The notes under the pieces: generated by a model
Database searches by the model: none
What the model saw: the letters and a program-made list of their open reading frames with translations, nothing else
Told to the model about the DNA's origin: nothing
Program-made: the position numbers and the translations under genes
Virus record (IMG/VR): IMGVR_UViG_3300035703_002708
Reading direction: 5' to 3' (one strand)
DNA: 64,000 nt
Source: a virus
Taxonomy: Duplodnaviria > Caudoviricetes
Shown: in pieces, positions 1 to 64,000 of the stretch
Numbering within the stretch: the stretch's first letter is position 1
How the letters are laid out: the number at the start of each line of letters is the position of its first letter

Positions 1-33
1 TGAAGTATTTACAAAGGAGAAACATTATCTAAT

Positions 34-453
34 ATGAGCGACATCGTAAATTATAAAAGTCAGTTTGAACCCACAGTAGATGTGTTCCTTCTTTTTAAGG
101 AAAACGAAATCTACGATAAAATGAAACCGCTATTTGACGAGTTAGGTCATGGGTTCGCATCGGCTGAGGATAGAATGGTCTTTTTGGATGGTGAATCAGT
201 AACCTCAGGAGAACAAGTAGATGAAAATGCTTTAAGATTTATTGAGGCTCACGAAGTATCTCATGTATTACTTGACCACTCAGCAGAAAGAAACGATGAA
301 GATGAGATGGATGCTGATTTGGGGGCCTATATATTGTTAGCGAACAAAGGGTTCAAAAACTCAATTGACATTTTAATTGATAATTTCGAAGGTCGTCACG
401 GGGTGAAGTTCAAAAAATCCCTTACACAACGGGTGTCAGATAAAATTTTTTGA
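34..453 (+). CDS. Hypothetical protein with HExxH zinc-metallopeptidase-like motif
   Basis: 139 aa ORF; FIEAHEVSHVLLDH and downstream EMDADLGA resemble ImmA/IrrE-type zincins. Confidence 0.5.
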   Translation: MSDIVNYKSQFEPTVDVFLLFKENEIYDKMKPLFDELGHGFASAEDRMVFLDGESVTSGEQVDENALRFIEAHEVSHVLLDHSAERNDEDEMDADLGAYILLANKGFKNSIDILIDNFEGRHGVKFKKSLTQRVSDKIF

Positions 454-483
454 GGTTCTTGATAAATTTTTAATTTTACAATA

Positions 484-490
484 TATTTAT
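484..490 (+). promoter_or_regulatory. TATTTAT putative late promoter with no downstream ORF
   Basis: Same heptamer precedes many structural genes; followed by a hairpin and terminator. Confidence 0.45.
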
Positions 491-494
491 TAAT

Positions 495-560
495 CTCCGA
501 CCTCCTCATAGGTTGTCAAAATATATTCAAAACCCAAGAATTCGTTTCTTGGGTTTTTTT
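495..560 (+). ncRNA. Putative ~65 nt small RNA
   Basis: Promoter 484-490; hairpin CGACCT-CCTCAT-AGGTTG at 498-515; terminator 529-560; no ORF. Confidence 0.3.
529..560. terminator. Intrinsic terminator
   Basis: aaaacccaagaa-ttcg-tttcttggg followed by a T-run. Confidence 0.8.
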
Positions 561-577
561 ATTTGAAAACTTTTTTA

Positions 578-585
578 TATATTTG
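578..585 (+). promoter_or_regulatory. Bacteroidota-type -7 promoter TAnnTTTG
   Basis: TATATTTG then 4 nt then ATG at 590. Confidence 0.7.
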
Positions 586-589
586 TCAT

Positions 590-1258
590 ATGAATCCAAA
601 CTACAAAAAACTTAACATACCCGAAGACTCGGTTTGGGATAGAAAAACATATAATCCTTATGTTTTACTCGACCGTTGGGTGTATAACAAATTTAGACAT
701 ACAATCGTTGGTGGGTATATCTGTAATGTATTTGATAATATAAACGCATTTGTCAGAGGCGTAAAAAACATCATAAAATGGGCTCCAACCATTTACAAAG
801 ACACAAATTGGGATTACCAAAGTATCTATAATATTTTACAGAAAAAAATTGAACTCAACCGTGACCTAATTGTTAAAAACAATCGTCATACGGGAGTTAA
901 TATGGACAACTATTGGATGACCGTGTGTTTGAACTTAATTGAATTGGTCAAAAACGATGAATATTCAACCGAATTTTTCGAATATATCGACAAGGACCAT
1001 AGTTTTGAAGAAATTGAGGAAAAAGACGAGGACGGACAAACCTTTTTCCGCTTAGTATCAACCGTAATACACGATAATACACAAGAGTATGTCAAGAAAA
1101 ACCCATCAAAAGTCAGATTACTTCGTAAAACTATGAAAGATTTTGATTTGATGGAAAATGAGGATAAGGCAAAAGAAATCGGAAACGCAAAACACGAACA
1201 AGCAAAAAGAATTTTATTTGGTATTCTCCAAAACAAGATTGAATATTGGTGGGATTAG
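590..1258 (+). CDS. Hypothetical protein
   Basis: ORF track starts at TTG 563; ATG 590 preferred because the promoter lies at 578-585. Confidence 0.7.
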   Translation: MNPNYKKLNIPEDSVWDRKTYNPYVLLDRWVYNKFRHTIVGGYICNVFDNINAFVRGVKNIIKWAPTIYKDTNWDYQSIYNILQKKIELNRDLIVKNNRHTGVNMDNYWMTVCLNLIELVKNDEYSTEFFEYIDKDHSFEEIEEKDEDGQTFFRLVSTVIHDNTQEYVKKNPSKVRLLRKTMKDFDLMENEDKAKEIGNAKHEQAKRILFGILQNKIEYWWD

Positions 1259-1279
1259 AAAAAACACTATATTTGTCAA

Positions 1280-1936
1280 ATGAAAAAGACCATAACCTTT
1301 ATAAGTGATACTCACACCAAACACAAGCATGTAACTGGCGAGTTACCTGGTGGGGATATCCTTATCCATTGTGGTGATATCAGTAATCGGGGTTATATGA
1401 ATGAGATTAAGAACTTCCTTGATTGGTTTGATGGTATCAAAGGTTATGAACACAAGATTTTCATAGCAGGAAATCACGACTTTGGGTTCCAAGATAATCC
1501 AAAGGAGTGTGCCAAGTTATTACAAAACTATCCTACTGTGACTTACTTGGAAGATACAAGTGTAATTATAGATGGTATCAAAATTTATGGAAGCCCTTGG
1601 CAACCACGGTTCTATAATTGGGCGTTTAATGTTGATAGAGGAGAAGCGATTGCGAAAAAGTGGGAAAATATACCACAGGACACTGATATATTGATTACTC
1701 ACGGTCCTTTACATGGGATTTTAGATAGCACTTACACAGGACAGAGAGTTGGTTGTGAGGATTTATATAAAAAGGTGATGGAAATCAAACCTAAGGTTCA
1801 TTGTAGTGGGCACATACATTTTGACTACGGGATGAAGGAAATTGATGGAATGACTTTTATAAATGCTTGTAATTTGGGTGAAGATTATATGTATCAAAAT
1901 GGTCCGATTACCTTAGATTTTGAATTTGACGTATGA
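1280..1936 (+). CDS. Calcineurin-like metallophosphoesterase (MPPED-like)
   Basis: Motifs SDTH, HCGD, AGNHD, ITHGP, GHIH; TATATTTG at 1268-1275. Confidence 0.9.
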   Translation: MKKTITFISDTHTKHKHVTGELPGGDILIHCGDISNRGYMNEIKNFLDWFDGIKGYEHKIFIAGNHDFGFQDNPKECAKLLQNYPTVTYLEDTSVIIDGIKIYGSPWQPRFYNWAFNVDRGEAIAKKWENIPQDTDILITHGPLHGILDSTYTGQRVGCEDLYKKVMEIKPKVHCSGHIHFDYGMKEIDGMTFINACNLGEDYMYQNGPITLDFEFDV

Positions 1937-2322
1937 GAGCCGTAATCGCTGTTAATAATTTAGGGTATATTGGGAAAGATAACACCCTCCTGTGGAAATG
2001 TTCTGAAGATTTGAAACATTTTAAGAACTTAACCACAGGGGGAGTGTTGTTGGTGGGATATAACACATCTTTGACATTACCACCGCTTAAAAACAGGGAA
2101 ATTTTCATATATAAAAGAGAATATGACAGAGAACTTTTAATTTTAGAGTGTGATTGGTGTATTGGGGGTAAAAAAACTTACGAAAAGTTCTGTCATTTAT
2201 TTACTGAATTACATATTTCACATATTAACGATAATCAGGTTGGGGATACGACATTTCCTGACTTGAAAAACCTAAACAAAGATTGCAAAATCTTTAATTA
2301 TTACTTTGAACCAAATTTATGA
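1933..2322 (+). CDS. folA: Dihydrofolate reductase (short, divergent)
   Basis: IAVNNLGYIGKDNTLLW..EDLKHFKNLT, LPPLKNR, CIGG and GDTTFP match the DHFR pattern. Confidence 0.8.
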   Translation: MRAVIAVNNLGYIGKDNTLLWKCSEDLKHFKNLTTGGVLLVGYNTSLTLPPLKNREIFIYKREYDRELLILECDWCIGGKKTYEKFCHLFTELHISHINDNQVGDTTFPDLKNLNKDCKIFNYYFEPNL

Positions 2323-3329
2323 TTAATTACGCAGACATTATTGTCGATTTACAAGCAGGAGACACAGGAAAAGGAAAAGTTGCTCACCATTTAGCAAAAA
2401 TACCAAATGAATACACACATGTTGTTAGATATAACGGTGGAGGAAACGCTGGACACACAATATATCACGACGGAGAGAAATTTGTAACCCATTACATTCC
2501 TGTGGGAGTAATTTACGGTATTAAATCCATAATCGGGCCAGGTTGTGTTGTAAATGTTAAGGACCTATTCAAAGAAATAGAAGAATTAGAGTGGGGAGGG
2601 TTCAAAGTAAGACAAAATCTATGGATTGATAAAAGAGTTCATATTATTACCGAAGAGCACCAAAATGAGGAGGGTTCAGAAACAAAAATCGGGACCACAA
2701 AAAAAGGTAATGGTCCTTGTTATCGGGACAAATACTCAAGAACTGGATTAAGAGCAGAGTCAGTACCTGAATTAGAAAATTTTCTTATTGATTGTTATGA
2801 GGAATTTCACGAAACTGAAGGACAGGTAAGAATTTTATTTGAGGGGGCGCAAGGGTTCGAATTAGACATAGATTGGGGTGACTATCCTTATGTTACCTCA
2901 TCACACTGCACGGTAGGAGGTGCGATATTAAATGGGGTTCCTCCACAAAAAGTAAGAAATGTTTATGGTATCGCAAAAGTTTATCAAACTTATGTTGGTT
3001 CAAAAGAATTTGAACCCAATGACCCCATTTTTCCTAAAATCAGAGAGATTGGTCATGAATATGGTGCCACCACAGGAAGAGCAAGACAAGTAAATTGGTT
3101 AGATTTGGATAAACTAATCGAAGCGTTAAGAATAAATGGGGTGACCGAACTTATTTTTAATAAACTCGATGTATTGGAAGAAGTCGGTGTCTTTAGTTTG
3201 TATGAAAATGATAAATTACTTAATTTCGAAACAACCGAAAAGTTCCGAAACTATGTTGAAGTTTCTGTAAGGGAAAAGGTGGGATTATTAAGTTATATCA
3301 GATGGAGCAAAACACCATTTGGGATTTAG
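2319..3329 (+). CDS. purA: Adenylosuccinate synthetase (short type)
   Basis: GDTGKGK, GGGNAGHT, IGTTKKGNGP, FEGAQG, EYGATTGRAR, NKLD. Confidence 0.9.
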   Translation: MINYADIIVDLQAGDTGKGKVAHHLAKIPNEYTHVVRYNGGGNAGHTIYHDGEKFVTHYIPVGVIYGIKSIIGPGCVVNVKDLFKEIEELEWGGFKVRQNLWIDKRVHIITEEHQNEEGSETKIGTTKKGNGPCYRDKYSRTGLRAESVPELENFLIDCYEEFHETEGQVRILFEGAQGFELDIDWGDYPYVTSSHCTVGGAILNGVPPQKVRNVYGIAKVYQTYVGSKEFEPNDPIFPKIREIGHEYGATTGRARQVNWLDLDKLIEALRINGVTELIFNKLDVLEEVGVFSLYENDKLLNFETTEKFRNYVEVSVREKVGLLSYIRWSKTPFGI

Positions 3330-3535
3330 AAACCGTCAAAGAAAAAAAAGAAACTTCCTTGGACATTATTCGTTGCAGGTGCTGGTTGTAATAAGAAGGT
3401 TATCGGTTGACCTTCAAACCAATATTCCTCAGAGCCGGTATTTAAAGTCGAATTTACAGTTCCGAACGACCTACCTTCGAACCAATATTCCTCTAAATTA
3501 TCATCATCTATGTAATCCATTATGTCACACTCCAA
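3326..3535 (-). CDS. Small hypothetical protein at end of fibre operon
   Basis: 69 aa; internal EEYWFEG duplication; C-terminal FFFFFDGF; overlaps the upstream minus-strand gene. Confidence 0.55.
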   Translation of the reverse strand: MECDIMDYIDDDNLEEYWFEGRSFGTVNSTLNTGSEEYWFEGQPITFLLQPAPATNNVQGSFFFFFDGF

Positions 3536-6063
3536 TCATCTACATTTATCCATCCTGATGTTCCATCACAATCGACATAAATTTGAAAACCTCCATTGTT
3601 GTAAGCGGTATATGGTATCGTTGCGGTTAATTCCTGCCAAACTCCAACTGTAGAACCTGTCATTGTACTTAATACTTGGTCGGTTTGACCTGTATAGTTA
3701 AAAACTGACGGTGAATATCCCAAAATTAATCTTGGTTGAGACCCATTATAGTTTGAACCTGATGGGTCAGAAATTGATGATTTTCTAACCCAAACCGAAA
3801 CTGTTGCGGATGAACCTGAAGAAATAGGAATTGTTTTATATGGTGATTGTAGCTTGAAGAGGGTCGTTAATGGAACCAATCTAGTAGAGGCGGTACCTGT
3901 TTTGAATATTGAACCATCATATTGAGACGCATTACCTAAGGTCGTATATGTATAGTGATTATTACTTATCTGTTGGTATCTCTGAAGTTTTATTGCTGAA
4001 TTGAAATATATGTTAGTTAATGTTGAGAATTTTGTAGGAGAAGATAGGACACAGTTTTCGAAAACAGAGTCTATGCCTTTAGCCGCACTAACAATAACAT
4101 CTCCGACTGAATGTGTTTGACCAGTACCGAAAGTACAATTTTCGAACCTTGTTTCAGAGAATTGTTGTAGACCAACACCTCTTGATGCGGTTATGGTAGT
4201 TCCTGCTCTAAAATTACAATTAACAAATTCGATACCTCGACATGAGTTAATTACCGCTTGACCCGAGGCATTCGCATTACCATAAAAATTACAATTGTAA
4301 AATTTCAAGTTATCTGCACTTGTAATCGATAATGCGGTATATGTTGATGAAATTCTCCATACATCTAAGTCATATATTCTGAGAAAGGCGACTGTAGCGG
4401 CACCGACTCCGGCAACTGATGAGTGTAAAGTATTACCTGAAACAATACCGTTCATAATTCTTTCACCATATAAACTTGCGGTGGTGTAAAAAATTAAAGA
4501 ACCAGTCCCAATTGATGACCCAACAGAACCATTTAGTCCTGACATTCTATTACCTATAAAGTTGTAAGAATCCAGTAATAAAGTTATACTTGTTGCAGTA
4601 CTAGTTGAAGCTCCTGTGGCTAAAATAAAGTAATTAAAACTTATCGAGTTTGTTATTACGCTACTATCGACCGCAGTTACATTTAAATTTCCAAAAGGGC
4701 CTATAAAGAAATATGCACAGTTGTAAAAACAATTATAGTTTATTTGGATGTTCGAACCGAATACCGCACCATTTGTAATATAACTCGAATTATAAAAACT
4801 ACTATACTCCATCCTTTTTTCACCATTACCCGTGAAAGTCACAATACCCATCGAACTTATCTCAACTCCTTGTAAATTCATTAAAACATTGTTCAAGGTC
4901 ATAACTCCTTGAGAACCACTTGAGTTTCGTATTTTTACATTTCTTGTTAGGTTGATAACTTCAGCAACAATATCTCCCGAACCTCCATGTGCGTTGGTTA
5001 AAGTTGCGGAAACTATAACTGTTGTTCCTGATGCATCTCCAGACATAGTTCTCAAATCTTGTCCTGTTGCTACCGCACCTGTGCCCGCAAGAACTATTCG
5101 GTCACCATCTTTCCAACCTGTCGATACGTTTGTGGTAAAAGTTGTTGCACCAGCTGCAACATCGGCTGAAAGTAAGGCATAAGGATAGGTCGGATTAACA
5201 CCAGCACCAAGTAAAGTTACTGTATGGAATTGGTTAGGAAGTTGACCGGTCGATATTGTGTTAAAACCTTGACCTGAACCTGAAAACTCTAAAATGGCAC
5301 TTGATGTTGATGGTATTGTATTACCTGTGGTACCGATTGATAGATAGGCACCACATCCCATCCAAATATTACCATTGACTCGTAAATAATAATTTGTATT
5401 TGGGTCGGTACCATAACTAAGATAGGCGTTAGTGCTCAAGTTGATACCACCAAAATTTGCTGAACCTGACCCGAAAGTTGTGGCTGAAGTGGTGTTATCC
5501 ATAGTTACGGTATATTCATTTACTGTAGACCCTGTAACCCATTCAGACATCACCCATAAATCGTCAGTTGCTGCCGGTGCTTGAGTTGTTGTTGTAATCA
5601 AAAAACGATGAGTGGTTGTTGCATTACCGTTAGTTGTTGCCATGATAAGTGTGTTACCCGCCACACTTCCTGAGACTCTAATTGCATAACTTACACCACT
5701 AGTCAAAGTTATATTAGAAGGGAGTTTGAAAGAATACCAAGAACCCGATATCAAGCTAATATTATCAAAGTTGAAACTACTTGTATTAACGGTTACTGTT
5801 GAATTTGTAATAGCGCTGTTAGAAGTCACATTAAATAATTGAGCGGAGAATGTTCCTGTTGTGTTTGCACCTTTGAGTCTAATACCTATATCTGAAACTG
5901 TAATGGTTGAAGATGGTACAAAAGTACCCAAAGAAACAAAAGAAGTTGTAACCTGATACTGACTAGTTGTTGCCGCACCCGCCTGAAACGACTGTTCATT
6001 AATTACACCCCAAGTTGATGAGCCAGTAAAACTTCCACTTGCAATTGATGCTAATTTTGCCAT
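3520..6063 (-). CDS. Large virion fibre/adhesin-like protein with probable parallel beta-helix
   Basis: 847 aa S/T/G/N-rich; FYNCNFYGN/FVNCNF/FENCTF repeats; C-terminal WQEL..WINVDD beta-sandwich-like end. Confidence 0.6.
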   Translation of the reverse strand: MAKLASIASGSFTGSSTWGVINEQSFQAGAATTSQYQVTTSFVSLGTFVPSSTITVSDIGIRLKGANTTGTFSAQLFNVTSNSAITNSTVTVNTSSFNFDNISLISGSWYSFKLPSNITLTSGVSYAIRVSGSVAGNTLIMATTNGNATTTHRFLITTTTQAPAATDDLWVMSEWVTGSTVNEYTVTMDNTTSATTFGSGSANFGGINLSTNAYLSYGTDPNTNYYLRVNGNIWMGCGAYLSIGTTGNTIPSTSSAILEFSGSGQGFNTISTGQLPNQFHTVTLLGAGVNPTYPYALLSADVAAGATTFTTNVSTGWKDGDRIVLAGTGAVATGQDLRTMSGDASGTTVIVSATLTNAHGGSGDIVAEVINLTRNVKIRNSSGSQGVMTLNNVLMNLQGVEISSMGIVTFTGNGEKRMEYSSFYNSSYITNGAVFGSNIQINYNCFYNCAYFFIGPFGNLNVTAVDSSVITNSISFNYFILATGASTSTATSITLLLDSYNFIGNRMSGLNGSVGSSIGTGSLIFYTTASLYGERIMNGIVSGNTLHSSVAGVGAATVAFLRIYDLDVWRISSTYTALSITSADNLKFYNCNFYGNANASGQAVINSCRGIEFVNCNFRAGTTITASRGVGLQQFSETRFENCTFGTGQTHSVGDVIVSAAKGIDSVFENCVLSSPTKFSTLTNIYFNSAIKLQRYQQISNNHYTYTTLGNASQYDGSIFKTGTASTRLVPLTTLFKLQSPYKTIPISSGSSATVSVWVRKSSISDPSGSNYNGSQPRLILGYSPSVFNYTGQTDQVLSTMTGSTVGVWQELTATIPYTAYNNGGFQIYVDCDGTSGWINVDDWSVT

Positions 6064-6308
6064 TACTCAATACCTCCTTCTTGACTATCGTATATTTGGT
6101 CTTGTGTTGAAACATTATTATTCATATTTAATTGAACTTCTAACATAATTTGTTCGGCTCTTACTTCCCAATCAGATTCATTTGATGAACCATCTAATTC
6201 TACCCAATCTCTGAAATAATATAGACCATCATTATAAACTTTAATCAGTCTAATTTCTGTTTGACCATTTATGTATCCATTAACGTATTCGTATGTAAAA
6301 CCTGTCAT
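6063..6308 (-). CDS. Hypothetical protein
   Basis: 81 aa, tightly coupled to neighbours in the minus-strand operon. Confidence 0.65.
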   Translation of the reverse strand: MTGFTYEYVNGYINGQTEIRLIKVYNDGLYYFRDWVELDGSSNESDWEVRAEQIMLEVQLNMNNNVSTQDQIYDSQEGGIE

Positions 6309-6309
6309 A

Positions 6310-9300
6310 TTAACTATATCCTTTGTTTAATGCTAATACATCCCACTTATCATCTATTGCATTATAAATAACTCCTAAATAATCTGTAGTGTTGGCTGCG
6401 GTAGATAATGTCACAGTAATTGGTCCACTTCTAAATCCACTTGAAAGTGTTAATAATTTACTTCCTGTTCCATCTTGTTTTAACTGATATACAATTCTTT
6501 GACCTGAAAATCCGTTTGTTGGTGTTGCTAATGTTGTATTGCCCGTTAGTGTTAAAGTAAATGTACTTGAAAGTGATGCATCGGTTGATGCGGTGTTCGA
6601 AACGACTGTGAGTGCGACAGGTAATATTTTCGTTGAGATTTGAGTACCATTTACATTTCCTGTTCCACTTAATGTGATTTGTCCTGCGGCATATGTTCCA
6701 CCTGTGACGGCATTTACGTTTTGATATGTGGCGGCAGAAACTGAGGTTGCTGAGAATCCTGCATTAAAGATAACTCCATTTTGGTTAAATAACGCCAAAT
6801 CTGACCTATTGATATCGGTTGTCCCGTTTCCTATTACAAAAACAGATGTTGTATTTCCTGTTGTGTTGAATTTTCCTACCGCGACTTGATAATCTTTAGA
6901 GGTTATTGTGTAGTATCCGATGGCGGCAGATGAATCTCCAATTGCAACAGAACGGTATCCTTGCGCGAAAGATTGTGTGCCGACAGTAATACCACCACCT
7001 TGGGCATGTGAGTAATTGCCATAAGCAATACCACCACCTTCAGCATGTGAATTATCTGCATATGTGACACCACCCCCTTCGGCGTGAGAATATTTTCCAA
7101 ACGATTGAGAACCTAATCCCTCAACGTGTGAGTAATCACCCCAAGACCTACCACTATACCCCTCCGCATGTGAACCACGACCGTAGGTACCCGTATAATA
7201 ACCCTCCGAATGAGACTCATCTCCTTTTATTACATCGGCTGAGTTAGGGTTTGGATTATCGGGTAATGTAATTGTGCATGCTGTTGTTGCCGAAATTGTG
7301 TCTTTTAAATTCAACAATGTGTTTGTACCGTCAAATGTACTTCCGGTGACTATAATTGAAAGTACTCCATTTAAGTTACTTAAATCAGCGTCGTCCAAAA
7401 TTATTGAGGAGCCACCAGGGAATAAACTTGTTAAATTACCGTATGTTGAGTACAAAGTCACTGTTTGAGTAGTTGCGCTCGCTAAGTACCCTAAATATCC
7501 CGACTTAGTGTAGTATCCCTCAGAATGTGATTGGACTGCAAATGTCTGAGTGTAGTAACCTTCAGCATGTGAAGCGGCACCTAAAGAAATTGTACCATAA
7601 CCTTCAGCATGTGATGAATTTGCGTACGATTGAGTGGACCTGCCTTCTGCATGAGAGTAGTCACCATACGATTGAGTTGTAAGTCCCTCAGCGTGTGAAT
7701 ACTGCCCCCGTGATTCAGTACTTTCACCCTCAGCGTGTGAAAAATTACCTGTTGAGGTCGTAGTCGAACCCTCAGCGTGAGAATAATCACCCGATGAGAT
7801 AGTACCTGAACCCTCAGCATGAGAGCTTTCACCATCCGATTGAGTTGATGTACCTTCAGCATGAGAATACACGCCATTAGATTGAGTCGACCTTCCCTCG
7901 GCATGTGAAAATGAACCATTAGAAATGGAATTAGAACCTTCTGAGTGAGAATAATTACCAACCGATTGACTACCAACACCCTCTGAGTGTGACCCGATAC
8001 CTATAGATTTTGTTAAGTTGCCTTCTGAGTGTGATGCACTACCAATAGCGAAAGTCTGAGAACCTTCCGCATGACTATATTGACCGAGAGATGAATTTTG
8101 AATACCCTCAGCGTGTGAACCGTCTCCAAAAGAATTACTTGTTCTACCTTCTGCATGTGACCCCTCACCAATTGCCTTACTGTCTTGACCTTCAGAGTGT
8201 GAGTAATCTGATACAATAGTTTTATCTCCAATCCACACTGAAGAATCAACTGTACTTAAAACATATATTGTTGTTGAGGTTAAAGACGTGTCGACTAATT
8301 GTATATCAGTTTGAGTTGTATAATTTACCGTGTCAATCAAAAAACTTTGTGAAAATAACACATTGTCAAACTCGACATCTGTTAAAAACAAATAATCACC
8401 GGATGAAAATTCTCCTGTCAAATCACCGTAAATTGGGTCCAAAGAAATCAATCCACTTATTATTGTACCAGAATATGCTAATGTGGTACCAACACTTGTA
8501 CCCCCACCTTCCGCATGTGACAATGTTCCATTTACAGTCGAGCCCGTTGTTTGTATTGAACTTTGTAGTGTTATTTCATCACAACCAAATATATTAGATA
8601 CGTAAAAATCGTTCACACAACTTGCAGATGTATTTCCCGTAAAACTACCTCCTGAAGTTATACCTGTAACCGAAACTGTAAAATTTCCGTTCGAACCGGT
8701 AATACTAATGTTTGAACCTTCAGTCAATCCACTTATTGGTAAATTCTGATATGTTGTTGCCGACACAGTATCGGCGGTTAGTCCCCCACTTATTGTCTGA
8801 CCAACTGAGAAATTATTATCGACATTGGTGTAAGCGTTATTACTATATTCAGATGCCGTCAGGTGATAATATTGTCCTGCGGTTCCCCCTTGAATACTCG
8901 TTAAGTCGTTGTGTTGTGTAACTTGTGTGGATTGGAATACTTGGACAAAGGCGCTTTCAACTAAACCTGTTGTTGCTCCAACCTGAACTATAATTCTTCC
9001 CGTTAAAAATGCGTGAGATGTTATTAATTCAGGTAAGGATGGTTCAACGGATAACTGTGCTTCAGCAACACTGTCATATTCATCCGTTCCGTAAACTTCA
9101 TATAAGTGGTCATTAACTTCTTGTCCTCTGAAATACCAATTTACCAAATATTTTGAAGTCGTTCCTGAAACTATATCTGTTCCGTCATCATAATAAGTGT
9201 TATTAATTGTATCACCTGTTGTTGTATAAACCCAAGTTCCCCCACTATGAAAACTCTTAAAGAAAATGTCGTCTTGACTATTAACTGCAACTAATGATTG

Positions 9301-12300
9301 TCTATTTGTTCCGTTCCATGCAACTCCTGATGTTAAAGTAACCACACCTGTTACTCCACTTAATCCTAGCGAAAATCCACTTTCTCTACCAAATCTGTTA
9401 ACGGCAACAATTCTATTACTAATCTTATTTGGTAGACCAGCACCCTCATTTCCGAAATCTAATACGTGAACAAAATTATCTGCCCTATAAATCAAATAAC
9501 ATAAGTCAACATCACTTCCATTTATAAATGAATTATCTGTAGAAACTCCCCATCTTGGAGAACCATTATTATATTCAATATAGATGTAATTTGTGTCGTT
9601 ATTAGTTAGTGCGGCAATTCCTCCACTACCTGTCACACCACTTGATACCGTGTAAACTTGTACAGGTTCCGTGTATGATGAGTTATTGTATAAAGCAACT
9701 TGTACCGCCGGTAAATTTACCGAACCATTTCCATTACTAACCCAATTTGAAGAACCTGATAAAATACCTGAACTATACGTTGCAGACCCTGTAACGGTAA
9801 ATGTTCCACCTGTGTTATTTCTGAAAGTAGTATTACCATTTGAATATGTTCCACCTGTAACTCTTATATCGGTTGGTAGATTTTGATATGTTGTGGCAGA
9901 AATAGTTGTTGCAGTTACACCATTTAAGTTGATGTTATTATCTAAATTAAACACAACGGTAGATGTCCCTGAAATACTTGAACTGATGTTTGTTCCTCCT
10001 GATAAAATCAGAGTTGCGTTTGGATTAGGTGCTGTAATAGTGGTTGCGGTTGAATCTCCTTGTATAGTTGTCCAAGAATTTGATGGAGGTGCTGATGAAG
10101 TCCCTTCTACAAATTCGAACAAATCAAAATAATATCTTGATTGTGCACCAGTTCCTTGTGGAGAAAAGGACGCCTCTAAAACCTGAACATTTGTATTAGT
10201 TAAATAAAATCTCCAAAGAGGTATTGATATCAACTGCCAAGTTGAAACATTAGTTGGACTATATTGAACTACGTTAGCGGTTCCTGCTCCGTTCATAGTA
10301 ACAACTGAACCATTTTGTGTTCCGCCAGTAGTTAAAAATCTGAACCTGATTAAACTTGTTGTTGTGTTTGCAGATAAGTTTCTTATTGCAAACTGTAAAG
10401 TAGAGTAATTGTTTGTATTAAGTTCAGTTAAACCCGTTAATCTGAAAAAAGTTGTATACGCACCTGTAACACCACTTACTCTAATTGATGTTCCACCACT
10501 ATAAGTTACACCTGTAAAATTTCCAATAATTCTTGTTGGTTGTACACCACCAGAACCAAATGTCCATTCACTCGGTGGACCTGAATTTTCGTTATAAATT
10601 ACAAAAGTAGATACGTCTGCGGATGTACTATTGGCTCTTACCAAAACAAATGTGACTTCTATTTCCGTATCACCATCAACTAATGGTTTTTCTGGATTGT
10701 CTGAAGGTGTTCCTTGTAAGACTCCTGTATTACCACTTATGTCAGCGTAAATTACATCAATTCTATCAAATGTGGAATCACCACTTGACAAGGTAACAGT
10801 AGTTTCTGCACTTATTGTGTAAATTTGACCATTAATTAAGTACTCCAAAGGACTAACACTAAATGTTAATCCACTTACATAAGAAACACTACCATTAAGT
10901 AATTTATTACCTTGAACAACTAAATTCCAAAGTGTAAAATTTTGTTCATTTACACCTAACTCTATTGTTTGGTTTTGAGATGTTACCGAAACTTTATTTG
11001 TTGTATCTGAAGTAATTGATTTTATGTTAATTACTTTGTCTGTTGTGGAATCGTAAATAGAAGTGCCACTACCAACAGATGTTGCACCTGTTATTGATGG
11101 AGAATAACCACTTAAATTGACACTAAAACCTGAATATTGACTATTTGTATTTTGAGATAATGTTAAAACATCATTTGTCAAACTAAAACCTGTAACAAAT
11201 GTATCACCTGTCCCACCTTGTGAAACCGCAAGTCCCACTTGTTTTGCAACAATAATTACGGATGGTGAATCTGGTCTTGTTGGAGTTGTTAATCCTGATA
11301 GTGCGGTTAATTGAACAAATTCATTATCTGAAGAAAAGTAAAATTCAACATAATCGTTCGCATTTAATTCAAATATGAATGAAACAAATGGTAATTGTAA
11401 AACACTATTCGAAACTAAACCTAAAGTCGATGAACTTCTCGCAACAGGGTTTCCATTTATTGCCGCCCAAATTGTAACGATAGCCCCCGCTCCCTGAGTT
11501 TTCTCAATTTGAGGTGAATATCCTATTTCATAAACACCTGTGTTAGCAACCGTGATTTTTGTATTATCAACTACTGTAATACCATTAGATAATTCGGTGC
11601 GATTATATTTCCACACCGTTGGGGTATTTGCACCGCTTAAAGGTTGGTTTGTTGAGTCTGAGAAACTTCCGTAGTAATTTGCTGAGAAGCCCGTAGCAGT
11701 CAATCCTGTTACAACAAAGGTCGAACCTGAATTATTTGTAAAAGTTATTTGACTACCATTATAAGTTCCACCGGTTACAAATGTGTCTCTCAAACCTGAA
11801 ATCGGTATTGGGTTACCATTTGAATCTGTTAAAGTTAAGGTACCGCCCGAAAATGTATTTCCGGTGTAAGTAAATGCTCCTCCTGTGATAGATGTACCAC
11901 TTCCGCTACCACCACCTCCAGTTCCTGCTGAAAATATGAGTGTATTGTTGGTACCTGACGAGATTGTTACATTAATACCGCTGAAATTAATAAATGTGTT
12001 TGTATTTGCAGAAAACTGTGGAACACCATCAATTTTAACCGTATTGAATACGTGAGTCAGACCACTACCATTTCCATAAATTGTAGAACCTGAAATAGCA
12101 CCATCTGCACGAATAAAAGAAGTTACGGTACCAGCGGCATTCTCTCCTTGAAGTAGATGACTTACGTTGTCCGCGTTTCCCGTACCATTTTTAATTGATA
12201 CACCATCCAAGGTCGAATTGATTACAATCTCAGGCTCTACCGAATTGTCGTAGGCTTGTTGTAGGTTAGTTGTTGATATACCACCCGATGCTCCAACAGT

Positions 12301-14550
12301 TTCTCCGAATTTAGAAACTAACAAAAATTTTGCTTGTGTCGTATCAGATAGATTTGTGGCGTTTTTATTTACAGATAAAATTGCGATTAGTATTGCGTTA
12401 TCTCTAAAATTACTAAAGGTTGTAAACGCCTCGTTTTGAGCGTTAGAAACCGCTTCTGCTAATGTTGAATATACTTGTTGACCGTATTGTAATCTAAATT
12501 GTCCGTTTTGTACTAGATATATTCTTTGGTTTGTAGATGAGTTAGAACCACCACCAACGGCAGTTAACACACCAAGATTATCATATACAGTAGGGTCAAT
12601 TAGAGTTGTGTTTGATGCGGTTCCACCTGTTTGAGTTCTATATTGAAATGTGCAAGGACTTGTTCCTGACACACTGATAGAGTCCGGATTAAGTGTGTTT
12701 AAAACCCAACCAATTCCTAATCCGTATAACACACCTGCAGATGTATTGAAACTTAAATTTACACCATTTGGGGACGGATAAATACCTCCATTTATTAATC
12801 TGATAGGTGTAAACATATCTCTAACTTGAGATAATGGGGAAACGTCAAAATCAGGTTCATTAAATGCGTTTATTAAAAATGTTTTATTTGCATGACCTAA
12901 TTTACCTAAATAAACGTTTTCTCGTCTTTGTTGTGGTGTTGGAAAACTTGTTTGTTGTAAAATTGTGCCACCACTTGTTAACAAAACGTATGTTTGAGTT
13001 GCCGTATTAACGTATATTGCAGGAACATTTGATTGGCCGGAATAGGTAATATATTGAACCGTTGGTTTAAGGTAATTTGAAGTATTTTCAACAAACCATG
13101 CCTGTACAGGTGCAATATTAAATGTTGTTCCTGAAGCAGACACCAAAGATAAGCCACTGAAAGCGAATATACCTGTAGAAATAACATTACCCTCTAAAAC
13201 ATTTCTTTGTAAATCAGTTAAAGAAAGTTGAATATTTTCATTATTAATATTAACATAAACTTTTCCTGTTGTTGTTCCTGTTTGTATTATATAACCAATT
13301 TCATTTGTTCTTGCGGATAAAGGGAATGATGGGACCGCATTACTGAATTGACCTGGGTCATCATAATCTAAATAAATTGTATCACCAGGAGTATATGTTG
13401 ATGGAATATTTAAGTCACTTAATATACCGTTTGTTATAGTAAGTCCTGATGAACCTGATGGAATTGTTTCTGCCGCCAAACCAGCAACTAAACCTGTTGT
13501 TCCTGTTGTTGTATTAACAGATAGTGTAATTGCCGGCAGTCCGTTTGATTGTGATATGATAGTAACAACACTACCTTTTGTAATTGCAGATGCAGTATCG
13601 TTGAAAACCCTTAGATATAGTTGTTGACCTGTATTAACAACAACAGGGTTATTAAGGTATGAATAATAACATAATGATTGTTCATCTTGATTGAAAAAGA
13701 CTCTACCACCAGATGCCGATGGATTGGGAGTATTCGTAGTAAAATCAACATACTGAAGATTTTCAATTGTCGTGGCGGTTATGGTTTGGGCGGACAGTGT
13801 TGGAACATTTAACCTGCCTGTCATTGTATCTCCTGTTATATGAACAAAATTATCATCAACATAATCGGTAAAACCTGTAATTGGTATGGTTGTACCTGAG
13901 TTGTTTTTTAAATAAAGTGTTCCTCCTGAATATGTTCCACCTGTTACCGCATTTAAAATTAATGGTTGTGTGGTTGCCGTATACGCAGAAAAGGTTGATA
14001 TCTCCACTCTATTATTTAAGGCGATATTTGTATCTTGTGCGAACTGATTGAAAGTTGAAACATCAACCTTCGAATTTAAAATTATCTCGGTACTAGCAGT
14101 GTAAGAAGTAAAAGTATCAAAAGACGTTATTCCACTTACCTCAAAAGTATTAGTATCGTTATAAGTAAAAACTATAGTGTTTCCTGAAACTGTGCCTCCC
14201 GTAACATACGTGTCAGTTAATCCTGAAATTGTTACTTGACTACCGTTAGAGTTTCTTAATTCTAATGTACCCGCAGAATAATCAAAAGTACCACCAGTTA
14301 CAAAAATCCCACTCGTTGCGGCAGAAACAGGTGCCCAAGTTGCATTACCTGATGCGTCACAAGTTAATACATAACCATCGAACTCTGAACCATCAGAATA
14401 AGTGAAACTTGCGTTTACCGTCAATCCCGAAATGAATTTTGGATTTTCCGCAACTGAACCACCGATTCTATAAACTATTCCTGAAATTAAGTCAGATTGT
14501 AATACGTAATTATATGAGTCTTTTATTAACTGACCTGAGATATTTGACAT
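6310..14550 (-). CDS. Giant mosaic tail-fibre/adhesin-like protein
   Basis: 2746 aa; many VTGGT(Y/F) units; ~24 SH(A/S)EG repeats; C1q/BclA-like and CBM-like segments; fibre-type C-terminus. Confidence 0.75.
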   Translation of the reverse strand: MSNISGQLIKDSYNYVLQSDLISGIVYRIGGSVAENPKFISGLTVNASFTYSDGSEFDGYVLTCDASGNATWAPVSAATSGIFVTGGTFDYSAGTLELRNSNGSQVTISGLTDTYVTGGTVSGNTIVFTYNDTNTFEVSGITSFDTFTSYTASTEIILNSKVDVSTFNQFAQDTNIALNNRVEISTFSAYTATTQPLILNAVTGGTYSGGTLYLKNNSGTTIPITGFTDYVDDNFVHITGDTMTGRLNVPTLSAQTITATTIENLQYVDFTTNTPNPSASGGRVFFNQDEQSLCYYSYLNNPVVVNTGQQLYLRVFNDTASAITKGSVVTIISQSNGLPAITLSVNTTTGTTGLVAGLAAETIPSGSSGLTITNGILSDLNIPSTYTPGDTIYLDYDDPGQFSNAVPSFPLSARTNEIGYIIQTGTTTGKVYVNINNENIQLSLTDLQRNVLEGNVISTGIFAFSGLSLVSASGTTFNIAPVQAWFVENTSNYLKPTVQYITYSGQSNVPAIYVNTATQTYVLLTSGGTILQQTSFPTPQQRRENVYLGKLGHANKTFLINAFNEPDFDVSPLSQVRDMFTPIRLINGGIYPSPNGVNLSFNTSAGVLYGLGIGWVLNTLNPDSISVSGTSPCTFQYRTQTGGTASNTTLIDPTVYDNLGVLTAVGGGSNSSTNQRIYLVQNGQFRLQYGQQVYSTLAEAVSNAQNEAFTTFSNFRDNAILIAILSVNKNATNLSDTTQAKFLLVSKFGETVGASGGISTTNLQQAYDNSVEPEIVINSTLDGVSIKNGTGNADNVSHLLQGENAAGTVTSFIRADGAISGSTIYGNGSGLTHVFNTVKIDGVPQFSANTNTFINFSGINVTISSGTNNTLIFSAGTGGGGSGSGTSITGGAFTYTGNTFSGGTLTLTDSNGNPIPISGLRDTFVTGGTYNGSQITFTNNSGSTFVVTGLTATGFSANYYGSFSDSTNQPLSGANTPTVWKYNRTELSNGITVVDNTKITVANTGVYEIGYSPQIEKTQGAGAIVTIWAAINGNPVARSSSTLGLVSNSVLQLPFVSFIFELNANDYVEFYFSSDNEFVQLTALSGLTTPTRPDSPSVIIVAKQVGLAVSQGGTGDTFVTGFSLTNDVLTLSQNTNSQYSGFSVNLSGYSPSITGATSVGSGTSIYDSTTDKVINIKSITSDTTNKVSVTSQNQTIELGVNEQNFTLWNLVVQGNKLLNGSVSYVSGLTFSVSPLEYLINGQIYTISAETTVTLSSGDSTFDRIDVIYADISGNTGVLQGTPSDNPEKPLVDGDTEIEVTFVLVRANSTSADVSTFVIYNENSGPPSEWTFGSGGVQPTRIIGNFTGVTYSGGTSIRVSGVTGAYTTFFRLTGLTELNTNNYSTLQFAIRNLSANTTTSLIRFRFLTTGGTQNGSVVTMNGAGTANVVQYSPTNVSTWQLISIPLWRFYLTNTNVQVLEASFSPQGTGAQSRYYFDLFEFVEGTSSAPPSNSWTTIQGDSTATTITAPNPNATLILSGGTNISSSISGTSTVVFNLDNNINLNGVTATTISATTYQNLPTDIRVTGGTYSNGNTTFRNNTGGTFTVTGSATYSSGILSGSSNWVSNGNGSVNLPAVQVALYNNSSYTEPVQVYTVSSGVTGSGGIAALTNNDTNYIYIEYNNGSPRWGVSTDNSFINGSDVDLCYLIYRADNFVHVLDFGNEGAGLPNKISNRIVAVNRFGRESGFSLGLSGVTGVVTLTSGVAWNGTNRQSLVAVNSQDDIFFKSFHSGGTWVYTTTGDTINNTYYDDGTDIVSGTTSKYLVNWYFRGQEVNDHLYEVYGTDEYDSVAEAQLSVEPSLPELITSHAFLTGRIIVQVGATTGLVESAFVQVFQSTQVTQHNDLTSIQGGTAGQYYHLTASEYSNNAYTNVDNNFSVGQTISGGLTADTVSATTYQNLPISGLTEGSNISITGSNGNFTVSVTGITSGGSFTGNTSASCVNDFYVSNIFGCDEITLQSSIQTTGSTVNGTLSHAEGGGTSVGTTLAYSGTIISGLISLDPIYGDLTGEFSSGDYLFLTDVEFDNVLFSQSFLIDTVNYTTQTDIQLVDTSLTSTTIYVLSTVDSSVWIGDKTIVSDYSHSEGQDSKAIGEGSHAEGRTSNSFGDGSHAEGIQNSSLGQYSHAEGSQTFAIGSASHSEGNLTKSIGIGSHSEGVGSQSVGNYSHSEGSNSISNGSFSHAEGRSTQSNGVYSHAEGTSTQSDGESSHAEGSGTISSGDYSHAEGSTTTSTGNFSHAEGESTESRGQYSHAEGLTTQSYGDYSHAEGRSTQSYANSSHAEGYGTISLGAASHAEGYYTQTFAVQSHSEGYYTKSGYLGYLASATTQTVTLYSTYGNLTSLFPGGSSIILDDADLSNLNGVLSIIVTGSTFDGTNTLLNLKDTISATTACTITLPDNPNPNSADVIKGDESHSEGYYTGTYGRGSHAEGYSGRSWGDYSHVEGLGSQSFGKYSHAEGGGVTYADNSHAEGGGIAYGNYSHAQGGGITVGTQSFAQGYRSVAIGDSSAAIGYYTITSKDYQVAVGKFNTTGNTTSVFVIGNGTTDINRSDLALFNQNGVIFNAGFSATSVSAATYQNVNAVTGGTYAAGQITLSGTGNVNGTQISTKILPVALTVVSNTASTDASLSSTFTLTLTGNTTLATPTNGFSGQRIVYQLKQDGTGSKLLTLSSGFRSGPITVTLSTAANTTDYLGVIYNAIDDKWDVLALNKGYS
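6950..8230 (-). repeat. Coding repeat: YadA-head-like SH(A/S)EG units, mostly 14 aa period
   Basis: YSHAEG/GSHAEG/YSHSEG repeated through this interval with one insertion. Confidence 0.8.
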
Positions 14551-14582
14551 ACATTAAAAATTATAACGGTTTTGATATCTTA

Positions 14583-14589
14583 ATAAATA
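14583..14589 (-). promoter_or_regulatory. TATTTAT putative late promoter of the fibre operon
   Basis: ataaata on the plus strand about 30 nt upstream of the 14550 start. Confidence 0.55.
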
Positions 14590-14604
14590 CTTATAATTAT
14601 AGTT

Positions 14605-14919
14605 ATGGCAACAATATGTTACGCATGGGACGATGCGGATTTTAGTTGGGACACAGCACCAATTACTTGGATTGAAGGATGTTTGATTGAGAAAATCCAA
14701 GCGGGAGGCTCGGTCAAACCAGCGAAGGTTTTGAAAAAACTGACCGATGAAGAAAAGAAGGTCTTAATCGGTCTTGTTGTTAAATTCAGAAAACAAAACG
14801 GTTATGAAGTTGAGGTGAAGGCAAACAAAGTAAAAAATAAAAAATCCAAAGTTACAATAAAGGAAATGGAACTATTTATTAAGGAAGTTCAACAAATAAA
14901 AGTAAATGTAATATTCTGA
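14605..14919 (+). CDS. Hypothetical protein
   Basis: 104 aa, first of a coupled plus-strand series. Confidence 0.7.
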   Translation: MATICYAWDDADFSWDTAPITWIEGCLIEKIQAGGSVKPAKVLKKLTDEEKKVLIGLVVKFRKQNGYEVEVKANKVKNKKSKVTIKEMELFIKEVQQIKVNVIF

Positions 14920-14920
14920 T

Positions 14921-15424
14921 ATGAGTTATAAATTATTCACAGATAAGGTAAATAAGTTCCAATGTTCAATCCAAGTAGAAGGAACATCTTTGGAAAAATC
15001 TCAAGCGAGAGTTATTTTGGAAATCAACGATGAAATGGCATACCTTTTCAAAGGTAAAATCTTTGAAAATGGTGTATGTGAATTTGAATTACCAAAATTA
15101 AAAGGTATATTAAACGAAGGAGATAAAGGATTACTTAAATTAGAGGTAATTGCTGATGACGTACATTTTGAGCCTTGGAACTCTGAATTTGTTGTTGGTG
15201 CAGACAAGAAAGTTAATGTTGTCGTACAAGAACAAAAAGAAAATGACAAACCAAAAATTGTTATGAATGAAATCTCTTTGACAAGAGTTGAAGACAAACC
15301 AAGAATTCAAGAAAGAAAACCTCAAAAAGTTCAAGAAACCAAAAAGGTTGTTAAAAGGCCGGTTCAGGATTCACCTTATATGACAAAAGAAGATTTGTTG
15401 AGAAAGTTACTAAATAAACGATGA
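14921..15424 (+). CDS. Hypothetical protein
   Basis: 167 aa ORF. Confidence 0.7.
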   Translation: MSYKLFTDKVNKFQCSIQVEGTSLEKSQARVILEINDEMAYLFKGKIFENGVCEFELPKLKGILNEGDKGLLKLEVIADDVHFEPWNSEFVVGADKKVNVVVQEQKENDKPKIVMNEISLTRVEDKPRIQERKPQKVQETKKVVKRPVQDSPYMTKEDLLRKLLNKR

Positions 15425-15732
15425 GTAAATATGTAATTTCTGAGCCTCAGTTTTTGAAAGTGTTCGATAAATTGATGCAGAGACGAATAGTGGATTTGAC
15501 CAAGAAAACTTCACAAACTCACAAAGGGTGGTTTTTTTGGGTTAATAAAACGGACCATATTATCATTACTTATATTCCTTTTTTGAATACTGTTGAAGTT
15601 CATAATGAATTGTTTTATTTCCTCCAAAGTATTTTTGATTTATCTCTTTCTGCGTTCAAAAAACTCATGCAAAAATGGTTATCCGAAAATTTGAAGTTAC
15701 CCGAAGACGTTAAAGTTGAAATTACAGGATAA
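15421..15732 (+). CDS. Hypothetical protein
   Basis: 103 aa; ATGA overlap with the previous gene. Confidence 0.65.
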   Translation: MSKYVISEPQFLKVFDKLMQRRIVDLTKKTSQTHKGWFFWVNKTDHIIITYIPFLNTVEVHNELFYFLQSIFDLSLSAFKKLMQKWLSENLKLPEDVKVEITG

Positions 15733-15752
15733 TTCTATAATATTTATCAAAT

Positions 15753-16202
15753 ATGGAATTGATTACAACAAAAATATGTATGTCATCCGACATCGGTGTG
15801 CATGGAAACTTATTTGGTGGAACGATGATGAGTTGGATTGATGAGGCAGGAGCCGCCTACGCATCTCAAATCTGTGACACGCCAAGAATGGTCACAGTAA
15901 AAATCAACGAACTTATATTTAAGAAACCTATAAAGGTAGGTAATCTTATAAAAATATATGGTTCAGTTAAAGAATTTGGTAAAACCTCAGCCACTATGAA
16001 TATTGAGGTCAGAAAACATAATGTTTATACAGGAGAACAAACCGTCGTAACTCACACAGAAATCAAGTTTGTAAGAATTGATGATGACGGAAACCCCCTA
16101 CCTATATCCGACAGAGTTAAAAAAAGATATGAAGAAAGAATTAGACAATTTGGTCGAGGTTTATTATCTTTTGAAGAGTTAGAAAGTTTTAACAAATCCT
16201 AA
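15753..16202 (+). CDS. Hotdog-fold acyl-CoA thioesterase (YciA-like)
   Basis: DIGVHGNLFGGTMMSWIDEAG, FKKPIKVG, FVRIDDDGNP. Confidence 0.85.
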   Translation: MELITTKICMSSDIGVHGNLFGGTMMSWIDEAGAAYASQICDTPRMVTVKINELIFKKPIKVGNLIKIYGSVKEFGKTSATMNIEVRKHNVYTGEQTVVTHTEIKFVRIDDDGNPLPISDRVKKRYEERIRQFGRGLLSFEELESFNKS

Positions 16203-16203
16203 T

Positions 16204-17244
16204 ATGAAACAAAAATTTGATTTCAAAGACATCGTCTTGGTACCCGAGGCGTTGACTGACATTTTTTCACGCAAAGACGTTGATGTATTCACCCCCGAAC
16301 ATTTTTTACCCGTTATGGTATCTCCTATGGATACTGTGGTAAATCACGAAAACTACAAGGTATTTGAGGAAAATGGTATGATAGTATGTCTTCCAAGAGG
16401 AGTTAAGGTACTAACCACAAACTCAAGATTATTTATGTCATTGTCATTAGAAGATTTTGAAAAGTTTGTAGATGACTATTCTGTTGGTATTTTTCCAAAA
16501 GGTAGAGTTAGTATCTTGGTTGATATTGCAAACGGACATATGAGAAAACTATATAACTTGGTTGATAAGTTTTTAACTCATCGTAGAGTGGACTTAGGAC
16601 ACGAAATTATGGTTGGAAATATTGCAAACCCCCAAACTTACGGTGAATACGCAAAATTAGGTGTTGATTACATCAGAGTTGGTATTGGTGGTGGTTCAGG
16701 TTGTTTGACATCAGCAAACACAGGAGTTCATTATCCTATGGCTTCATTAATTAATGAATGTTTTGAAATAAAAAAATCAAACAAATATAAAACTCGTATT
16801 GTTGCCGATGGTGGATTTAGAAATTATGATGAAATTATCAAAGCCATTTCATTAGGTGCTGATTACGTAATGTTAGGTGGTATTTTAAATAAAACTTTGG
16901 AATCTTGTGGTCAGAACTACTTGTTTAAGAAAATTAAAATCTCACAATCAATTGCCGAATACATTTGGAATAATGTGCCGTTTCTAAAAAAACACCTATA
17001 TAAATCATTTAGAGGAATGTCAACAAAAGAAGTTCAGAAAAAATGGGGTAGAGAGGTCTTGAAAACGTCAGAAGGAATTTCTAAATTTAATAAAGTAGAA
17101 TATACGGTCCCACAATGGGTCAATAACTTCAACGATTACTTGTCTTCTGCTATGTCTTATACGAATTCAATCAATTTGGATTCATTTAGAGAAGCAAGAC
17201 ACGAACATATTACAGAAAACGCACTTAAAAGATTTTACAAATAA
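16204..17244 (+). CDS. guaC: GMP reductase (IMPDH/GMPR family)
   Basis: SPMDTV, VDIANGH, GIGGGSGC catalytic loop, VADGG, FRGMS and TSEG (GMPR-like rather than IMPDH GMGS); no CBS domain. Confidence 0.7.
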   Translation: MKQKFDFKDIVLVPEALTDIFSRKDVDVFTPEHFLPVMVSPMDTVVNHENYKVFEENGMIVCLPRGVKVLTTNSRLFMSLSLEDFEKFVDDYSVGIFPKGRVSILVDIANGHMRKLYNLVDKFLTHRRVDLGHEIMVGNIANPQTYGEYAKLGVDYIRVGIGGGSGCLTSANTGVHYPMASLINECFEIKKSNKYKTRIVADGGFRNYDEIIKAISLGADYVMLGGILNKTLESCGQNYLFKKIKISQSIAEYIWNNVPFLKKHLYKSFRGMSTKEVQKKWGREVLKTSEGISKFNKVEYTVPQWVNNFNDYLSSAMSYTNSINLDSFREARHEHITENALKRFYK

Positions 17245-17248
17245 TACT

Positions 17249-18355
17249 ATGTCACGACTTAACGAACTTAAAAAACATAACCCACAGTGGACCAAAAACT
17301 TTATTGATTATGTTGATATTATTTTAGGAGATACAAAACCAAAATATACTGAATTATTCATAAATTTGATGAAACAGTATGTAAAACAAGATAGTAAATA
17401 TAATTTTGATGAGTGGAGAGCCGAACTAATTGCGGAAGGTTATGACAAATCAATTGTAGATTCATTTAATGATTTGGAGTTGATTTATTTTTCTAGGGTA
17501 ATTCAAAATATGATACCAAAACATGAGTTCGAAACATACAAACAATTTATTGATTTGAATGAGAGAAACTTTATCGAAAACAAAGATATTACATCAATCA
17601 AATCGTTCAAACAATTAAATGAGTTGGTGTCATTAGCAGAAATTAAAAGTTGGGAAAAGGAATCACAAAGTCAGGTTATTGTTGAACTAGATAATCCTGA
17701 AACAGGTTGGTTACTTGTAAGACCTTTAACATATGAAGCATCGAAAAAATACGGTTCATCAACCAAATGGTGTACGACTGAAAAATACAACTCAACATAT
17801 TTTTATAGATATTATAAGAACATTTTGGTTTATTGTATCAATAGAAAAACAGGATATAAAGTTGCAATGAACCACGTAGTGTTTGATAACGAAACCAGTT
17901 TTTGGAACGCAACCGACCAAAGAATTGACTCACTACTCACAGAATTGGATACCGAGTGTAAAGAAAAATTAGTTGAGTTAATTAATAAAGGAGTTTCAAA
18001 TTATGAATTAACACCTGATGAATATAGAAAGTTAGAGGAATCAGATTTAAGAGAAGAAGACTATCCAATACCTGTAGTTGAGAGACCAAGACTTAGACTT
18101 GTAGAAAATGACTTAGTCGTTAGAGGTGATAATCTTACACTTACAACAGGTGATAATGTAATCAACATCAATCCACCAACCCTTACTAACGGAAATGGTG
18201 TAATTTCTCTCAATCCACCAAATGGAATCAGAGTATATGAAAGACCTGGAAATGTCAATCTTACTTATGATTTAGATACGATTTTACCACAGATGGATAT
18301 CTCAGATTGGGTCAAAGATATTAGTTCCAATATGGATTCACAAAATAATGGTTAA
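17249..18355 (+). CDS. Hypothetical protein
   Basis: 368 aa; ASKKYGSSTKWCTT motif; low-complexity C-terminus. Confidence 0.7.
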   Translation: MSRLNELKKHNPQWTKNFIDYVDIILGDTKPKYTELFINLMKQYVKQDSKYNFDEWRAELIAEGYDKSIVDSFNDLELIYFSRVIQNMIPKHEFETYKQFIDLNERNFIENKDITSIKSFKQLNELVSLAEIKSWEKESQSQVIVELDNPETGWLLVRPLTYEASKKYGSSTKWCTTEKYNSTYFYRYYKNILVYCINRKTGYKVAMNHVVFDNETSFWNATDQRIDSLLTELDTECKEKLVELINKGVSNYELTPDEYRKLEESDLREEDYPIPVVERPRLRLVENDLVVRGDNLTLTTGDNVININPPTLTNGNGVISLNPPNGIRVYERPGNVNLTYDLDTILPQMDISDWVKDISSNMDSQNNG

Positions 18356-18356
18356 T

Positions 18357-18392
18357 AAAAAAAGGGACTAAAAAGTCCCTTTTATTTTTCCG
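18357..18392. terminator. Bidirectional intrinsic terminator
   Basis: aaaaaaagggact-aaaa-agtcccttttt between convergent genes. Confidence 0.85.
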
Positions 18393-18408
18393 TTTGAATC
18401 GATTTTGA

Positions 18409-18780
18409 TTACCACGCACGACAACTCCAGTATCTGGATTTTGTCTTGGGACCTGGATTGTCGCAATTGTGTCTTGCTCTGAAAGATTTTCTTCTTTCAG
18501 GGTCACTTTTTTTGATTTTCATATTAGGGTCACCGAAATTAACCTTAACAATATTTCCCTTCTCATTTTTAACATATACTGACCTCTTTTTAGGACCGCC
18601 AGGCGTATAAAATGGTTTGTTAAGAGTTACTTTTTTACCTTTGTATTTAGCCTCGTTAATCAATTCTGTCGAACCGTACTCATCCTCATAGATTAATTTC
18701 CCTTTGAGTACAGGAATTCTTTCGTCACGGCTTTCAAATTCTTCCTTGAGAATTTTTCTTATTAAATAATCTAAGTTCAT
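18409..18780 (-). CDS. Basic hypothetical protein with acidic leader ending LINE|A
   Basis: 123 aa; TATTTAT at 18796-18802 (minus strand). Confidence 0.7.
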   Translation of the reverse strand: MNLDYLIRKILKEEFESRDERIPVLKGKLIYEDEYGSTELINEAKYKGKKVTLNKPFYTPGGPKKRSVYVKNEKGNIVKVNFGDPNMKIKKSDPERRKSFRARHNCDNPGPKTKSRYWSCRAW

Positions 18781-18859
18781 ATCTTTAGTTTTATTATAAA
18801 TATCATTTAAGGGTCAAATCTAATTTGATTCATGACTAAAAATTTTGTATTCTTGTTTT

Positions 18860-19246
18860 ATGGAAAAGACGATAATTCTAATTAGAGGAATTTGTGGCGC
18901 AGGAAAATCGACAACTGCTAAAGTTCTTGGACTACCCACATTTGAAGCCGACGATTTCTTTTATGAGGATGGTGAATATAAGTTTGACCATTCAAAAATT
19001 AGAGATGCTCACAAGTCCTGTCAGGATAGAGTAAGGTATGCTATGGAAAATGGTATTAACAAACTAATAGTGTCAAATACATTCACTCAAGAGTGGGAAA
19101 TGGAATATTATTTTAATTTAGCGAAGGAGTTGAATTACCGAATTATTTCTCTTATCGTTGAGAACCGTCACGGAAGTCAAAGTATCCACGATGTACCACA
19201 GGACACACTAAACAAAATGAATAACCGATTTGATATAAAACTATGA
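18860..19246 (+). CDS. P-loop kinase (AAA_33 / polynucleotide-kinase-like)
   Basis: IRGICGAGKST, FEADDFF, VSNTFTQEWE, NRHG..HDVP; TATTCTTG at 18848-18855 is 4 nt before ATG 18860. Confidence 0.85.
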   Translation: MEKTIILIRGICGAGKSTTAKVLGLPTFEADDFFYEDGEYKFDHSKIRDAHKSCQDRVRYAMENGINKLIVSNTFTQEWEMEYYFNLAKELNYRIISLIVENRHGSQSIHDVPQDTLNKMNNRFDIKL

Positions 19247-19467
19247 CTAATATAAAATATATTTTCGCATTTTTACTACTATTAAGTAGAATAATTATAG
19301 GACTTTTTTGTTTCTACCATCTTGTAATGAACATCAGAAACCCAATCGATTATCCGTTGGAAAGGATTAATTGGTTTTTATATTTCTTTGTTTTGGAACT
19401 TTGGTTTTATAATGCGATGAGTAAACCAACGGATAGTTACGACCCTGATAATAAAGATGAAGAATAA
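19243..19467 (+). CDS. Small membrane protein
   Basis: 74 aa with two hydrophobic segments. Confidence 0.6.
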   Translation: MTNIKYIFAFLLLLSRIIIGLFCFYHLVMNIRNPIDYPLERINWFLYFFVLELWFYNAMSKPTDSYDPDNKDEE

Positions 19468-19515
19468 TTTAAAATTTGCACTTTTCAAAGTATTTATTTG
19501 GAAAGTGCATTTTTT

Positions 19516-20043
19516 ATGAAAGTTATTAAACTAAAAGAAAGCGATTTAAAACGCATCGTTCAGAGGGTAATTAAGGAAGAGGAATCTTCACAAGGGGAAC
19601 AAACAGAAACAAAACAAAGGTGTCTAACCACCAATACATATTCATTAGATGAAATTGTTGGTGATTCAGATAGTTTTAGACCTTACTCTGATGCTTTGAA
19701 CAAAAGAAACGGTGGTGTTACTGGTATCATAGATACATTAGATTTACTTAAAACAATCAGGTTAAACAAAAATATAAATGATGGTGGAGAACACCTATCA
19801 TATGATTTACTTAATCACTTGAATAAATTTCGTAATAAAAACTATTATGATGAAACTTCAAGTGTGTGTCAACCCGCTATTGAGAAAATCATAGAACTTT
19901 ACAAAGAAAACGAACACGGTGATGAACTTGTAAAAGACATCGAAAAAGTATTGGGTTTACAGTCAAGAAACGATGAAATCACCCCATCTCCAAGAACAAA
20001 AGAATATTTGAAGCGTTGTTTAATGCTAATCAAAGGAAAATAA
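19516..20043 (+). CDS. Hypothetical protein with IKLKESDLKRIVQRVIKEE leader
   Basis: In-frame ATG at 19516; TATTTAT at 19491-19497. Confidence 0.7.
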   Translation: MKVIKLKESDLKRIVQRVIKEEESSQGEQTETKQRCLTTNTYSLDEIVGDSDSFRPYSDALNKRNGGVTGIIDTLDLLKTIRLNKNINDGGEHLSYDLLNHLNKFRNKNYYDETSSVCQPAIEKIIELYKENEHGDELVKDIEKVLGLQSRNDEITPSPRTKEYLKRCLMLIKGK

Positions 20044-20095
20044 TGACCCCTGTTTATCGTATGGGGACTTAGGACCGTTTTGAAGAACGGGAAGT

Positions 20096-20130
20096 TAAAA
20101 GGGACAATTCGCTACTGTCCCTTTTTTTAT
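20096..20130. terminator. Intrinsic terminator
   Basis: aaaagggaca..tgtcccttttttt. Confidence 0.8.
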
Positions 20131-20158
20131 TTTGCCATATTTATAAATAAACATTATT

Positions 20159-20290
20159 ATGGCTAGTAAAACAAAATCAAATGCTAATGTAGGAAGAATT
20201 TCTTTCGGTGCTAAAAGAACAGGTAAGGCAAAAAAGAAATTCGGACCAAAAGCATCAAGACCAAAAAAATATAGAGGACAAGGTAGATAA
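20159..20290 (+). CDS. 43 aa very basic peptide MASKTKSNANVGRISFGAKRTGKAKKKFGPKASRPKKYRGQGR
   Basis: Below the ORF-track cutoff; translated by hand; TATTTAT at 20138-20144. Confidence 0.7.
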   Translation: MASKTKSNANVGRISFGAKRTGKAKKKFGPKASRPKKYRGQGR

Positions 20291-20314
20291 GAATTTTTTT
20301 TGTATATTTGCGAT

Positions 20315-20476
20315 ATGGCGAAGACAAAAATCATTTCAGTTCCGATGTCCAATCAACAAAAGTTGGTTGAGTTAGGTTATCTTATAAAAGATAGAAAGGC
20401 TAAACGATTGTATTATTGTTTGGATGAGTTTTATTTTGAAATAAGTGACGATACTCCTGCAACTAAAAAGAAGTAA
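20315..20476 (+). CDS. 53 aa hypothetical protein MAKTKIISVPM...ATKKK
   Basis: Translated by hand; TATATTTG at 20303-20310 is 4 nt before ATG. Confidence 0.65.
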   Translation: MAKTKIISVPMSNQQKLVELGYLIKDRKAKRLYYCLDEFYFEISDDTPATKKK

Positions 20477-20491
20477 AGAGTATTTATTATT

Positions 20492-20842
20492 GTGATACCC
20501 GAAGGATTAATAAAATCTTTAAATAGAGTTTTTGAAAAAAAGACCTTTCATTATGTTGGTCCTATTGTAGCGTATTCAGGTTATGATAATGAAATAGAGT
20601 TTGACTACACACTTAAAATTGTTAAACAAAAACAAATGATACGTGTCGGTGAGTTGAAGGACTATTTAGTTATAGATGTATTCATCAAAAATTATCAGGG
20701 TATGTTCTCTATGTTATTTAATAGGTTATATAACACCGATAGTTTTAGGTTTGTATTGGAATATAAATTAAATGAGGTGATGCAAAAATTAGGTTTTTCA
20801 CAGGAATTTTGGGTAAAATTAAATGAAATACATTTAGAATAA
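20492..20842 (+). CDS. Hypothetical protein
   Basis: 116 aa; GTG start 4 nt after TATTTAT (20481-20487). Confidence 0.65.
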   Translation: MIPEGLIKSLNRVFEKKTFHYVGPIVAYSGYDNEIEFDYTLKIVKQKQMIRVGELKDYLVIDVFIKNYQGMFSMLFNRLYNTDSFRFVLEYKLNEVMQKLGFSQEFWVKLNEIHLE

Positions 20843-20843
20843 A

Positions 20844-21299
20844 ATGGACTTTGAAGATAGAATAAAAAAAATTAATGATGATTCCTACTTAGAAAAGAGG
20901 GTAAATCAGTTAAAATATCTTTTGTTTGAGAACATAGGTCTCCCTAAAGATAATGTCAGTATTGATATACGACCGATGTTACATCGCACTCAAAAATCGG
21001 AAGGTGCTGATAGATTTGTCGATGTTTGGAGCGTAGAATTTTTTATTGATGTAAAAACAGAGGTTGACCCAATATTATCTGAAATAGCCTACTTTCTCAA
21101 TCAAATAGAAAAAAATCTTGATAGAACATTTAAAACCACAGGTATAAATCAATTTATGGAGTTTGTTAAGAAACCCGATGCTAGTCTATATAACGCTGGA
21201 ATATTTGTAAGTACGATTGAGTTAGATGGGAGTATGATAACTTTACACATCAATATCGATTATGAAACAATACCTGTTGAAGGTGCTGGTGACCTTTAA
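20844..21299 (+). CDS. Hypothetical protein
   Basis: 151 aa ORF. Confidence 0.65.
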   Translation: MDFEDRIKKINDDSYLEKRVNQLKYLLFENIGLPKDNVSIDIRPMLHRTQKSEGADRFVDVWSVEFFIDVKTEVDPILSEIAYFLNQIEKNLDRTFKTTGINQFMEFVKKPDASLYNAGIFVSTIELDGSMITLHINIDYETIPVEGAGDL

Positions 21300-21925
21300 T
21301 TAGAAAACTTCTTAATAATGTTTTCAATAAACTCTTTAAGAGCATTTCCACCAACGGTTAAAAAACCAAAACTTACCAATCTCTGAGCAATTTTACTAGC
21401 ATCTTCAGGATTCACGGTCCCCGATTGCACCATATCATAAATCATAGGTAATAATGGAACAATAAAGGTATAAGACATTATATTACTTATTTTGTGTGTT
21501 GTTAAATTCAAAGAACTCACAAAATCCAAAAAAACTTGTTTTAATTCTCTTCCTTTAGCAAGAGATTCCATAAATTCTTTTGATAATCCTTTTTCTTTTA
21601 TTTTTTCAAGGATTTCTTTTATAGTTGATTTATTATCGTAATATAATAAAGAGATTACCCCTGTTAAAATAAGTGCGGAATCAGTTGTAGATAATTCAGG
21701 ATATTTTCCTTCCAAAAATTGATTTAGTGGTCCCATAAATCCACCGATAGATGCTCCCCAAGTTAACAAAAACTCCAAATTCATTTTAAGTTGTTTTGAT
21801 GAATCCGATAAAACTTTTTTAGTCATATCAAACAACTTCTTGGTATTTTTTGCAAGATTATCAGAAAAACCTTCCACGATTAAAAATCTTTTTTGGTCCT
21901 CGTTTATTAAAATATCCATTCTCAT
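21296..21925 (-). CDS. Hypothetical protein with hydrophobic segments
   Basis: 209 aa; ILINEDQKRFLIVE leader; TATTTAT at 21931-21937 (minus). Confidence 0.7.
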   Translation of the reverse strand: MRMDILINEDQKRFLIVEGFSDNLAKNTKKLFDMTKKVLSDSSKQLKMNLEFLLTWGASIGGFMGPLNQFLEGKYPELSTTDSALILTGVISLLYYDNKSTIKEILEKIKEKGLSKEFMESLAKGRELKQVFLDFVSSLNLTTHKISNIMSYTFIVPLLPMIYDMVQSGTVNPEDASKIAQRLVSFGFLTVGGNALKEFIENIIKKFSN

Positions 21926-21952
21926 AACTAATAAATACTTACAATATATTTA

Positions 21953-22582
21953 TTGTTAAAAAATATTATGAGTTTATTAAATCCTGAATTAAATATTGGA
22001 GATAGAGTTGTCATAATGGATATGAGTGGTGAATCTGGTATCAAACCTGGTTTAGGTGGTGAAGTTCGTAGAATAACGAAAGTTTTTGGCATTACACAAT
22101 ATGAAGTTAAATGGGATGATGGGTCTTCTTTACAACTATTATCTGATGTTGATAAATGGATGAAAGAAGAAGATTGGACAAAACTCAGAGAAAGAAAAAG
22201 AAAAAAAGTTGATGAGGGTATTGACCCTGATTTTGCAAGAAAAAATAAGAACTTGGTTCAGGATTTTCAGATGGCTAAAATGCACAAATTTTATGAGGCC
22301 CTAAGAAAAAGTAGTGTTGTCAATATGTTTGGAGCCACTCCTTATTTTTGGATGGGTAGAGATAGAATTGCTCACGAACATTATTATACAGATATGAGTG
22401 ATGAACAGGCAGAAGCCTTTGAGGAAGTTTTGGACTCAGCGGATGAAATCAAAAATATTCTTATTAATGGCTCTTTGAAAACTTTAGAAAGAGAAGGAAA
22501 AGAAGTTACTTTGGAAAACGTAAAAAGAGTTGCTGATAAAAAGGCAAGACAAATTGTTACCTTTATTCAACAAGTATATTAA
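21953..22582 (+). CDS. Hypothetical protein (N-terminal SH3-like barrel possible)
   Basis: 209 aa; LNIGDRVVIMDM..YEVKWDDG; start may be ATG 21968. Confidence 0.65.
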   Translation: MLKNIMSLLNPELNIGDRVVIMDMSGESGIKPGLGGEVRRITKVFGITQYEVKWDDGSSLQLLSDVDKWMKEEDWTKLRERKRKKVDEGIDPDFARKNKNLVQDFQMAKMHKFYEALRKSSVVNMFGATPYFWMGRDRIAHEHYYTDMSDEQAEAFEEVLDSADEIKNILINGSLKTLEREGKEVTLENVKRVADKKARQIVTFIQQVY

Positions 22583-22821
22583 TCAACCAAGAAAATTGGA
22601 TTTTGTTCACAGACATGCATACCTAATATATTATAGGTGTAAAATTCATATGCTTCGTCCTCGGTCATTTCATCTCTGTTTTGTAAAATTTCCATAATTT
22701 TTGACCTTGAATACATAATTCTGAAAATACCACCAAATTCCTCGGTAATACCGACAACTGCTTTTTCTAAACCATGTAAAAATACTACTCCATCGGGTAA
22801 ATCTTGTAAATTAATATCCAT
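22579..22821 (-). CDS. Small phage hypothetical protein
   Basis: 80 aa; GLEKAVVGI..YSRSKI..EDEAYEFYTYNILG. Confidence 0.65.
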   Translation of the reverse strand: MDINLQDLPDGVVFLHGLEKAVVGITEEFGGIFRIMYSRSKIMEILQNRDEMTEDEAYEFYTYNILGMHVCEQNPIFLVD

Positions 22822-22881
22822 ATCAAAATCATAACTTAATTTCTTTCTGATATCAATATATTTATTTATAAATTATAAATT

Positions 22882-23331
22882 ATGAAAGCGTATTTTTTGA
22901 ATATCCCAAACGAAGAACGAAACTCAATTTTGGACCAACATAAGAGCATCTATAACGGATATAAAACAAGTTATAGCTCTAACGCAGAACAACCTTTGTT
23001 TGTACAAGATTTGGCAAACGATAAAGGAGGTATTACTGTTAATAACAAAGGTGAAGTTAAAACTTATACAAATATCGGAATCAATGAAAACATTGACGAA
23101 ATGGAATTAGACATGATTGGAGATGGTCCGATGGATTTGGAAGCGGGAGTTTTCGATGAAGAGATGATGGAAGAAGATGAAATGGATATCGATTTGGAAA
23201 AAGACGGTGAGGATTTTGACATCGATGTTGATTTTTATGATGAGTTAGGTGATGAACAAATGAATGAGAGTGTGAAATCACAAGTAAATGAGTCATTAAA
23301 TTGGTTCAAAAGATTTTCAAAATACAACTAA
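22882..23331 (+). CDS. Acidic hypothetical protein with EERNSILDQH leader
   Basis: 149 aa; TATTTAT at 22859-22865. Confidence 0.7.
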   Translation: MKAYFLNIPNEERNSILDQHKSIYNGYKTSYSSNAEQPLFVQDLANDKGGITVNNKGEVKTYTNIGINENIDEMELDMIGDGPMDLEAGVFDEEMMEEDEMDIDLEKDGEDFDIDVDFYDELGDEQMNESVKSQVNESLNWFKRFSKYN

Positions 23332-23333
23332 AA

Positions 23334-23657
23334 ATGGAAATTAAAGAAATTGTAAATCATTATGTAAATTTTACAAATGACATCTTGGAAGTGAGTTTTA
23401 GAACAATTGATGATGCGGATAATGAGTTAAGAAACGCAGAAATTCCTGTCGTTGAGATTATTGCATTTGGTTATGATTTTATAAAAAATGACTCAGCGTT
23501 ACTTGAAGCATTCGATGATGACGATGGAGATGATGAATTTTTCGATGAAATATCTTTAATAAAAGACGAATCATTAGATATTCATGACTTGATGTCGTTT
23601 TTGAACGAATATTATTTAGTATATCCTGACCAATTACCAAAAAAAGAATTATTTTAA
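23334..23657 (+). CDS. Acidic hypothetical protein
   Basis: In-frame ATG at 23334 just after the previous stop. Confidence 0.65.
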   Translation: MEIKEIVNHYVNFTNDILEVSFRTIDDADNELRNAEIPVVEIIAFGYDFIKNDSALLEAFDDDDGDDEFFDEISLIKDESLDIHDLMSFLNEYYLVYPDQLPKKELF

Positions 23658-24154
23658 GGACCTACTCTTGATAATTGTAAAGTAATTTCTTGTTTCGCAC
23701 CTAAATTGGCAAAAGGCCATTGTCCTGACGAACGAAGTGTCATACTTTCAGGTTGTCTATCAATGACTCTGAATATTCTTTTGGTTCCTTCACACATGAA
23801 TTCGATGTAACCGTCCTCCCAACCCGAAGAACTTGTCATATCAATATAATATTGTTTCGTCCAAATTTTACGACCAAAACCATCAAGCACAGGTGCCATA
23901 GAAATTATGTTATAATCAAATCTCCAAGTAGTGAATCCTAATTTGATAGTATCCATAGGGTAAATTTCATCAGGATTGACATAGGTCGAACCTGGATAAT
24001 ATGTTGTATCATCAGTGGTTACATTATTATCTATTTTCTGAAAAGTTATCAAGTCTATTACATATTCTCCTTGAAGATTTCCAGCCGATGGTTGGTTATA
24101 TCTTTCACAAGAAAATAAAAAAGGTAAGAGTAGTAAAAAAATCAGTCGTTTCAT
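23654..24154 (-). CDS. Predicted lipoprotein (lipocalin-like beta-barrel possible)
   Basis: MKRLIFLLLLPFLFS-C lipobox, then beta-rich mature domain. Confidence 0.7.
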   Translation of the reverse strand: MKRLIFLLLLPFLFSCERYNQPSAGNLQGEYVIDLITFQKIDNNVTTDDTTYYPGSTYVNPDEIYPMDTIKLGFTTWRFDYNIISMAPVLDGFGRKIWTKQYYIDMTSSSGWEDGYIEFMCEGTKRIFRVIDRQPESMTLRSSGQWPFANLGAKQEITLQLSRVGP

Positions 24155-24408
24155 ACTTTAAATATAAATTCTTTGGGTAAGTGTTTTTTACATTCAGAAC
24201 CAACAGGAAATAATCCTTGTGAGTTATCTATTAAGGTTGCGTCATCGGTATCAATCATTAACCAATCTGTTGTCATATGAACCATATATTTAATCTGTTC
24301 AGATTTCATAGGTTTATTACAACAAACACACCTTTCAGTATGACCTGGCTTTGACAACTCTTCGTTTTTGTCAAAATTCGGACTTTGGTATAGTTCCATT
24401 GTTTTCAT
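24151..24408 (-). CDS. Small Cys-containing hypothetical protein
   Basis: CVCC..GSEC; TACCTTTG (plus 24413-24420) is 4 nt before ATG 24408. Confidence 0.65.
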   Translation of the reverse strand: MKTMELYQSPNFDKNEELSKPGHTERCVCCNKPMKSEQIKYMVHMTTDWLMIDTDDATLIDNSQGLFPVGSECKKHLPKEFIFKV

Positions 24409-24454
24409 ATCACAAAGGTACAATATATTTTGACATATACAAATATTTATTAAT

Positions 24455-24703
24455 ATGAATTTTGATATTGATAATCTGATTAGTTTGATGAAAAGTTCTA
24501 ACTCAGTTGATTCAGAACTTGGCGAACAAGATGCCGCCCCATCAGGTGGAGCTTCGACAGGAGGGGGTGGAGCGAAACCTCCTTATCCTACCGTAACAAA
24601 GTGGGAAACAGGATTAACTAGGGGTCCTGCAAACCAAATAGCCTTATCTAAATGGTCAGATATAGTAAAATTAAATCGCGGTAAAGCAAACACTTTATTA
24701 TAA
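24455..24703 (+). CDS. Hypothetical protein
   Basis: 82 aa; TATTTAT at 24444-24450 is 4 nt before ATG. Confidence 0.7.
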   Translation: MNFDIDNLISLMKSSNSVDSELGEQDAAPSGGASTGGGGAKPPYPTVTKWETGLTRGPANQIALSKWSDIVKLNRGKANTLL

Positions 24704-24720
24704 TAAGACATATTTATTTA

Positions 24721-25992
24721 ATGATGGAAACAAATGAAATTTTAAATAGAATCAAATTGATGATGAATTATGATTCTAAAAGAACTCTGACTGAGAATAA
24801 AATATTATTGGAGGCGCCCAAAACTGGTGAAGGTGACAACATAAAAAAAATTTATGACCAATTAAAATTCGCTATAGGTGATGCAGGTACCAATATAGGC
24901 AATTTGGATATTGCTTTTGATATGATTGCTAAAATGACCGATAGTAGCGAATTAGCCTCCTTGGATAAATATATGAGTAATAAGCCAATATTCGGAGGAT
25001 TCAACTCATATTATAGGTCGCTACAACAAGCTTTGGATGAAGAATTGGGGTATAACAATGGTAAGGATTCAGACAGATATGCCGCGATTTTAAATAAAAT
25101 ACCAGGAGTTAAAGCGGTTGCAACTAGAAGCCAAAATAATTCAAATAACGCTGGAAGTTTTAAAATATCTTACACCTCAACATCATCTGAGAGCGGAAAA
25201 CCAAAAGAAAACACACAACAAGGAAAATTTCCAAGTTGTATTACTAATGTCGAACAAAACTATCCGAATAAGGTTCAATCATCACCATCCAAAAAAGGAG
25301 GTATATCTATTAAATTTGTTGGAGACACCGCTTGGAAAACATATTACCCATATATCGGGCCAAATTATGGTAGGTATATAGATGGAGGTACTAATGTTGT
25401 GGGATATTATTATTGTGACGGAAGAGGAATAAAATTAGGTTTACCTCCTGGAACATCAAAAAGCACTGCAGATGCTGCTACCAAAAAACAACAAAGTAAA
25501 GGAGGAGGTACTAGTTGGGTGCAATCACCATCTTGTGAGGATGTTGTTAAAGGTACGGTAACCATTAAAAAGGGTATGAAAGGTGATTGTGTTGGTAAAA
25601 TACAAACAAAATTAATAGAAAAGGGTTTTAATGAAGTAGGAACCCCGGATAACAAATTTGGTAAAAATACTGAGGCGGCTGTAATTAGTCTTCAGAAAAA
25701 GGCCGGATTGACATACAATGGTGTTGTCGATAAAGCAACGTACAACTATTTATTTTTTGACACCACTAATACAGAGACCCCAACCTTACAGACAAAAAAC
25801 CTCCAACAAATCCCTAACACAGTAGCGGACCAACCACAAACTATACCAACACCGGCACAAGCTGTCACACAAACTACAACAACCGAGACACCGGCTGACA
25901 CGCAACAAACACAAACGGGTACACAACAAATTTCGTCGGGAGGTAAAAGAAGAAAGGGTGGATTAAGAAATTTATTCAGAAGAAACAAATAA
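24721..25992 (+). CDS. Protein with peptidoglycan-binding domain
   Basis: IKKGMKGDCVGKIQTKL..DNKFGKNTEAAVISLQKKAGL..GVVDKAT PG_binding_1 pattern; ILNRIKLMMNY..ILLE|A leader. Confidence 0.75.
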   Translation: MMETNEILNRIKLMMNYDSKRTLTENKILLEAPKTGEGDNIKKIYDQLKFAIGDAGTNIGNLDIAFDMIAKMTDSSELASLDKYMSNKPIFGGFNSYYRSLQQALDEELGYNNGKDSDRYAAILNKIPGVKAVATRSQNNSNNAGSFKISYTSTSSESGKPKENTQQGKFPSCITNVEQNYPNKVQSSPSKKGGISIKFVGDTAWKTYYPYIGPNYGRYIDGGTNVVGYYYCDGRGIKLGLPPGTSKSTADAATKKQQSKGGGTSWVQSPSCEDVVKGTVTIKKGMKGDCVGKIQTKLIEKGFNEVGTPDNKFGKNTEAAVISLQKKAGLTYNGVVDKATYNYLFFDTTNTETPTLQTKNLQQIPNTVADQPQTIPTPAQAVTQTTTTETPADTQQTQTGTQQISSGGKRRKGGLRNLFRRNK

Positions 25993-25996
25993 AAAT

Positions 25997-26668
25997 ATGA
26001 AAACACTTAATAAAACAATCAGAAAAAATCTTTTGGAGACAAAAGATATAAAAAAAAGTTTGTTAGTAGAACAAAGAATAATACGAGGAAGATACAATTT
26101 TTTATTGGAATCGTTTCGCACTTTAGAGAAGATAAGTATCGATAAGATATTTTTCATAACACTCAACGAATCCAAAAAATTGAGAGAGTTAAATTTGGAT
26201 AAAAAAATGATTTTGAAAGAGGAGGAATCCTTCTTTTCGTCATTATTTTCTATATTTGGTTCAGGTATATTTCCTTCTCTTAAAGAGTATGGTGCCAAAT
26301 GGATAATAGAAAGAACCTTCGGTGAGGATGCTGCTAAATCAATGATGGCACAAACTGTTATTGCTGCATTTGGTAACTTGGATTGGGAATCAATCACAAA
26401 ACTTTTTACAGATTGTTCTTTTACATCTAAATGGTTAGTTGAAACAATTATAGAAGGATTTGTAAGAAAATATCAAGAAAAATCAGGTGCCACTGGAGTT
26501 TTTGCCGACACTGTAAGAAATGGAATTGTTGAGGCGATAGGAAGTAGCGAAGTTATTGATGCCTTGTCAAATAAACTTATGGGGTTTGTTTGTAATATGA
26601 TTGGTGGGTTGAAACCAAAAATGGAAGACGCTTATTCGGCAATCAAACAAAAGGTTGTTGCCAATTAA
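25997..26668 (+). CDS. Hypothetical protein
   Basis: 223 aa; leader rich in LLE/LVE/LNE. Confidence 0.7.
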   Translation: MKTLNKTIRKNLLETKDIKKSLLVEQRIIRGRYNFLLESFRTLEKISIDKIFFITLNESKKLRELNLDKKMILKEEESFFSSLFSIFGSGIFPSLKEYGAKWIIERTFGEDAAKSMMAQTVIAAFGNLDWESITKLFTDCSFTSKWLVETIIEGFVRKYQEKSGATGVFADTVRNGIVEAIGSSEVIDALSNKLMGFVCNMIGGLKPKMEDAYSAIKQKVVAN

Positions 26669-26747
26669 TTTGACTTTACGGGACTAGCGTCCTGTTCTGT
26701 ATAAACATCTAAAAAAAGGGGGTGTTCCAAATCTAGCAAAAGAGAGT

Positions 26748-26770
26748 TTTCGGACTCTCTTTTGTTTTTT
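26748..26770. terminator. Bidirectional intrinsic terminator
   Basis: aaaagagagt-tttcgg-actctcttt between convergent genes. Confidence 0.8.
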
Positions 26771-29354
26771 ACCTCAACAAGTTGACAATACCTTTTTGTT
26801 CGTGGTATTGTTGTTTCACATCTCTATATACTATTTCATAATAATACACACCTGTAGGAACCTCTTTACCCCCATATTTACCATCCCAACTCATAGTAAC
26901 ATCATAAGACCTATATAATACTTCATTCCACCTATTATATATAACCATATAAAACTCCTCGATACGAGATGAAGCTACGGCAAAAAACTCATTATTGAAG
27001 TCCCCATTTGGTGTGAATGTGTTTGGAACATATAAAACTGATAACGGATAAATCAATACACAGTTTTCAGCGGAATCGACACAAGTAGGAATACCTGTTG
27101 TATAATAAGCCTTTGTTTCTAACTTAATACAATAATTTCCTGGCCCCAAATATGTATGTGATGGGTTGTCAGTCTGAGATGAGTCTCCATCACCGAAATC
27201 CCAAATATAAGATTGACCATCCTGCGATAAATTAAAAAAATCAAATGTAGGTTTTAATATATCTGTTATATTTCCACCCAATGTTGTAAATGACGCTGTC
27301 GGTGTTTTATTTATAATGATGTGATTTGGTTTTATAAGTGAGTCCACACAACCCTTATCTGATGTTGCAATTACTTTTAATGTAAAGACCCCTTCATTAT
27401 CATAACAATTTGTGAAACTTGTTTGAGTAATCCAATTTGGTTCTCCGATACTCCACTGATATGTATAATTTATTTGAGGATTAAGTATATCAAAATCAAT
27501 ACATTTAGGATGACAACCAGTTACGTCACTTTCAGTAAAATTTGGGTCAGGTAATGAATTTACGGTAATACCCTTCTGAAATGTCTGTTGACATCCATTA
27601 GCGTCGGTCAAGGTTGCAATATAAACTCCTGAGGCTGGTGGAATTACGTTGGAGTTATTGTTGTATGTTGTTGCGTCAAAAGGATTTGTCCAAACAATAT
27701 TATATGGTTGAATCGCATTTTGTTCAGATACAAATAAATTGGCTGGATACCCAAAACAAACTTCTTCTAACAATTGACCTTGTAATATAATATTATTAGG
27801 TTGACCAATATTGATACCCAAAGTAATATCACATGAGTTATCGTCTGTTACGGTGACTTGATAATACCCAGCAGTCACGTTTGTAAGATTTTGTGTGTTA
27901 TTTGGTGGCGGTATGTTCCATAAAAAAGAATAAGGTTGAGTTCCCCCATTTAAATCGATAGTTACAGTTCCATCTGAATACCCAAAACAAGTAGGTTCGG
28001 TCATAGATATTGTTCCACCCAAAGGTTGAGCAGGGCCCAAAACAAATATGTTTGGAACAATGTGTTCACACCCTTCATCATCGGTAATAAGTGCTGAGTA
28101 AGCGTTTGCTGGTAGATTATCGAAAAACCCTGTGTTATTTACAACACCATTTAACTCAAAAAGATAAGGTGGGGTTCCACCATTAGCAACAACCGTTATT
28201 GTCCCATCGTTGTCTCCAAAACATAACAAATTTGAGACAACAGGAGGAGTGTTTGTGATATTAGTTGGTTCTGAAATAATAACATTATGATTGTACGTAC
28301 ATCCATTATCATCTTCAACTATAATAAGATGATTTCCTGCCGGCATATTGTTATAAACACCAGTTGGTTGAGATACACCATTTAAAGTATATGTGTAAGG
28401 AATTTGTCCACCGGCAGAAGTAATCTCAAATGAACCATTTGATTCACCAAAACATACATTATCTACCAAATTTATTGTGTTATTAACTACAGGTGTATTT
28501 TCTCCAACAACAACATTTAATACGTTTGAATTGCATGCCTCATCATCGGTACAAGTAACTACGTAAGGACCTGGTGATAAATTTGTAACAGGAAAATTAA
28601 CAGGATTACCATCTAAAAAGAATTGGTATGGTGCAGTTCCTTGATTTACACTTACATCTATTTCTCCATCATTAAATCCACTACAAGTGGCATCTGTAAC
28701 TGATACCAAACTAATTACAGGGGGCGTAAGACAACCTAAAACTACGGTATTTGGTGATAACTGAAATTGATAAAATCCATTACATCCATTTGTCCCCCAA
28801 CTTCCTGCAAAACCATCACTAACAGGAGATACTTGCATCGAAAGTGATGCTCCTGCCGTATTACCCACTGTTGCCTCAAAACAAAAAGTCCAAGGACCTG
28901 TTCCAAAATCCCCCCAATCATCTGAACTTTGCCCATCGGTATTTAAATCAAAGAAAAAACCAGGACCAAATTGATTTCCGGCACCTCCAGCGGATGTAGG
29001 ATTACCGTTAAATGGGTTTGCTATCCATAACCACTGTCCTCCTGAACCATTACCACCTTGATTTGGTGGGTAAGTCGTAGGTGTAAGTGTTGTTAAATCC
29101 CAACCTGGTCCTACTGTTATATCAAAACCTTCTAACCAATTAGTTCCGATACCTGTGTTCCAATTGTTGAAGGTTACACAAAATTCTACTACTTGACCTG
29201 GTTCATAGCCACCCCCCGCAGGAAGAGGATTAACAACAACACTTTGGGTTCCCATACAATCGTTTTGTGAAAACCCAATAGTTGATAAAATTAAAAATAA
29301 AGATACAAATAAACTTTTTATTTGATTCCCATAGACTCTTGAAATTCTTTCCAT
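26769..29354 (-). CDS. T9SS type-B CTD (gliding-motility-associated CTD) surface protein with SprB-like repeats and PKD domain
   Basis: Signal peptide ending GFS|Q; about four D(A/V/P)TC.G..DG.I.....GGT.PY repeats; PKD YIWDFGDG..NPSHTY; LYVPNTFTPNGD.NN..F..IYNRW..WDG..PTGVYYY..KG.VNLLR. Confidence 0.9.
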   Translation of the reverse strand: MERISRVYGNQIKSLFVSLFLILSTIGFSQNDCMGTQSVVVNPLPAGGGYEPGQVVEFCVTFNNWNTGIGTNWLEGFDITVGPGWDLTTLTPTTYPPNQGGNGSGGQWLWIANPFNGNPTSAGGAGNQFGPGFFFDLNTDGQSSDDWGDFGTGPWTFCFEATVGNTAGASLSMQVSPVSDGFAGSWGTNGCNGFYQFQLSPNTVVLGCLTPPVISLVSVTDATCSGFNDGEIDVSVNQGTAPYQFFLDGNPVNFPVTNLSPGPYVVTCTDDEACNSNVLNVVVGENTPVVNNTINLVDNVCFGESNGSFEITSAGGQIPYTYTLNGVSQPTGVYNNMPAGNHLIIVEDDNGCTYNHNVIISEPTNITNTPPVVSNLLCFGDNDGTITVVANGGTPPYLFELNGVVNNTGFFDNLPANAYSALITDDEGCEHIVPNIFVLGPAQPLGGTISMTEPTCFGYSDGTVTIDLNGGTQPYSFLWNIPPPNNTQNLTNVTAGYYQVTVTDDNSCDITLGINIGQPNNIILQGQLLEEVCFGYPANLFVSEQNAIQPYNIVWTNPFDATTYNNNSNVIPPASGVYIATLTDANGCQQTFQKGITVNSLPDPNFTESDVTGCHPKCIDFDILNPQINYTYQWSIGEPNWITQTSFTNCYDNEGVFTLKVIATSDKGCVDSLIKPNHIIINKTPTASFTTLGGNITDILKPTFDFFNLSQDGQSYIWDFGDGDSSQTDNPSHTYLGPGNYCIKLETKAYYTTGIPTCVDSAENCVLIYPLSVLYVPNTFTPNGDFNNEFFAVASSRIEEFYMVIYNRWNEVLYRSYDVTMSWDGKYGGKEVPTGVYYYEIVYRDVKQQYHEQKGIVNLLR

Positions 29355-29815
29355 AATGTTTCTACTGAATTGTGAAATATCTCCGAAAACAAAGATGGTT
29401 CATAAGGTTTTTTCCTTAATGTCATTCCTGCTTCGTGTGGAGTTTTATCACCTTTTTTTCTATTACAGTTTCCGCAGCATGTAACCAAGTTAGTCCATCT
29501 ATTTGAACCTCCTCTTGATTTGGGTAATACGTGGTCAATCGTTAAATTTTTATTTAAACCACAATACACACACTGAAAACCGTCTCGTTTATAAATTCTT
29601 GCCCGATTAACTTTTAAATTCTTAACTCTGTATTTAACATAGTTTAATAATCTAATAATTAATGGACGAGCAAATTTAAATGAACCAGCATCAATCGGTT
29701 TTTCACCTTGTTTCAAAATCTCAGCCTTACCTTTATTAACAAGGTTAAATCCTCTAATAAGTGAGGTCACATTAAGAGGGCTGTAATCGGCATTCAAAAC
29801 TAATACTTTTTCCAT
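29318..29815 (-). CDS. HNH endonuclease (McrA-like)
   Basis: VLVLNADYSPL, RDGFQCVYCG, LTIDHVLPKSRGG..WTNLVTCCGNCN..KGD. Confidence 0.9.
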   Translation of the reverse strand: MEKVLVLNADYSPLNVTSLIRGFNLVNKGKAEILKQGEKPIDAGSFKFARPLIIRLLNYVKYRVKNLKVNRARIYKRDGFQCVYCGLNKNLTIDHVLPKSRGGSNRWTNLVTCCGNCNRKKGDKTPHEAGMTLRKKPYEPSLFSEIFHNSVETLWKEFQESMGIK

Positions 29816-29865
29816 TTTTCTTTAGTTTAACAAATTTATTTTAATTAATCAAATTTCTTATAAAC

Positions 29866-29900
29866 AAAAAAAGGTCACCTATTACAGTGACCCTCTTATT
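29866..29900 (-). terminator. Intrinsic terminator
   Basis: aaaaaaaggtcac..gtgaccctctt; T-run on the minus strand. Confidence 0.65.
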
Positions 29901-29927
29901 ATAGTGTAAGGTTAGGAAAGTCACATA

Positions 29928-29999
29928 TTACATCCGTGCAGAATTTTTCATTCCAAATACTAATTCGGTTAAAAGATTATATGAAACAGATTGGTCCAT
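29928..29999 (-). CDS. Putative 23 aa peptide MDQSVSYNLLTELVFGMKNSARM
   Basis: Translated by hand; TATTTAT (plus 30004-30010) is 4 nt before ATG; terminator downstream. Confidence 0.4.
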   Translation of the reverse strand: MDQSVSYNLLTELVFGMKNSARM

Positions 30000-30100
30000 A
30001 TTAATAAATATATGGTTGGTATGTAATAAAAGACAAATTTTTAGTAATAATAAATTTATATAAAAAGTAAAGAGTATCTCATTTCAAAATATTTATAGGT

Positions 30101-30601
30101 ATGAGAACTTCCGTACTGTCAGCATTATTTTTAATGCTACTATTATCTTTTAGACCGGTAGAAGAAGGTCTGGTGTGTTCACACTGTGACTTTGCAAGAA
30201 AGTATGATACAAGGGTTGAATTAAGTCCCAAACAACCAAAAGAATATATTCATACTGATTCGTTATTTATGTTTCAACCAATAATTGACAACATAGATGA
30301 ACCGAAAAAATATTGGTATATTCAAGAGTTTAGGATGACTTACAAGGATTTACACTATTGTAGTGATTCTACTCGTCTTACAATTTATTTGGCTAATGAT
30401 TCAATCAAAATGTGGAATATCAGACCAAGAATAAGTTGTAGAATAGATATGTGGTATAGATTAACTGATGAACAACAGATTATGTTATCAAAATATGCGA
30501 TTAACAAAATCAAAATAGAAAATAGGGTGACTGATAATATATATGTATATAAAATGACTGACCCTGGTTATTACATAAAATGTTTCGATATGTTGAAATA
30601 A
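30101..30601 (+). CDS. Secreted hypothetical protein
   Basis: Signal-like MRTSVLSALFLMLLLSF; TATTTAT at 30090-30096 is 4 nt before ATG. Confidence 0.7.
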   Translation: MRTSVLSALFLMLLLSFRPVEEGLVCSHCDFARKYDTRVELSPKQPKEYIHTDSLFMFQPIIDNIDEPKKYWYIQEFRMTYKDLHYCSDSTRLTIYLANDSIKMWNIRPRISCRIDMWYRLTDEQQIMLSKYAINKIKIENRVTDNIYVYKMTDPGYYIKCFDMLK

Positions 30602-30656
30602 TTTTTTCAAAGATTTGTTTTGTATCGAAAACTTTCATAAGTTTGTACTCACAAAT

Positions 30657-30728
<72 letters not shown>

Positions 30729-30785
30729 CAAAAAAAATTAAAAAAAGTTTGTCTGTTAAAAACAAAACTATTATCTTTGTAAAAA

Positions 30786-30968
30786 ATGGGACAGTTCGTT
30801 ATCATAAAATTCATCAAAAATCAACAGGGAAAAGAGATGCCTGTGATAATTATAGATACTCATAATGAGGTCTTAGAGTTTGAGACATTCGAGGAGGCCG
30901 AAAAGATGAGAGATTTGATGGAAGCGAACTCAGATAGTGGATATCGTTACGAAGTAAAAAAAATATAA
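30786..30968 (+). CDS. Small hypothetical protein between tRNAs
   Basis: 60 aa; TATCTTTG at 30772-30779. Confidence 0.6.
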   Translation: MGQFVIIKFIKNQQGKEMPVIIIDTHNEVLEFETFEEAEKMRDLMEANSDSGYRYEVKKI

Positions 30969-30975
30969 AATATTT

Positions 30976-31052
30976 GGCCCCGTAGCTCAGTTGGATAGAG
31001 CAACAGCCTTCTAAGCTGTGGGTCGCACGTTCGAGCCGTGCCGGGGTCACCA
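30976..31052 (+). tRNA. tRNA-Arg (TCT)
   Basis: Acceptor GGCCCCG/CGGGGTC; ACAGC-CTTCTAA-GCTGT; encoded CCA. Confidence 0.95.
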
Positions 31053-31054
31053 TT

Positions 31055-31128
31055 GGACTTTTAGCTCAGTCGGTTAGAGCAACGGACTCATAATCCGTCG
31101 GTCGTTGGTTCGAGTCCAACAAGGTCCA
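31055..31128 (+). tRNA. tRNA with CAT anticodon (Ile2/lysidine or elongator Met)
   Basis: Acceptor GGACTTT/AAGGTCC; ACGGA-CTCATAA-TCCGT; overall resemblance to bacterial Ile2 but identity not resolvable by eye. Confidence 0.9.
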
Positions 31129-31144
31129 CAAAAGGAAATTTAAC

Positions 31145-31378
31145 ATGTATAGCATAACTTGGACAGTAGAAAAACGAAAAGAGGTAATTGATTTATTAGA
31201 TATTTATTTCAAGAAATATCCATATGGAGAAACCATTTATCAATCGGACAAGGCTCAAGAGGACGGTCTACAACTGTTATCTGAAATCTCTGATGTTATC
31301 CAACCAACTCGTAACGGTGATGGACAATCCAACACTATTAATTGGGATAATAGTTTCGGAGACCACGCAATTTTTTAA
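31145..31378 (+). CDS. Hypothetical protein
   Basis: 77 aa ORF. Confidence 0.6.
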   Translation: MYSITWTVEKRKEVIDLLDIYFKKYPYGETIYQSDKAQEDGLQLLSEISDVIQPTRNGDGQSNTINWDNSFGDHAIF

Positions 31379-31445
31379 TAAAAAATAATTTTTGGCGGAC
31401 TCAATTTTTTGTTTTACATTTGTAGAAACTAAAAGGATAAACACC

Positions 31446-31574
31446 ATGAAAAAAATTGTAGTTCTAATTTTGACCGTTATTACACTATCTTTGACCGTAA
31501 CTTCTTGTGCTACCTCTCATGGTGGTTGTAAAGGATTAAAAGCCCACCCCGATTATGGACGCAAATTTCGATAG
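31446..31574 (+). CDS. Small lipoprotein (42 aa)
   Basis: MKKIVVLILTVITLSLTVTS-C lipobox; TACATTTG at 31415-31422. Confidence 0.65.
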   Translation: MKKIVVLILTVITLSLTVTSCATSHGGCKGLKAHPDYGRKFR

Positions 31575-31809
31575 GATGTTCAAAACCCCACGACAAAAAT
31601 ATACTGAAGGGGTTCTCAATCATCTTCTAATCAAACAAGAAGATTTGACGGAGACCGAGAAAGAGATTATTACTTACGGGTTCGATTTACTTCAAGAAAG
31701 ATTAGATGAGATGAAAATCTTAAATGATGAAATAAAGAGGTTAAATATTGAACTTGCGAATTTAAAATCGTATAATGATGATGGGGAATATTTTTACCCT
31801 GAGGATTAA
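31555..31809 (+). CDS. Hypothetical coiled-coil protein
   Basis: 84 aa ORF. Confidence 0.6.
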   Translation: MDANFDRMFKTPRQKYTEGVLNHLLIKQEDLTETEKEIITYGFDLLQERLDEMKILNDEIKRLNIELANLKSYNDDGEYFYPED

Positions 31810-31931
31810 TTACTAACTTTATAGGTTGATTAGGGAATGTCTTATGACGGAGGTGAATTAAGTAATGCTAATCGTAAAAATAGATGTCCACTCGCCCATC
31901 TTCTATTTCCCTATTTTATAAAAAAATTGTT

Positions 31932-32228
31932 ATGGAATTTCTGAAAAAAAACAAAGTAAAAACATTTGATGACTTGGTTTTCAAACCACATGGTAACACT
32001 TTTAATGTTGGTGCTGTTCAAGCCGTGATGGAATTTGATAACGGACACTCTATCTCCGTTGTTGGTGGTGGTCAAGGTCTATACGGTAATGGAGTGTCAA
32101 CATTTGAGGCTTGGGCTTCTTGGCAAGACGATGTTCAAGGATGGTTATCTAAAGATGAGGTAACTGAACTTATGTTAGAAACTCAATCAAAACCTAAACA
32201 CGTTCCTGTTATTGGATTCAATGGTTAA
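31932..32228 (+). CDS. Hypothetical protein
   Basis: In-frame ATG at 31932; YSISVVGG..GLYG..TFE-type phage motif (HSISVVGGGQGLYGNGVSTFE). Confidence 0.65.
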   Translation: MEFLKKNKVKTFDDLVFKPHGNTFNVGAVQAVMEFDNGHSISVVGGGQGLYGNGVSTFEAWASWQDDVQGWLSKDEVTELMLETQSKPKHVPVIGFNG

Positions 32229-32232
32229 TATT

Positions 32233-32595
32233 ATGAAAGTAATTATAGCAGGAAGTAGAACATTTGATGATTACCATTATCTTAGTATAATGTGTGACCG
32301 TATTTTTGGAATCAAAGATGATATTGAAATTGTAAGTGGTGGTGCAAAAGGTGCCGATAGTTTGGGAGAAAGGTATGCAAGAGAACGAAACCTACCACTT
32401 ACAATTTTTCCCGCTGAGTGGGATAAATACGGTAAGTCAGCGGGTTATAAAAGAAACTCACAAATGGCTGATTACTCTCATATGTTAATTGCATTTTGGG
32501 ATGGAAAAAGTAAAGGGACTCAACATATGATTAACCTTGCGGAAAAAAAAGGATTGATGGTTGAAGTTTATAACCCTTTTGAAATAGATTATTAG
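32233..32595 (+). CDS. SLOG-superfamily protein (YspA/DUF2493-like)
   Basis: MKVIIAGSR, IVSGGAKGADSLGE.YA, AEWDKYGKSAG..RN.QM, AFWDGKSKGT. Confidence 0.85.
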   Translation: MKVIIAGSRTFDDYHYLSIMCDRIFGIKDDIEIVSGGAKGADSLGERYARERNLPLTIFPAEWDKYGKSAGYKRNSQMADYSHMLIAFWDGKSKGTQHMINLAEKKGLMVEVYNPFEIDY

Positions 32596-32628
32596 TTTTT
32601 TTTTGTAAAAATTTACTATATTTGTAGA

Positions 32629-33045
32629 ATGAAAACTTACTTGTTTTTGGACGATTTCAGAAATCCTATGGACTGCATAAATTATATGCGTTTGAGGGTT
32701 GATGATTCAGCTATGTATAGTCGTGAAAAGTGGATTGTAGTAAGAAACTATGATGAGTTTGTGAATTACATAACAAATAACGGATTACCATATTTAATTT
32801 CTTTTGACCACGACTTGGCAGATGAACATTACGACCCATCTATGTATAGTGGGAATTATGATGATGTTGCTAAAAACTTTAAAGAAAAAACAGGTATGGA
32901 TTGTGCTAAATGGTTAGTTGATTATTGTTTAGATAACGAAAAACAATTACCAAAATTTGTTGTTCATTCTATGAATCCTGCGGGAACTAAAAACATCTCC
33001 TCATTATTAAATGACTTTAAAAAGTTTCAAAATTTTGAGATTTAA
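32629..33045 (+). CDS. Cyclic-phosphate-processing receiver-like domain protein
   Basis: LFLDDFRNP, VRNYDEF, ISFDHDL, GMDCAKWL, VHSMNPAG; TATATTTG at 32617-32624. Confidence 0.75.
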   Translation: MKTYLFLDDFRNPMDCINYMRLRVDDSAMYSREKWIVVRNYDEFVNYITNNGLPYLISFDHDLADEHYDPSMYSGNYDDVAKNFKEKTGMDCAKWLVDYCLDNEKQLPKFVVHSMNPAGTKNISSLLNDFKKFQNFEI

Positions 33046-33100
33046 TTTGTCAGAATCAGAAATGTTTGTTAATTTTGTCCAACTCTTAAAAATAAACCCT

Positions 33101-33235
33101 ATGAAAACTTTCTTTTTTAAATCAAATCCGAATGAACTTTCAACTTTGGCAATACTTATCCAGATGGGAATATTTGCAACCGTTGGGCTAGGGTCCATAA
33201 TCGCAATATTTGAGTTTATCGCACATGTTAGATAA
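33101..33235 (+). CDS. Small membrane peptide
   Basis: In-frame ATG at 33101; one hydrophobic helix. Confidence 0.5.
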   Translation: MKTFFFKSNPNELSTLAILIQMGIFATVGLGSIIAIFEFIAHVR

Positions 33236-33509
33236 AATTTTCAAATACATCTTTTTGACGGGGATTATCTTCACGTTTTTTGTAACTGCACAAACCTGTT
33301 CAAGACCGATAACTCATAATAGAACTTTATATCAAACTGATGTCGTTGTAGTTCATTTTGACTTAACAAGAGATACGGTAAGAAGAGTTGTCTTTTTTGA
33401 TTACTTACAAATTGACCATATGGATAATCTCGTCAAAAAAGATGGATTTGTTGTTGCCACCAAAGTAAAAAAATACAAATATTTAAATTCAGTAAAAAAA
33501 TCTTTATGA
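33225..33509 (+). CDS. Secreted hypothetical protein
   Basis: Signal ending FFVTA|Q. Confidence 0.6.
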   Translation: MLDKIFKYIFLTGIIFTFFVTAQTCSRPITHNRTLYQTDVVVVHFDLTRDTVRRVVFFDYLQIDHMDNLVKKDGFVVATKVKKYKYLNSVKKSL

Positions 33510-34168
33510 GTGTTTTGAAGCTTGATAGTTCATCCAAGATTTGGATAACATCAGACACCCATTACGGACACAAAAACATTTGTCGTGGCGTCACAGATTG
33601 GCGTCTACCTGATGGTTCTATACCCGTAGACCAAACAAGAGATTTTTTGAGTGTGGAAAAAATGAACTCGGCAATTCTTAACAACATCAATGAGGTTGTT
33701 GGTCAGGATGATATTTTGATACATCTTGGTGATTGGTCCTTTGGTGGGTTTGAGAACATTCGTAAATTTTGGGACCAAATAGTATGTAAGAACATTCATC
33801 TTGTTTTGGGCAACCACGACCACCATATTGAACGAAACAGAGATGGTTCACAGGGGTTGTTTAAAAGTGTAAGTGACTATTTGGAACTTACTGTACCTGA
33901 TGTTGCAAAATTCGTATTGATGCACTATCCACTTTCTTCTTGGAATGGTTTGAACAAAGGAGTAATCCACCTTCACGGTCACGTTCACCTACCAAATGAT
34001 AAAAAATTTGGTAAAGGTAAAAAGATGGATGTTGGTATGGATGGTTCAGAAGAATTTCGTCCTTACAACTTAATTCGTGAGATTGTTCCAATTATGAGAA
34101 AGCGTGAAGTAATGTCTGATATGGAATTTGACCACCATACAGATGAAATCAAAGGAATAGTAGGATAA
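33506..34168 (+). CDS. Calcineurin-like phosphoesterase
   Basis: SDTHYGH, HLGD, GNHD, MHYP, HGHVH. Confidence 0.9.
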   Translation: MSVLKLDSSSKIWITSDTHYGHKNICRGVTDWRLPDGSIPVDQTRDFLSVEKMNSAILNNINEVVGQDDILIHLGDWSFGGFENIRKFWDQIVCKNIHLVLGNHDHHIERNRDGSQGLFKSVSDYLELTVPDVAKFVLMHYPLSSWNGLNKGVIHLHGHVHLPNDKKFGKGKKMDVGMDGSEEFRPYNLIREIVPIMRKREVMSDMEFDHHTDEIKGIVG

Positions 34169-34173
34169 TAATT

Positions 34174-34296
34174 ATGGGTAAAACTTATCGTAATACAAAA
34201 AACGATTCGCCAAAACAAAAAAACAAAGGGAATCAAAGTAAAAACAAATCTTCCAATAAAAAAAATAACAAAAATAAGGGATTTGATGATGAATAA
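34174..34296 (+). CDS. 40 aa K/N-rich basic peptide MGKTYRNTKND...GFDDE
   Basis: Translated by hand; fills the gap between two operon genes. Confidence 0.5.
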   Translation: MGKTYRNTKNDSPKQKNKGNQSKNKSSNKKNNKNKGFDDE

Positions 34297-34309
34297 TAAA
34301 ATACAAAAA

Positions 34310-34909
34310 ATGGACAATACTTTTTTTTTAAATCAGAGTATGGTCTTCACGGAGCGCAGTCTATATTTCATTCATAATAATGAGGATAGTGTAGTAATGG
34401 ATATTTGTGAAGATTCTTTGATGAAAAGAACCGCCGAACTTTTAATAATGGAGGGTGACGATGTCTTAGAAATAGGTTTCGGTATGGGAATATTTTCTGA
34501 TTATGTACAAAGTAAAAACATCAAAACTCACGTAATTGTGGAAAGTCATCCAGAAGTTTTCGAGAAATTGGTGTCATGGTCTGAAAATAAAACAAATGTC
34601 AATCCAATTTTTGGGGATTGGATAGATGTTTTACCTGAAATATTATCTCGTCAATATGATAGTGTTTATTTTGACACACATTATGATTTCAATACAATGT
34701 TTTTTTTAAAAAAAATACAAAATAATATTAAAAAAAATGGAAGATACTCAAGGTACACTTTAGACTCAAATGACACTTCCGCATTTAGTCAAGAAACACA
34801 CGGAACAGGGTTTAAGGTTCTGTATCAAGAAGAACACCAGATAGAAGTTAACAAATGTAAAAACGATACTTCTCCATTTTCCATTCCAATATGTATACTT
34901 TCCAAGTAA
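34310..34909 (+). CDS. SAM-dependent methyltransferase, GAMT/RMT2-like
   Basis: VLEIGFGMG, HVIVESHPEV, GDW, YDSVYFDT; start may instead be 34283. Confidence 0.7.
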   Translation: MDNTFFLNQSMVFTERSLYFIHNNEDSVVMDICEDSLMKRTAELLIMEGDDVLEIGFGMGIFSDYVQSKNIKTHVIVESHPEVFEKLVSWSENKTNVNPIFGDWIDVLPEILSRQYDSVYFDTHYDFNTMFFLKKIQNNIKKNGRYSRYTLDSNDTSAFSQETHGTGFKVLYQEEHQIEVNKCKNDTSPFSIPICILSK

Positions 34910-34975
34910 AATACTAATTTTTTAAAAATATTTAAATTTAATCGGTATTTCAGATAATTTTTGTATATTTGTCAA

Positions 34976-36037
34976 ATGTTAGAAACCTTAGAGAAATATC
35001 ATAATGAGGGGTTACTTTATAAACAAGTACACCCCTCTTTACCTCTAACCATATGGAACTACACTGAAAAGGTTCAATATGAAGGGTTATGGGATGATAT
35101 TACTCTAATGTCAAGAGGATTAGTGACCGACGATAAAGGAAATGTAGTTGCGAGACCATTTAAAAAATTCTTCAATTTAGAGGAATCAAAACATACTCCG
35201 ACTGAAAAGTTTGATGTATATGAAAAGATGGATGGGTCTTTGGGAATATTCTTTTATTATAATGGTGGTTGGGTAATGGCGACTAGGGGTTCATTTACTT
35301 CTGACCAAGCGGTGAAGGGTTATGAAATGATGTTTAAATATGATTTTGCATCACTACATAAGGACTACACTTATCTATTTGAAATCATATACAAAACAAA
35401 CCGAATAGTGGTTGACTATGATTTTGAAGATGTGGTTTTGTTAGGTATGATAAATACCAAGTCAGGTTATGAGGTTGATTTATATAGTGGGTCCGTGGAT
35501 GTTAGATTAAAAAATCTGATAAACAATTTAGGTTTCAAAGTCGTAAAAAAATATGATGGAATAAACGATTATAATACCTTAAAATCTATGGTGAGAGATA
35601 ACGAAGAGGGTTTTGTTGTTCGTTTTTCCAACGGAGATAAAATGAAAATCAAAGGTGAGGAATATTTGAGATTACATAAAATAATGACTCAAGTATCTAC
35701 CACTTCTATATGGGAAGTATTAAGTAACGGTGATGATATAGATGTATTGTTAAAAGATGTTCCTGATGAGTTTTATAACAAGGTAAAAACTTATGTTGGT
35801 AAATTAAAATATGCACATTATCAAATATCTGAATACTGTGGTAAGTATCACGATAGTTATAGATATGGGAAATATAATGATAAAGAGGTGGAACCAACCA
35901 AAAAGGAGTTTGCTGAGTTTGTTCAGAAAAATTTTGATAAAAAAGAACTCCACGCCGTTATGTTCGCCATGTGGGATAAAAAAGATTATTCTTCCATAAT
36001 ATGGAAATTAATAAAACCAAAATATGAAAAACTTTAG
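34976..36037 (+). CDS. T4 Rnl1-like RNA ligase
   Basis: RGLV..ARPFKKFFN, motif I EKMDGS, ATRGSF, YLFEII, EEGFVV, KIKGEEY; TATATTTG at 34964-34971. Confidence 0.9.
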   Translation: MLETLEKYHNEGLLYKQVHPSLPLTIWNYTEKVQYEGLWDDITLMSRGLVTDDKGNVVARPFKKFFNLEESKHTPTEKFDVYEKMDGSLGIFFYYNGGWVMATRGSFTSDQAVKGYEMMFKYDFASLHKDYTYLFEIIYKTNRIVVDYDFEDVVLLGMINTKSGYEVDLYSGSVDVRLKNLINNLGFKVVKKYDGINDYNTLKSMVRDNEEGFVVRFSNGDKMKIKGEEYLRLHKIMTQVSTTSIWEVLSNGDDIDVLLKDVPDEFYNKVKTYVGKLKYAHYQISEYCGKYHDSYRYGKYNDKEVEPTKKEFAEFVQKNFDKKELHAVMFAMWDKKDYSSIIWKLIKPKYEKL

Positions 36038-36350
36038 AATTTTAATTTTGGGTTTGGTTGTAAGTTTGGGTCTTTGTGTAAAAACAAAGGCTCAAACTTT
36101 TCGCTATTCAAACAAACCTAAAAACGGACCTATAATGTTGGTGGGGGGTATTACTTTAATTACCGCCTCGGTATTGGAAAATAATGCTCAAGGGGATTGG
36201 GTATATAGTTATTCACCGAAAACAAACTCATTCACTAAAGAATATGTAAGACCAAACATTTTCAAAAATACACCTGTCAATATAATTTTTGGAGTTGGTG
36301 TTACTTTAACCGCGACAGGATTAATTTCTTCGTTGATGTCAATCAAGTAA
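36024..36350 (+). CDS. Secreted/membrane protein
   Basis: Signal ending KTKA|Q plus two hydrophobic helices. Confidence 0.65.
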   Translation: MKNFRILILGLVVSLGLCVKTKAQTFRYSNKPKNGPIMLVGGITLITASVLENNAQGDWVYSYSPKTNSFTKEYVRPNIFKNTPVNIIFGVGVTLTATGLISSLMSIK

Positions 36351-37178
36351 TTTTTCGTTGATGTCGTAAAACCTACCTGTCTCAACCCACCTCAAAACTT
36401 GATAATTTGTTCCGGTCGCACTAAACCTACTCGGTTCAAAATCCTCAACTTTATTTATAAAACATTTATCCCAATTTTGTTTAGGAATTGAACTGGTTGC
36501 AATATCTTCAGAACTATATTTTCTTTCCATCGCAAATAACACAGGAAATTCCGATGTAAATTTTATGTCATCAACCTCATTCATCTGTGATAAGAATCCT
36601 TCAATAACAGATTCCAAATTTAAGTCATAAGCAATATAAGTGGTAACGAGTATTTCAGGAACCTCTTGAATATCCTCAACCTCACCATCTCCATCACATC
36701 TATGACAATTGTATTCTCCATCACCACCACAATTATCACATCCTAAATATCCCTCACCATCACAATACTCGCATTCTTCTTGTTCGGTATTTCCCTCATC
36801 ATCTTCTACATCAACTTTTCCATCACCACCACATTCATTACAACTTTCACTACCACTACCTCCACAGTAATCACAACTTTCGGTACCACCACCACCGCAA
36901 TAACCACACTCTACCATACCAGGTTCTTTACCGAAACAAATCATATCAAATGTGTAAAGGTTATTATTAATTGACCAATCAACTGTTTTTTTCTCAACAT
37001 TTCTTAACACCGCATCCAAATAAAAAGTTAATTTTATTGTTACTTCCAAAGGAAAATTTTGTGTAAATTGTTGGAAGGTTTTATTTGTTTTAATATAAAT
37101 GAAAAGTTGATTTAAATTCGTATAAGAACCCTCAGGTATCAATCTTGATAATCTTTTGGCGATGTTGTATAAATCCAT
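36339..37178 (-). CDS. Protein with six DnaJ-type CxxCxGxG zinc-finger repeats, no J-domain
   Basis: CGYCGGGG, CDYCGGSG, CNECGGDG, CEYCDGEG, CDNCGGDG, CHRCDGDG. Confidence 0.75.
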   Translation of the reverse strand: MDLYNIAKRLSRLIPEGSYTNLNQLFIYIKTNKTFQQFTQNFPLEVTIKLTFYLDAVLRNVEKKTVDWSINNNLYTFDMICFGKEPGMVECGYCGGGGTESCDYCGGSGSESCNECGGDGKVDVEDDEGNTEQEECEYCDGEGYLGCDNCGGDGEYNCHRCDGDGEVEDIQEVPEILVTTYIAYDLNLESVIEGFLSQMNEVDDIKFTSEFPVLFAMERKYSSEDIATSSIPKQNWDKCFINKVEDFEPSRFSATGTNYQVLRWVETGRFYDINEKLLD

Positions 37179-37200
37179 ATAATTTTTTCTTACATATAAG

Positions 37201-37214
37201 TATTTATATAAATA
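37201..37214. promoter_or_regulatory. Palindromic bidirectional late promoter TATTTATATAAATA
   Basis: Two inverted TATTTAT elements between divergent genes. Confidence 0.6.
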
Positions 37215-37222
37215 AAAAAGTT

Positions 37223-37831
37223 ATGAGCACATTTCAAAAACCATCGACAGGGAGTATTACAAAAAAAGACAACAATGTATTAGAATTTTCTAGTTTCAAG
37301 TTGGATAATATCAATTCTCCATTTGCTGGTGTTGTGACGGATGTATCACAAACAGATTGTGGAGGTAAAGTAAAGTTGAAGCATGTTTTCAATGGTAATA
37401 CTTTATATTCTAAATTCTGTAACGTCTCAACAATTTTGGTATCTAGGGGTGAAAATGTCAACGGTGGTGAAAAAATTGGAAAGTTCGGGGACAAACCTGT
37501 TGAGTATGTTTTGAGTGATGGAGGTAAAAACCTAAATCCTAAAGATTTTTTTGGTGAAGTTGAATCAAAAAAAACCGAGACTAACAAAGAAAGAACTTCT
37601 AAAAGTAGTGATTATAGAACAGAAAAGAAAAGAGGTTTGACCGTACCGCAAGAAATCGCAATAGATGCTATTAGTTTACCTTTGAAGATGGGTAAGGATT
37701 TCGCCAAGGGGTTAATCAGTAAACCGTGGCAAATGTTAAAAGATTTACCATCTAACATTTTACCAAAAAAAGAGGGGTTTGAAAGAGACCTCAACGAGGA
37801 AATAGAAAGAATAAAATCTTTATTAAAATAA
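37223..37831 (+). CDS. Degenerate M23-peptidase-like protein
   Basis: INSPFAGVV..KLKH..LYSKFCNV..VSRGENVNGGEKIG; HxH metal ligands absent. Confidence 0.6.
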   Translation: MSTFQKPSTGSITKKDNNVLEFSSFKLDNINSPFAGVVTDVSQTDCGGKVKLKHVFNGNTLYSKFCNVSTILVSRGENVNGGEKIGKFGDKPVEYVLSDGGKNLNPKDFFGEVESKKTETNKERTSKSSDYRTEKKRGLTVPQEIAIDAISLPLKMGKDFAKGLISKPWQMLKDLPSNILPKKEGFERDLNEEIERIKSLLK

Positions 37832-37860
37832 AAAACCCCACCATTAAGGTAGGGTTTATT
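37829..37860. terminator. Bidirectional terminator
   Basis: aaaaacccca..tagggttt between convergent genes. Confidence 0.6.
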
Positions 37861-37881
37861 AAGTAATTAATCTTCGGTAGA

Positions 37882-38052
37882 TTACTTACCCATTTTTTTA
37901 CACGAATCAACTTTACAAGAATCAACACGACAAGAATCAACTTGAGTTGAGTCAACAGCCGTAGAATCAGTTGATGGTGAAGTGGAATCAGAACCACCTG
38001 TGCAAGATGCGAGTCCAAGGACTACTACCAAAGAATAAAATAGATTTTTCAT
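37882..38052 (-). CDS. 56 aa lipoprotein with DST x3 and DSC x3 repeats
   Basis: Hand translation MKNLFYSLVVVLGLAS-CTGGSDSTSPSTDSTAVDSTQVDSCRVDSCKVDSCKKMGK; TATATTTG at plus 38084-38091. Confidence 0.75.
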   Translation of the reverse strand: MKNLFYSLVVVLGLASCTGGSDSTSPSTDSTAVDSTQVDSCRVDSCKVDSCKKMGK

Positions 38053-38190
38053 AGTTTTAATTAATTTATTAAGTTTACGATTTCAAATATAATTAACATT
38101 TTTTAAGAAGTCAAATATTATTTTTCAATTATTGATTTGGACTAAAGAAAAGTTTATAATACATTTGTAGTATACATAAAACAATAAACC

Positions 38191-38373
38191 ATGAAAAATC
38201 TAATTTTGAAGTCCGTATCAACAATTTTGTACTCGTTCTCGATTGCTCTTACTTTATTTTGTGTTTCAGGAGCAATCTGTTTCCCATCCCAACTTAATAT
38301 TACAATCGGTCTTGTTTCAATACTCACCTTTGGTTATTTTTCTTACCAATACTTTGACATACTAAAATCTTAA
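38191..38373 (+). CDS. Small two-TM membrane protein
   Basis: 60 aa hydrophobic; TACATTTG at 38160-38167. Confidence 0.6.
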   Translation: MKNLILKSVSTILYSFSIALTLFCVSGAICFPSQLNITIGLVSILTFGYFSYQYFDILKS

Positions 38374-38429
38374 TTTTTTTTATGTTTGGGTATTGACAAC
38401 TGAAAAAAAATACTTAACTTTGTCAAACA

Positions 38430-39128
38430 ATAATTCAGAAAGTTCTTTAAAGTATAAGTTACTGAAACAGTCTAGGTCCGTAGGGCTACTGTTGTATGTG
38501 AGGAAAGTGACTACGGGACTCCTTCGCATTTAAAGTGTAAGTGAAACATATTACCGCAGCGGTTATAGTAACAAAAGTAATTCAGAAAAGAGGTCTAGTG
38601 TGAACCTGACTAAATAGTATGACTTCGGTCATCGTTTTTGCGAGTCTGTAGCACGTTCTGAATTTTTTACGGTATGGCGGGGTAGACTGGAGAAGGCACC
38701 AGCTGAGTCTCATAAGCTCAACCACGCAGGTTCGATTCCTGCTCCCGCAACTAGTGACCCGTTTACGGTGGAATCGGATGAAGCCACCTAATTTTTCGGG
38801 ATGACGAAAAAAAACAAAAAAAAGAATGTGTCCGGGGGAGTTTTGTTTAATATTTAGGCTCTTGTTATGTGTTTCACACCCCTCACCCGTGAAATCAGAA
38901 AAAAAAGACCACCTTTTATAGTGTGTGCGTAGATGTGATAACCACACCTTTCGTTTGAGGTTCATCAAAACGAATAAAAAATGGGCTTAGTCACCCATTT
39001 AACACATCCGTCGAGTGGTCGAACGATTCGAGTTAATTGCTCACTACAATTAAACTTGGGTTTATTGGAAACCTAACCACAAAACCAATAGCCAAATAAG
39101 GGTTATCACTTCGGTGGTTACCCTTTTT
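38430..39128 (+). ncRNA. Putative long structured non-coding transcript with embedded tRNA
   Basis: TAACTTTG at 38415-38422; boxA-like GTTCTTTAA at 38442; more than ten GC-enriched hairpins; no credible ORF; UUCG-capped terminator at about 39098-39130. Confidence 0.5.
38676..38750 (+). tRNA. Atypical initiator-like tRNA (CAT)
   Basis: GGCGGGG/TCCCGCA with 1:72 G-A mismatch; TGAGT-CTCATAA-GCTCA; GCAGG-TTCGATT-CCTGC; shifted D-stem CTGG/CCAG. Confidence 0.85.
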
Positions 39129-39154
39129 TTATTTTATATAAATTGTAAGAAACA

Positions 39155-39190
39155 AAAAAACCCCATTCCGAAAAGGAATGAGGTTTCAGA
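39155..39190 (-). terminator. Terminator after tmRNA
   Basis: aaaaaaaccccattcc-gaaaa-ggaatgaggttt. Confidence 0.7.
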
Positions 39191-39561
39191 TGGTGGAGAT
39201 GCGGGGTGCTGCCCCCCGGTCTTGCTCACTTTGGTAATTAAGGACTACGTAAATAGGTCAACATTAGTTCTTAATGTTCCGAAATATTGATTTTCTTACT
39301 CAGAAAACCACAAACGAGTTTTGTTTCTTTTAGGATAGAAACCACACCCTACCAGTACTTCTGTTCCGAGGTTATATGTACGCCGACCCGAAGTAGTTTC
39401 GCCTTAGGCTACTGCTACAGTTTCAGAAGTACGAACAAGTCCTACAGCTGAAAGTTTGTTGATAACGTTTCCGTCTAATTGTTAAGTCAGTTTTACAAGG
39501 TTAACTCAGCCTCGTTACGCCCTTAATTAGCAACCGTGCCAATCGATGCTATGTCATCCCC
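39191..39561 (-). ncRNA. ssrA: tmRNA
   Basis: 5' GGGGATG pairs with 3' CATCTCC-ACCA (G3.U70); T-arm CGGGG-GGCAGCA-CCCCG; tag ORF 39472-39404 after UAGAC context encodes (A)GNVINKLSAVGLVRTSETVAVA*. Confidence 0.93.
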
Positions 39562-39565
39562 ATTA

Positions 39566-39596
39566 TGTTAAAGAACTTCTTTCTTCTACAAATATA
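39566..39596 (-). promoter_or_regulatory. tmRNA promoter TATATTTG plus boxA-like GTTCTTTAACA
   Basis: Plus strand caaatata at 39589-39596 and tgttaaagaac at 39566-39576. Confidence 0.6.
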
Positions 39597-39648
39597 CGAA
39601 CCTTTTTGGAAAAACCAAAAAGAATAAATATTTATCAATAAAAAATTT

Positions 39649-40983
39649 ATGACAAGTGAAGACCTCGATGAAGGAAGGAATGTTATTATCGAAAACGATG
39701 ATTACCTTTTCATGGAAATATTAAATGCCGAAACTGCAAGATACTATGGTAAAGATGATATTGCTTACCTTTGGGGAAGAAAATATAGAGAGGGTCATTT
39801 ATATTATTTGATTGATAAAAAATTCAGGGGAGATTCAATTTGGATTCATATTCCTCGTATGAGTTCTATAGAAATAGAAACCTTCGACGAGGAAGTTCTT
39901 ACTTTATCTGACCTATTGAGAAGACATTCATTTATTGAAAAATTCATTATGGATAAAGTCAATCCATTTGATATGAGCACTTATTATGCTTTGAAAGCGA
40001 TTGCTCAAGGGGTTCCACCTTTAAGTGATTGGTCAATGCAAAATGTTGATGACCTTATTAGTAATTTCAAATATATCAAAGGAAATCCAAGAAATTCTAT
40101 TGTAACTTTAAGATTTGATAATAATGAGGAATATTTTAGAACATTCGATGTTAGTGATGATACTGTTTGGTTTCTGAATAGAATTTTTAACTCTTATGAA
40201 GGTGGCTATGAATTTGTTGATTACTCTGACAATTATCAATGGACCGATGGTTACATTCTTACTTACAATTTGAATGACGAAAATAAAGAAAAAGTTAATG
40301 AAATATTAAAAGTATTAAAACCTGGTACCACTCTAACAGATAATGACCACGATAATGCGGAGTTAACTAAAATACTTGACAATTTCTACCCTGAAATTGG
40401 TGATGATTTAACTACTGAATATGCTCATTTAGAAAACCAAGCAAGAAACGAAAAAGCGAAGGAAGAAATAACTGATGAATTTTGTAACATATACGAAAAA
40501 TTTAATATATTCGTGAGAAGAGGTTGTTTTTGGGAATATACAACTCCTGTTTGGAATTTAGTTAGGTTATACGAATCAAAACAATTATTCAATACAGATT
40601 TATTGGGACTAATCTCTGCTATAGGTCATACATTAAGTGTGACCGATTGGTATGAATATATGTATGAAATTTATGGTGATAATTTTGATGACGAACAATT
40701 TAACAGAGAAGCCGCAAGGACCTTGGATAAAGTCATAGAAAAGTTAGAAGAACAAAATTTGGATAAAGTAAAAAAGGTTTACAATGAAATTTCCAAAAAA
40801 TTCAAGTTTGAAAGATGGTATGATTTTCCGGTTGACCCCAAGAAAAGTTTTTATATGAGAAAAATAGATTTGGAAACAGGAAAATTGGATGTTAATTTGA
40901 GAGGCGTCGGTATCAACAGTTACCGAACTTTGATGGAACTCGAGGATTTTTATAACCTGATTTATAATTATTCTTTGTTTTAA
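39649..40983 (+). CDS. Hypothetical acidic protein
   Basis: 444 aa; TATTTAT at 39629-39635. Confidence 0.75.
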   Translation: MTSEDLDEGRNVIIENDDYLFMEILNAETARYYGKDDIAYLWGRKYREGHLYYLIDKKFRGDSIWIHIPRMSSIEIETFDEEVLTLSDLLRRHSFIEKFIMDKVNPFDMSTYYALKAIAQGVPPLSDWSMQNVDDLISNFKYIKGNPRNSIVTLRFDNNEEYFRTFDVSDDTVWFLNRIFNSYEGGYEFVDYSDNYQWTDGYILTYNLNDENKEKVNEILKVLKPGTTLTDNDHDNAELTKILDNFYPEIGDDLTTEYAHLENQARNEKAKEEITDEFCNIYEKFNIFVRRGCFWEYTTPVWNLVRLYESKQLFNTDLLGLISAIGHTLSVTDWYEYMYEIYGDNFDDEQFNREAARTLDKVIEKLEEQNLDKVKKVYNEISKKFKFERWYDFPVDPKKSFYMRKIDLETGKLDVNLRGVGINSYRTLMELEDFYNLIYNYSLF

Positions 40984-41019
40984 TTTTGTTTTGTTAAAAA
41001 CTTTTGATAGATTTGTCCT

Positions 41020-41853
41020 ATGGAAAGAAATTATCAATTACTGAAGGACGTTTTGTCCGTACCATCTAAAACCTACAATGAGGAACTGATGGTTGAATTC
41101 ATCTCAAATTGGCTTACCGAAAATAACATTGACCACGAAGTTGATGAATATATGAATGTATATGCCACCAAAACAACGGGTCCTGTTCCTGATAATTTTT
41201 ATTTTCCTTGTGTTGTATCTCACACTGATACTGTTCACAACATCGATACAATAAATGTGGTCGAAGAACAAAAACCGAATGCTCAAGGTGAAATCAAACT
41301 TTCCCTTAAAGCATACAACGATTTAGGTAATCCTACGGGAATTGGTGGTGATGATAAGTGTGGTATTTACGCTTGTTTAGAATTACTAAAGGAGTTGCCA
41401 TTTTTGAAAGCGGCGTTTTTCGTTTCAGAAGAAACTGGTTGTCACGGGTCTAGAAAAGCGGACAGGTCTTTTTTCTCTGATGTGGGATATGCGATTCAAT
41501 TCGATGCCCCTGAAAATTGGATGGTAACTGAAAGATGTTGGGGTACGACTTTGTTTGACCGTAGGTCTGATTTTTTCAAGCACTGTGATAATGTGTTGAC
41601 TGAATCTTTTCCTGATAAATTACAATATTTTTCACATCCATACACTGACGTTTACGCACTAAAGGAATCATTTGACTTTTCTTGTATAAACATTTCAATC
41701 GGGTATTATGATTACCACACCAAAAACGAATATGTCGTCGTAGAAGATGTTTATAACGGAATTGATGTAGGAAAGAAAATGATTGAAAAATTAGGTTATT
41801 CTAAATACAAATTCAAAACTGAAAAACCTGATAAGTTTTATTCGGTGTTTTAG
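41020..41853 (+). CDS. M20/M28-family zinc peptidase-like protein
   Basis: SHTDTVH, GIGGDDKCG, FFVSEETG, QFD, YYDYHT; TAGATTTG at 41008-41015. Confidence 0.8.
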   Translation: MERNYQLLKDVLSVPSKTYNEELMVEFISNWLTENNIDHEVDEYMNVYATKTTGPVPDNFYFPCVVSHTDTVHNIDTINVVEEQKPNAQGEIKLSLKAYNDLGNPTGIGGDDKCGIYACLELLKELPFLKAAFFVSEETGCHGSRKADRSFFSDVGYAIQFDAPENWMVTERCWGTTLFDRRSDFFKHCDNVLTESFPDKLQYFSHPYTDVYALKESFDFSCINISIGYYDYHTKNEYVVVEDVYNGIDVGKKMIEKLGYSKYKFKTEKPDKFYSVF

Positions 41854-41897
41854 TTTTAGTTAAATAAGTTTTTTTATTAAGTTTTATATTTATCAAT

Positions 41898-42446
41898 ATG
41901 AAACTGATAAATTTACTGACTCGGATAATATCTGAGCAACCCGCTTTTCAAAAAAGACTACTTATAAAAGGTCTAGTTTTAAGTGAAATTTTCGATGGTA
42001 ATATATTCGAATTATATACAGGTCAGCATGGGGTAGACCGAGCCATAAGAGAAGAAAATACATCTGAAGTTACCAAATATGACATTATTGATAAATTTAC
42101 AAGGGCAATACCTGAATTGAATAAAAGATTTTTCGGTATGATAAGAAATGCTAAAAGTCCAATTATTGATGGTAAATATTTTTTCAGGGACTTCAAATCA
42201 GGTGGTCCGAGAGAAGAAAAATCTCCAAGGTTTGTAGTTGTAGAACAAAAAGATGATTTTTTTCAAATGGTACTTATGGTTAAGAACTACGACAAAAATA
42301 GTAATTACATATCGTTTGAGATAGTCACTATTTTGAAAAGTGGTGAACCCCTATATAATTTATATAATCCTAAACATCACGTTCTCAAGTATAATATTTT
42401 TTTAGAACATGTTGGTGTTTCAGAAATAATTCATATATTTGTGTAA
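41898..42446 (+). CDS. Hypothetical protein with LLTRIISE|Q leader
   Basis: 182 aa; TATTTAT at 41887-41893 is 4 nt before ATG. Confidence 0.7.
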   Translation: MKLINLLTRIISEQPAFQKRLLIKGLVLSEIFDGNIFELYTGQHGVDRAIREENTSEVTKYDIIDKFTRAIPELNKRFFGMIRNAKSPIIDGKYFFRDFKSGGPREEKSPRFVVVEQKDDFFQMVLMVKNYDKNSNYISFEIVTILKSGEPLYNLYNPKHHVLKYNIFLEHVGVSEIIHIFV

Positions 42447-42595
42447 GAAAATCCGAAGGTCGTTGAGGATTAAAATATAAAGCGACTGGGTGGGGAAAGT
42501 TATGTGTCAGCTTCCACCGAGTAATAACACTTCTGAACCAAACAAAATTTGGTCAGGCAGAAAGGAAAAGGAGGTCATTCGACCTCCTTTTTTGA
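42446..42595 (+). ncRNA. Putative ~150 nt structured small RNA
   Basis: TATATTTG at 42434-42441; stems AATCC/GGATT, GGTGG/CCACC, CTGA.CCAAA/TTTGGTCAG; terminator aaaaggaggtc-attc-gacctcctttttt. Confidence 0.45.
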
Positions 42596-44614
42596 TTTAC
42601 CCTTCTTTGGTTTTTTATCTTCTGTAATTTTAACTTGTTCTTCTTCAACAGATATAGTATAGTTGTGGTCGGTGAGTAATTCACCTTTGAGGACTTCTTC
42701 TGAAATGTAATCTTCAATCTTGTCCTGAATCGCTCTTTTCAAAGGACGGGCACCATACATCTCGTCAAATCCAACTTTAGAAATCATATCAACAATTGAG
42801 TCGTCAAATTTGACGTTGTACTTAATTTTGGTCAATCTATCTGTCAACTTAATAAGTTCAATTTTAACAATTTCTTTTACGTGTTCTTCTTTCAAAGTGT
42901 TGAATACAATGATATCATCGATACGGTTCAAGAACTCAGGTGCAAAAAATTTCTGAAGTTCTTTTTTCAGAGTATCTCGTTTTTGTTCCTCAACGATATA
43001 ATCCTTTTTCTGAAAACCGATACCCGAACCAAATTCTTGGACTTTTTTAACACCAAGATTTGATGTCATAATAATCAAACAATTTTTGAAGTTAATTTTA
43101 CGACCCAAACTATCAGTTAGGTGTCCATCATCCAATACTTGAAGTAATGTTGAAAACACATCTTTATTTGCTTTTTCAATTTCGTCAAACAAAACAACTG
43201 AATATGGTTTATTTTTAACTTGTTCAGTGAGTTGTCCCCCCTCATCATAACCCACATATCCTGGAGGTGCCCCAATCAAACGAGACACGGTATGTTTTTC
43301 TTGATATTCGGACATATCAATTCTGATTAGTGAATCTTCACTACCAAAAATTTCTTTCGCCAATTGTTTTGCTAAATGTGTTTTACCAACACCTGTTGAA
43401 CCCAAGAAGATAAACGAACCAATTGGTCTATTAGGGTCTTTGATACCCAATCTATTTCTACGAATTGCTTTCGAGATTTTACTTACCGCTTCCGATTGAC
43501 CAATAACTTTTGATTCCAACATCGACTCCAAATTAATAAGAGATTTTGTGTCATCAACATTTAATTTACCAACAGGAATTTTGGTCATATTTGAAACAAC
43601 CTCATAAACAAGTTCGATTTGAACATCTTTTTTGTTGATATTCATTTCTTCTTCAAATCTTTGTTTTTCAGCATGGAGTCGGTTTAATACTTTTTTCTCC
43701 TTATCTCGTAATTCCGCCGCTTGTTCATAGTTTTGTCTTTTAACAACATCTATCTTCATTTGTTTTATATCAGAGGCCTCCTGTTTTAACTTTTCAATAG
43801 ACTCTGGCATTTTAACATCTACCTGACTTCTTGCACCTACTTCATCTATAATATCAAAAGCTTTGTCAGGAAACTCTCTATCTGTAATATATCTGTCTGC
43901 TAAATCAACACAAGTAATTAATACTTCATCCGAGAAAATTACTTTGTGATAATCCTCATATTTTGATTTGGAGTTTCTTAAAATTTGTAAAGTTTCATCT
44001 TTCGTTGCTGGGTCAACAATCACTTTTTGAAATCTGCGTTCAAGTGCTCCGTCTTTTTCAAAGTTTTTTCTATACTCATCTAATGTTGTCGCTCCAATAC
44101 ACTGAATTTCTCCTCTTGCAAGTGCGGGTTTGAATATGTTTGAAGCGTCTAAAGAACCTGAAGAATTACCAGCACCTACGATTGTATGGATTTCATCAAT
44201 AAAGACAATAATGTTTGGATGAGATTGTAATTCCTCGATTATCACTTTCATTCTTTCCTCAAACTGACCACGATATTTTGTTCCCGCAACAATCGATGTC
44301 ATATCAAGTAATACAATCCTTTTATCAACCAAATTTCTTGGACATTCACCTTGTTGGATTTTCATTGCCAATCCTTCAACAATTGCGGTTTTACCACAAC
44401 CTGGCTCACCAATAATAATTGGGTTATTTTTCTTTCTTCTTGATAGAATTTGAGCAATTCTCAATATTTCTTTATCTCTACCAATTACAGGGTCTAATTT
44501 ACCTTCTTCGGCATACTTAATCAAATCTTTTGAGAAGTTATCTAATACAGGTGTTCCTGTTTCACTTTCTATTTTCTTTTTGTGTGATGGTCCATCATCC
44601 ATTATCTCGTTCAT
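42575..44614 (-). CDS. clpC: ClpC-like AAA+ unfoldase lacking the N-terminal repeat domain
   Basis: GKLDPVIGR, GEPGCGKT, FIDEIH, UVR-like QNYEQAAELRD, GSTGVGKT, LFDEIEK, IGF loop, GARPLKR. Confidence 0.88.
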   Translation of the reverse strand: MNEIMDDGPSHKKKIESETGTPVLDNFSKDLIKYAEEGKLDPVIGRDKEILRIAQILSRRKKNNPIIIGEPGCGKTAIVEGLAMKIQQGECPRNLVDKRIVLLDMTSIVAGTKYRGQFEERMKVIIEELQSHPNIIVFIDEIHTIVGAGNSSGSLDASNIFKPALARGEIQCIGATTLDEYRKNFEKDGALERRFQKVIVDPATKDETLQILRNSKSKYEDYHKVIFSDEVLITCVDLADRYITDREFPDKAFDIIDEVGARSQVDVKMPESIEKLKQEASDIKQMKIDVVKRQNYEQAAELRDKEKKVLNRLHAEKQRFEEEMNINKKDVQIELVYEVVSNMTKIPVGKLNVDDTKSLINLESMLESKVIGQSEAVSKISKAIRRNRLGIKDPNRPIGSFIFLGSTGVGKTHLAKQLAKEIFGSEDSLIRIDMSEYQEKHTVSRLIGAPPGYVGYDEGGQLTEQVKNKPYSVVLFDEIEKANKDVFSTLLQVLDDGHLTDSLGRKINFKNCLIIMTSNLGVKKVQEFGSGIGFQKKDYIVEEQKRDTLKKELQKFFAPEFLNRIDDIIVFNTLKEEHVKEIVKIELIKLTDRLTKIKYNVKFDDSIVDMISKVGFDEMYGARPLKRAIQDKIEDYISEEVLKGELLTDHNYTISVEEEQVKITEDKKPKKGKSKKEVE

Positions 44615-44664
44615 AGTATTTAAATTTTGTAAAAATATAGGAATTGAATTTATAAATTCAACAG

Positions 44665-44736
44665 TGTCAGTTTGTCACACATAGTATGACATTTTGTCAG
44701 TTCATGTCAGTTTTTTTGGTTTGGCACAAAGTTGGC
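44665..44736 (+). promoter_or_regulatory. Sigma54-like -24/-12 promoter with TGTCA/TGACA operator repeats
   Basis: TGGCACAAAGTTGGC (GG 44723-24, N10, GC 44735-36); TGACA-TTT-TGTCA palindrome at 44687-44699; further TGTCA at 44665, 44673, 44705. Confidence 0.6.
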
Positions 44737-44774
44737 TCACCAAGTAAAAAATAAACTTATAAATTATAAAAACT

Positions 44775-45155
44775 ATGTTTAACACAATTTCTTTATTCAG
44801 TCCAACATTTGATGATTTAACAAAGGACTTTTTTGAATCAACGAGGAAGAATTATTATTCGACCGATTATGAAACCCACAAAACTGAGGATGGTATGTAT
44901 TATTTATTTGATGTACCAGGTTTTAACAAATCAAATCTAAAAGTTGAGGTGGAAGGTTCGAAACTTTTGATTGATGGTAAAAGAATTTATAAAACATCAA
45001 ATGGTGAAAGAACAAAGACATTCCAAAAAACTTATGAGTTGGGAAATAAAATTGACATCTCAAAACTTGAGGCAACAATCGAGGATGGAATTTTGACAAT
45101 CTTTATTCCTACTCCAAGTGAAAAGGAAACAAAGAAAAAAATCTCTCTTCTTTAA
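44775..45155 (+). CDS. Small heat-shock protein (Hsp20/alpha-crystallin)
   Basis: FDVPGFNKSNLKVEV..LLIDG..F.KTY.L..LEATIEDGILTIFIP. Confidence 0.88.
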   Translation: MFNTISLFSPTFDDLTKDFFESTRKNYYSTDYETHKTEDGMYYLFDVPGFNKSNLKVEVEGSKLLIDGKRIYKTSNGERTKTFQKTYELGNKIDISKLEATIEDGILTIFIPTPSEKETKKKISLL

Positions 45156-45163
45156 TTTTTTCA

Positions 45164-45197
45164 AAAAAACCCCTCCCAAAAAGAGGGGTCTTTTTAT
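45164..45197 (+). terminator. Intrinsic terminator
   Basis: aaaaacccctc..gaggggtcttttt. Confidence 0.75.
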
Positions 45198-45230
45198 TTC
45201 ACGACATATTTATTTGTAAAATAAAAAATT

Positions 45231-45971
45231 ATGAAAAATTTATTCAATTCAATTTGCGATAAAGAAAGAAAGAGAATATTAGAAATGCATGAATTTGAAA
45301 AAAATAAATCCAATTTACTACTCGAGGATTTATTTTCTGGAATTATCGGCAAATTAGCCAGAAGCGCTAGAACTTTAGTCACAAAAAACGAAGATGATAT
45401 AATTAAAGCATTAAGGACGACTGAGGTTGCACTATCTAAGGATTTGGATGAAATTGTATCCGCCTCAGTAAAAAATAGAAATATGTCTAATATTGAAACT
45501 TTAGAGGCGAAGTTGATTCACATTTTTGACCCATCAGGGACTCAGACCGCAATGGCGCAAGAACAAACAAAAAAATTCTTAAATGCTTATGCGAAAAGTA
45601 AGAATAAGACAGGTTGGCGACAGATTAGAGATGAAGTTTCGGGAAATCCTCAACCCAAAATGGCACAAACTTCATCTCAGGCCGCTCGAGATATGTTCAA
45701 GGGACAAAGAATTTCTAATCGTTGGTATGGATTTACTGACCCGAATTATGCCAATGGAATAAATTGGGGAGTTATCACTAATGCAAAAAATATGGACGAT
45801 TACAACAAAGTAATTGCTAAAGCAATAAAAACAGGTGATTATTCAACAATATCGAGAGGTGGATTCGAAAAATTTGGTATACCTAATTTTAGAGAATATT
45901 TACAAAAAAATATCGCAAAAATAAATGAAGTAGACCCATCAACGGGTAGGTGGAGTGTAATTTTTAAATGA
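45231..45971 (+). CDS. Hypothetical protein with ERKRILEMH..LLLE leader
   Basis: 246 aa; TATTTAT at 45207-45213. Confidence 0.7.
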   Translation: MKNLFNSICDKERKRILEMHEFEKNKSNLLLEDLFSGIIGKLARSARTLVTKNEDDIIKALRTTEVALSKDLDEIVSASVKNRNMSNIETLEAKLIHIFDPSGTQTAMAQEQTKKFLNAYAKSKNKTGWRQIRDEVSGNPQPKMAQTSSQAARDMFKGQRISNRWYGFTDPNYANGINWGVITNAKNMDDYNKVIAKAIKTGDYSTISRGGFEKFGIPNFREYLQKNIAKINEVDPSTGRWSVIFK

Positions 45972-45972
45972 A

Positions 45973-46740
45973 ATGACTATGTCCAAGAAAAAACATATAA
46001 ATGATTCCAACTTGTTGTTGGAAGCGAGATATCTTTTGGAGCAACCGGATTCCAAGATGCCAGGCCAAATAGAGAAATTTGGGTACAAACAAAATGATGC
46101 ATCTACTTTAGGACCTGCATTACAAAGACAAAAAGAATATTTGGAATCAATGGATACTCATACGTTACTAACGATAGGTAGCGTGGCAACCGCATTTATT
46201 CCAGTCGTCGGTCCATTAATAAGTGCGGGATTATCTCTTGCGGATGCTTCTATATATTTATCGGAAGGTGATAAAAAATCTGCAGGTTTATCTGCAATTT
46301 TTGCGGTTCTTCCTGGTTTAACGGGTGTTGTTGCTAAAATCCCTTTAATAAAAAATTTAGGTAGCAATGGTATGAAATTATTAGCCGACAAGATAATAAA
46401 AAATGGTGCCAAGGCTAAACTTACAAAACAGGAGTTGGGGGTTGTTAATAGTATTTCTCAAAATCAGAGTTTGATAACACAGGAACTTAACAATTATTCT
46501 AAAAATGTTGCATCGAAATATCTCAATAACACTAAAAACGCAAAATTGAAGTCTACTCTGTCAAGCATCGCTAAAGGTGGTTTGAAATTTAGTGGACAGG
46601 TTGCCGGTTACGGTTCTGTGGCTTATATTTACGATAAACTATATCAAGACGAACCTTCGAGTACAGATTTGGTTAAAAATTTGAGCACAGTAAAACCAAC
46701 AGCGGCTAGTTATCAGGCGGCAAAATCAATACAGTGGTAA
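45973..46740 (+). CDS. Protein with pre-toxin TG-like hydrophobic hairpin
   Basis: AFIPVVGPLISAGLSLADASIYLSEGDKKSAGLSAIFAVLPG. Confidence 0.55.
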   Translation: MTMSKKKHINDSNLLLEARYLLEQPDSKMPGQIEKFGYKQNDASTLGPALQRQKEYLESMDTHTLLTIGSVATAFIPVVGPLISAGLSLADASIYLSEGDKKSAGLSAIFAVLPGLTGVVAKIPLIKNLGSNGMKLLADKIIKNGAKAKLTKQELGVVNSISQNQSLITQELNNYSKNVASKYLNNTKNAKLKSTLSSIAKGGLKFSGQVAGYGSVAYIYDKLYQDEPSSTDLVKNLSTVKPTAASYQAAKSIQW

Positions 46741-46757
46741 GTTCAAAAGTAAAAGTT

Positions 46758-47000
46758 ATGGCAATCATCAAAGAAGAAATTAAAGGGACCAAAATAATTA
46801 ACGACATTCAGTCATCAAACATCAAACACACAGAGTATGATACTGAAACAAAATCGTTAGAAGTTATTTTTAATAATGACCTGAAATACATATATGAAGG
46901 AGTCCCTCATCAGGTTTATACACAATTCAGAATGTCTGAATCTCAAGGTAAATTTTTCAGTTCAAAAATATCCAAATCATACCCTTATAAAAAAGTCTGA
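46758..47000 (+). CDS. KTSC-domain protein
   Basis: SSNI...YD..T..LEV.F....Y.Y.GVP..Y..F..S.SQGKFF...I...Y. Confidence 0.85.
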   Translation: MAIIKEEIKGTKIINDIQSSNIKHTEYDTETKSLEVIFNNDLKYIYEGVPHQVYTQFRMSESQGKFFSSKISKSYPYKKV

Positions 47001-47018
47001 TTAACGGATATTTATAAT

Positions 47019-49019
47019 GTGATGGAAAACAATGGTATTTTAAAAAGTTTTGATTTACAGGATGATTTGAATCCAAAAATTTGGAAAAAAAACTCAAAAG
47101 GGTCCTATACATTATCACCAGAAGTTAGAGAAAAACTTTTGGAAATTGCATACGAATTTATTGAATCATTAAAAGTAGATGTAATAGTATCAGATGTTCA
47201 TCTTACTGGTTCACTCGTCAACTTTAATTGGTCTCAGTATTCGGATTTTGATTTACATATCATAGCTGATTTTAATCAGTTTCCAAAAAAAAGTTTACCT
47301 CTTTACGAAGAGTTATTTAAACTTAAAAAAACCATATTTAATTCTGAACAGAATATTAAAATATACGGATACGATGTCGAGGTCTTTGTTCAGGATGAAA
47401 ATGAAAAAGGTCATTCTGCAGGTATCTTTTCTTTAATTTCGAATGATTGGTTAGAAAAACCAAAAAAAGAAAAATTTGAGGTAAATAAAACGATTCTTAA
47501 AAAGAAAATAGACCAATGGACTGAAAAAATAGATAAGGTCCTTGAGTCGGCACAAGAGGAGAAAGATTTAGAAAAATCTAAAAAATTAGTTAGTAACCTT
47601 AAAGAAAAACTCAAGGATTATAGAAAAATTGGACTAGAAAAAGGAGGAGAGATGTCTTACGAAAACCTTGTATTCAAATACTTGAGAAGAAGTGGACATA
47701 TAGAAAAATTGTTCGACTTCAAAAAAGACAGATTGAATAAGGAACTTTCATTGAATGAGGTTACTACAACTATTGGTGGTACTTTTAAGACTGACCTTGA
47801 GAATGGTCCTAAAAATCATGGAGCAAGAGCGTTCGGTAATTGGCAATCTGATAATGCTTGGGATATTTTTTCACCTCCTGGTACTAATGTAAATTCTTAC
47901 ACTAATGGAACTGTTTCAAGAGTTTACGATACTGGTAAAAATTCAGGAAAGGTTTATGGTACTCAAGTAACAGTATCAGGTGAAAAGGGTTTTCCTGATA
48001 TTTTTTACACTCATTTAAAAAATGTCAATTTGAAAAAAGGAGACAAAGTCAAAGTTGGTGATTATATTGGTCAAATTTCTGAATGGATTGGACATAAAGG
48101 AATGGAACATGTTCATATTGGTCTACCTCGAGGTAACCATTTAAGAAGTTTATTAGTTAACACTGAGAAAATTTTTTCAGGAAAAGGACCTATAAATCAA
48201 CCAGGTTCTAATACAGAAACTGATAGTGGTTATATTGGTTCCTTATTGACACAAGCAGATAAGTCCAAGTTTCTAAAAGATTTTATGGAGTTGGCGAAAA
48301 ATGATGTCAATTACAAATATGACTTAAGTAATAAAGGAAGGATACAATATCAACCAGAAGTTGAGAAAATTCAGGTTGCGCTGAAGTTTTTAGGATATGA
48401 CTTACCAAAGTGGGGTATCGATGGGAAGTTCGGACCCGAAACTGAATCCGCGGTAAAAGAATTACAAAAAAAATATAATTTGGGTGAAACAGGTGTAGTT
48501 ACTAAAATAGTTTTACAATATCTTTTCGTTCTTATAATCCAAAATGGATTTGAGCAAGCCGACCTAAGTAAAATACTGTCCCTAAAAGACGAAGGTTTTA
48601 CTAGTCCAAGCGTGTCTAACGATAAAGAATTTTACGAACAAATTTTGAAAGGTATCAATGCACCAATTACGGACGGTAATCTTAAGTTCCTTTATGCATG
48701 GAGACAAGCAGAAGGTGGTAAGGCAACTAACAATCCTTTTAACACCACTTTAAATTTAAAAAAAGACAATCTAAAGTCTAACTATAACAGTGTTGGTGTA
48801 AAAAACTTTTCAAACTCATCGTATGGTGTTGAAGCAACAGTAAAAACATTATTGAATGGGTATTATGATTGTATTGTTGATGGTTTGCGAAACGATATAG
48901 GTGCGGAAAGAATTAGTAAAATGTGTATGAGTCAATTGGAAAAGTGGGGTACTGGAGGATTAGTTTATAAAGTATTACAAGGTGGGACTATAAAACCACC
49001 CCCTATTTATGAAGCATAA
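47019..49019 (+). CDS. Fusion: Pol-beta-type nucleotidyltransferase + M23 peptidase + PG-binding + lysozyme-like domain
   Basis: TGSLVNFNWSQYSDFDLH and DVE (NTase); NHG..AWD, YTHL, HVHIG (M23); IDGKFGPETESAVKELQ (PGBD); WRQAEGG..NNPFNT. Confidence 0.75.
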   Translation: MMENNGILKSFDLQDDLNPKIWKKNSKGSYTLSPEVREKLLEIAYEFIESLKVDVIVSDVHLTGSLVNFNWSQYSDFDLHIIADFNQFPKKSLPLYEELFKLKKTIFNSEQNIKIYGYDVEVFVQDENEKGHSAGIFSLISNDWLEKPKKEKFEVNKTILKKKIDQWTEKIDKVLESAQEEKDLEKSKKLVSNLKEKLKDYRKIGLEKGGEMSYENLVFKYLRRSGHIEKLFDFKKDRLNKELSLNEVTTTIGGTFKTDLENGPKNHGARAFGNWQSDNAWDIFSPPGTNVNSYTNGTVSRVYDTGKNSGKVYGTQVTVSGEKGFPDIFYTHLKNVNLKKGDKVKVGDYIGQISEWIGHKGMEHVHIGLPRGNHLRSLLVNTEKIFSGKGPINQPGSNTETDSGYIGSLLTQADKSKFLKDFMELAKNDVNYKYDLSNKGRIQYQPEVEKIQVALKFLGYDLPKWGIDGKFGPETESAVKELQKKYNLGETGVVTKIVLQYLFVLIIQNGFEQADLSKILSLKDEGFTSPSVSNDKEFYEQILKGINAPITDGNLKFLYAWRQAEGGKATNNPFNTTLNLKKDNLKSNYNSVGVKNFSNSSYGVEATVKTLLNGYYDCIVDGLRNDIGAERISKMCMSQLEKWGTGGLVYKVLQGGTIKPPPIYEA

Positions 49020-50436
49020 TATTATGAAATCAGATTTATTAATTTTAAAAGAGGTAAAATTAAATTCTCCTTTAGATGGGGAATTGAACGTTACTAGCCC
49101 ATTCGGAAAATGGAGAGGTACTTATCAGCATCATGGTGTCGATATAGGAACACCATCCGGTAGTCAACTAAAAAGTCCTGCTGATGGTATTATAACGGTC
49201 GCTCACACTAAACAAAATGCTTGTGGGGGTACAATTACTATTGACCACAAAAATGGATTCAAAAGTCGTTTTTGTCATTTGAAAAGGATTGATGTTACTG
49301 TTGGTGACAAAGTTACCGCAGGACAGACAATTGCATTAACAGGTGGTGGTGCAAATGACCCAGGAAAAGGAAGGTCAACAGGTCCGCATTTACATTTCGA
49401 ATTCTATGAAAATGGGAGATTGGTAGACCCTATGAATTTTATTGATAAAGTAATATCACCTGGCGATTTCAAAGATTCCGAAAAACAAAGTGATATTTCT
49501 AATGAATTAATAACTAAAGCACAAAAATCTGATTTTTTAAAGAAGTTAAAAGATTTGGCCGAAAAGAATATCACATTTAAAAATTTAAAAAGTGAGGGTT
49601 CCAAAATACCATATAGAAAGGAGGTAGAAAATATTCAAATTGCACTACAATTTTTGAAACATTCTTTACCTGTATGGGGTGTTGATGGTTTATTTGGTCC
49701 TGAAACTGCAAACGCTGTTAAAGGATTTCAAAAAAAAATGAACCTTAAAGACACAGGTGAGGTTGACTCTGAAACTATGAAATATTTATACGCCTCTTTG
49801 GTTAAAAATAATTTTGAGGATTCTGATTTGAGTAAAATTAATTTTACAGGAGGATATAATTCGAACTTGTTGGATGTATCACCAAATTCGGTTTCATCTG
49901 ATTTTGAAACTATGACTAAAATAATAATAGATAATTTTGAGGGTGGTTATTATAATCCTGCATGGCATTATAAACCCGCAATGGGTCGTTCTGGTGAAAC
50001 AATGTTTGGAATGGATAGAGTGCACGGTGCAGGGTTGTTTAAATCGGGACCAGGTAAAATGTTTTGGGAAATTATTGATAAGAACAAATCAAAAGAAGTT
50101 TGGAAACATTATTATACGGGTGGACCAATAAAAGATGATTTGATTAAGTTAGTCGCAATGATTATGGAGGAGGCTTATAATGTAAATTCTAACACGTATT
50201 TATCACCTACTGCTCGTAAAATAGTAAACTCAAATAATGGTTTGATGTTTCATTTTTTATACGCATGTTGGAACGGTCCAGGTTTTTTCAAAAGATTTGC
50301 TAACATAATAAATAAGGCGGTTGAGGACGGTATCGAATCTCCACAAAAACTTCTGAGTATTGCAATAAATTCAAGATTGGATGGAGGAGTAACAAGAAAA
50401 AGCGGAGAAAAAATGTTGAAAATATTCAAAGCATAA
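49009..50436 (+). CDS. Multidomain murein hydrolase: M23 + PG-binding + GH108-like lysozyme
   Basis: HHGVDI, FCHL, STGPHLHFE; VDGLFGPETANAVKGFQ; FEGGYYNP..GETMFG. Confidence 0.8.
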   Translation: MKHNIMKSDLLILKEVKLNSPLDGELNVTSPFGKWRGTYQHHGVDIGTPSGSQLKSPADGIITVAHTKQNACGGTITIDHKNGFKSRFCHLKRIDVTVGDKVTAGQTIALTGGGANDPGKGRSTGPHLHFEFYENGRLVDPMNFIDKVISPGDFKDSEKQSDISNELITKAQKSDFLKKLKDLAEKNITFKNLKSEGSKIPYRKEVENIQIALQFLKHSLPVWGVDGLFGPETANAVKGFQKKMNLKDTGEVDSETMKYLYASLVKNNFEDSDLSKINFTGGYNSNLLDVSPNSVSSDFETMTKIIIDNFEGGYYNPAWHYKPAMGRSGETMFGMDRVHGAGLFKSGPGKMFWEIIDKNKSKEVWKHYYTGGPIKDDLIKLVAMIMEEAYNVNSNTYLSPTARKIVNSNNGLMFHFLYACWNGPGFFKRFANIINKAVEDGIESPQKLLSIAINSRLDGGVTRKSGEKMLKIFKA

Positions 50437-50520
50437 AATAAAAAAATAATATTCTTGTAAATTGATATATTTATAAAGAAAAATCTAAAAGATTATTAAC
50501 TTTTTTCAAAAAAAAACAAA

Positions 50521-51918
50521 ATGGGAAAACTTAAGCCTATAGGAAGTGAAAAATTGCAGGGTATGGAAAAAATACAACGTATCTTAGAAATTGCTAAATA
50601 CAAAGAATCACCATCATCGAATGTCAATGAAAATACTTCTGACAATTATAATATTGTTCTATCAGACGGTAATACTTACCATATAAATAAAGAAAAAAAT
50701 GGTTACGTAATAACACGTACATTGTCTGAGGGTACAACAGATTACATAGAACCTATGAAAAATAGGAGATATTATTCTTCATATTCACAGGCCTTCAAAA
50801 GATTGAATTTGATTGCTAAGGAGATAAATGTTATGACAGGTAATGAAGGTGGAATTTCTTTGTTTTCAGAACAGAAAAAATTTGTACTGAAAACTCCAAA
50901 TACTCCAGAGCCGGCGGCGGAACCGGTGGCACCTGCTCCTGCTCCTGCACCATCACCTGAACCAACAGGTGTAGAACCAAGTTTGGATGCCCCTGATATG
51001 GAAGAACCAAGTATGGATGCTCCTGATATGGAAGAACCAAATATGGATGCCCCTGATATGGAAGAACCAAGTATGGATGCTCCTGATATGGATTCATCAG
51101 ATGATGAAGATATGGTTTCGTTTAAAACTATTCAGAAACTAACTGGTAAATTAGGTCAAAAACTAAGAAAACTTAATCAAAGTGAAGAACCAATATCTGC
51201 TGATGATACGAAATATGTTATTAATTCAATACTTTCGGCTTTAGATTTATCTGTTTTGTCAGATGAGGACATGGAGGAAATAATCGGTAGATTAGAAGAT
51301 TCTGAATTCGAATCAGATGAAGAACCTGAAATGGAAGAACCTACTGATGAAATGGAACCTGAAATGGAAGAACCTACTGATGAAATGGAACCTGAAATAC
51401 CTGAAGGTGAGATGTTTGAATCTGAAAATGAAGAACAATGGGAGGGAACAATGGCAGGTGAATATGATTTAGGTTTCAGTGATAAACCCAAAAAATCAGA
51501 ACCCAAAGAGATGAATTTTAACAACTATGTAAAAAATAGATTTTCATCTGCAATTAATGATAAAATGGGTGAAATGACCGAGGATGAAAAAGTAGGGTTA
51601 GATAGTATTCTTGGTTCGGTATTTTCGGAATCTAAGGTAGATGATATTATAAAATCATACTTCGTAGAAACAGAATCTGAGAAAAAATTTATTTCAGAGC
51701 AAAAACAAAAAAGATTTTTGAATGAAAAGGTTAAAAAAATGAAAATAATGAAAGAAGTAAAAAACTTGTCAGAATCATTCGTACAAGAATCAACTTCATC
51801 AAAGTTTTTAGACAGATTTAAAAGAGCAAAATTCATCGGGAAAACTAATAAACATAATTTAGTTTTCGAGGTGGATGGTAAACAGTATAAAATTACCCCA
51901 CACGGAGCAATTCTATGA
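50521..51918 (+). CDS. Acidic low-complexity late protein (possible prohead/internal)
   Basis: 465 aa; MEEPSMDAPD and EPEMEEPTDEM repeats; TATTTAT at 50468-50474. Confidence 0.7.
   Translation: MGKLKPIGSEKLQGMEKIQRILEIAKYKESPSSNVNENTSDNYNIVLSDGNTYHINKEKNGYVITRTLSEGTTDYIEPMKNRRYYSSYSQAFKRLNLIAKEINVMTGNEGGISLFSEQKKFVLKTPNTPEPAAEPVAPAPAPAPSPEPTGVEPSLDAPDMEEPSMDAPDMEEPNMDAPDMEEPSMDAPDMDSSDDEDMVSFKTIQKLTGKLGQKLRKLNQSEEPISADDTKYVINSILSALDLSVLSDEDMEEIIGRLEDSEFESDEEPEMEEPTDEMEPEMEEPTDEMEPEIPEGEMFESENEEQWEGTMAGEYDLGFSDKPKKSEPKEMNFNNYVKNRFSSAINDKMGEMTEDEKVGLDSILGSVFSESKVDDIIKSYFVETESEKKFISEQKQKRFLNEKVKKMKIMKEVKNLSESFVQESTSSKFLDRFKRAKFIGKTNKHNLVFEVDGKQYKITPHGAIL
50986..51091 (+). repeat. 30 bp coding tandem repeat (about 3.5 copies)
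   Basis: gatgc(c/t)cctgatatggaagaaccaa(g/a)tatg units. Confidence 0.85.
51320..51397 (+). repeat. 33 bp coding tandem repeat (about 2 copies)
   Basis: gaacctgaaatggaagaacctactgatgaaatg units. Confidence 0.8.
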
Positions 51919-52328
51919 GTTATCTAATTTATGTTAATGGACTCGGACCAAACTATAAAGGTGATAACATTTATGAATTTATCTTTTCAGATGTTAAAGA
52001 AGAAGTTTGGGGTGAAAGCTGGGAATCGAAACCATCAAATGGAAATCCTCTACCCCCCAATATAGAGTTTATACGAAAAGTCGGGGTCTTGAAAAATGCG
52101 GAGATAAAACTCTCATTAATTCAAGATTCCGATTTTTTCTCTATGATTGACGCCTTAGATGATGTAATAGCATTAGCTTGGGAAAGTGACGATTCTGATA
52201 TAAATTTTGACATAGAAAAAAGATTAGTTTTCAGATACGGTGAAGACGAAAAGAAAATAAAAGATAAACTATATGAAAGAGATATAGTATTAGAATTTGA
52301 TAAACAAGTTGTTTATGAAAAAGAATAA
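51915..52328 (+). CDS. Hypothetical protein
   Basis: 137 aa, coupled by ATGA overlap. Confidence 0.7.
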   Translation: MSYLIYVNGLGPNYKGDNIYEFIFSDVKEEVWGESWESKPSNGNPLPPNIEFIRKVGVLKNAEIKLSLIQDSDFFSMIDALDDVIALAWESDDSDINFDIEKRLVFRYGEDEKKIKDKLYERDIVLEFDKQVVYEKE

Positions 52329-53058
52329 ACTGGCATTTAAATTAATTGACATGGGACTCAAAGCAGAAACATTAGCCAACTTAACTGAATCTCAATTAAG
52401 ATTATTATATAATAAACTAAACGAGGGTAAAAAAGAAACTAAGGAGGCAACAACTACTTACAAACCTGATGAAAAAATACCGGCGGACAAAGTTGACCCA
52501 AAAAACGTTACAAAAAACTCTGACGGTTCGGTTTCTGTAGAAGAAACTAATGAGGCAAAGAAAAAAGGTGGTAAAAAGAAATATAACCCTTGGGCTATTT
52601 GTACATCATCTGTTGGCCGTAAGGATAAGAAAAAATATGAAAGATGTGTGATGGATGTTAAAAAATCTATCAAAGAAGGAAAAGACCCTGTGAATTTGTT
52701 TTTGGAAGAAAAGATTGTATCTTTGCTAGAGAAGCACGTACAACCAAAAATTTCTAAAAAAGATTTTCTACAAATGATTTCGGAAACTGAAACCGCACCT
52801 GCGAAACCAAAGGTACCTGTGGTTGAGCCAGGGAAAAAACCAAAAACTCCGTTTAGTCCAAAACCTGGCGTTAAGACGGCACCCAAGGCCGAAACCAAAG
52901 AACAGGACACGGCAGAACCAATTGTAAAACCTAAAACACCAAAAACAAAACCTAAAACACCATTTAGTCCAAAACCAGGTGTTAAACCGGCACCTAAAGC
53001 TGGAAAAAAATCAGTACCTACTTGGTTAAAGTGGGATAATCTCGGTCTTAATTTTTAA
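52297..53058 (+). CDS. Basic K/P-rich hypothetical protein
   Basis: 253 aa; YNPWAICTSSVG..YERCV; duplicated PKTPFSPKPGVK.APKA; start may be 52315. Confidence 0.7.
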   Translation: MINKLFMKKNKLAFKLIDMGLKAETLANLTESQLRLLYNKLNEGKKETKEATTTYKPDEKIPADKVDPKNVTKNSDGSVSVEETNEAKKKGGKKKYNPWAICTSSVGRKDKKKYERCVMDVKKSIKEGKDPVNLFLEEKIVSLLEKHVQPKISKKDFLQMISETETAPAKPKVPVVEPGKKPKTPFSPKPGVKTAPKAETKEQDTAEPIVKPKTPKTKPKTPFSPKPGVKPAPKAGKKSVPTWLKWDNLGLNF

Positions 53059-53067
53059 TACGAAGTC

Positions 53068-54300
53068 ATGGCAAAATATAAAAGAATTAATGAAGCACCA
53101 ATTGATTATGAAGGTCCTGAAAGAATGGACCCAAGTATCGAAAGAAAAATTACAACTAAAACTACACCATACGCCGAACATCCAGGATTACCAAAGTTAG
53201 ATAGAGATGTTGTTGAGATTATTTCTTCCCAAAGATTCAAACAATCTGTAGAAAATGTGAGAAGATTTATGGGTGATACATCATCCATTCAAGGACCACC
53301 TCAACAAGTTCTGATGAAATTGATGCAATCCGCTATGAGATTATTTCCTAAAATTGCAAGTATCGAACAAAATCACAAAGAATTTTTAGAGAAACTGGCA
53401 GTTGATTTGGTTGTGAAAGAAATGGCAATTCCCGAAGGAGCACTTCAGTTTGATGCTGAATTAGTATCAGGTATGATGGGTTCTGCGGAAGGAATGAGAG
53501 GACAATCTGAAGAACCTTCACCCGAAGAAGTTAAAGATGCTTTTGGAAGTGCTAATGAAAATGCAGACGAACTTGAGGCTTTTATGGATGCGATGGAAAA
53601 ATTCGACCAACAAAAAGCAAAAAGAAGATTTATCAACGCACTTATTGGTGGAGCGTCAAAAAAGGGACACTATATGTATCAACTTGTTGGTGAGGAACTA
53701 AATAGATTACATCCCGAACTTGTTCGTTTATATGGTATGTCTCAATCTATCTTGGACCACTTATATTGGATTTATCCTGAAGATATGTCATCCGCTATGG
53801 CGGCTGCAGGTTCAGGTCAAGCAGGTCAATCAGAAATTGATACAGAAACTGACCCCCCTACAGTAAAGGCCCGTGGTGTTACTTTCCCTATTTTATTACA
53901 CGAATTAGTTAAAGGTGTTTTTGAAGTATTAGGAACTCACGGATTACCTGATGACCCTCGTCAAGCAGAAATGGTAATTGCGTCTCAAGATACACTTCCA
54001 GCAGAAATTTGGGATTTAAGATTAGGTCCTATTTTTTGGGAGAAATTTACGGCAGCATATCCCGACGAACTATTCGAAGAGGATAAAAAATACATCCAAC
54101 ATTACTTATTTCAAAGATTTTCGGCACTTGACCCAAAGAAATTTTTCAAACTAACTAAATTTATTTTGTCAGGTGACCCCAAAGGTAATCAAGTTCTTCA
54201 AATTATGGTTGATGAAATCGTAGAAGAACTAAAACAACAAGATAGAGAATCTATGTTTGGAAGTAATGATGACGACGAGGATGATGAACCTATGGTTTAA
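53068..54300 (+). CDS. Conserved late protein preceding terminase
   Basis: 410 aa; RINE|AP leader; LLHELVKG motif. Confidence 0.75.
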   Translation: MAKYKRINEAPIDYEGPERMDPSIERKITTKTTPYAEHPGLPKLDRDVVEIISSQRFKQSVENVRRFMGDTSSIQGPPQQVLMKLMQSAMRLFPKIASIEQNHKEFLEKLAVDLVVKEMAIPEGALQFDAELVSGMMGSAEGMRGQSEEPSPEEVKDAFGSANENADELEAFMDAMEKFDQQKAKRRFINALIGGASKKGHYMYQLVGEELNRLHPELVRLYGMSQSILDHLYWIYPEDMSSAMAAAGSGQAGQSEIDTETDPPTVKARGVTFPILLHELVKGVFEVLGTHGLPDDPRQAEMVIASQDTLPAEIWDLRLGPIFWEKFTAAYPDELFEEDKKYIQHYLFQRFSALDPKKFFKLTKFILSGDPKGNQVLQIMVDEIVEELKQQDRESMFGSNDDDEDDEPMV

Positions 54301-54303
54301 TCT

Positions 54304-56079
54304 ATGGCTTATACTAAAGAACAAGTATTAATAGAATATGTGAAGTGCGTAAAGGATACCCCTTACGCACTTCGCACATATTTACAGACCTATGATAATA
54401 CTGTGTCAAAATATGTTCCTTTAGAATTATTTCCTGACCAAGTTTCTTTGTTAGACGATTACGAAAACTATAACGAAAATATTGCATTAAAATATCGTCA
54501 GGCAGGAGTTTCTACCGTAACCGCTGCTTGGGCATCCAAAAGATTAGTATTTGCTAAAAAAACAAAACCAGAAAAAATTCTGATTATTGCCAACAAACTT
54601 GACACCGCTCAAGAAATGGCAAACAAAGTTCGTGGATTTGTAGAACAATGGCCTTCTTGGGTTGATGTTGGATTTACGAAAGAAAAAAATTCACAAAGAC
54701 ATTATAAATTAACAAATGGTTGTGAGGTAAAAGCGGTTGCAACATCAAAGGATGCTTTACGTGGTTATACACCGACTATATTGATATTCGATGAGGCGGC
54801 ATATATCGAAGCCGATGCAGACTTTTGGTCCGCATGTATGGCGTCCCTATCTACGGGTGGTAAAGTAATTGTGATTTCAACACCAAACGGTCACGACCCA
54901 ATTTATTATGAGATTTATGACCAAGCCGACAGAGGTATGAATGATTTCAAGGTCTCTGAAATGTATTGGTATAAAGACCCAAGATATACAAAGGATTTAT
55001 ATTTAGTTCAAACCGAAGATATAATCGATTATTTTTTAAATAAAGAAAATTACAAATCAGACCAAATAATTCATATGGAGGATTACAATGTTAATAATCC
55101 TGAACAATATGAAAAACTGAAACATTATATGTCAACAGGATACAAACCTAGTTCTTCTTGGTTTGAGTCTATGGTAAAAAAACTAAAGTATGACAAACGA
55201 AAAGTTTCTCAGGAATTGGAATGTAACTTCTTGGGTTCGGGTGATAACGTATTTGACTCAAAAATATTACAAAAAATAAGGGAAAATTTCATAAAGGACC
55301 CTGCAAACAGAATGATATCAAATTCATTATGGATTTGGAAAGAACCTGTTATGGGACATAAATACGTAATGGGTGTCGATGTATCAAGAGGAGATTCAGA
55401 GGATTACTCCACATTTCAGATAATTGATTTTGATACAAGAGAACAAGTCGCTGAATTTGTGGGTAAACTACCACCTGACACAATGGCAGAAATTTGTTTT
55501 AAGTGGGCTAATATGTATTCAGCATTCGTTGTAATTGATATCACCGGTGGTATGGGTGTGTCTACATCAAGAAAAATGCAAGAATTGGGATATAAGAACC
55601 TGTATGTTGATGGTGTAGATTACCAAAACAAATGGAAATACGACCCAAAACAAGCAGAAAAAATTCCTGGTATAAACTTCAACTCAAAAAGGGTTCAGAT
55701 AATAGCGTCTTTCGAAGAAGCTATTAGACACGATTTTGACATTAAAAGTTCAAGATTGTTAAACGAAATGAATAGTTTTGTTTATATAAACGGAAGACCT
55801 GACCATCAAAAAGGTGGACACGATGACTTAATTATGTCGATTGCAATGGCAATATATGTCGCGGAAGCCTCCTTTAGTCAACTCACCAAAGTTACAGAAC
55901 AAACAAAAGCAATGATAAATTCTTGGACCATACAAGAAGATGATACACCATCAAAATCAATCGCGTTTAACCCACAAATACCAAACTTTTCATCAAGATA
56001 TCAAGACCCCAATTTAAATTCAGGACCATCAAGGGAGGACTATATGAAATATAATTGGTTATTTGGGGGAATGAGATAA
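54304..56079 (+). CDS. Terminase large subunit (T4 gp17-like)
   Basis: LKYRQAGVST, LIFDEAA, ISTPNG, nuclease MGVDVSRG, HDDLIMS. Confidence 0.95.
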   Translation: MAYTKEQVLIEYVKCVKDTPYALRTYLQTYDNTVSKYVPLELFPDQVSLLDDYENYNENIALKYRQAGVSTVTAAWASKRLVFAKKTKPEKILIIANKLDTAQEMANKVRGFVEQWPSWVDVGFTKEKNSQRHYKLTNGCEVKAVATSKDALRGYTPTILIFDEAAYIEADADFWSACMASLSTGGKVIVISTPNGHDPIYYEIYDQADRGMNDFKVSEMYWYKDPRYTKDLYLVQTEDIIDYFLNKENYKSDQIIHMEDYNVNNPEQYEKLKHYMSTGYKPSSSWFESMVKKLKYDKRKVSQELECNFLGSGDNVFDSKILQKIRENFIKDPANRMISNSLWIWKEPVMGHKYVMGVDVSRGDSEDYSTFQIIDFDTREQVAEFVGKLPPDTMAEICFKWANMYSAFVVIDITGGMGVSTSRKMQELGYKNLYVDGVDYQNKWKYDPKQAEKIPGINFNSKRVQIIASFEEAIRHDFDIKSSRLLNEMNSFVYINGRPDHQKGGHDDLIMSIAMAIYVAEASFSQLTKVTEQTKAMINSWTIQEDDTPSKSIAFNPQIPNFSSRYQDPNLNSGPSREDYMKYNWLFGGMR

Positions 56080-56140
56080 TATTTATTTAGAACTACAAAA
56101 CTATTGTTTATCTATTTATAGTTGTAGTTAATTTTATTCT

Positions 56141-57958
56141 ATGGAAAATAATCAAAATCTTACAGTTTGGCAAAGGCTGACCAAAACATTTGGACCCTAT
56201 TCATTGTTAGGTCAGGACTACCCAACTTATCAATATGACAAAACGGAGTTGTTGAAAACGACCTCCAAACAACAATACGAAAAAGAAAAATTACAGGCTC
56301 AACAAACTTATTATTTAGCCAATCAGTGGACCAAAATTGAGAATAATTTATACACTCAAGCCACTTATTACGAACCAACAAGGTTAGCCTCGTTTTACGA
56401 CTTTGAATCGATGGAATATACTCCTGAGATTTCGGCGGCACTTGACATCTATGGTGAGGAATCAACAACAGTAAACCAAGATGGTCAAATGGTTCAAATT
56501 TATTCTGATTCACAAAGAATAAAATCTATTTTGACTGATTTATTTAATAACTCACTTGATATCAATACAAATCTACCGATGTGGACAAGAAATACTTGTA
56601 AATACGGTGATAATTTTGTGTATTTGAAATTGGACCCTGAAAAGGGTGTTGTTGGTTGTATGCAATTACCAAACATCGAAATTGAGAGATTGGAGATGGG
56701 TATGGCGTCCAAAACATATAATACTGAAGCCGACCCAAGAAATACTGGTTTGAGATTCAAGTGGAAAGCTCGTGATATGGAGTTTAACTCTTGGGAGATT
56801 GCTCATTTCAGATTATTGGGTGACGACAGAAAACTTCCATACGGAACATCGATGTTGGAAAAGGCAAGACGTATTTGGAAACAATTAATTTTGGCGGAAG
56901 ATGCGATGTTAATTTATCGTACATCAAGAGCCCCTGAAAGAAGGATTTTCAAAGTGTTTGTCGGTAATATGGATGACCAAGATGTGGAGGCATATGTAAA
57001 TCGTGTGGCAAACAAGTTTAAACGTCAACAGGTAGTAGACCATAAAACAGGAAATGTTGATATGAGATTTAATCAAATGGCGGTAGACCAAGATTATTTT
57101 GTACCTGTTCGTGACCCAGCACAGGCAAGTCCTATTGATACCTTACCTGGCGCTCAAAACCTAGCAGAAATTGCTGATATTGAGTATATCCAAAAGAAAT
57201 TATTGACTGCACTTCGTGTTCCAAAAGCATTTTTAGGTTTTGAGGAGCCTGTGGGTGATGGAAAAAATTTATCACTAATGGATATTCGTTTTGCGAGAAC
57301 AATCAATAGAATACAAAAAAGTATGTTGGCAGAAATGAATAAAATTGCCATCATACATTTGTTCTTATTGGGTTTCGAAGATGAATTAAGTAATTTTACA
57401 TTAGGATTGAATAACCCATCTCGTCAAGCAGACCTTTTGGCGGTTGACGTATGGAAAGAAAAGATATTACTTTATAAGGATGCTGTTACCGCAATTGAGG
57501 GAATCGCACCTGTATCAGTTTCTTGGGCTAAGAAACACGTACTTGGATTCTCTGATGAAGAAATCAAACTTGACTTACAACAACAAAGAATTGAGAAGGC
57601 GGTTGGTGCAGAATTAACAAATACTGCGACGATTATTGTTCATACAGGTATATTTGATAATGTCGATAAATTGTATGGTTCACAAACTGGAACTACCGCC
57701 GCAGCAGGTGCCACGCCCCCACCCCCTCCTGAAGGTGGAATGGAGGAAATGGGAGGAGGAGCACCTCCACCACCACCGCCAGGTCCTGAACCAGGTGGAG
57801 AAGCGGGAGTAACACCAGAGTCAAAAAAAAGAGATAATATGAATATATTACTCGAAAGTAATGATTTGATAAATGAAGATGACTTTATAGATTTATCTAA
57901 AGTTAGAAATTCTTTGGGTGATATTGGAAACGAACTTGATAGAATATTAAATGACTAA
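56141..57958 (+). CDS. Portal protein (T4 gp20-like)
   Basis: PEISAALDIY, YGTSMLEKAR, EDAMLIYR..RAPERRIF, DYFVP, IDTLPG. Confidence 0.93.
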   Translation: MENNQNLTVWQRLTKTFGPYSLLGQDYPTYQYDKTELLKTTSKQQYEKEKLQAQQTYYLANQWTKIENNLYTQATYYEPTRLASFYDFESMEYTPEISAALDIYGEESTTVNQDGQMVQIYSDSQRIKSILTDLFNNSLDINTNLPMWTRNTCKYGDNFVYLKLDPEKGVVGCMQLPNIEIERLEMGMASKTYNTEADPRNTGLRFKWKARDMEFNSWEIAHFRLLGDDRKLPYGTSMLEKARRIWKQLILAEDAMLIYRTSRAPERRIFKVFVGNMDDQDVEAYVNRVANKFKRQQVVDHKTGNVDMRFNQMAVDQDYFVPVRDPAQASPIDTLPGAQNLAEIADIEYIQKKLLTALRVPKAFLGFEEPVGDGKNLSLMDIRFARTINRIQKSMLAEMNKIAIIHLFLLGFEDELSNFTLGLNNPSRQADLLAVDVWKEKILLYKDAVTAIEGIAPVSVSWAKKHVLGFSDEEIKLDLQQQRIEKAVGAELTNTATIIVHTGIFDNVDKLYGSQTGTTAAAGATPPPPPEGGMEEMGGGAPPPPPPGPEPGGEAGVTPESKKRDNMNILLESNDLINEDDFIDLSKVRNSLGDIGNELDRILND

Positions 57959-57982
57959 TATTTATTATAAAATATTTGCAAA

Positions 57983-58708
57983 ATGAAAATAGGTGTATTA
58001 AAATCAAGAGTCGAGAAATTACTTTCTGAATCATATGGAAAAGGAACTTTCAAAGAAGAAATTAAAAACTTCAATAGAAATGTTTTATCTAATAAAAACA
58101 TATCTAAATTATTTTTTCTTTATGATGAGTTATCAACAAATAAAGGTTATGACCAAAAATTGGCTGAAGATTTTGTTTTTGAATCAATCACTATGTTCGA
58201 AAACATTATAAATAAGACAGACAAAAGAGATTTGGAAAAACTTAAAAAGTGGGTTATTAGTGTTAATTCACATAACCAATACACCGACATAGATAACTTG
58301 TTTTACAACTCTGGTGATGTTCTACATTTAGAAAACAAAGTTAGAAGTAAGAAGATAATCGTTGAGGGTTTGAAAAAAACTCAAATTAACGAGAACAAAG
58401 AAACTATTCTTTTACCTTTGAGTTCTATGGTCAAGGTTGCAAATAAAACTATAGAAGAATTTATATCTAATCTAAACGAGTCAGAAAAGAAAGAACTTAA
58501 TTTATTACTAAAAGAGGATGAGTCAGTTTTAGTTGAGCAATTCCAAAATCTAAAAGACGAGGCGGTAGTTAAGTTAGTTGTTGTATTAGAAGGTGAACCT
58601 ACTGAATCGGTCAGAAATACAATTAATGAGACTATAGATAATATCAAATCCAAGAAATTTGACAGATTAGAGTATTTCAAGTTAAAGAATTTGGTCGATA
58701 ACTTATAA
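57983..58708 (+). CDS. Head-module hypothetical protein
   Basis: 241 aa between portal and protease; TATTTAT at 57959-57965. Confidence 0.7.
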   Translation: MKIGVLKSRVEKLLSESYGKGTFKEEIKNFNRNVLSNKNISKLFFLYDELSTNKGYDQKLAEDFVFESITMFENIINKTDKRDLEKLKKWVISVNSHNQYTDIDNLFYNSGDVLHLENKVRSKKIIVEGLKKTQINENKETILLPLSSMVKVANKTIEEFISNLNESEKKELNLLLKEDESVLVEQFQNLKDEAVVKLVVVLEGEPTESVRNTINETIDNIKSKKFDRLEYFKLKNLVDNL

Positions 58709-58777
58709 TTTTTTGACATTATGACAATCTTTATCTAACTTTTTTTCAGAAAAATAAACTCTGAAAAAAGTGAGAGA

Positions 58778-59230
58778 ATGAAGAAAGGGAAAACCGCTAA
58801 ATTAAGCGGGTTCAAATCGTCAAAAATTAGTTATGGAACAGTAGATTCAAAAAACTTAAAATCAATTTACATTAACATTCAAACTTGGGTTCAACCAAAA
58901 GACGATTATGACAATTGGACAAGAATAGTCCTAAACATGTCAAGAGCAATCAAACATGTTGTATTTAATTGTATCGATAACGAAATGTTTGACGAAAAAT
59001 TTATAGTCGACTTGGATTTAAGAACAAGTGGAATTCAATATAAAAAAAGGTCTTTTATGAATTTAGAAATCAATCTTTATTTATTAGAAGAAATGGATTT
59101 TAAATCCACAAAGTTAAAAAAATCAATAAAATCTATTGTAAGTTGTATACATTCTGACATATTCAGGGGTAACGAATATTTTGATTTTCATTTAAGTAAA
59201 AAGGACAAAACTGAACTTGTTGAGGTATAA
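58778..59230 (+). CDS. Hypothetical protein
   Basis: 150 aa ORF. Confidence 0.7.
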   Translation: MKKGKTAKLSGFKSSKISYGTVDSKNLKSIYINIQTWVQPKDDYDNWTRIVLNMSRAIKHVVFNCIDNEMFDEKFIVDLDLRTSGIQYKKRSFMNLEINLYLLEEMDFKSTKLKKSIKSIVSCIHSDIFRGNEYFDFHLSKKDKTELVEV

Positions 59231-59266
59231 ATATAAAGTTCAAAGTATTTATATAAAAATATCGAT

Positions 59267-59995
59267 ATGAACGAACTTAAAATATTGAAACCCTATGAAT
59301 CAGGGAAAGGAATTCTTATTGAGTATGATGCGGGATATGTGTCACCAAAAGAGTTCGGAAATCAAAATATTTTGATGGAATCCAAAAGTTTTATGGACCA
59401 CAGTAAACCTTTTGAGTTTTATGCGGTTCTACAAAAATATAACACACCAAATCGTAATGGTAGGATTTACCCTGAGAAAATATTAAAAAGAGAAGCAGAA
59501 AATTATAAGAAAATGATTAATAAGGGTGTTTCACTTTCTGAGTTGAACCACCCTGAATCATCTCTCATAGATTTAGATAGAGTTTCTCACATAATAACAG
59601 ATATATGGTGGGATGGAATAATACTAATGGGTAAATTAAGATTATTAACTTCGCCAGGTTTTCACGAAAGAGGTATTTGCTCAACAAAAGGAGATTTAGC
59701 AGCAAATTATTTAAGACAAGGAGTAACTTTAGGTATCTCTTCAAGGGGTGTTGGTTCATTAAAGAAAATAGGTGAACAAAATGAAGTTCAGGATGATTTT
59801 GAATTAATTTGTTTTGACTTGGTATCTTCACCCTCTACTCCTGGTGCGTACCTATTTTCTAACCCTGAGGATAGAGGTAATTTTGAGGAGAATTTGGAAG
59901 AAGAAAAACAAACTCAGAGAGAACGTCACGTAGGACCTGAAGCGAATAATTCTTTAGACCTAATGAAAAGATTAAACACTTATCTCAATAAGTAA
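59267..59995 (+). CDS. Prohead core protease (T4 gp21-like)
   Basis: NRNGRIYP, SELNHP, DRVSH, LGISSRGVGS, FDLVSSPS. Confidence 0.93.
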   Translation: MNELKILKPYESGKGILIEYDAGYVSPKEFGNQNILMESKSFMDHSKPFEFYAVLQKYNTPNRNGRIYPEKILKREAENYKKMINKGVSLSELNHPESSLIDLDRVSHIITDIWWDGIILMGKLRLLTSPGFHERGICSTKGDLAANYLRQGVTLGISSRGVGSLKKIGEQNEVQDDFELICFDLVSSPSTPGAYLFSNPEDRGNFEENLEEEKQTQRERHVGPEANNSLDLMKRLNTYLNK

Positions 59996-60044
59996 TTCTT
60001 GATTTTATAAAATGTTTTAATGATATTTTATAAAAAATAAAATT

Positions 60045-60260
60045 ATGGACGAAAAATATTTCATCGCAAAACTTTACTATGAATTTCCTGATGAAGAAAC
60101 TGGTAAAGTAAAAAAAGTTAAAGAAGAAAAACTTGTAAAAGGTTATAGTCCCACAGATGTTGAGGCTAAGATTACAAAAAGGTATAGTGAATTGACTTGG
60201 GATTGGAGAATAACATCTATCGCTGAAAGCAAAATTGACGAGGTAATCGAAGTATTATAA
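60045..60260 (+). CDS. DUF4494-like small protein
   Basis: YFIAKL.YE..ETGKVKKVKEEKLV..S.TDVEAKI resembles the Bacteroidota DUF4494 pattern. Confidence 0.5.
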   Translation: MDEKYFIAKLYYEFPDEETGKVKKVKEEKLVKGYSPTDVEAKITKRYSELTWDWRITSIAESKIDEVIEVL

Positions 60261-60283
60261 ATTTTTTTCTTAAAAGACTTAAT

Positions 60284-60320
60284 GAAAAAGGGGACTCGAT
60301 AGGGTTCCCTTTTTTTATTT
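60284..60320 (+). terminator. Intrinsic terminator
   Basis: aaaaagggact..gttcccttttttt. Confidence 0.7.
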
Positions 60321-60407
60321 ATTTTATTTTTTTTAAATGAAAATTTGAGAAAATGTATTTTTTTACGTATGTGACAATATTTATATGAAAAAATATACAT
60401 TTATAAA

Positions 60408-61952
60408 ATGGCAAAAGAAAAAAATTTGGTTGAGGACGCTCTTATTCAAATGAAGAATTTGGAAGAAGCGGTAGCCGAGAATGCAAAAGGAATACTTGCA
60501 TCTACAATGAAGCAAGAAATCAAAGAATTAGTAAAAGAATCTATCGTGTCAGAACAAGGTGATGATGACGAGGAGATTGGAACAGATGATGAAATGGATG
60601 TGGACATGGATTCAGATGAAATGGATATTGATATGGACTCTGATGAGGAGGATATGGATATAGACATGGATTCAGATGAGATGGAAATGGATATGGATTC
60701 TGATATGAGTGACACCGAAATGTCTGATGATGATGATGTAATTGATTTATCAGGTACTGATATTTCCGATGAAGACCTTCTTAAGGTTTTCTTGGCTATG
60801 GACGATGAGGACGGTATCACAGTAAAAAAAGACAACAATATGATTAATCTAAAAGATGACAACACAGATAAAGAGTACATGATTCAAACTGAATCTGAGG
60901 AATTTGGTTCTGACTTCGATAGTTTTATTGAGGAAGATGAGGAATTCGCTATGGAGGGAGATGAATACATGGAAGAAATGGATTCAGAAACTGATGGTGG
61001 ATTTGCACCTCATGGCGACATGATGGAAGATGAATATTTCATGGAAGAAGATGACGAAACTAATTCTGAAGATATTTCTATTGAAGATATTGTTAGTCAG
61101 GTTTTCGGAGAAGATTCTTCAGAAGAAACAGATGAAGTAGTATACGAAATCGAAATGGATGAAGAAATGGACGAAGAGTTAGATGAAGAAATGGACGAGG
61201 AGTTAGATGAAGAAATGGACGAAGAAGGTTATCAAATGGAGTCAACTAAACCAAAAATTGGTAAAGGTGCTAAAATTGGTAAACCTAAATTCTCATATAA
61301 AAAATCTTCAGGTGGCTTTAAAGAGGACATGAAAAAAGGTACAAGAGGTGTCGGTATGGGCAAAGGACCTAAATTTGAATTCAAAGAGGGTAAAAAAGAT
61401 ATTTCCGATGCAGTAAAAAAAGAAATGACACCTTTCGAAAAGAAAGAAACCAAAGAAGCGGCTCGTACGTTAAGTAACGGAAAACACTTTAGAAGAGGTG
61501 GTTTATCAAAACCAAGAGCTCATTCTAAATTTAACGTAAGTATTGATGAACAAAAAAATTTGGAGCAAATTCAAATTTTGAGAGAGAAAAATGAAGAATA
61601 TCGTAAGGCTCTTAATGTGTTCAGAGATAAACTTAATGAAGTTGCGGTTTTTAATTCGAATTTGGCATATGCAACAAGATTGTTCACTGAACATTCAACA
61701 TCTAAACAAGAAAAAATTAACATCTTACGAAGATTTGATGGTGTAGAATCTCTAAAAGAATCAAAAAATCTTTATCGCACAATCAAAAGTGAATTAACAT
61801 CAACAAACAAAACGTCGATTACTGAATCGATTGGAGAAAAAATTGAAAGAACTCCATCTTCAGGTTCAGCATCGACATTAATCGAATCTAAAACTTATGA
61901 GAATCCTCAATTCTTAAGAATGAAAGATATCATGAGTAAGATTATAAAATAA
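60408..61952 (+). CDS. Prohead scaffolding protein (T4 gp22-like)
   Basis: Very acidic; C-terminal LNEVAVFNSNLAYATRLF..F; immediately upstream of the capsid gene. Confidence 0.8.
   Translation: MAKEKNLVEDALIQMKNLEEAVAENAKGILASTMKQEIKELVKESIVSEQGDDDEEIGTDDEMDVDMDSDEMDIDMDSDEEDMDIDMDSDEMEMDMDSDMSDTEMSDDDDVIDLSGTDISDEDLLKVFLAMDDEDGITVKKDNNMINLKDDNTDKEYMIQTESEEFGSDFDSFIEEDEEFAMEGDEYMEEMDSETDGGFAPHGDMMEDEYFMEEDDETNSEDISIEDIVSQVFGEDSSEETDEVVYEIEMDEEMDEELDEEMDEELDEEMDEEGYQMESTKPKIGKGAKIGKPKFSYKKSSGGFKEDMKKGTRGVGMGKGPKFEFKEGKKDISDAVKKEMTPFEKKETKEAARTLSNGKHFRRGGLSKPRAHSKFNVSIDEQKNLEQIQILREKNEEYRKALNVFRDKLNEVAVFNSNLAYATRLFTEHSTSKQEKINILRRFDGVESLKESKNLYRTIKSELTSTNKTSITESIGEKIERTPSSGSASTLIESKTYENPQFLRMKDIMSKIIK
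61157..61225 (+). repeat. 24 bp coding tandem repeat (DEEMDEEL)
   Basis: gatgaagaaatggacga(a/g)gagtta about 2.7 copies. Confidence 0.8.
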
Positions 61953-61980
61953 AAAATAAACTTAAAAAAATATTTCCAAA

Positions 61981-63849
61981 ATGGGAGCATTATTAGAATC
62001 AGGTCTTGTTGGTAACATCGGTCTTAAGCACCTTAAAGTTATCAAAGAAGATACAATTAACAAATGGGACAAATTAGGGTTCCTAGAAGGTCTTAAAGGC
62101 CACCTAAAAGAAAACGTTGCACAACTTTATGAAAACCAAGCATCGTTCTTAATTAACGAAGCAACATCTGACTCATCTTCAGGTTCATTCGAAACTGTTG
62201 TATTTCCAATCGTTAGACGTGTGTTTTCTAAATTGTTGGCGAACGAAATCGTATCAGTACAAGCAATGAACTTACCAATCGGTAAATTGTTCTACTTCGT
62301 ACCTAAAATCCAAGGATACTCAGGGGCAACTGCAGATGCAACAATCCCTGGAGGATATTCAGATTCAGGTGACCACTACGCACCTGTAGGTTCACCGGGT
62401 AATTATCCAGGAAACACCGCAGCTGGATATTCTACTGGTACACCTTATACTAAAAACCTTTATGATTTGTTCTACGAAGGTACTGAACCAGGTTTGAATC
62501 CTGCCGGTCTATTCGATTACTCTAAAGGTAGATTTACAGTTGTTACTGCAGATACTCAAACAGTTGTTTGGTCAAACGGTGCCTTAACACCTCAAGCATA
62601 CACTGCAGGAGAATATAGAAAAATTTTAGTACAACTTTCAGGATTTTCTACTGCAGGTGTTGGTAAACTAATCGGACCTGACGGTCAAGAAGTGGATAGT
62701 GAAACTTTTCTATCTAATTTGATTCTTTATACGGCAAATTCAACTGTGGCCGATGAACTCACTGACAGTACTGCAAATGTTTATACTCCACTATTATTCC
62801 GTGTTGTTACACAAAAATATGGTCAAGGTATCGTAGGACCAACTTATACATCAACTCAAGCACCTTTCAATAGAACTACAACTGGCGGTAATGGTGGTTA
62901 CTATGATAACATCTGTAACCAAGCAGGTATCATCTATTTGGAAATCGATGCACAGGTTCCTGTTTGTGTTTCATGTGGTCAATCAACACCTGATGGTTAT
63001 TCAGGAGCGACAATTACAACTGCAGCATGGTCTGGTACAGGTGCAAACGCACCAATCAGAGCGGCTTGGAGACGTTACGAAGAACTAGAATTCGAAGATA
63101 AAATTGGTGAGGTTTCTTTCGACCTTCAGTCTGTGACTGTATCGGTAACTGAAAGAAAACTAAGAGCACAATGGTCTCCTGAACTTGCTCAAGACGTTGC
63201 AGCGTTCCATAACATCGATGCTGAGGCTGAATTGACAGCGTTGTTGTCAGAACAAGTCGCGGCTGAAATTGACCGTGAAATTTTACGTGACTTACGTAAA
63301 GGGGCGGCTTGGAACCTACGTTGGGATTACAACGGATGGAAGCGTCTGTCTTCATCAGGAACTACTCCGTACACTCAAAAAGATTGGAATCAAACTTTGA
63401 TTACAGCAATTAACCAAATTTCTGCACAAATCCACAAGTCAACTCTTCGCGGTGGTGCTAACTGGATTGTTGTATCATCTGAGGTTTCGGCAATTTTTGA
63501 TGATTTGGAATATTTCCACGTATCAAATGCTTCACCTGAGCAAGACCAATACAATATGGGTATTGAAAGAGTGGGTACATTAGCTGGTCGTTACCAAGTA
63601 TATCGTGACCCATACTTCCCTGCGAACCAAGTATTGATTGGCCACAAAGGTACTTCGTTACTTGATACAGGTTACATTTACGCTCCTTACGTACCTCTAC
63701 AGTTGACTCCAACTATGTACAATCCATTCAACTTTACACCTATCAAAGGTATCATGACACGTTACGCTAAGAAAATGGTTAACAACCGTTTCTACGGACG
63801 TATCACAGTTGACGGTGTACGTACCTTCGATTTGAATGAATTGAGATAA
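61981..63849 (+). CDS. Major capsid protein (T4 gp23-like)
   Basis: VRRVFSKLLANEIVSVQAMNLP, RKLRAQWSPELAQD..H.IDAEAEL, GGANWIV, YAPYVPL, TRYA. Confidence 0.96.
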   Translation: MGALLESGLVGNIGLKHLKVIKEDTINKWDKLGFLEGLKGHLKENVAQLYENQASFLINEATSDSSSGSFETVVFPIVRRVFSKLLANEIVSVQAMNLPIGKLFYFVPKIQGYSGATADATIPGGYSDSGDHYAPVGSPGNYPGNTAAGYSTGTPYTKNLYDLFYEGTEPGLNPAGLFDYSKGRFTVVTADTQTVVWSNGALTPQAYTAGEYRKILVQLSGFSTAGVGKLIGPDGQEVDSETFLSNLILYTANSTVADELTDSTANVYTPLLFRVVTQKYGQGIVGPTYTSTQAPFNRTTTGGNGGYYDNICNQAGIIYLEIDAQVPVCVSCGQSTPDGYSGATITTAAWSGTGANAPIRAAWRRYEELEFEDKIGEVSFDLQSVTVSVTERKLRAQWSPELAQDVAAFHNIDAEAELTALLSEQVAAEIDREILRDLRKGAAWNLRWDYNGWKRLSSSGTTPYTQKDWNQTLITAINQISAQIHKSTLRGGANWIVVSSEVSAIFDDLEYFHVSNASPEQDQYNMGIERVGTLAGRYQVYRDPYFPANQVLIGHKGTSLLDTGYIYAPYVPLQLTPTMYNPFNFTPIKGIMTRYAKKMVNNRFYGRITVDGVRTFDLNELR

Positions 63850-63867
63850 TCAGTTTATAATTACTTA

Positions 63868-63908
63868 TGAAAAAGGGACAAGAAATTGTCCCTTTTTTTA
63901 TTTTTTTT
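63868..63908 (+). terminator. Intrinsic terminator after capsid gene
   Basis: aaaagggacaa-gaaa-ttgtccctttttt. Confidence 0.9.
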
Positions 63909-63942
63909 AGTTGTTAGGATATTTATTATAAAAGTAAACATT

Positions 63943-64000
63943 ATGGCTAATAGATTAATGACAGGAACTACTTGTGGGAACAGCTCAGTTCTCACATTCA
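63943..64000 (+). CDS. 5' part of next late gene (truncated by the window)
   Basis: ATG at 63943, MANRLMTGTTCG...; TATTTAT at 63920-63926. Confidence 0.55.
   Translation, partial: MANRLMTGTTCGNSSVLTF

Follow-up and report, generated by a model that had tools for sequence, protein, structure and literature searches.

A conserved gene of a freshwater phage lineage with the sequence hallmarks of a type-B type IX secretion cargo and an exchangeable head domain

Results

The window analyzed here is a 64,000-nucleotide stretch of DNA that contains terminase, portal, and major capsid genes and is therefore phage DNA. The phage is a large one from fresh water that infects Bacteroidota. It carries a two-gene unit consisting of an HNH endonuclease gene and a gene for an 861-residue protein, referred to below as the cargo gene (Table 1). 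The unit is surrounded by tRNA genes and small open reading frames (ORFs) and runs antisense to its neighbors. Late structural genes occupy 47-64 kb of the window, and GC content is flat over the cargo region. An earlier sequence-only reading of this DNA had described the two genes as overlapping. Both ORFs lie exactly where it placed them and share 37 nt, with the last 37 nt of the HNH gene containing the start of the cargo gene.

Table 1. Features of the HNH-cargo locus, with coordinates in the window
Feature	Coordinates	Strand	Description
Terminator-like hairpin	29868..29897	-	12 pairs, 4 G-C; G+C-rich, with a T run after it; immediately upstream of the HNH promoter region
Promoter-like motif TAAATTTG	29831-29838	-	15 nt before the HNH ATG; fits the Bacteroidota -7 motif TAnnTTTG
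HNH endonuclease gene	29318..29815	-	First of the two-gene unit; 165 aa; Pfam HNH_5, 58 bits
Cargo gene	26769-29354	-	861 aa, complete ORF
Sec signal peptide (residues 1-29)	29268..29354	-	Cleavage predicted before Gln30
Head domain (residues 30-210, ~180 aa)	28725..29267	-	Un-annotated beta-sandwich; no Pfam match
Four SprB repeats (residues 211-520)	27795..28724	-	Stalk; Pfam PF13573, 2.3e-37, 4 stretches
Degenerate fifth repeat and Ig-like spacer (residues 521-680)	27315..27794	-	Assigned from sequence
PKD domain (residues 683-748)	27111..27308	-	PF18911 (PKD_4), 2.2e-13; PF00801, 2.4e-10
Type-B T9SS CTD (residues 776-859 of 861)	26778..27029	-	PF13585 (CHU_C), TIGR04131
14-bp hairpin	26735..26766	.	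Between the convergent cargo gene and 223-aa gene; predicted bidirectional terminator
Neighboring variable island	24698..26666	+	423-aa protein with PG-binding domain (PF01471) and 223-aa ORF

The cargo protein has the architecture that the sequence-only reading had proposed: a signal peptide, SprB repeats, a PKD domain, and a C-terminal domain (CTD) of type B of the T9SS (type IX secretion system). Searches with Pfam and NCBIfam models recovered these domains, and the signal peptide call comes from inspection and conservation only. This peptide has a basic n-region and a hydrophobic core and leads into the junction ...GFS|QNDC. The signal peptide itself is mosaic among orthologues, but all full-length orthologues retain the Gln at +1 and the junction ...[SA]Q(N/Q)DCMG. 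The SprB repeats have a period of ~77 aa, and each begins with C-x-G-x-x-(N/D)-G. At the extreme C-terminus, the CTD scored 53.3 bits against PF13585 (Pfam cut-off 27) and 52.2 bits against the NCBIfam model for the type-B sorting domain, TIGR04131 (cut-off 35). The type-A model TIGR04183 gave only an internal match of 19.3 bits, under its cut-off of 23. An HMM that we built from CTDs matched the cargo CTD at 1.4e-36 and picked out no other type-B CTD in the window. The protein also contains 23 Cys residues, in keeping with an exported protein. No sequence hallmark of a type-B T9SS cargo is missing.

We examined the HNH gene as a possible vehicle for its neighbor, since the sequence-only reading had suggested that it may have mobilized the cargo gene. 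The HNH_5, HNH, and HNH_4 models all score above their Pfam cut-offs, so that the HNH catalytic motif is present, and the gene matches PHROG 16726 at 2e-38. Its family, of 163-165 aa, is unusually conserved, with 943 relatives, mostly 63-70% identical. The signs of mobility that we sought were a presence/absence polymorphism between close relatives or a number of dispersed copies, and the HNH gene occupied the same syntenic place in all relatives examined. Two loci of more distant phages (L015 and L016) carry an HNH gene (65% identical) at this position without a cargo gene behind it, and cargo orthologues in some other phages sit in different contexts without an HNH gene. These comparisons speak against mobilization and indicate that the HNH gene is a resident syntenic gene. 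Because each gene is found without the other, the cargo gene either landed behind a resident HNH gene or was lost elsewhere.

Signals for transcription of the unit were of uneven quality. The promoter that the sequence-only reading had called, TAAATTTG, is present where it was placed, but the call is weak. The TAnnTTTG motif is common in the window (139 copies, against 95 +/- 10 expected), three orthologous loci read TAAATTTA, in which the final G is replaced by A, and TAAATTTG is not accompanied by a -33 element at the usual spacing. A promoter here is plausible by position only. A scan for sigma-70 promoters did not rise above shuffled sequence (19 found, 17 expected), and the conserved intergenic stretch upstream of the HNH gene gave no Rfam match. 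The stem of the upstream hairpin is invariant in L001, L003, and L010. This hairpin insulates the HNH-cargo unit, which has a terminator on both sides, upstream and downstream. The variable island past the downstream hairpin is context and lies outside the unit; in relatives, a synteny break in blastn and protein comparison placed 6.9-7.3 kb of different large genes at the island position.

We asked how widely the cargo gene is distributed. Orthologues were found at 41-90% identity, and every context examined was phage-like, on large-phage contigs (L001-L011 and one further listed contig). These include a 480-kb contig and IMG/VR contigs of 128-261 kb. The megaphage LR756502.1 encodes a 1670-aa ORF with 13 SprB repeats, a PKD domain, and CHU_C. 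A megablast search with the 5-kb region gave no match among GenBank phages. The HNH-cargo pair and its flanks recur in the independent assemblies L001-L005, L010, L011, and L019. This exact allele, at >=90% identity, was recovered in contigs from four runs of four studies (X2, X4, and X5, freshwater metagenomes; X18, aquatic). The matching runs were kept as contigs, so uncovered bins there carry no meaning. Contigs from these other studies span the HNH/head and head/stalk junctions; one of 1105 nt, for example, corresponds to 28564-29668. A matching run labelled as RNA is probably DNA.

Some copies of the gene have decayed. L006 and L007 have the CTD in a frame of its own, and the copies in L008 and L009 are 5'-truncated and without a signal peptide. 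Because some phages carry such decayed copies, the cargo gene is dispensable. Conservation of the complete CTD and of the Gln +1 signal peptide extends down to 41% identity. The structural genes in the window, together with the synteny of the gene pair in independent assemblies, uphold the earlier assignment of the gene to the phage rather than to host contamination. We conclude from these comparisons that the cargo gene is a stable phage gene conserved across a phage lineage, which is a new result.

The N-terminal head domain and its cassette exchange did not figure in the sequence-only reading. An AF2 model of the head (pLDDT 75) has eight strands. Foldseek found no match in the PDB at E 0.001 or better. 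AFDB clusters and VIA-align returned generic beta-sandwich matches to pilin, adhesin, and cohesin domains at Z 8-8.8, which is near background; at this level, structural similarity may be just a common arrangement, and the fold points to no specific function. Since these fold matches are generic, the case for binding by the head rests on architecture and evolutionary pattern. The domain itself is widespread and occurs in 340 representative clusters at E 0.001 or better. A T9SS CTD was present in 34 of 40 scanned head-bearing proteins (27 type B and 7 type A), and the domain starts before residue 70 in 137 of 191 copies. The family is a beta-sandwich of ~175 aa that stands at the N-terminus or after one other domain, in proteins that end in a T9SS CTD. 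Its invariant motifs are C-x-G, NP-x-P, FGPGFF-x-D, DDWGD, and VSDG-x-AGSW (alignment A1). Sequence comparison thus defines the head as a widespread domain of bacterial T9SS cargo outside Pfam coverage, and this too is new.

We compared the evolution of the head with that of the rest of the protein. Mean column entropy is 0.75 in the head, the lowest of any part, against 1.26-1.46 elsewhere, yet the head holds 53 hypervariable positions. Identity to the window protein is steady at 67-87% in the head and spans 41-90% in the rest of the protein. The CTD ranks near the bottom in conservation (entropy 1.46; distant orthologues share 37-57% identity). Phylogenies of the two parts conflict. The clade with the HNH gene is monophyletic in the rest-of-protein tree (99*) but is rejected by the head tree (p-AU 0.0002); the rest-of-protein tree in turn rejects the head groups (AU p below 1e-36). 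At the DNA level, L001 and L003 are 94-98% identical in the flanks and 63-75% identical from ~29290 to ~28700, a stretch that covers the head only. These sequence patterns indicate that the head is both the most conserved part of the protein and a recombining cassette, a further new result.

Homologues with the order head-SprB-PKD-CHU_C are encoded by freshwater Bacteroidia, Chitinophagales, and Flavobacteriales MAGs (P0124, P0129, P0292; L012, L013, L025-L040). They share the domain order and CTD type of the phage protein, their heads are 35-58% identical to it, and they have no adjacent PorP/SprF gene. The bacterial proteins are longer (1237-1599 aa), with more repeats, and their genes have housekeeping genes as neighbors or form tandem arrays of paralogues that follow an ECF sigma factor. 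The phage clade groups inside the bacterial homologues (87% SH-aLRT, within a 99* clade) as a shortened version.

PorP-like proteins hold type-B cargo on the cell surface (Gorasia 2022, PMC9143113), and in F. johnsoniae such cargo is thought to require specific partners (PMC9143113). The sequence-only reading had seen no PorP/SprF partner in the window, which is part of a phage genome, and a Pfam scan of its 28 larger ORFs for PF11751 likewise found none. Five related phage records (1.22 Mb in total) gave 0 PorP_SprF matches against 9 CHU_C matches, and the positive control, three bacterial genomes, gave 3-6 copies each. A 327-aa gene beside the cargo orthologue in the P0012 contig was considered as a PorP-like barrel and dropped, with no Pfam match on record. 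Because PorP/SprF was not found in the window ORFs scanned or in the related phages, export and anchoring of the cargo would have to use host parts. An adjacent PorP/SprF gene is a usual rather than a strict feature of such loci, since none of the bacterial homologues examined has a copy next to it.

Discussion

We think it probable that the 861-aa protein is a phage type-B T9SS cargo, a host-anchored surface stalk with an exchangeable binding head. Together with the HNH gene upstream of it, the cargo gene would form a separate transcription unit that runs antisense to its neighbors. Sec would export the protein, with signal peptidase I probably cutting before Gln30, and the host T9SS would then move it over the outer membrane by means of the type-B CTD. 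A host PorP-like protein may serve as both shuttle and anchor. On the infected cell, the predicted arrangement is a CTD anchor, the PKD domain, the SprB-repeat stalk, and the head at the distal end. The head would be the working part, a binding module whose specificity is re-assorted among phages by cassette exchange. We infer secretion, anchoring, binding, and benefit to the phage. The most likely use would be to alter what the infected cell binds or what binds the infected cell. It may hold the infected cell on particles or amid susceptible hosts, or it may mask a surface ligand that serves other phages as a receptor. Surface display, and the effects on gliding, aggregation, and receptor masking that the sequence-only reading had envisaged, have the same conditional standing.

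Other explanations of the locus were weighed against an anchored surface stalk. An assembly chimera, which the sequence-only reading had named as grounds for abandoning its proposal, is excluded because the HNH-cargo pair recurs with the same synteny in at least seven independent assemblies. With the flat GC content and the contigs from other studies that bridge the junctions, we give virtually no credence to a chimera or to host DNA in a phage bin. It is very unlikely that the protein is a virion component, such as an Ig-like capsid decoration or fiber like Hoc, which uses Ig-type repeats to promote adhesion of the particle, with the signal peptide and CTD of the cargo protein as inherited relics. 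Ig-like domains are common on virions (cited in PMC6949934), residues 461-601 have a weak Hoc-like match (PHROG 2973, 5e-5; no stretch significant alone), and the neighboring island genes are large, variable, and unannotated. Against a virion role stand the conservation of the Gln +1 signal peptide and full CTD and the placement of the gene, which is antisense to its neighbors, flanked by terminators of its own, and ~18 kb away from the nearest structural genes. To our knowledge, no tailed phage builds virion parts outside the cytoplasm.

Two further alternatives accept secretion by the T9SS. It is quite unlikely that the protein is shed as a soluble binding protein or decoy for want of a cognate PorP-like anchor. 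T9SS cargo may be cell-bound or released (PMC9143113), and no partner gene was found in the window ORFs scanned or the five related records, but a stalk with a distal head is a layout typical of anchored surface proteins. The absence of an adjacent PorP/SprF gene from the bacterial homologues examined means that a missing neighbor does not predict release. We also consider it unlikely that the CTD accounts for most of the protein's action, by competing with host type-B cargo for PorP-like carriers or the translocon, a possibility that the sequence-only reading had already raised. The consequence of such competition, just as unlikely in our judgment, would be a loss of surface receptors that blocks superinfection and keeps progeny from adsorbing to dying cells. 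SprB-like adhesins are needed by many Flavobacterium phages for adsorption. In a lineage with type-B CTD genes and no PorP/SprF found, competition for host carriers would be unavoidable, and carrier-cargo pairing is documented for the T9SS (PMC9143113). However, a pure competitor could do with just a signal peptide and a CTD. In the phage protein, the head is the best-conserved part and is actively exchanged, and the CTD is one of the least conserved; selection thus acts on the head.

The anchored-stalk model can be compared with known systems. 'Cryophage' genes with a T9SS CTD are assumed to commandeer the secretion machinery of the host (Bellas et al. 2020, Nat Commun, PMC7468147). Those cargo genes are likewise phage-encoded and are variable 'metagenomic island' genes between near-identical variants. 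The Cryophage CTDs are of type A, on enzymes (endoglucanase, GH39, PA14) that would attach via PorU and PorV, whereas the protein described here has a type-B CTD, a non-enzymatic SprB/PKD stalk, and, judging from its sequence, a binding-type head; its anchor would be PorP-like, and its variability is limited to one exchanged domain. Contigs of crAss-like phages were also noted to carry T9SS sorting-domain ORFs (de Jonge et al. 2019, PMC6949934), but these are gut phages in which the ORFs are BACON-associated and beside head genes, and no further analysis was given there. The motility adhesin SprB (669 kDa) is expressed together with SprF, its carrier, and is propelled along the cell by the motility machinery (PMC9143113). 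SprB and the phage protein share SprB repeats, a type-B CTD, Sec-plus-T9SS export logic, and a predicted PorP-like hold. The likeness to SprB thus stands for repeats and CTD type and does not extend to orthology: the phage protein has 861 aa, 4-5 repeats, no sprF found, and an unrelated N-terminal head. T-even distal tail fibers offer an evolutionary parallel in that a conserved scaffold carries a recombining specificity domain whose tree conflicts with that of the scaffold. Their tip sits on the virion and recognizes the host, whereas the head described here belongs to an exported protein with a predicted location on the cell.

Phage T9SS cargo has so far been noted in passing, with type-A CTDs reported (Bellas 2020, PMC7468147), and was once called "a unique occurrence". 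The type-B cargo family described here is old and conserved in a phage lineage, occurs in IMG/VR contigs and a published 642-kb megaphage, and was seen in the freshwater metagenomes of about a dozen studies. The family raises the question of the route by which a foreign type-B cargo finds its PorP-like carrier. A head domain that lacks annotation and is common to hundreds of bacterial T9SS proteins is defined as well. Exchange of the head only points to strong selection on what infected cells display, which bears on superinfection, on the aggregation and particle attachment of infected lake Bacteroidota, and on T9SS-linked structures as phage receptors.

More tentatively, a widespread freshwater jumbo-phage lineage of Bacteroidota may place a phage-made surface lectin or adhesin on the infected cell, exported by the host T9SS and anchored by PorP-like proteins of the host, with head alleles shuffled under frequency-dependent selection. 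As part of this speculative proposal, the head alleles of the lineage could form an interchangeable pool held in common with bacterial adhesins. If so, an arms race of the kind known for receptor-binding proteins would take place on the surface of the infected cell rather than on the virion.

Phage origin of the window

Among its genes the window has those for a large terminase of the T4 type, a portal and a major capsid protein. The terminase's nearest cultured relative, at 27% identity, belongs to a 160-kb Flavobacterium myovirus. It also carries four tRNA genes and a tmRNA, and base composition is flat across the HNH-cargo region. The HNH-cargo pair recurs in independent assemblies, where both the overlap and the upstream flank are the same (compared loci L001-L005, L010 and L011, and the 261-kb IMG/VR contig behind L019). 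Contigs from three freshwater metagenome runs, one study each, lie on the exact window allele and span its junctions. The sequence-only reading had named an assembly chimera among the outcomes that would refute its proposal. Because independent assemblies repeat the pair and contigs from other runs bridge the junctions, we give a chimera a negligible probability.

Elsewhere the window contains two purine-metabolism genes, an ATP-dependent protease gene and two long ORFs, of 2746 and 847 aa, that had no Pfam match.

Coordinates of features in the window and in compared loci
Feature	Position	Strand	Remarks
Adenylosuccinate synthetase	2319-3329	+	2e-82
847-aa ORF	3520-6063	-
Giant 2746-aa ORF	6310-14550	-	PHROG 25468 (unknown function), four stretches
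IMPDH/GMP-reductase-type protein	16204-17244	+	9e-35
Small ORF	23654-24154	-
Hypervariable island	24698-26666		423-aa protein with PG-binding domain; 223-aa ORF
Cargo ORF	26769-29354	-	861 aa
14-bp hairpin			2 nt past cargo stop codon
HNH ORF	29318-29815	-	165 aa; HNH_5 match, 58 bits
Promoter-like box TAAATTTG	29831-29838	-	HNH start codon 15 nt further on
Hairpin and T7 run, invariant	29897-29868	-	directly upstream of promoter-like box
Intergenic region upstream of HNH	29868-30100	-	280 bp
Small ORF	30101-30601	+
tRNA genes Glu-TTC, Arg-TCT, two Met-CAT	30657-31129 and 38676-38751	+
Small ORF	31392-31574	+
tmRNA	39191-39561	-	Rfam 77 bits, full length
ATP-dependent protease, AAA+ domain	42575-44614	-	679 aa; PHROG 4871, very strong (1e-242)
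Island, L001	12675-19575
Island, L003	12683-20009
Island, L015	5592-10113
Cargo copy, L006 (480-kb contig)	10001-12552		CTD in separate overlapping frame
Cargo copy, L008 (66.8-kb IMG/VR contig)	9854-12136		lacks signal peptide and first ~120 head residues; seen in two samples
1670-aa ORF, LR756502.1 (L014)	815-5827
Genes of P0012 locus	6428-9933

Domains and export signals of the cargo protein

Both ORFs are exactly where the sequence-only reading had placed them, on the minus strand, and they overlap by 37 nt. The SprB repeats, PKD domain and type-B CTD that it had recognized were recovered as well. The SprB repeat matched in four stretches (2.3e-37), PKD at residues 683-748, and CHU_C, the Pfam model of the type-B CTD, at residues 776-858 with 53 bits (cut-off 27). 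The NCBIfam type-B sorting domain TIGR04131 scored 52.2 bits (cut-off 35); the type-A sorting model stayed under its cut-off and matched at an internal position. All full-length orthologues have a signal peptide of typical kind, ending in [S/A]-Gln and followed by (N/Q)DCMG. Substrates of Bacteroidota signal peptidase I typically carry Gln at +1. The signal-peptide n-region is longer (MERISR...) in the window's clade, and it is coded within the 3' end of HNH. The mature protein contains 23 Cys residues.

Lipoprotein-type (…LFSC, …VTSC) or Sec-type N-termini occur in three small ORFs near the cargo gene, and the 166-aa proteins among these are kept in relatives at 78-90%. Several exported phage proteins may be clustered around the cargo gene.

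Phage T9SS cargo with type-A CTDs has been reported for Cryophage, where the cargo genes are likewise the variable genes (PMC7468147), and T9SS sorting domains have been observed on crAss-like contigs (PMC6949934). We did not find phage type-B or SprB-repeat T9SS cargo described in the literature.

Organization of the gene pair

The TAAATTTG promoter proposed earlier is present at its position, but the call is weak because the window holds 139 copies of TAnnTTTG versus 95 +/- 10 expected and A replaces the last G of the box in three orthologous loci. The pair runs antisense to both neighbours and has hairpins on both sides, so it looks like an insulated unit. The intergenic region upstream of HNH is 87% conserved, whereas proteins of the same loci are only 65-83% identical. 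It contains a second TAAATTTA box near 30050 and an invariant hairpin and T7 run at its end. This region, where Rfam gave no match, may correspond to a small RNA or to a shared divergent regulatory region.

The HNH family is very conserved (163-165 aa), with 943 relatives, most of them 63-70% identical. In L015 and L016 the HNH gene product is 65% identical to the window's, and the gene is bordered on one side by the same conserved 82-aa marker gene and then large variable genes, and on the other by the upstream small gene. No cargo gene lies behind HNH in these two loci, and cargo orthologues of other phages lie elsewhere, without HNH. HNH is thus a resident gene, which argues against the earlier suggestion that it may have mobilised the cargo gene. 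In one clade, the cargo gene lies behind HNH and appears to use its promoter and a start codon.

A hypervariable island adjoins the cargo gene, with the 82-aa gene conserved on one flank and the cargo or HNH gene on the other. In relatives the island spans 6.9-7.3 kb and holds two to four large unannotated genes in place of the window's. The window's 223-aa ORF shows homology to the last 220 aa of relatives' 565-891-aa proteins.

An accessory cargo family with no phage PorP/SprF partner found

Cargo relatives form a tight family of 827-961 aa, 41-90% identical to the window's protein outside the head. Their contexts were phage-like in all cases examined, with many small ORFs lacking Pfam matches and such genes as T4 RNA ligase, PNKP, IF3 and phage lysozyme. 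The contigs include one of 480 kb. Some phages carry decayed copies, with the CTD in another frame (L006 and L007) or the 5' end truncated and the signal peptide lost (L008 and L009), so the cargo gene is accessory. LR756502.1, a published 642-kb uncultured megaphage, has an unannotated 1670-aa ORF with 13 SprB repeats, PKD and a type-B CTD (CHU_C), and two further CHU_C matches. At the P0012 locus, the genes next to a distant cargo orthologue code for 459 aa, 185 aa (PKD_6), 187 aa (CHU_C) and, on the other strand, 327 aa.

An HMM built from CTDs found a single type-B CTD in the window, that of the cargo gene. As the sequence-only reading had stated, PorP/SprF, the usual partner of type-B cargo, was absent from the 28 larger window ORFs scanned. 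The LR756502.1 record has no PorP_SprF. Across five related phage records, together 1.22 Mb, there were nine matches for CHU_C and none for PorP_SprF. In our positive control, three bacterial genomes, the same search recovered 3-6 PorP_SprF genes per genome.

Exchange and distribution of the head

Head identity to the window is 67-87% both in proteins that are 90% identical outside the head and in those that are 41% identical there. Ten HNH-linked proteins make up a single clade (99*) in the tree of residues 211-861. The head tree rejects this clade (delta lnL 221, p-AU 0.0002), which was set by HNH linkage and rest-of-protein identity after a first tree was known, and the rest tree rejects two head groups (p-AU 1.6e-36 and 6e-117). 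Between L001 and L003, DNA identity is 94-98% for the flanks and HNH region and about 95% for the stalk, and it falls to 63-75% across the head (about 29290 to about 28700). The signal peptide is mosaic too: the window combines that of P0003-P0006 with the head of P0001 and P0007. Crossovers probably fell at the conserved junctions QNDCMG and VLGCLTPPV. As a speculation, nuclease-induced repair might favour head exchange nearby.

No Pfam model matches the head (residues 30-210), yet conservation within the protein is highest there (mean column entropy 0.75 versus 1.26-1.46 elsewhere); 78 of its 186 aligned positions are near-invariant and 53 hypervariable. AlphaFold, run on the family alignment, predicts an eight-stranded beta-sandwich (pLDDT 75), and the similarity seen in fold searches, to pilin, adhesin and cohesin domains, was no more than generic (Z up to 8.8). 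An exhaustive HMMER search placed the domain, mostly N-terminal, in 340 representative clusters. We scanned 40 of these proteins; 27 carry a type-B CTD at their end and seven a type-A CTD. All three head-domain proteins checked by context were bacterial: one neighbours acpP-fabF-rnc-pyk, another menaquinone genes, and the third, in a Flavobacteriales MAG, an ECF sigma factor with five tandem paralogues after it. None of these loci has an adjacent PorP/SprF gene. Named genomes bearing the domain belong to freshwater Bacteroidia, Chitinophagales and Flavobacteriaceae, including Flavobacterium cauense. In the head tree the phage family falls within a starred clade shared with bacterial proteins, and the P0026 variant has a head closer to them.

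A model for cargo display

A virion Ig-like decoration would account for a weak Hoc-like PHROG match, its sole support, but the export signals are conserved and we regard this role as very improbable. It is unlikely that the phage protein acts through its CTD by competing for host carriers, because selection acts on the head and not on the CTD. Shedding as a soluble factor seems rather improbable.

We consider it reasonably probable that the cargo is displayed on the infected cell. PorP-like proteins serve as anchors of type-B cargo (PMC9143113). In this display model, Sec would export the protein, the host T9SS would translocate it through its type-B CTD, and a host PorP-like protein would capture it. 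The infected cell would then present a stalked binding head, whose specificity would be re-assorted among phages.

Follow-up and report, generated by a model that had tools for sequence, protein, structure and literature searches.

Does the stretch of roughly 700 nt that surrounds a tRNA gene in this phage DNA (38430–39128 of the window, by which is meant the whole 64,000-nt stretch that was analyzed) encode a single large and ornate noncoding RNA, as an initial annotation proposed, or is it assembled from separate parts? That annotation described an ORF-free, hairpin-dense transcript that might belong with GOLLD and ROOL or to a new class of structured RNA, and in which the tRNA perhaps serves as a processing signal. 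GOLLD and ROOL rank with the largest RNAs of bacteria and phages, and recent cryo-EM structures have not revealed what they do.

The reading that we favor, with a probability of about 0.75, is that the stretch is a modular noncoding RNA operon that includes a new structured RNA, here called R3, and that represents a GOLLD-less allele of its locus. Module-by-module comparison of related loci gives the order promoter, boxA-like motif, D1, D2, an optional GOLLD or HNH insert, tRNA cassette, R3, and terminator (Table 1).

TABLE 1. Features of the noncoding RNA operon and of the adjacent tmRNA gene (positions in the window).
Feature	Position	Strand	Description
Noncoding RNA operon	38393–39130	+	Promoter to terminator; without conserved ORF; convergent with phage tmRNA
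Promoter	38393–38422	+	TTGACA 38393–38398, 16-nt spacer, TAACTTTG 38415–38422
boxA-like motif	38441–38452	+	AGUUCUUUAAAG; core word GTTCTTTAA at 38442–38450
D1	38453–38575	+	Near-invariant optional module; BLAST unit 38443–38578; predicted closing helix GUUAC/GUAAC
D2	38579–38664	+	Leader domain; closing helix 38579–87 with 38656–64; tetraloop hairpin 38619–32
Initiator-like tRNA(CAU) cassette, type A	38676–38750	+	ARAGORN; Rfam tRNA, 32.7 bits
R3	38752–39099 (to 39130 with terminator)	+	About 350 nt, at least 10 helices
R3 helices P1; P2; P4	38758–61/38797–800; 38767–71/38784–88; 38872–77/38889–94	+	
R3 helices P5; P6; P7	38923–27/38943–47; 38950–56/38968–74; 38979–85/38994–39000	+	
R3 helices P8; P9; P10	39011–16/39026–31; 39033–39/39047–53; 39058–63/39069–74	+	
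P3, possible pseudoknot in R3	38834–37 with 38879–82	+	GGGG with CCCC
P11, possible pseudoknot in R3	39064–68 with 39085–89	+	AUUGG with CCAAU
R3 near-invariant core	39005–39095	+	CCGUC..GUGGUCGAACG; P9 loop CUCACUA; ACUUGGGUUUAUUGGAAACC.A.CCA.C..AACCAAUAGCC
Intrinsic terminator	39100–39130	+	10-bp stem with UUCG loop (39100–39123), then U7
tmRNA	39191–39561	−	Rfam RF00023, 77 bits; own boxA-like motif at 39568–76

Source of the DNA and Related Loci

The window has a G+C content of about 33% and encodes T4-type TerL (terminase), gp20 portal and gp23 capsid proteins, together with a T4 Rnl1-type RNA ligase, a ClpB-like ATPase, a small RNA-repair-like cluster, four tRNA genes (ARAGORN) and a SprB/PKD/CHU_C protein with a type IX secretion sorting domain. 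Among cultured phages, Microcystis phage Mel-JY01 and Flavobacterium phage immuto come closest, with portal proteins that are only 35–40% identical; a related IMG/VR record is 261 kb long and rated 89% complete. Because of the T4-type genes, the distance to cultured phages and the 261-kb related record, the source appears to be an uncultured T4-like jumbo phage, and its host is probably a member of the Bacteroidota, as judged from the CHU_C protein and from promoters of the TAnnTTTG type.

Thirty-eight loci, all from IMG/VR or lake metagenomes, were gathered through contigs carrying homologs of a 444-aa neighbor protein (50–95% identity) and through conserved DNA words. A DNA search of GenBank phages returned tRNA-level matches only and no relative, and a search with the M23 peptidase ORF found no related loci. 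L016–L018 were discarded as relatives, the 19-nt word that they have in common being a chance match inside coding sequence. In the nearest relative, L001, similarity runs from the −35 element to the terminator between two flanks of unrelated DNA, and an extra 500-aa gene lies between the terminator and the tmRNA; the sequences on either side of the tRNA are about 98–99% identical to those of the window, and the tRNA body is a different sequence.

All of the elements listed in the initial annotation lie where it placed them, the terminator, the tRNA and the convergent tmRNA among them, and its central idea of a structured noncoding transcription unit around a tRNA in a phage is borne out. Its description of the stretch as ORF-free holds insofar as no ORF is conserved; a mechanical 128-aa frame is present on the minus strand.

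Transcription Signals

The second promoter element, TAACTTTG, fits the Bacteroidota −7 motif TAnnTTTG, and transcription would start at about 38428–38431. It is at this element that the promoter had been annotated (38415), and the element is conserved among the relatives: conservation starts exactly at TTGACA, the sequence upstream diverges at once, and the motif is kept in all of them. A sigma-70 consensus scan did not list the promoter at 38393–38422. The promoter of the neighboring tmRNA reads TTTG-N19-TATATTTG.

Directly downstream, a first copy of AAUUCAGAAA (38432–41) precedes the boxA-like motif, which had been noted at 38442 and was recovered there. GTTCTTT(A/G)A is found in the leader of every relative, either after the promoter or directly after D2, and in 11 distinct relatives it also stands ahead of the tmRNA, 7 nt from the 5′ end of that RNA. 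In the window GTTCTTTRA is about as frequent as chance predicts (four copies found vs. 3.15 expected); two of the four copies lie in the leaders of the two stable-RNA genes, the operon and the tmRNA. The published boxA consensus is UGCUCUUUAACA in E. coli and AUGAUCUUUGAAA in B. subtilis (PMC13753749). The motif here (AGUUCUUUAAAG, or UGUUCUUUGACA in L042) resembles both, and it agrees with E. coli boxA at 8 of 12 positions in the window and at 10 of 12 in L042. Like the boxA leaders of rRNA operons (the NusB-S10 site), it stands in the leaders of long untranslated RNAs; the difference is that this putative NusB site belongs to a phage, in which it leads an ncRNA operon and a tmRNA gene.

At the other end of the operon, the terminator stem of the window contains one U-U mismatch, and the helix (alignment columns 366–389) is paired in 97–98% of cells. 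A consensus scan for terminators on the plus strand did not list the hairpin at 39100–39123, probably because of its internal U-U and G-U pairs.

Leader Domains D1 and D2

Folding energies within the stretch are not beyond chance when compared with shuffled controls (z = +0.24 for the 5′ part, −2.0 for the 3′ part and −0.9 for the whole stretch; −0.67 for the opposite strand), so that it is the comparison with relatives that makes the case for structure. Because of the common descent of the sequences, shuffle controls overstate significance, and controls in which the pairing partners are slid are the fairer ones. By this comparison both flanks of the tRNA, D2 and R3, are conserved and covarying.

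D2, with an invariant core, GGUCUAGUGUGAACCUGA, was recovered from every locus that was covered on its 5′ side (20 distinct sequences). Compensatory changes were seen at six of its pairs, swaps of the tetraloop from UUCG to GAAA among them, and 40 cells are doubly changed as opposed to 0–6 in slid controls; AAUUCAGAA/UUCUGAAUU vs. AAUUAGAAA/UUUCUAAUU are examples. Covariation thus extends to both helices that had been claimed for this domain, the closing helix and the ATGAC-TTCG-GTCAT hairpin (38619–32).

D1 behaves differently. Wherever it occurs its identity is at least 92.5%, even at loci whose R3 has dropped to 66%; L013, L028, L020, L011, and L006 lack it; and it stands before D2 in the group of the window and after D2 in L025 and L015. 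The helices claimed for this first domain are found in place as sequences, and they receive no support from covariation, since the stems are invariant among relatives and the fold remains a prediction. D1 was also considered as a multi-copy repeat element and rejected as such, as neither the window nor any of the loci has more than one copy.

R3, a Candidate New RNA Family

In all loci R3 follows the GCAAC of the tRNA cassette, across a junction, GCAAC(U/A)AGUGA, that is itself invariant. A MAFFT alignment (A4) of 28 distinct R3 sequences was read against a 12-helix model: 93.4% of the cells are paired vs. 40–51% with partners slid, 21 pairs are changed on both sides vs. 3–11, and doubly changed cells number 118 vs. 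5–32. With an Infernal covariance model, R1, 34 matches (31 distinct sequences) were realigned (A5), in which 94.6% of the cells are paired vs. 40–50% slid and 26 of 63 pairs are compensatory; the Infernal alignment is fitted to structure, which makes the MAFFT figures the more cautious. Against R1, the window scores 434 bits and 31 other loci 285–453 bits, and the match in the window lies directly 3′ of the initiator-like tRNA(CAU) and has the terminator at its end.

Covariation was found in helices P1, P2, P4, P5, P6, P7, and P9. P8 changes register between lineages and is, by eye, compensated (GA to UC in the 5′ strand, with the complement in the 3′ strand), and P3, P10, and P11 are invariant and hence give no covariation signal. 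The G-U pairs of R3 fit the plus strand only. Among the hairpins first noticed downstream of the tRNA, GGTGG/CCACC, TTTCAC/GTGAAA, GTGTG/CACAC, TTCGTTT/AAACGAA, AAATGGG/CCCATTT, and TAATTG/CAATTA all show compensatory changes; TATTGG/CCAATA is present and, being invariant, lacks covariation support. The columns of the near-invariant core are constant across 28 sequences whose other helices vary, and we propose this core as a putative functional site.

R3 diverges gradedly among the loci (65–99% identity) and is 82–84% identical where the 444-aa neighbor protein is only 50–53% identical. It occurs in one copy per phage record and was seen only in uncultured lake-phage contigs; two pattern scans of 185,579 species genomes returned zero matches. 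R3 is absent beside GOLLD in the 635-kb megaphage LR745206 and in Acinetobacter phage AM24, and the idea that it is a general GOLLD accessory was dropped. R3 is confined to one phage clade. A scan against Rfam at E ≤ 10 of the region 38000–39700 found in 38430–39128 only a weak tRNA (38676–38750), and no family was returned for D1, D2 or R3 either in that scan or at the gathering threshold; the match to sbrA (26 bits, cut-off 45) is merely the terminator hairpin. The guess of a new class of structured RNA is therefore upheld for the 3′ part of the stretch, where covariation argues that R3 is a previously undescribed RNA family, a phage tRNA-linked structured RNA.

The tRNA(CAU) Cassette

The window tRNA folds as a cloverleaf and scores 32.7 bits against RF00005 in a scan of the small region, above the level of 29 bits; a whole-window Rfam scan at the gathering threshold did not list it at 38676–38750. 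It has a G1:A72 mismatch followed by G2:C71 and C3:G70, with A73 and with C74 at 38751, a connector of 4 nt to the D stem, and no encoded CCA. Five types of cassette occupy this position among the relatives, and minimum free energy folding gives a cloverleaf in all of them. They have in common the anticodon loop CUCAUAA and the 3′ end GCAAC, and all keep A72, A73, and C74 with an unpaired or odd 1:72; in a variant from L038, a compensatory change from A-U to G-C is found in the anticodon stem. Canonical tRNAs are found only in types C and D. The acceptor stems of types B and B′ are irregular; both ARAGORN and Rfam missed these two types, and their processing is less certain.

In its CAU anticodon, unpaired 1:72, G2:C71, C3:G70, and A73, the window tRNA is like bacterial tRNA(fMet), and its acceptor stem, GGCGGGG/UCCCGCA, is close to that of E. 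coli tRNA(fMet). It differs in having G1 for C1, a 4-nt connector before the D stem, no CCA and a low Rfam score, and in lacking the three consecutive G-C pairs of the anticodon stem, which reads UGAGU/GCUCA; GGG/CCC pairs occur there only in cassette type D.

Exchange of Modules and the GOLLD-Less Allele

In L005/6, L008, L011, L012, L014, and L015, GOLLD (RF02032) lies between D2 and the tRNA, with scores of 304–330 bits vs. a cut-off of 150 bits, and in one of these carriers, L011, the tmRNA is 94% identical to that of the window. D2 and the tRNA are 11 nt apart in the window vs. 888–915 nt in GOLLD-carrying relatives. The GOLLD model finds nothing in the window at the gathering threshold, or at E ≤ 10 in 38000–39700, and the window holds no RNA of GOLLD size and layout (at least about 800 nt, divided into a variable 5′ and a conserved 3′ domain); it does have the context of GOLLD, a phage locus next to tRNA genes, and the locus is homologous to GOLLD loci. 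Since sister phages carry GOLLD at the D2-tRNA junction, the window appears to be a GOLLD-less allele of a GOLLD locus. Membership in the GOLLD or ROOL class, as first suggested, therefore stands at the level of the locus, sister phages having GOLLD within the same unit, and fails for the window itself, in which covariance models detect neither GOLLD nor ROOL even at E ≤ 10. GOLLD occurs in basal clades and in one nested clade of the R3 tree, for which only a midpoint root is available; with that rooting, the distribution fits an ancestral GOLLD that was lost in the lineage of the window.

GOLLD is one of several variable parts. At the same junction L032 carries a 190-aa ORF for an HNH_2 endonuclease, and D2 and R3 lie anywhere between about 90 and about 1000 nt apart. 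These two modules occur in every locus as far as its sequence extends, and the other modules vary; D2 and R3 are the constant, structurally constrained parts of the unit. The window-type tRNA is 96–100% identical and D1 at least 92.5% identical in loci where R3 is only 65–76% identical, and on the R3 tree the cassette types differ between near-identical R3 sequences. Relatives with an R3 that is 82–90% identical have a tmRNA that is 73–74% identical, the reverse being the case in L027 and L039 (R3 76%, tmRNA 94%); from these opposite patterns it follows that the modules have separate histories. The tRNA(CAU) cassette, D1, GOLLD, and the HNH endonuclease gene are thus interchangeable inserts. 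The proposal of a single ornate RNA of about 700 nt is not supported by these comparisons: D1, D2, the tRNA cassette, and R3 have evolved separately, the D2-tRNA junction tolerates a 0.9-kb GOLLD or a 0.6-kb HNH gene, and a covarying pairing between D2 and R3 was sought and none was found.

Alternative Explanations

A version of the single-RNA proposal nonetheless deserves weighing, in which D2 and R3 each form half of one ornate RNA that holds the tRNA (and GOLLD, where it occurs) embedded and unprocessed, much as tRNAs are embedded in linker J13/15 of GOLLD. D2 and R3 are always found together, on either side of the variable inserts, GOLLD RNAs have been reported to embed tRNAs (10.1101/2024.12.08.627333; PMC12990946), and D2 GUGAACCUGA is complementary to R3 UUGGGUUUAU over 10 positions, four of them G-U. 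That complementarity, however, is in competition with P10 and falls on columns that do not vary, and no covarying helix joins D2 to R3; the D2-R3 distance varies from about 90 to about 1000 nt and accommodates a protein gene; and the discordant histories of the modules speak against a single molecule, which makes this explanation unlikely. Less probable again is that R3 is a cis-acting 3′ element, either a stabilizer or processing platform for the tRNA or GOLLD upstream of it, or a ligand-responsive element, coupled to the terminator, by which read-through into the convergent genes is controlled. Such a function would suit an invariant core directly upstream of a terminator, which recalls the arrangement of aptamer plus terminator, and the invariant junction GCAAC(U/A)AGUGA; yet no co-oriented gene lies downstream, the terminator being followed directly by the tmRNA or by 0.4–3 kb of other genes, no riboswitch family is matched, and about 350 nt with at least 10 conserved helices far exceeds what a 3′ stabilizer would need.

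Nor do R3 and D1/D2 look like non-functional remnants of a decayed tRNA array or GOLLD flank that spread horizontally in recent time. The near invariance of D1 across diverged loci would fit recent spread, and the locus is a recombination hot spot, but the graded divergence of R3 comes with compensatory changes that keep its helices, the same is true of D2, and R3 is more conserved than the 444-aa protein at the same loci (see above); we regard decay as very improbable. A protein-coding reading has practically nothing in its favor beyond the presence in a mechanical ORF list of the 128-aa minus-strand frame (38582–38968), of which L001 keeps a 119-aa frame. That frame runs antisense through the tRNA, its translation is of low complexity and has no Pfam or PHROG match, and from one lineage to another the longest open frame changes its strand, frame, and position; small plus-strand ORFs fare no better, their ATGs not being conserved.

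Proposed Mechanism and Significance

Under the modular operon reading, host RNA polymerase would start near 38430, and the boxA-like motif would, in the manner of rRNA operons, recruit NusB and S10 and so shield the long untranslated transcript from Rho. RNase P would then cut on the 5′ side of the cloverleaf and, because no CCA is encoded, an RNase Z-type enzyme would cut on its 3′ side. The suggested use of the tRNA as a processing signal is plausible, and the cloverleaf is kept in all five cassette types. Three products would be freed: the leader (D1-D2, or D2-GOLLD in relatives), a Met-accepting initiator-like tRNA, and R3. R3 may serve in trans as a stable RNA scaffold or decoy, and its invariant 3′ core (the P8-P9 loop together with the possible GGGUUU/AAACCC plus AUUGG/CCAAU pseudoknot) would bind a host or phage factor that is most likely part of the translation apparatus. 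The neighbors of R3 (the initiator-like tRNA, the tmRNA, tRNAs, and RNA-repair genes) suggest this role in translation, and it is from the neighborhood that the suggestion comes; GOLLD, too, has been reported to bind ribosomes in pull-downs (10.1101/2024.12.08.627333). A specific trans-acting role of R3 is a tentative proposal to which we give less than even odds. Homing endonucleases, together with recombination between co-infecting phages, may shuffle the inserts.

A more elaborate scheme, which we consider unlikely as a whole, is that D2 and R3 form a conserved chassis that takes up GOLLD and alternative initiator-like tRNAs, and that R3 acts on translation initiation together with the tRNA. 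In such a scheme R3 might use A-rich linkers to bind ribosomes or S1, might capture the tRNA or present it, or might self-assemble like GOLLD and ROOL. Were it true, the GOLLD-plus and GOLLD-minus alleles of near-identical phages would offer a direct handle on GOLLD function.

What is new here is the R3 family and the D2 leader, as well as the finding that one boxA-led operon has GOLLD, the HNH gene, D1, and the five tRNA alleles as its exchangeable parts. GOLLD can share a boxA-led, tRNA-punctuated operon with a second, previously undescribed conserved structured RNA, and it is dispensable within the clade, because close relatives without GOLLD keep D2 and R3. The occurrence of five initiator-like tRNA alleles in near-identical backgrounds points to strong diversifying pressure on a component of translation initiation, and a boxA-type motif in the stable-RNA genes of a probable Bacteroidota phage would be a new setting for Nus-type antitermination. 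The partner of R3, if found, could reveal the role of the whole RNA island during infection. These points should be of interest to RNA and phage specialists, within the limits set by the narrow distribution of R3.

Relation to Known RNAs

Like the units described here, GOLLD (RF02032) is phage-encoded and associated with tRNAs, often tRNA-Met, and its arrays include HNH endonucleases too, as in Acinetobacter phage AM24; R3 differs in being only about 350 nt long and in having unrelated helices. ROOL (RF03087) is likewise a large structured RNA near the tRNA islands of phages and prophages, to which the window shows no covariance-model match and no correspondence in sequence or helices.

The tRNA cluster of phage T4 encodes the stable RNAs species 1 and 2 (rnaC/rnaD), of about 120–140 nt, which share a transcript with tRNAs and depend on the tRNA-processing enzymes of the host for their maturation, and it holds the free-standing homing endonuclease gene segB. 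The R3 locus resembles that system in its T4-type phage, its tRNA-linked small RNAs and its endonuclease in the cluster, and departs from it in the larger size of R3 and in the link of the locus to GOLLD and tmRNA. In eukaryotes, MALAT1-mascRNA and the tRNA punctuation of mitochondrial transcripts exemplify tRNA-like processing signals. A cloverleaf between two noncoding RNAs could direct RNase P and RNase Z cuts in the same way, and cassette types B and B′ resemble tRNA-like elements more than they do canonical tRNAs. By analogy, then, the nearest functional counterparts would be the stable RNAs of the T4 tRNA cluster and tRNA-punctuated processing. The present case differs from the MALAT1-mascRNA and mitochondrial examples in belonging to a phage and in its strictly conserved anticodon loop, and this strict conservation points to a real decoding or MetRS-binding role for the cassette as well.

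Cassette exchange at the tRNA position

The tRNA position is filled by one of five alternative initiator-like tRNA(CAU) cassettes, which are swapped among near-identical backgrounds of R3, the structured RNA family that lies 3' of the cassette (window, 38676-38750; homologous loci L001, L002, L005, and L011 of related phages). Cassette types B and B', two of these five alleles, retain the anticodon loop CUCAUAA; neither ARAGORN nor Rfam recognized them as tRNAs. An arms race over initiator tRNA could lie behind this exchange. At another homologous locus, L032, an HNH_2 homing-endonuclease ORF is inserted between leader domain D2 and the cassette, and its final codons extend into the tRNA-like sequence. 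The window has an HNH endonuclease gene of its own, beside three canonical tRNA genes (Glu, Arg, and Met).

Features around the ncRNA operon and at a related locus (window coordinates unless a locus is named)
Feature	Coordinates	Strand	Remarks
2746-aa ORF	6310-14550	-	
861-aa phage protein	26769-29354	-	SprB repeats, PKD domains, CHU_C type IX secretion sorting domain
HNH endonuclease gene and three-tRNA cluster	29318-29815 and 30657-31129	- and +	side by side
RNA-repair-like cluster	32212-36037	+	just upstream of ncRNA operon
tmRNA gene and upstream boxA-like motif	39191-39576	-	phage-encoded; 77 bits
444-aa ORF	39649-40983	+	adjoins tmRNA in all relatives; 50-95% identity
HNH_2 homing-endonuclease ORF, 190 aa	L032:2723-3295	-	insert between leader domain D2 and tRNA-like cassette

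The tmRNA gene and promoter-like motifs

The tmRNA gene, which ARAGORN missed, has a Bacteroidota-type promoter (TTTG-N19-TATATTTG) and a boxA-like motif, AGUUCUUUAA, that is located 7 nt 5' of the tmRNA start and is kept in 11 distinct relatives. Neither Pfam nor PHROG gave a match for the adjoining 444-aa ORF. On the minus strand, R3 helix P7 (38979-39000) resembles an intrinsic terminator and could also serve as a second stop when transcription reads through the tmRNA gene. In the related locus L025, at approximately 2550-2610 of the oriented sequence, a second promoter-like motif (TTTG...TACCTTTG) is found 3' of module D1, and a further boxA-like motif, UGUUCUUUGACA, is located upstream of GOLLD.

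Gene content of the neighborhood

The cluster preceding the operon encodes a YAcAr SLOG domain, a cyclic-phosphate-processing receiver domain, a metallophosphoesterase, a T4 Rnl1-type RNA ligase, and an ORF with weak methyltransferase likeness; it has the look of RNA repair. The domains of the 861-aa protein hint at a Bacteroidota host. The window and its closest relative, L001, are set apart by gene-sized indels (window 37145-37831 and 41898-42446; L001 3371-4873): L001 lacks the window's M23 peptidase ORF and 182-aa ORF, and its R3 terminator is separated from the tmRNA by an additional 500-aa GDSL/PG-binding/SLT gene.

Follow-up and report, generated by a model that had tools for sequence, protein, structure and literature searches.

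The window (the whole 64,000-nt stretch of phage DNA analyzed) carries a tmRNA, a metallopeptidase, a ClpC unfoldase lacking its N-terminal repeat domain (headless ClpC) and an Hsp20, with coordinates in Table 1. An earlier note on this DNA had grouped these genes with an upstream 'DnaJ-type' protein as a protein-quality-control island. The tmRNA, the M20-type peptidase, the headless ClpC and the divergent Hsp20 proved real; the DnaJ identity did not. The upstream protein has CXXCXGXG repeats only, at sub-threshold scores and with no J-domain match, and DnaJ was rejected as a module member, the gene being found in 4/80 related loci. The interval also encodes a conserved 444-aa protein and a sporadic 182-aa protein, neither of which had been named, and the latter matched no family in domain and PHROG profile searches. 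Going by strand, the genes of the interval belong to four transcription units instead of a single operon.

Table 1. Features of the locus (positions in the window; counts refer to related loci)
Feature	Position	Strand	Evidence or occurrence
Zinc-finger protein (CXXCXGXG), outside the module	36339..37178	-	Pfam below cut-off; 4/80 loci
Intrinsic terminator, directly 3' of tmRNA	39157..39187	-	terminator search
tmRNA, one-piece, alanylatable tRNA-like domain	39191..39561	-	Rfam RF00023; alignment with 23 relatives
Tag reading frame, 22 codons and stop, GNV start, VAVA end	39404..39472	-	
Putative -7 promoter element of Bacteroidota type (TAnnTTTG), 5' of tmRNA	39589..39596	-	
Conserved 444-aa protein, between tmRNA and peptidase	39649..40983	+	70/80 loci
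Single-domain M20/PepT-like co-catalytic metallopeptidase	41020..41853	+	77/80 loci; PHROG 4191
Sporadic 182-aa gene, outside the conserved module	41898..42446	+	1/80 loci
ClpC, 679 aa, N-terminal repeat domain missing, two intact AAA+ modules	42575..44614	-	
IGF ClpP-docking motif, aa 532-534	43013..43021	-	[IVLM]GF in 80/80 relatives
UVR-type middle domain, tip Y296, R303, D304 (S. aureus F436, R443, D444)	43688..43780	-	
TGACA/TGTCA half-site array, divergent clpC-hsp20 promoter	44656..44711	.	
Sigma54-like -24/-12 motif facing hsp20	44722..44736	+	
Hsp20 small heat-shock protein in swappable slot	44775..45155	+	Pfam HSP20 55.9 bits; 20/80 loci

Conservation was assessed over 80 related loci. 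A Clp-independent sample, anchored on the neighboring nucleotidyltransferase, comprised 5 close loci, and clpP, smpB and Clp_N were searched for within the window and in relatives. As neither Hsp20 nor the zinc-finger gene is a constant member of the 80 loci, the locus is a conserved core with a swappable slot, and the 'island' label was dropped. The distance from tmRNA to clp was 4.0-7.7 kb in 47/47 long loci, a linkage due to shared ancestry within a synteny block that also covers KTSC, a nucleotidyltransferase-hydrolase gene and a 465-aa gene. Starting from the tmRNA, Clp was also present in 21/24 large records, and both were found in all five complete relatives checked; in one relative (G068) they were separated by about 20 kb.

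The source phage is a ~300-kb freshwater (lake) Bacteroidota phage, kin of the bS21 freshwater Bacteroidetes phages (PMC9723584), with which it has genome size and gene neighborhood in common. That paper places Hsp20 and Clp proteases near bS21, its two passages on Clp say nothing of a lost N-domain, and the term tmRNA has 0 occurrences in it. bS21 was present in 4/4 complete relatives, and was not found at its usual site in the window or in the near-identical fragment G047. No published description of tmRNA combined with headless ClpC was found in a literature search covering mainly open-access journals.

The tmRNA called in the earlier note is intact, with a full-length covariance-model match (77 bits, cut-off 47; E = 3.7e-28), the G3.U alanyl pair and an encoded CCA end. 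ARAGORN did not call it; that program was wrong on some tags, and alignment-based tag calls were used instead. The upstream TAnnTTTG follows the Bacteroidota -7 element consensus. Folded as a single strand, the tmRNA did not stand out (z = -1.6). Contigs from RNA libraries lay inside the tmRNA gene in three studies, although such contigs cannot prove transcription. Several DNA-pattern matches to tmRNA in small phages fell inside genes and were chance hits. Like the bacterial tmRNA-SmpB system and the phage tmRNAs known from Bacillus phage G and the mycobacteriophage Bxz1 group (PMC4131195, PMC12484599), the tmRNA is one-piece, with an alanyl acceptor stem and a hydrophobic tag end. Phage G carries its tmRNA with ClpP and ClpX, whereas here the tmRNA is paired with ClpC; smpB was found in some relatives only.

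Across 58 distinct phage tmRNAs the tag was 21-22 codons long, its frame was open in 58/58 and the remaining frames were blocked in 53/58. Entropy at the three codon positions was 0.93, 0.36 and 1.19, and, judged from the alignment, the phage tag is under coding selection. The 13 Bacteroidota host tags sampled have 9 codons and end in (Y/F)A(L/M)AA, a type that the 58 phage tags do not fit; the tag of phage G has 13 codons. The phage tags do not end in L/M-A-A; their length is fixed and their G-L core never varies, which sets them apart from every host tag sampled. One relative, G053, has a related 21-codon tag and a full-length ClpC; a long tag therefore does not require head loss, and strict co-evolution of the two was rejected. 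In the tree this full-length ClpC branches as the sister of the headless clade, so the long tag preceded head loss. Further long tags were found on contigs without clp, these contigs being fragments.

The alignment of the Clp protein to S. aureus ClpC begins at residue 155 of the latter and covers phage residues 16-662. As had been noticed earlier, a UVR middle domain (aa 279-309; 22.2 bits, cut-off 21.5) and an IGF loop are present, and Clp_N found no match in the window's Clp by profile search. A misannotated start or frameshifted N-domain was rejected: the start-to-start gap between clp and hsp20 is only 160 nt, leaving no room for a hidden N-domain, and at most 74 open codons lie upstream of clp in any of the 80 relatives, all of which are headless. 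A separately encoded N-domain, the finding that the earlier note had set against its own reading, was not detected in the 5 complete relatives. The Walker A/B motifs, pore loops and arginine fingers were kept in 80/80 relatives, as were the equivalents of F436, R443 and D444.

In the tree, the phage ClpC falls in one clade with Bacteroidota ClpC, to which it is 53-58% identical, with identical loop and M-domain signatures. The host proteins are longer (830-880 aa) and the single one scanned has two Clp_N repeats; host ClpC sequences were retrieved separately, the contig search matches listed being mostly ClpB. By its sequence, the phage protein is a ClpC-derived variant and not a canonical ClpC. 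In two 630-kb phages the ClpC lost its head independently, and head loss arose at least twice. No tmRNA was found in these two by the Rfam model, which a divergent form may escape. ClpB identity was rejected (below the TIGR03346 cut-off, short M-domain, ClpP loop present, ClpB branching apart), as was ClpL identity (ClpC 727 bits, ClpL 498 bits; ClpP loop present). ClpL is a stand-alone disaggregase and is not known to partner ClpP. Like the ClpL of streptococci and Listeria, the phage protein is without Clp_N repeats and would be expected to form M-domain ring dimers; unlike ClpL, it has the ClpP loop and descends from Bacteroidota ClpC.

With the ClpC of S. aureus and B. subtilis, which work with ClpP and MecA or McsA/McsB (PMC5699869, PMC12583610), the phage protein has in common two AAA+ modules, a ClpP loop and a short UVR M-domain with an aromatic tip and R-D pair. 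It differs in being virus-encoded, with a short acidic-basic N-tail and a basic C-tail, and in having no MecA or pArg input and no casein groove, since the N-domain is absent. It is the natural counterpart of the delta-N mutant made in the laboratory. When S. aureus ClpC is engineered to lack its N-domain, it still binds ClpP but is proteolytic only once M-domain contacts are broken as well, and N-domain removal lets the activated protein degrade GFP-SsrA (PMC5699869, PMC12583610). Engineered delta-N ClpC also assembles into ring dimers like those of ClpL and, together with ClpP, into inactive rods (PMC12583610). Mycobacterial ClpC1 has an intact tip yet shows low autonomous activity (PMC9305358). 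With the repressive M-domain residues kept in all 80 phage loci and delta-N S. aureus ClpC inactive when its M-domain is intact, the description 'adaptor-independent' is not supported, and the motor looks switch-controlled through its M-domain.

Docking of ClpP by the phage ClpC is likely, given the [IVLM]GF loop in 80/80 and a signature as in Bacteroidota ClpC. Because clpP is missing at the window's syntenic site and in 3/5 complete relatives, dependence on host ClpP is also likely in the window's phage. The proposal that the phage hijacks host ClpP stands as predicted docking and likely reliance for this phage; sister lineages carry a clpP of their own, for instance at 1366-2043 (+) of locus L081. 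SPO1 Gp53 likewise redirects ClpCP-type proteolysis, as an adaptor for host ClpC (PMC6873191), whereas here the motor itself is supplied by the phage.

The peptidase had been called M20/M28-like, which agrees with the conserved clan MH ligands (H, D, EE, D, H). Its metal and catalytic residues H68, D111, E137/E138, D162 and H233 do not vary among relatives, and D112 hardly does. Its best structural matches were PepT and Xaa-His dipeptidases, and its Pfam scores were below cut-off (M20, 20.0 against 24.6 bits; M42, 19.4 against 23.2 bits), PepT-like being the best assignment. The 444-aa protein has 558 homologues and a confident model (pLDDT 91), and no Pfam, PHROG or Atlas assignment. The whole-protein model gave no convincing fold (no PDB match by Foldseek at E ≤ 0.001; best VIA Z 5.3), and BFVD matches were to uncharacterized phage proteins only.

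The divergent Hsp20 was confirmed by its alpha-crystallin domain, and was rejected as a core member; it is missing from three quarters of relatives. Among relatives the slot holds Hsp20, a tandem-UVR protein or DnaK, or is empty. The tandem-UVR gene was present in 28/80 loci, always adjoining clp and nowhere else, and was missing from 3/4 complete relatives; a complex prediction for the tandem-UVR protein of locus L075 (9464-9841, -) with ClpC aa 20-345 scored 0.11 against a mark of 0.32 and was counted neither for nor against an interaction. TGACA/TGTCA boxes occurred in 15/19 Hsp20 loci, 25/28 UVR loci and 2/30 empty-slot loci. The sigma54-like motif was found in 18/19 Hsp20 loci (0.3 expected), 14/28 UVR loci and 2/30 empty-slot loci, counts that are somewhat optimistic because the pattern was tuned on the sequences counted.

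We give an even chance to a route, run by the phage and gated at the M-domain, by which proteins would be tagged, unfolded and passed to ClpP. The locus would then be a conserved proteostasis unit in ~300-kb Bacteroidota phages. Its tmRNA, with host SmpB in most members, would free stalled ribosomes and add Ala plus a 21-22-residue phage-type tag with small hydrophobic residues at the end, as the gene and its open frame suggest. The headless ClpC, by its motifs an active ATPase, would dock ClpP through the IGF loop, the partner being the host's in the window's phage and phage-encoded in sister lineages. By this putative link the tmRNA and headless motor probably feed stalled proteins to host ClpP. 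The motor should ignore pArg/MecA-type N-domain inputs and, by analogy with the S. aureus mutants, its pore may directly engage degrons at the C-terminus, the phage tag among them. It would not be constitutively on: with the M-domain tip intact, rings are expected to pair head-to-head, which would leave gating to an M-domain binder, to substrate or to weak basal activity. In sister phages the candidate regulator is the tandem-UVR protein, which consists of two mimics of the M-domain; in the window's phage the slot holds Hsp20, a presumed stress-induced holdase. The peptidase, to judge from its family, probably trims ClpP products.

Counted for the gated route were the conservation of Walker, pore, finger and GF motifs in 80/80, the tmRNA linkage, tag selection, sister clpP, the S. 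aureus delta-N results and the constant position of tandem-UVR beside clp. Counted against it were G053, the two 630-kb phages, the G068 spacing, the ancestry-driven linkage, the absence of tandem-UVR from most complete relatives and a window without a candidate activator. The phage tag-and-degrade route suggested earlier is plausible. A rival reading makes the two genes neighbors and not partners, with the tmRNA boosting rescue, its tag read by host proteases or slow or protective, and ClpC serving unrelated phage substrates (head or scaffold), their co-location coming from a core block near head genes. The four transcription units (strands, terminators), the extended synteny, the pairing of a long tag and a full-length ClpC in G053, the unlinked genes of G068, the 630-kb phages without an Rfam tmRNA and the long tags on clp-less contigs, albeit fragments, are consistent with this. 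However, the invariant G-L core and fixed length of the tag imply a specific reader, and tmRNA and clp occur together in every complete relative checked; we consider mere proximity possible, though not probable.

The earlier note saw an adaptor-independent unfoldase, here taken to be constitutively active, which would hijack host ClpP to clear stalled products or host defence proteins. This reading draws on the absent N-domain, the missing stand-alone Clp_N, a UVR partner lacking in most complete relatives and the low autonomous activity of ClpC1 with its tip intact (PMC9305358). It is improbable against invariant repressive M-domain residues and a delta-N ClpC that shows no proteolysis while its M-domain is intact. 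A non-proteolytic role, either as a ClpL-like ring-dimer disaggregase with Hsp20 or as a sink locking host ClpP in inactive rods and so sparing phage proteins, would fit the ring dimers and inactive rods of engineered delta-N ClpC (PMC12583610) and the slot chaperones Hsp20 and DnaK behind a motif common to host clpB. Yet the GF loop is kept everywhere, sister phages have their own clpP, needless for a ClpP sink, the bit scores are closer to ClpC than to ClpL, and Hsp20 is mostly absent from relatives, which makes such a role quite improbable.

A possible, though not probable, further reading is a private and orthogonal code for degradation, in which the conserved N-terminal half of the tag would be read by the phage ClpC or a phage adaptor (e.g., the 444-aa protein) and tandem-UVR mimics of the M-domain would switch the motor in place of the N-domain, with host ClpP cutting. 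Should the phage motor alone read the tag, the virus would own a circuit for rescue and degradation, which might also serve as an orthogonal degron tool. With so long and conserved a tag, the old question of what a phage gains from tmRNA becomes open to experiment, and a natural delta-N ClpC, preserved in hundreds of phage contigs, allows M-domain-only ClpC regulation to be tested directly.

The motif common to the phage slot and host clpB points to sigma54-type heat-shock control in Bacteroidota, of which a literature search found no description. A looser form of the sigma54-like motif preceded 18/22 clpB genes of Bacteroidota, against 0.6 expected.

The Clp ATPase was described in the earlier note as having a UVR-type middle domain (M-domain) and an IGF loop but no N-terminal repeat domain; all three features were borne out, with no Clp_N match, and its start aligned with residue ~140 of the S. 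aureus protein. Matches to this headless ClpC were present in at least 599 viral stretches; in the best 80 of these, protein length was mostly 670-690 aa, catalytic motifs were all kept and the upstream open frame was ≤74 codons. As judged from sequence, the headless form is genuine and belongs to the core genes. A stand-alone N-domain was also sought, and Clp_N was not found anywhere in 5 complete relatives. The phage protein clustered with Bacteroidota ClpC, with a loop signature common to both, and the full-length ClpC of phage genome G053 was the sister of the headless clade. In two 630-kb phages the head was lost separately (single clade rejected, AU test, p 0.006; quick tree, simpler model). 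These two, L163 (LR745206) and L164 (LR756502), of 630-640 kb, carried smpB and also clpP in two or three copies.

The tmRNA gave a full-length Rfam match where the earlier note had placed it, preceded by a Bacteroidota-type promoter element and with a terminator 3' of the gene. Across 58 distinct Clp-linked tmRNAs, the tag was always 21 or 22 codons, whereas Bacteroidota host tags had 9 (n = 13). The tag frame was uninterrupted in all 58, the remaining two frames being almost always interrupted; positions 11-12 were invariably Gly and Leu, each with several synonymous codons, Ala ended the tag in 57/58, and conservation was strongest at second codon positions. The long tag thus accompanies phage ClpC lineages and did not originate in head loss, because G053, which has ClpP and a full-length ClpC, encoded a related tag of 21 codons, ~20 kb separated tmRNA and clp in G068, and no Rfam tmRNA was found in the 630-kb phages. 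A second phage tag family (~23-25 codons, acidic-aromatic pattern, AVAA end) was seen on fragments L241, L269, L287 and L262, on which clp was not found.

The search for clpP gave no match in the window, where another gene occupied the syntenic site, and clpP was present in 2/5 complete relatives and smpB in 1/5; in sister lineages clpP lay 16-30 kb from clp. The window phage probably relies on host ClpP and SmpB. The M20/M28-like peptidase kept clan-MH metal ligands and fell below family cut-offs, PepT-like enzymes being nearest. In some lineages (L051, L058, L360, L361) it had a longer form (320-350 aa), directly downstream of clp on the same strand. The supposed DnaJ-type zinc-finger protein showed no J-domain and was present in 4/80 related loci.

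An adaptor-independent unfoldase, as previously proposed, is doubtful. The delta-N form of S. aureus ClpC can bind ClpP, yet it assembles into head-to-head ring dimers and rods that show no proteolysis; mutation of F436, R443 or D444 restores activity, and SsrA-tagged GFP is then degraded at full rate (PMC5699869; PMC12583610). In 80/80 loci the phage protein retained an aromatic residue at the first of these positions and Arg and Asp, respectively, at the other two. Head loss is therefore predicted to ease C-terminal tag access, with M-domain control persisting. That a degree of basal activity can occur is shown by mycobacterial ClpC1 (PMC9305358); a constitutive unfoldase is nevertheless unlikely given the kept tip residues. 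Non-proteolytic use seems at least as improbable.

The clp-to-tmRNA distance was 4.0-7.7 kb in 47/47 loci of sufficient length, and 21/24 large records retrieved via tmRNA had Clp; these counts come from kin, and the loci are not independent trials. Unlinked functions inside a conserved block would also give such proximity, and are a possible, less favoured explanation. Our preferred reading, held at about even confidence, is a gated phage tag-and-unfold route, in which the tmRNA would tag proteins, ClpC would recognize the tag and dock ClpP under M-domain gating, and the peptidase may play a part. ClpC-ClpP and trans-translation are both known systems, and the one seen here is a new form of them; literature searches found no published description of it.

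Hsp20, clearly identified, occupies a swappable slot divergent from clp, which in 80 loci held Hsp20 (20), a tandem-UVR protein (28), DnaK (1) or nothing (about 30). The tandem-UVR protein (120-155 aa, aromatic N-arm, two UVR motifs) was encoded beside clp only and never together with Hsp20 in these loci. Because the tip motif of the M-domain is reproduced in its repeats, it is the obvious candidate regulator of ClpC, judging by sequence and position. DnaK stood divergent from headless clp in L058 and L361. Filled slots had in common TGACA/TGTCA boxes and a sigma54-like motif also found upstream of Bacteroidota clpB: TGG-N8-TTG preceded 18/22 of these genes (L106-L162 upstream regions) vs 0.6 expected. 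This points to heat-shock control of the sigma54 type in that phylum, of which a literature search found no published description.

By its gene content, the window comes from a large T4-like phage; complete relatives measured 291-321 kb. bS21 was present in 4/4 complete relatives tested, which indicates kinship with the freshwater Bacteroidetes phages of PMC9723584; no bS21 ORF was found at window 58700-60400, the site used by relatives. KTSC and nucleotidyltransferase-like domain genes flanked clp in nearly all relatives.

Positions of features in the window
Feature	Position (strand)	Remark
Two genes	25997-26668; 29318-29815	homologues adjoin clpP in sister lineages
861-aa protein	26769-29354 (-)	where sister phages carry clpP; no assigned function
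tRNAs	30-39 kb	
Structured, ORF-free region	38430-39130	surrounds initiator-like tRNA-Met
Part of that region	38779-39093	covered by one freshwater RNA-library contig
tmRNA T-loop	39201-39220 (-)	GGCAGCA, not TTCGA type; similar in L002, L077, L079; canonical in most relatives
182-aa protein gene	within 39191-45155	sporadic
444-aa protein gene	within 39191-45155	conserved
Intergenic gap	42447-42574	GC-richer; between convergent 182-aa gene and clp
Headless ClpC	42575-44614 (-)	679 aa
ClpC C-tail	42575-42620 (-)	lysine-rich; character kept across relatives, sequence not
ClpC N-tail	44555-44614 (-)	acidic then basic; conserved likewise
KTSC gene; nucleotidyltransferase-like domain fused to M23/peptidoglycan-binding/lysozyme-like parts; paralogous hydrolase	46734-50436	
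Terminase, portal, prohead protease, major capsid genes	54-64 kb	by sequence inspection
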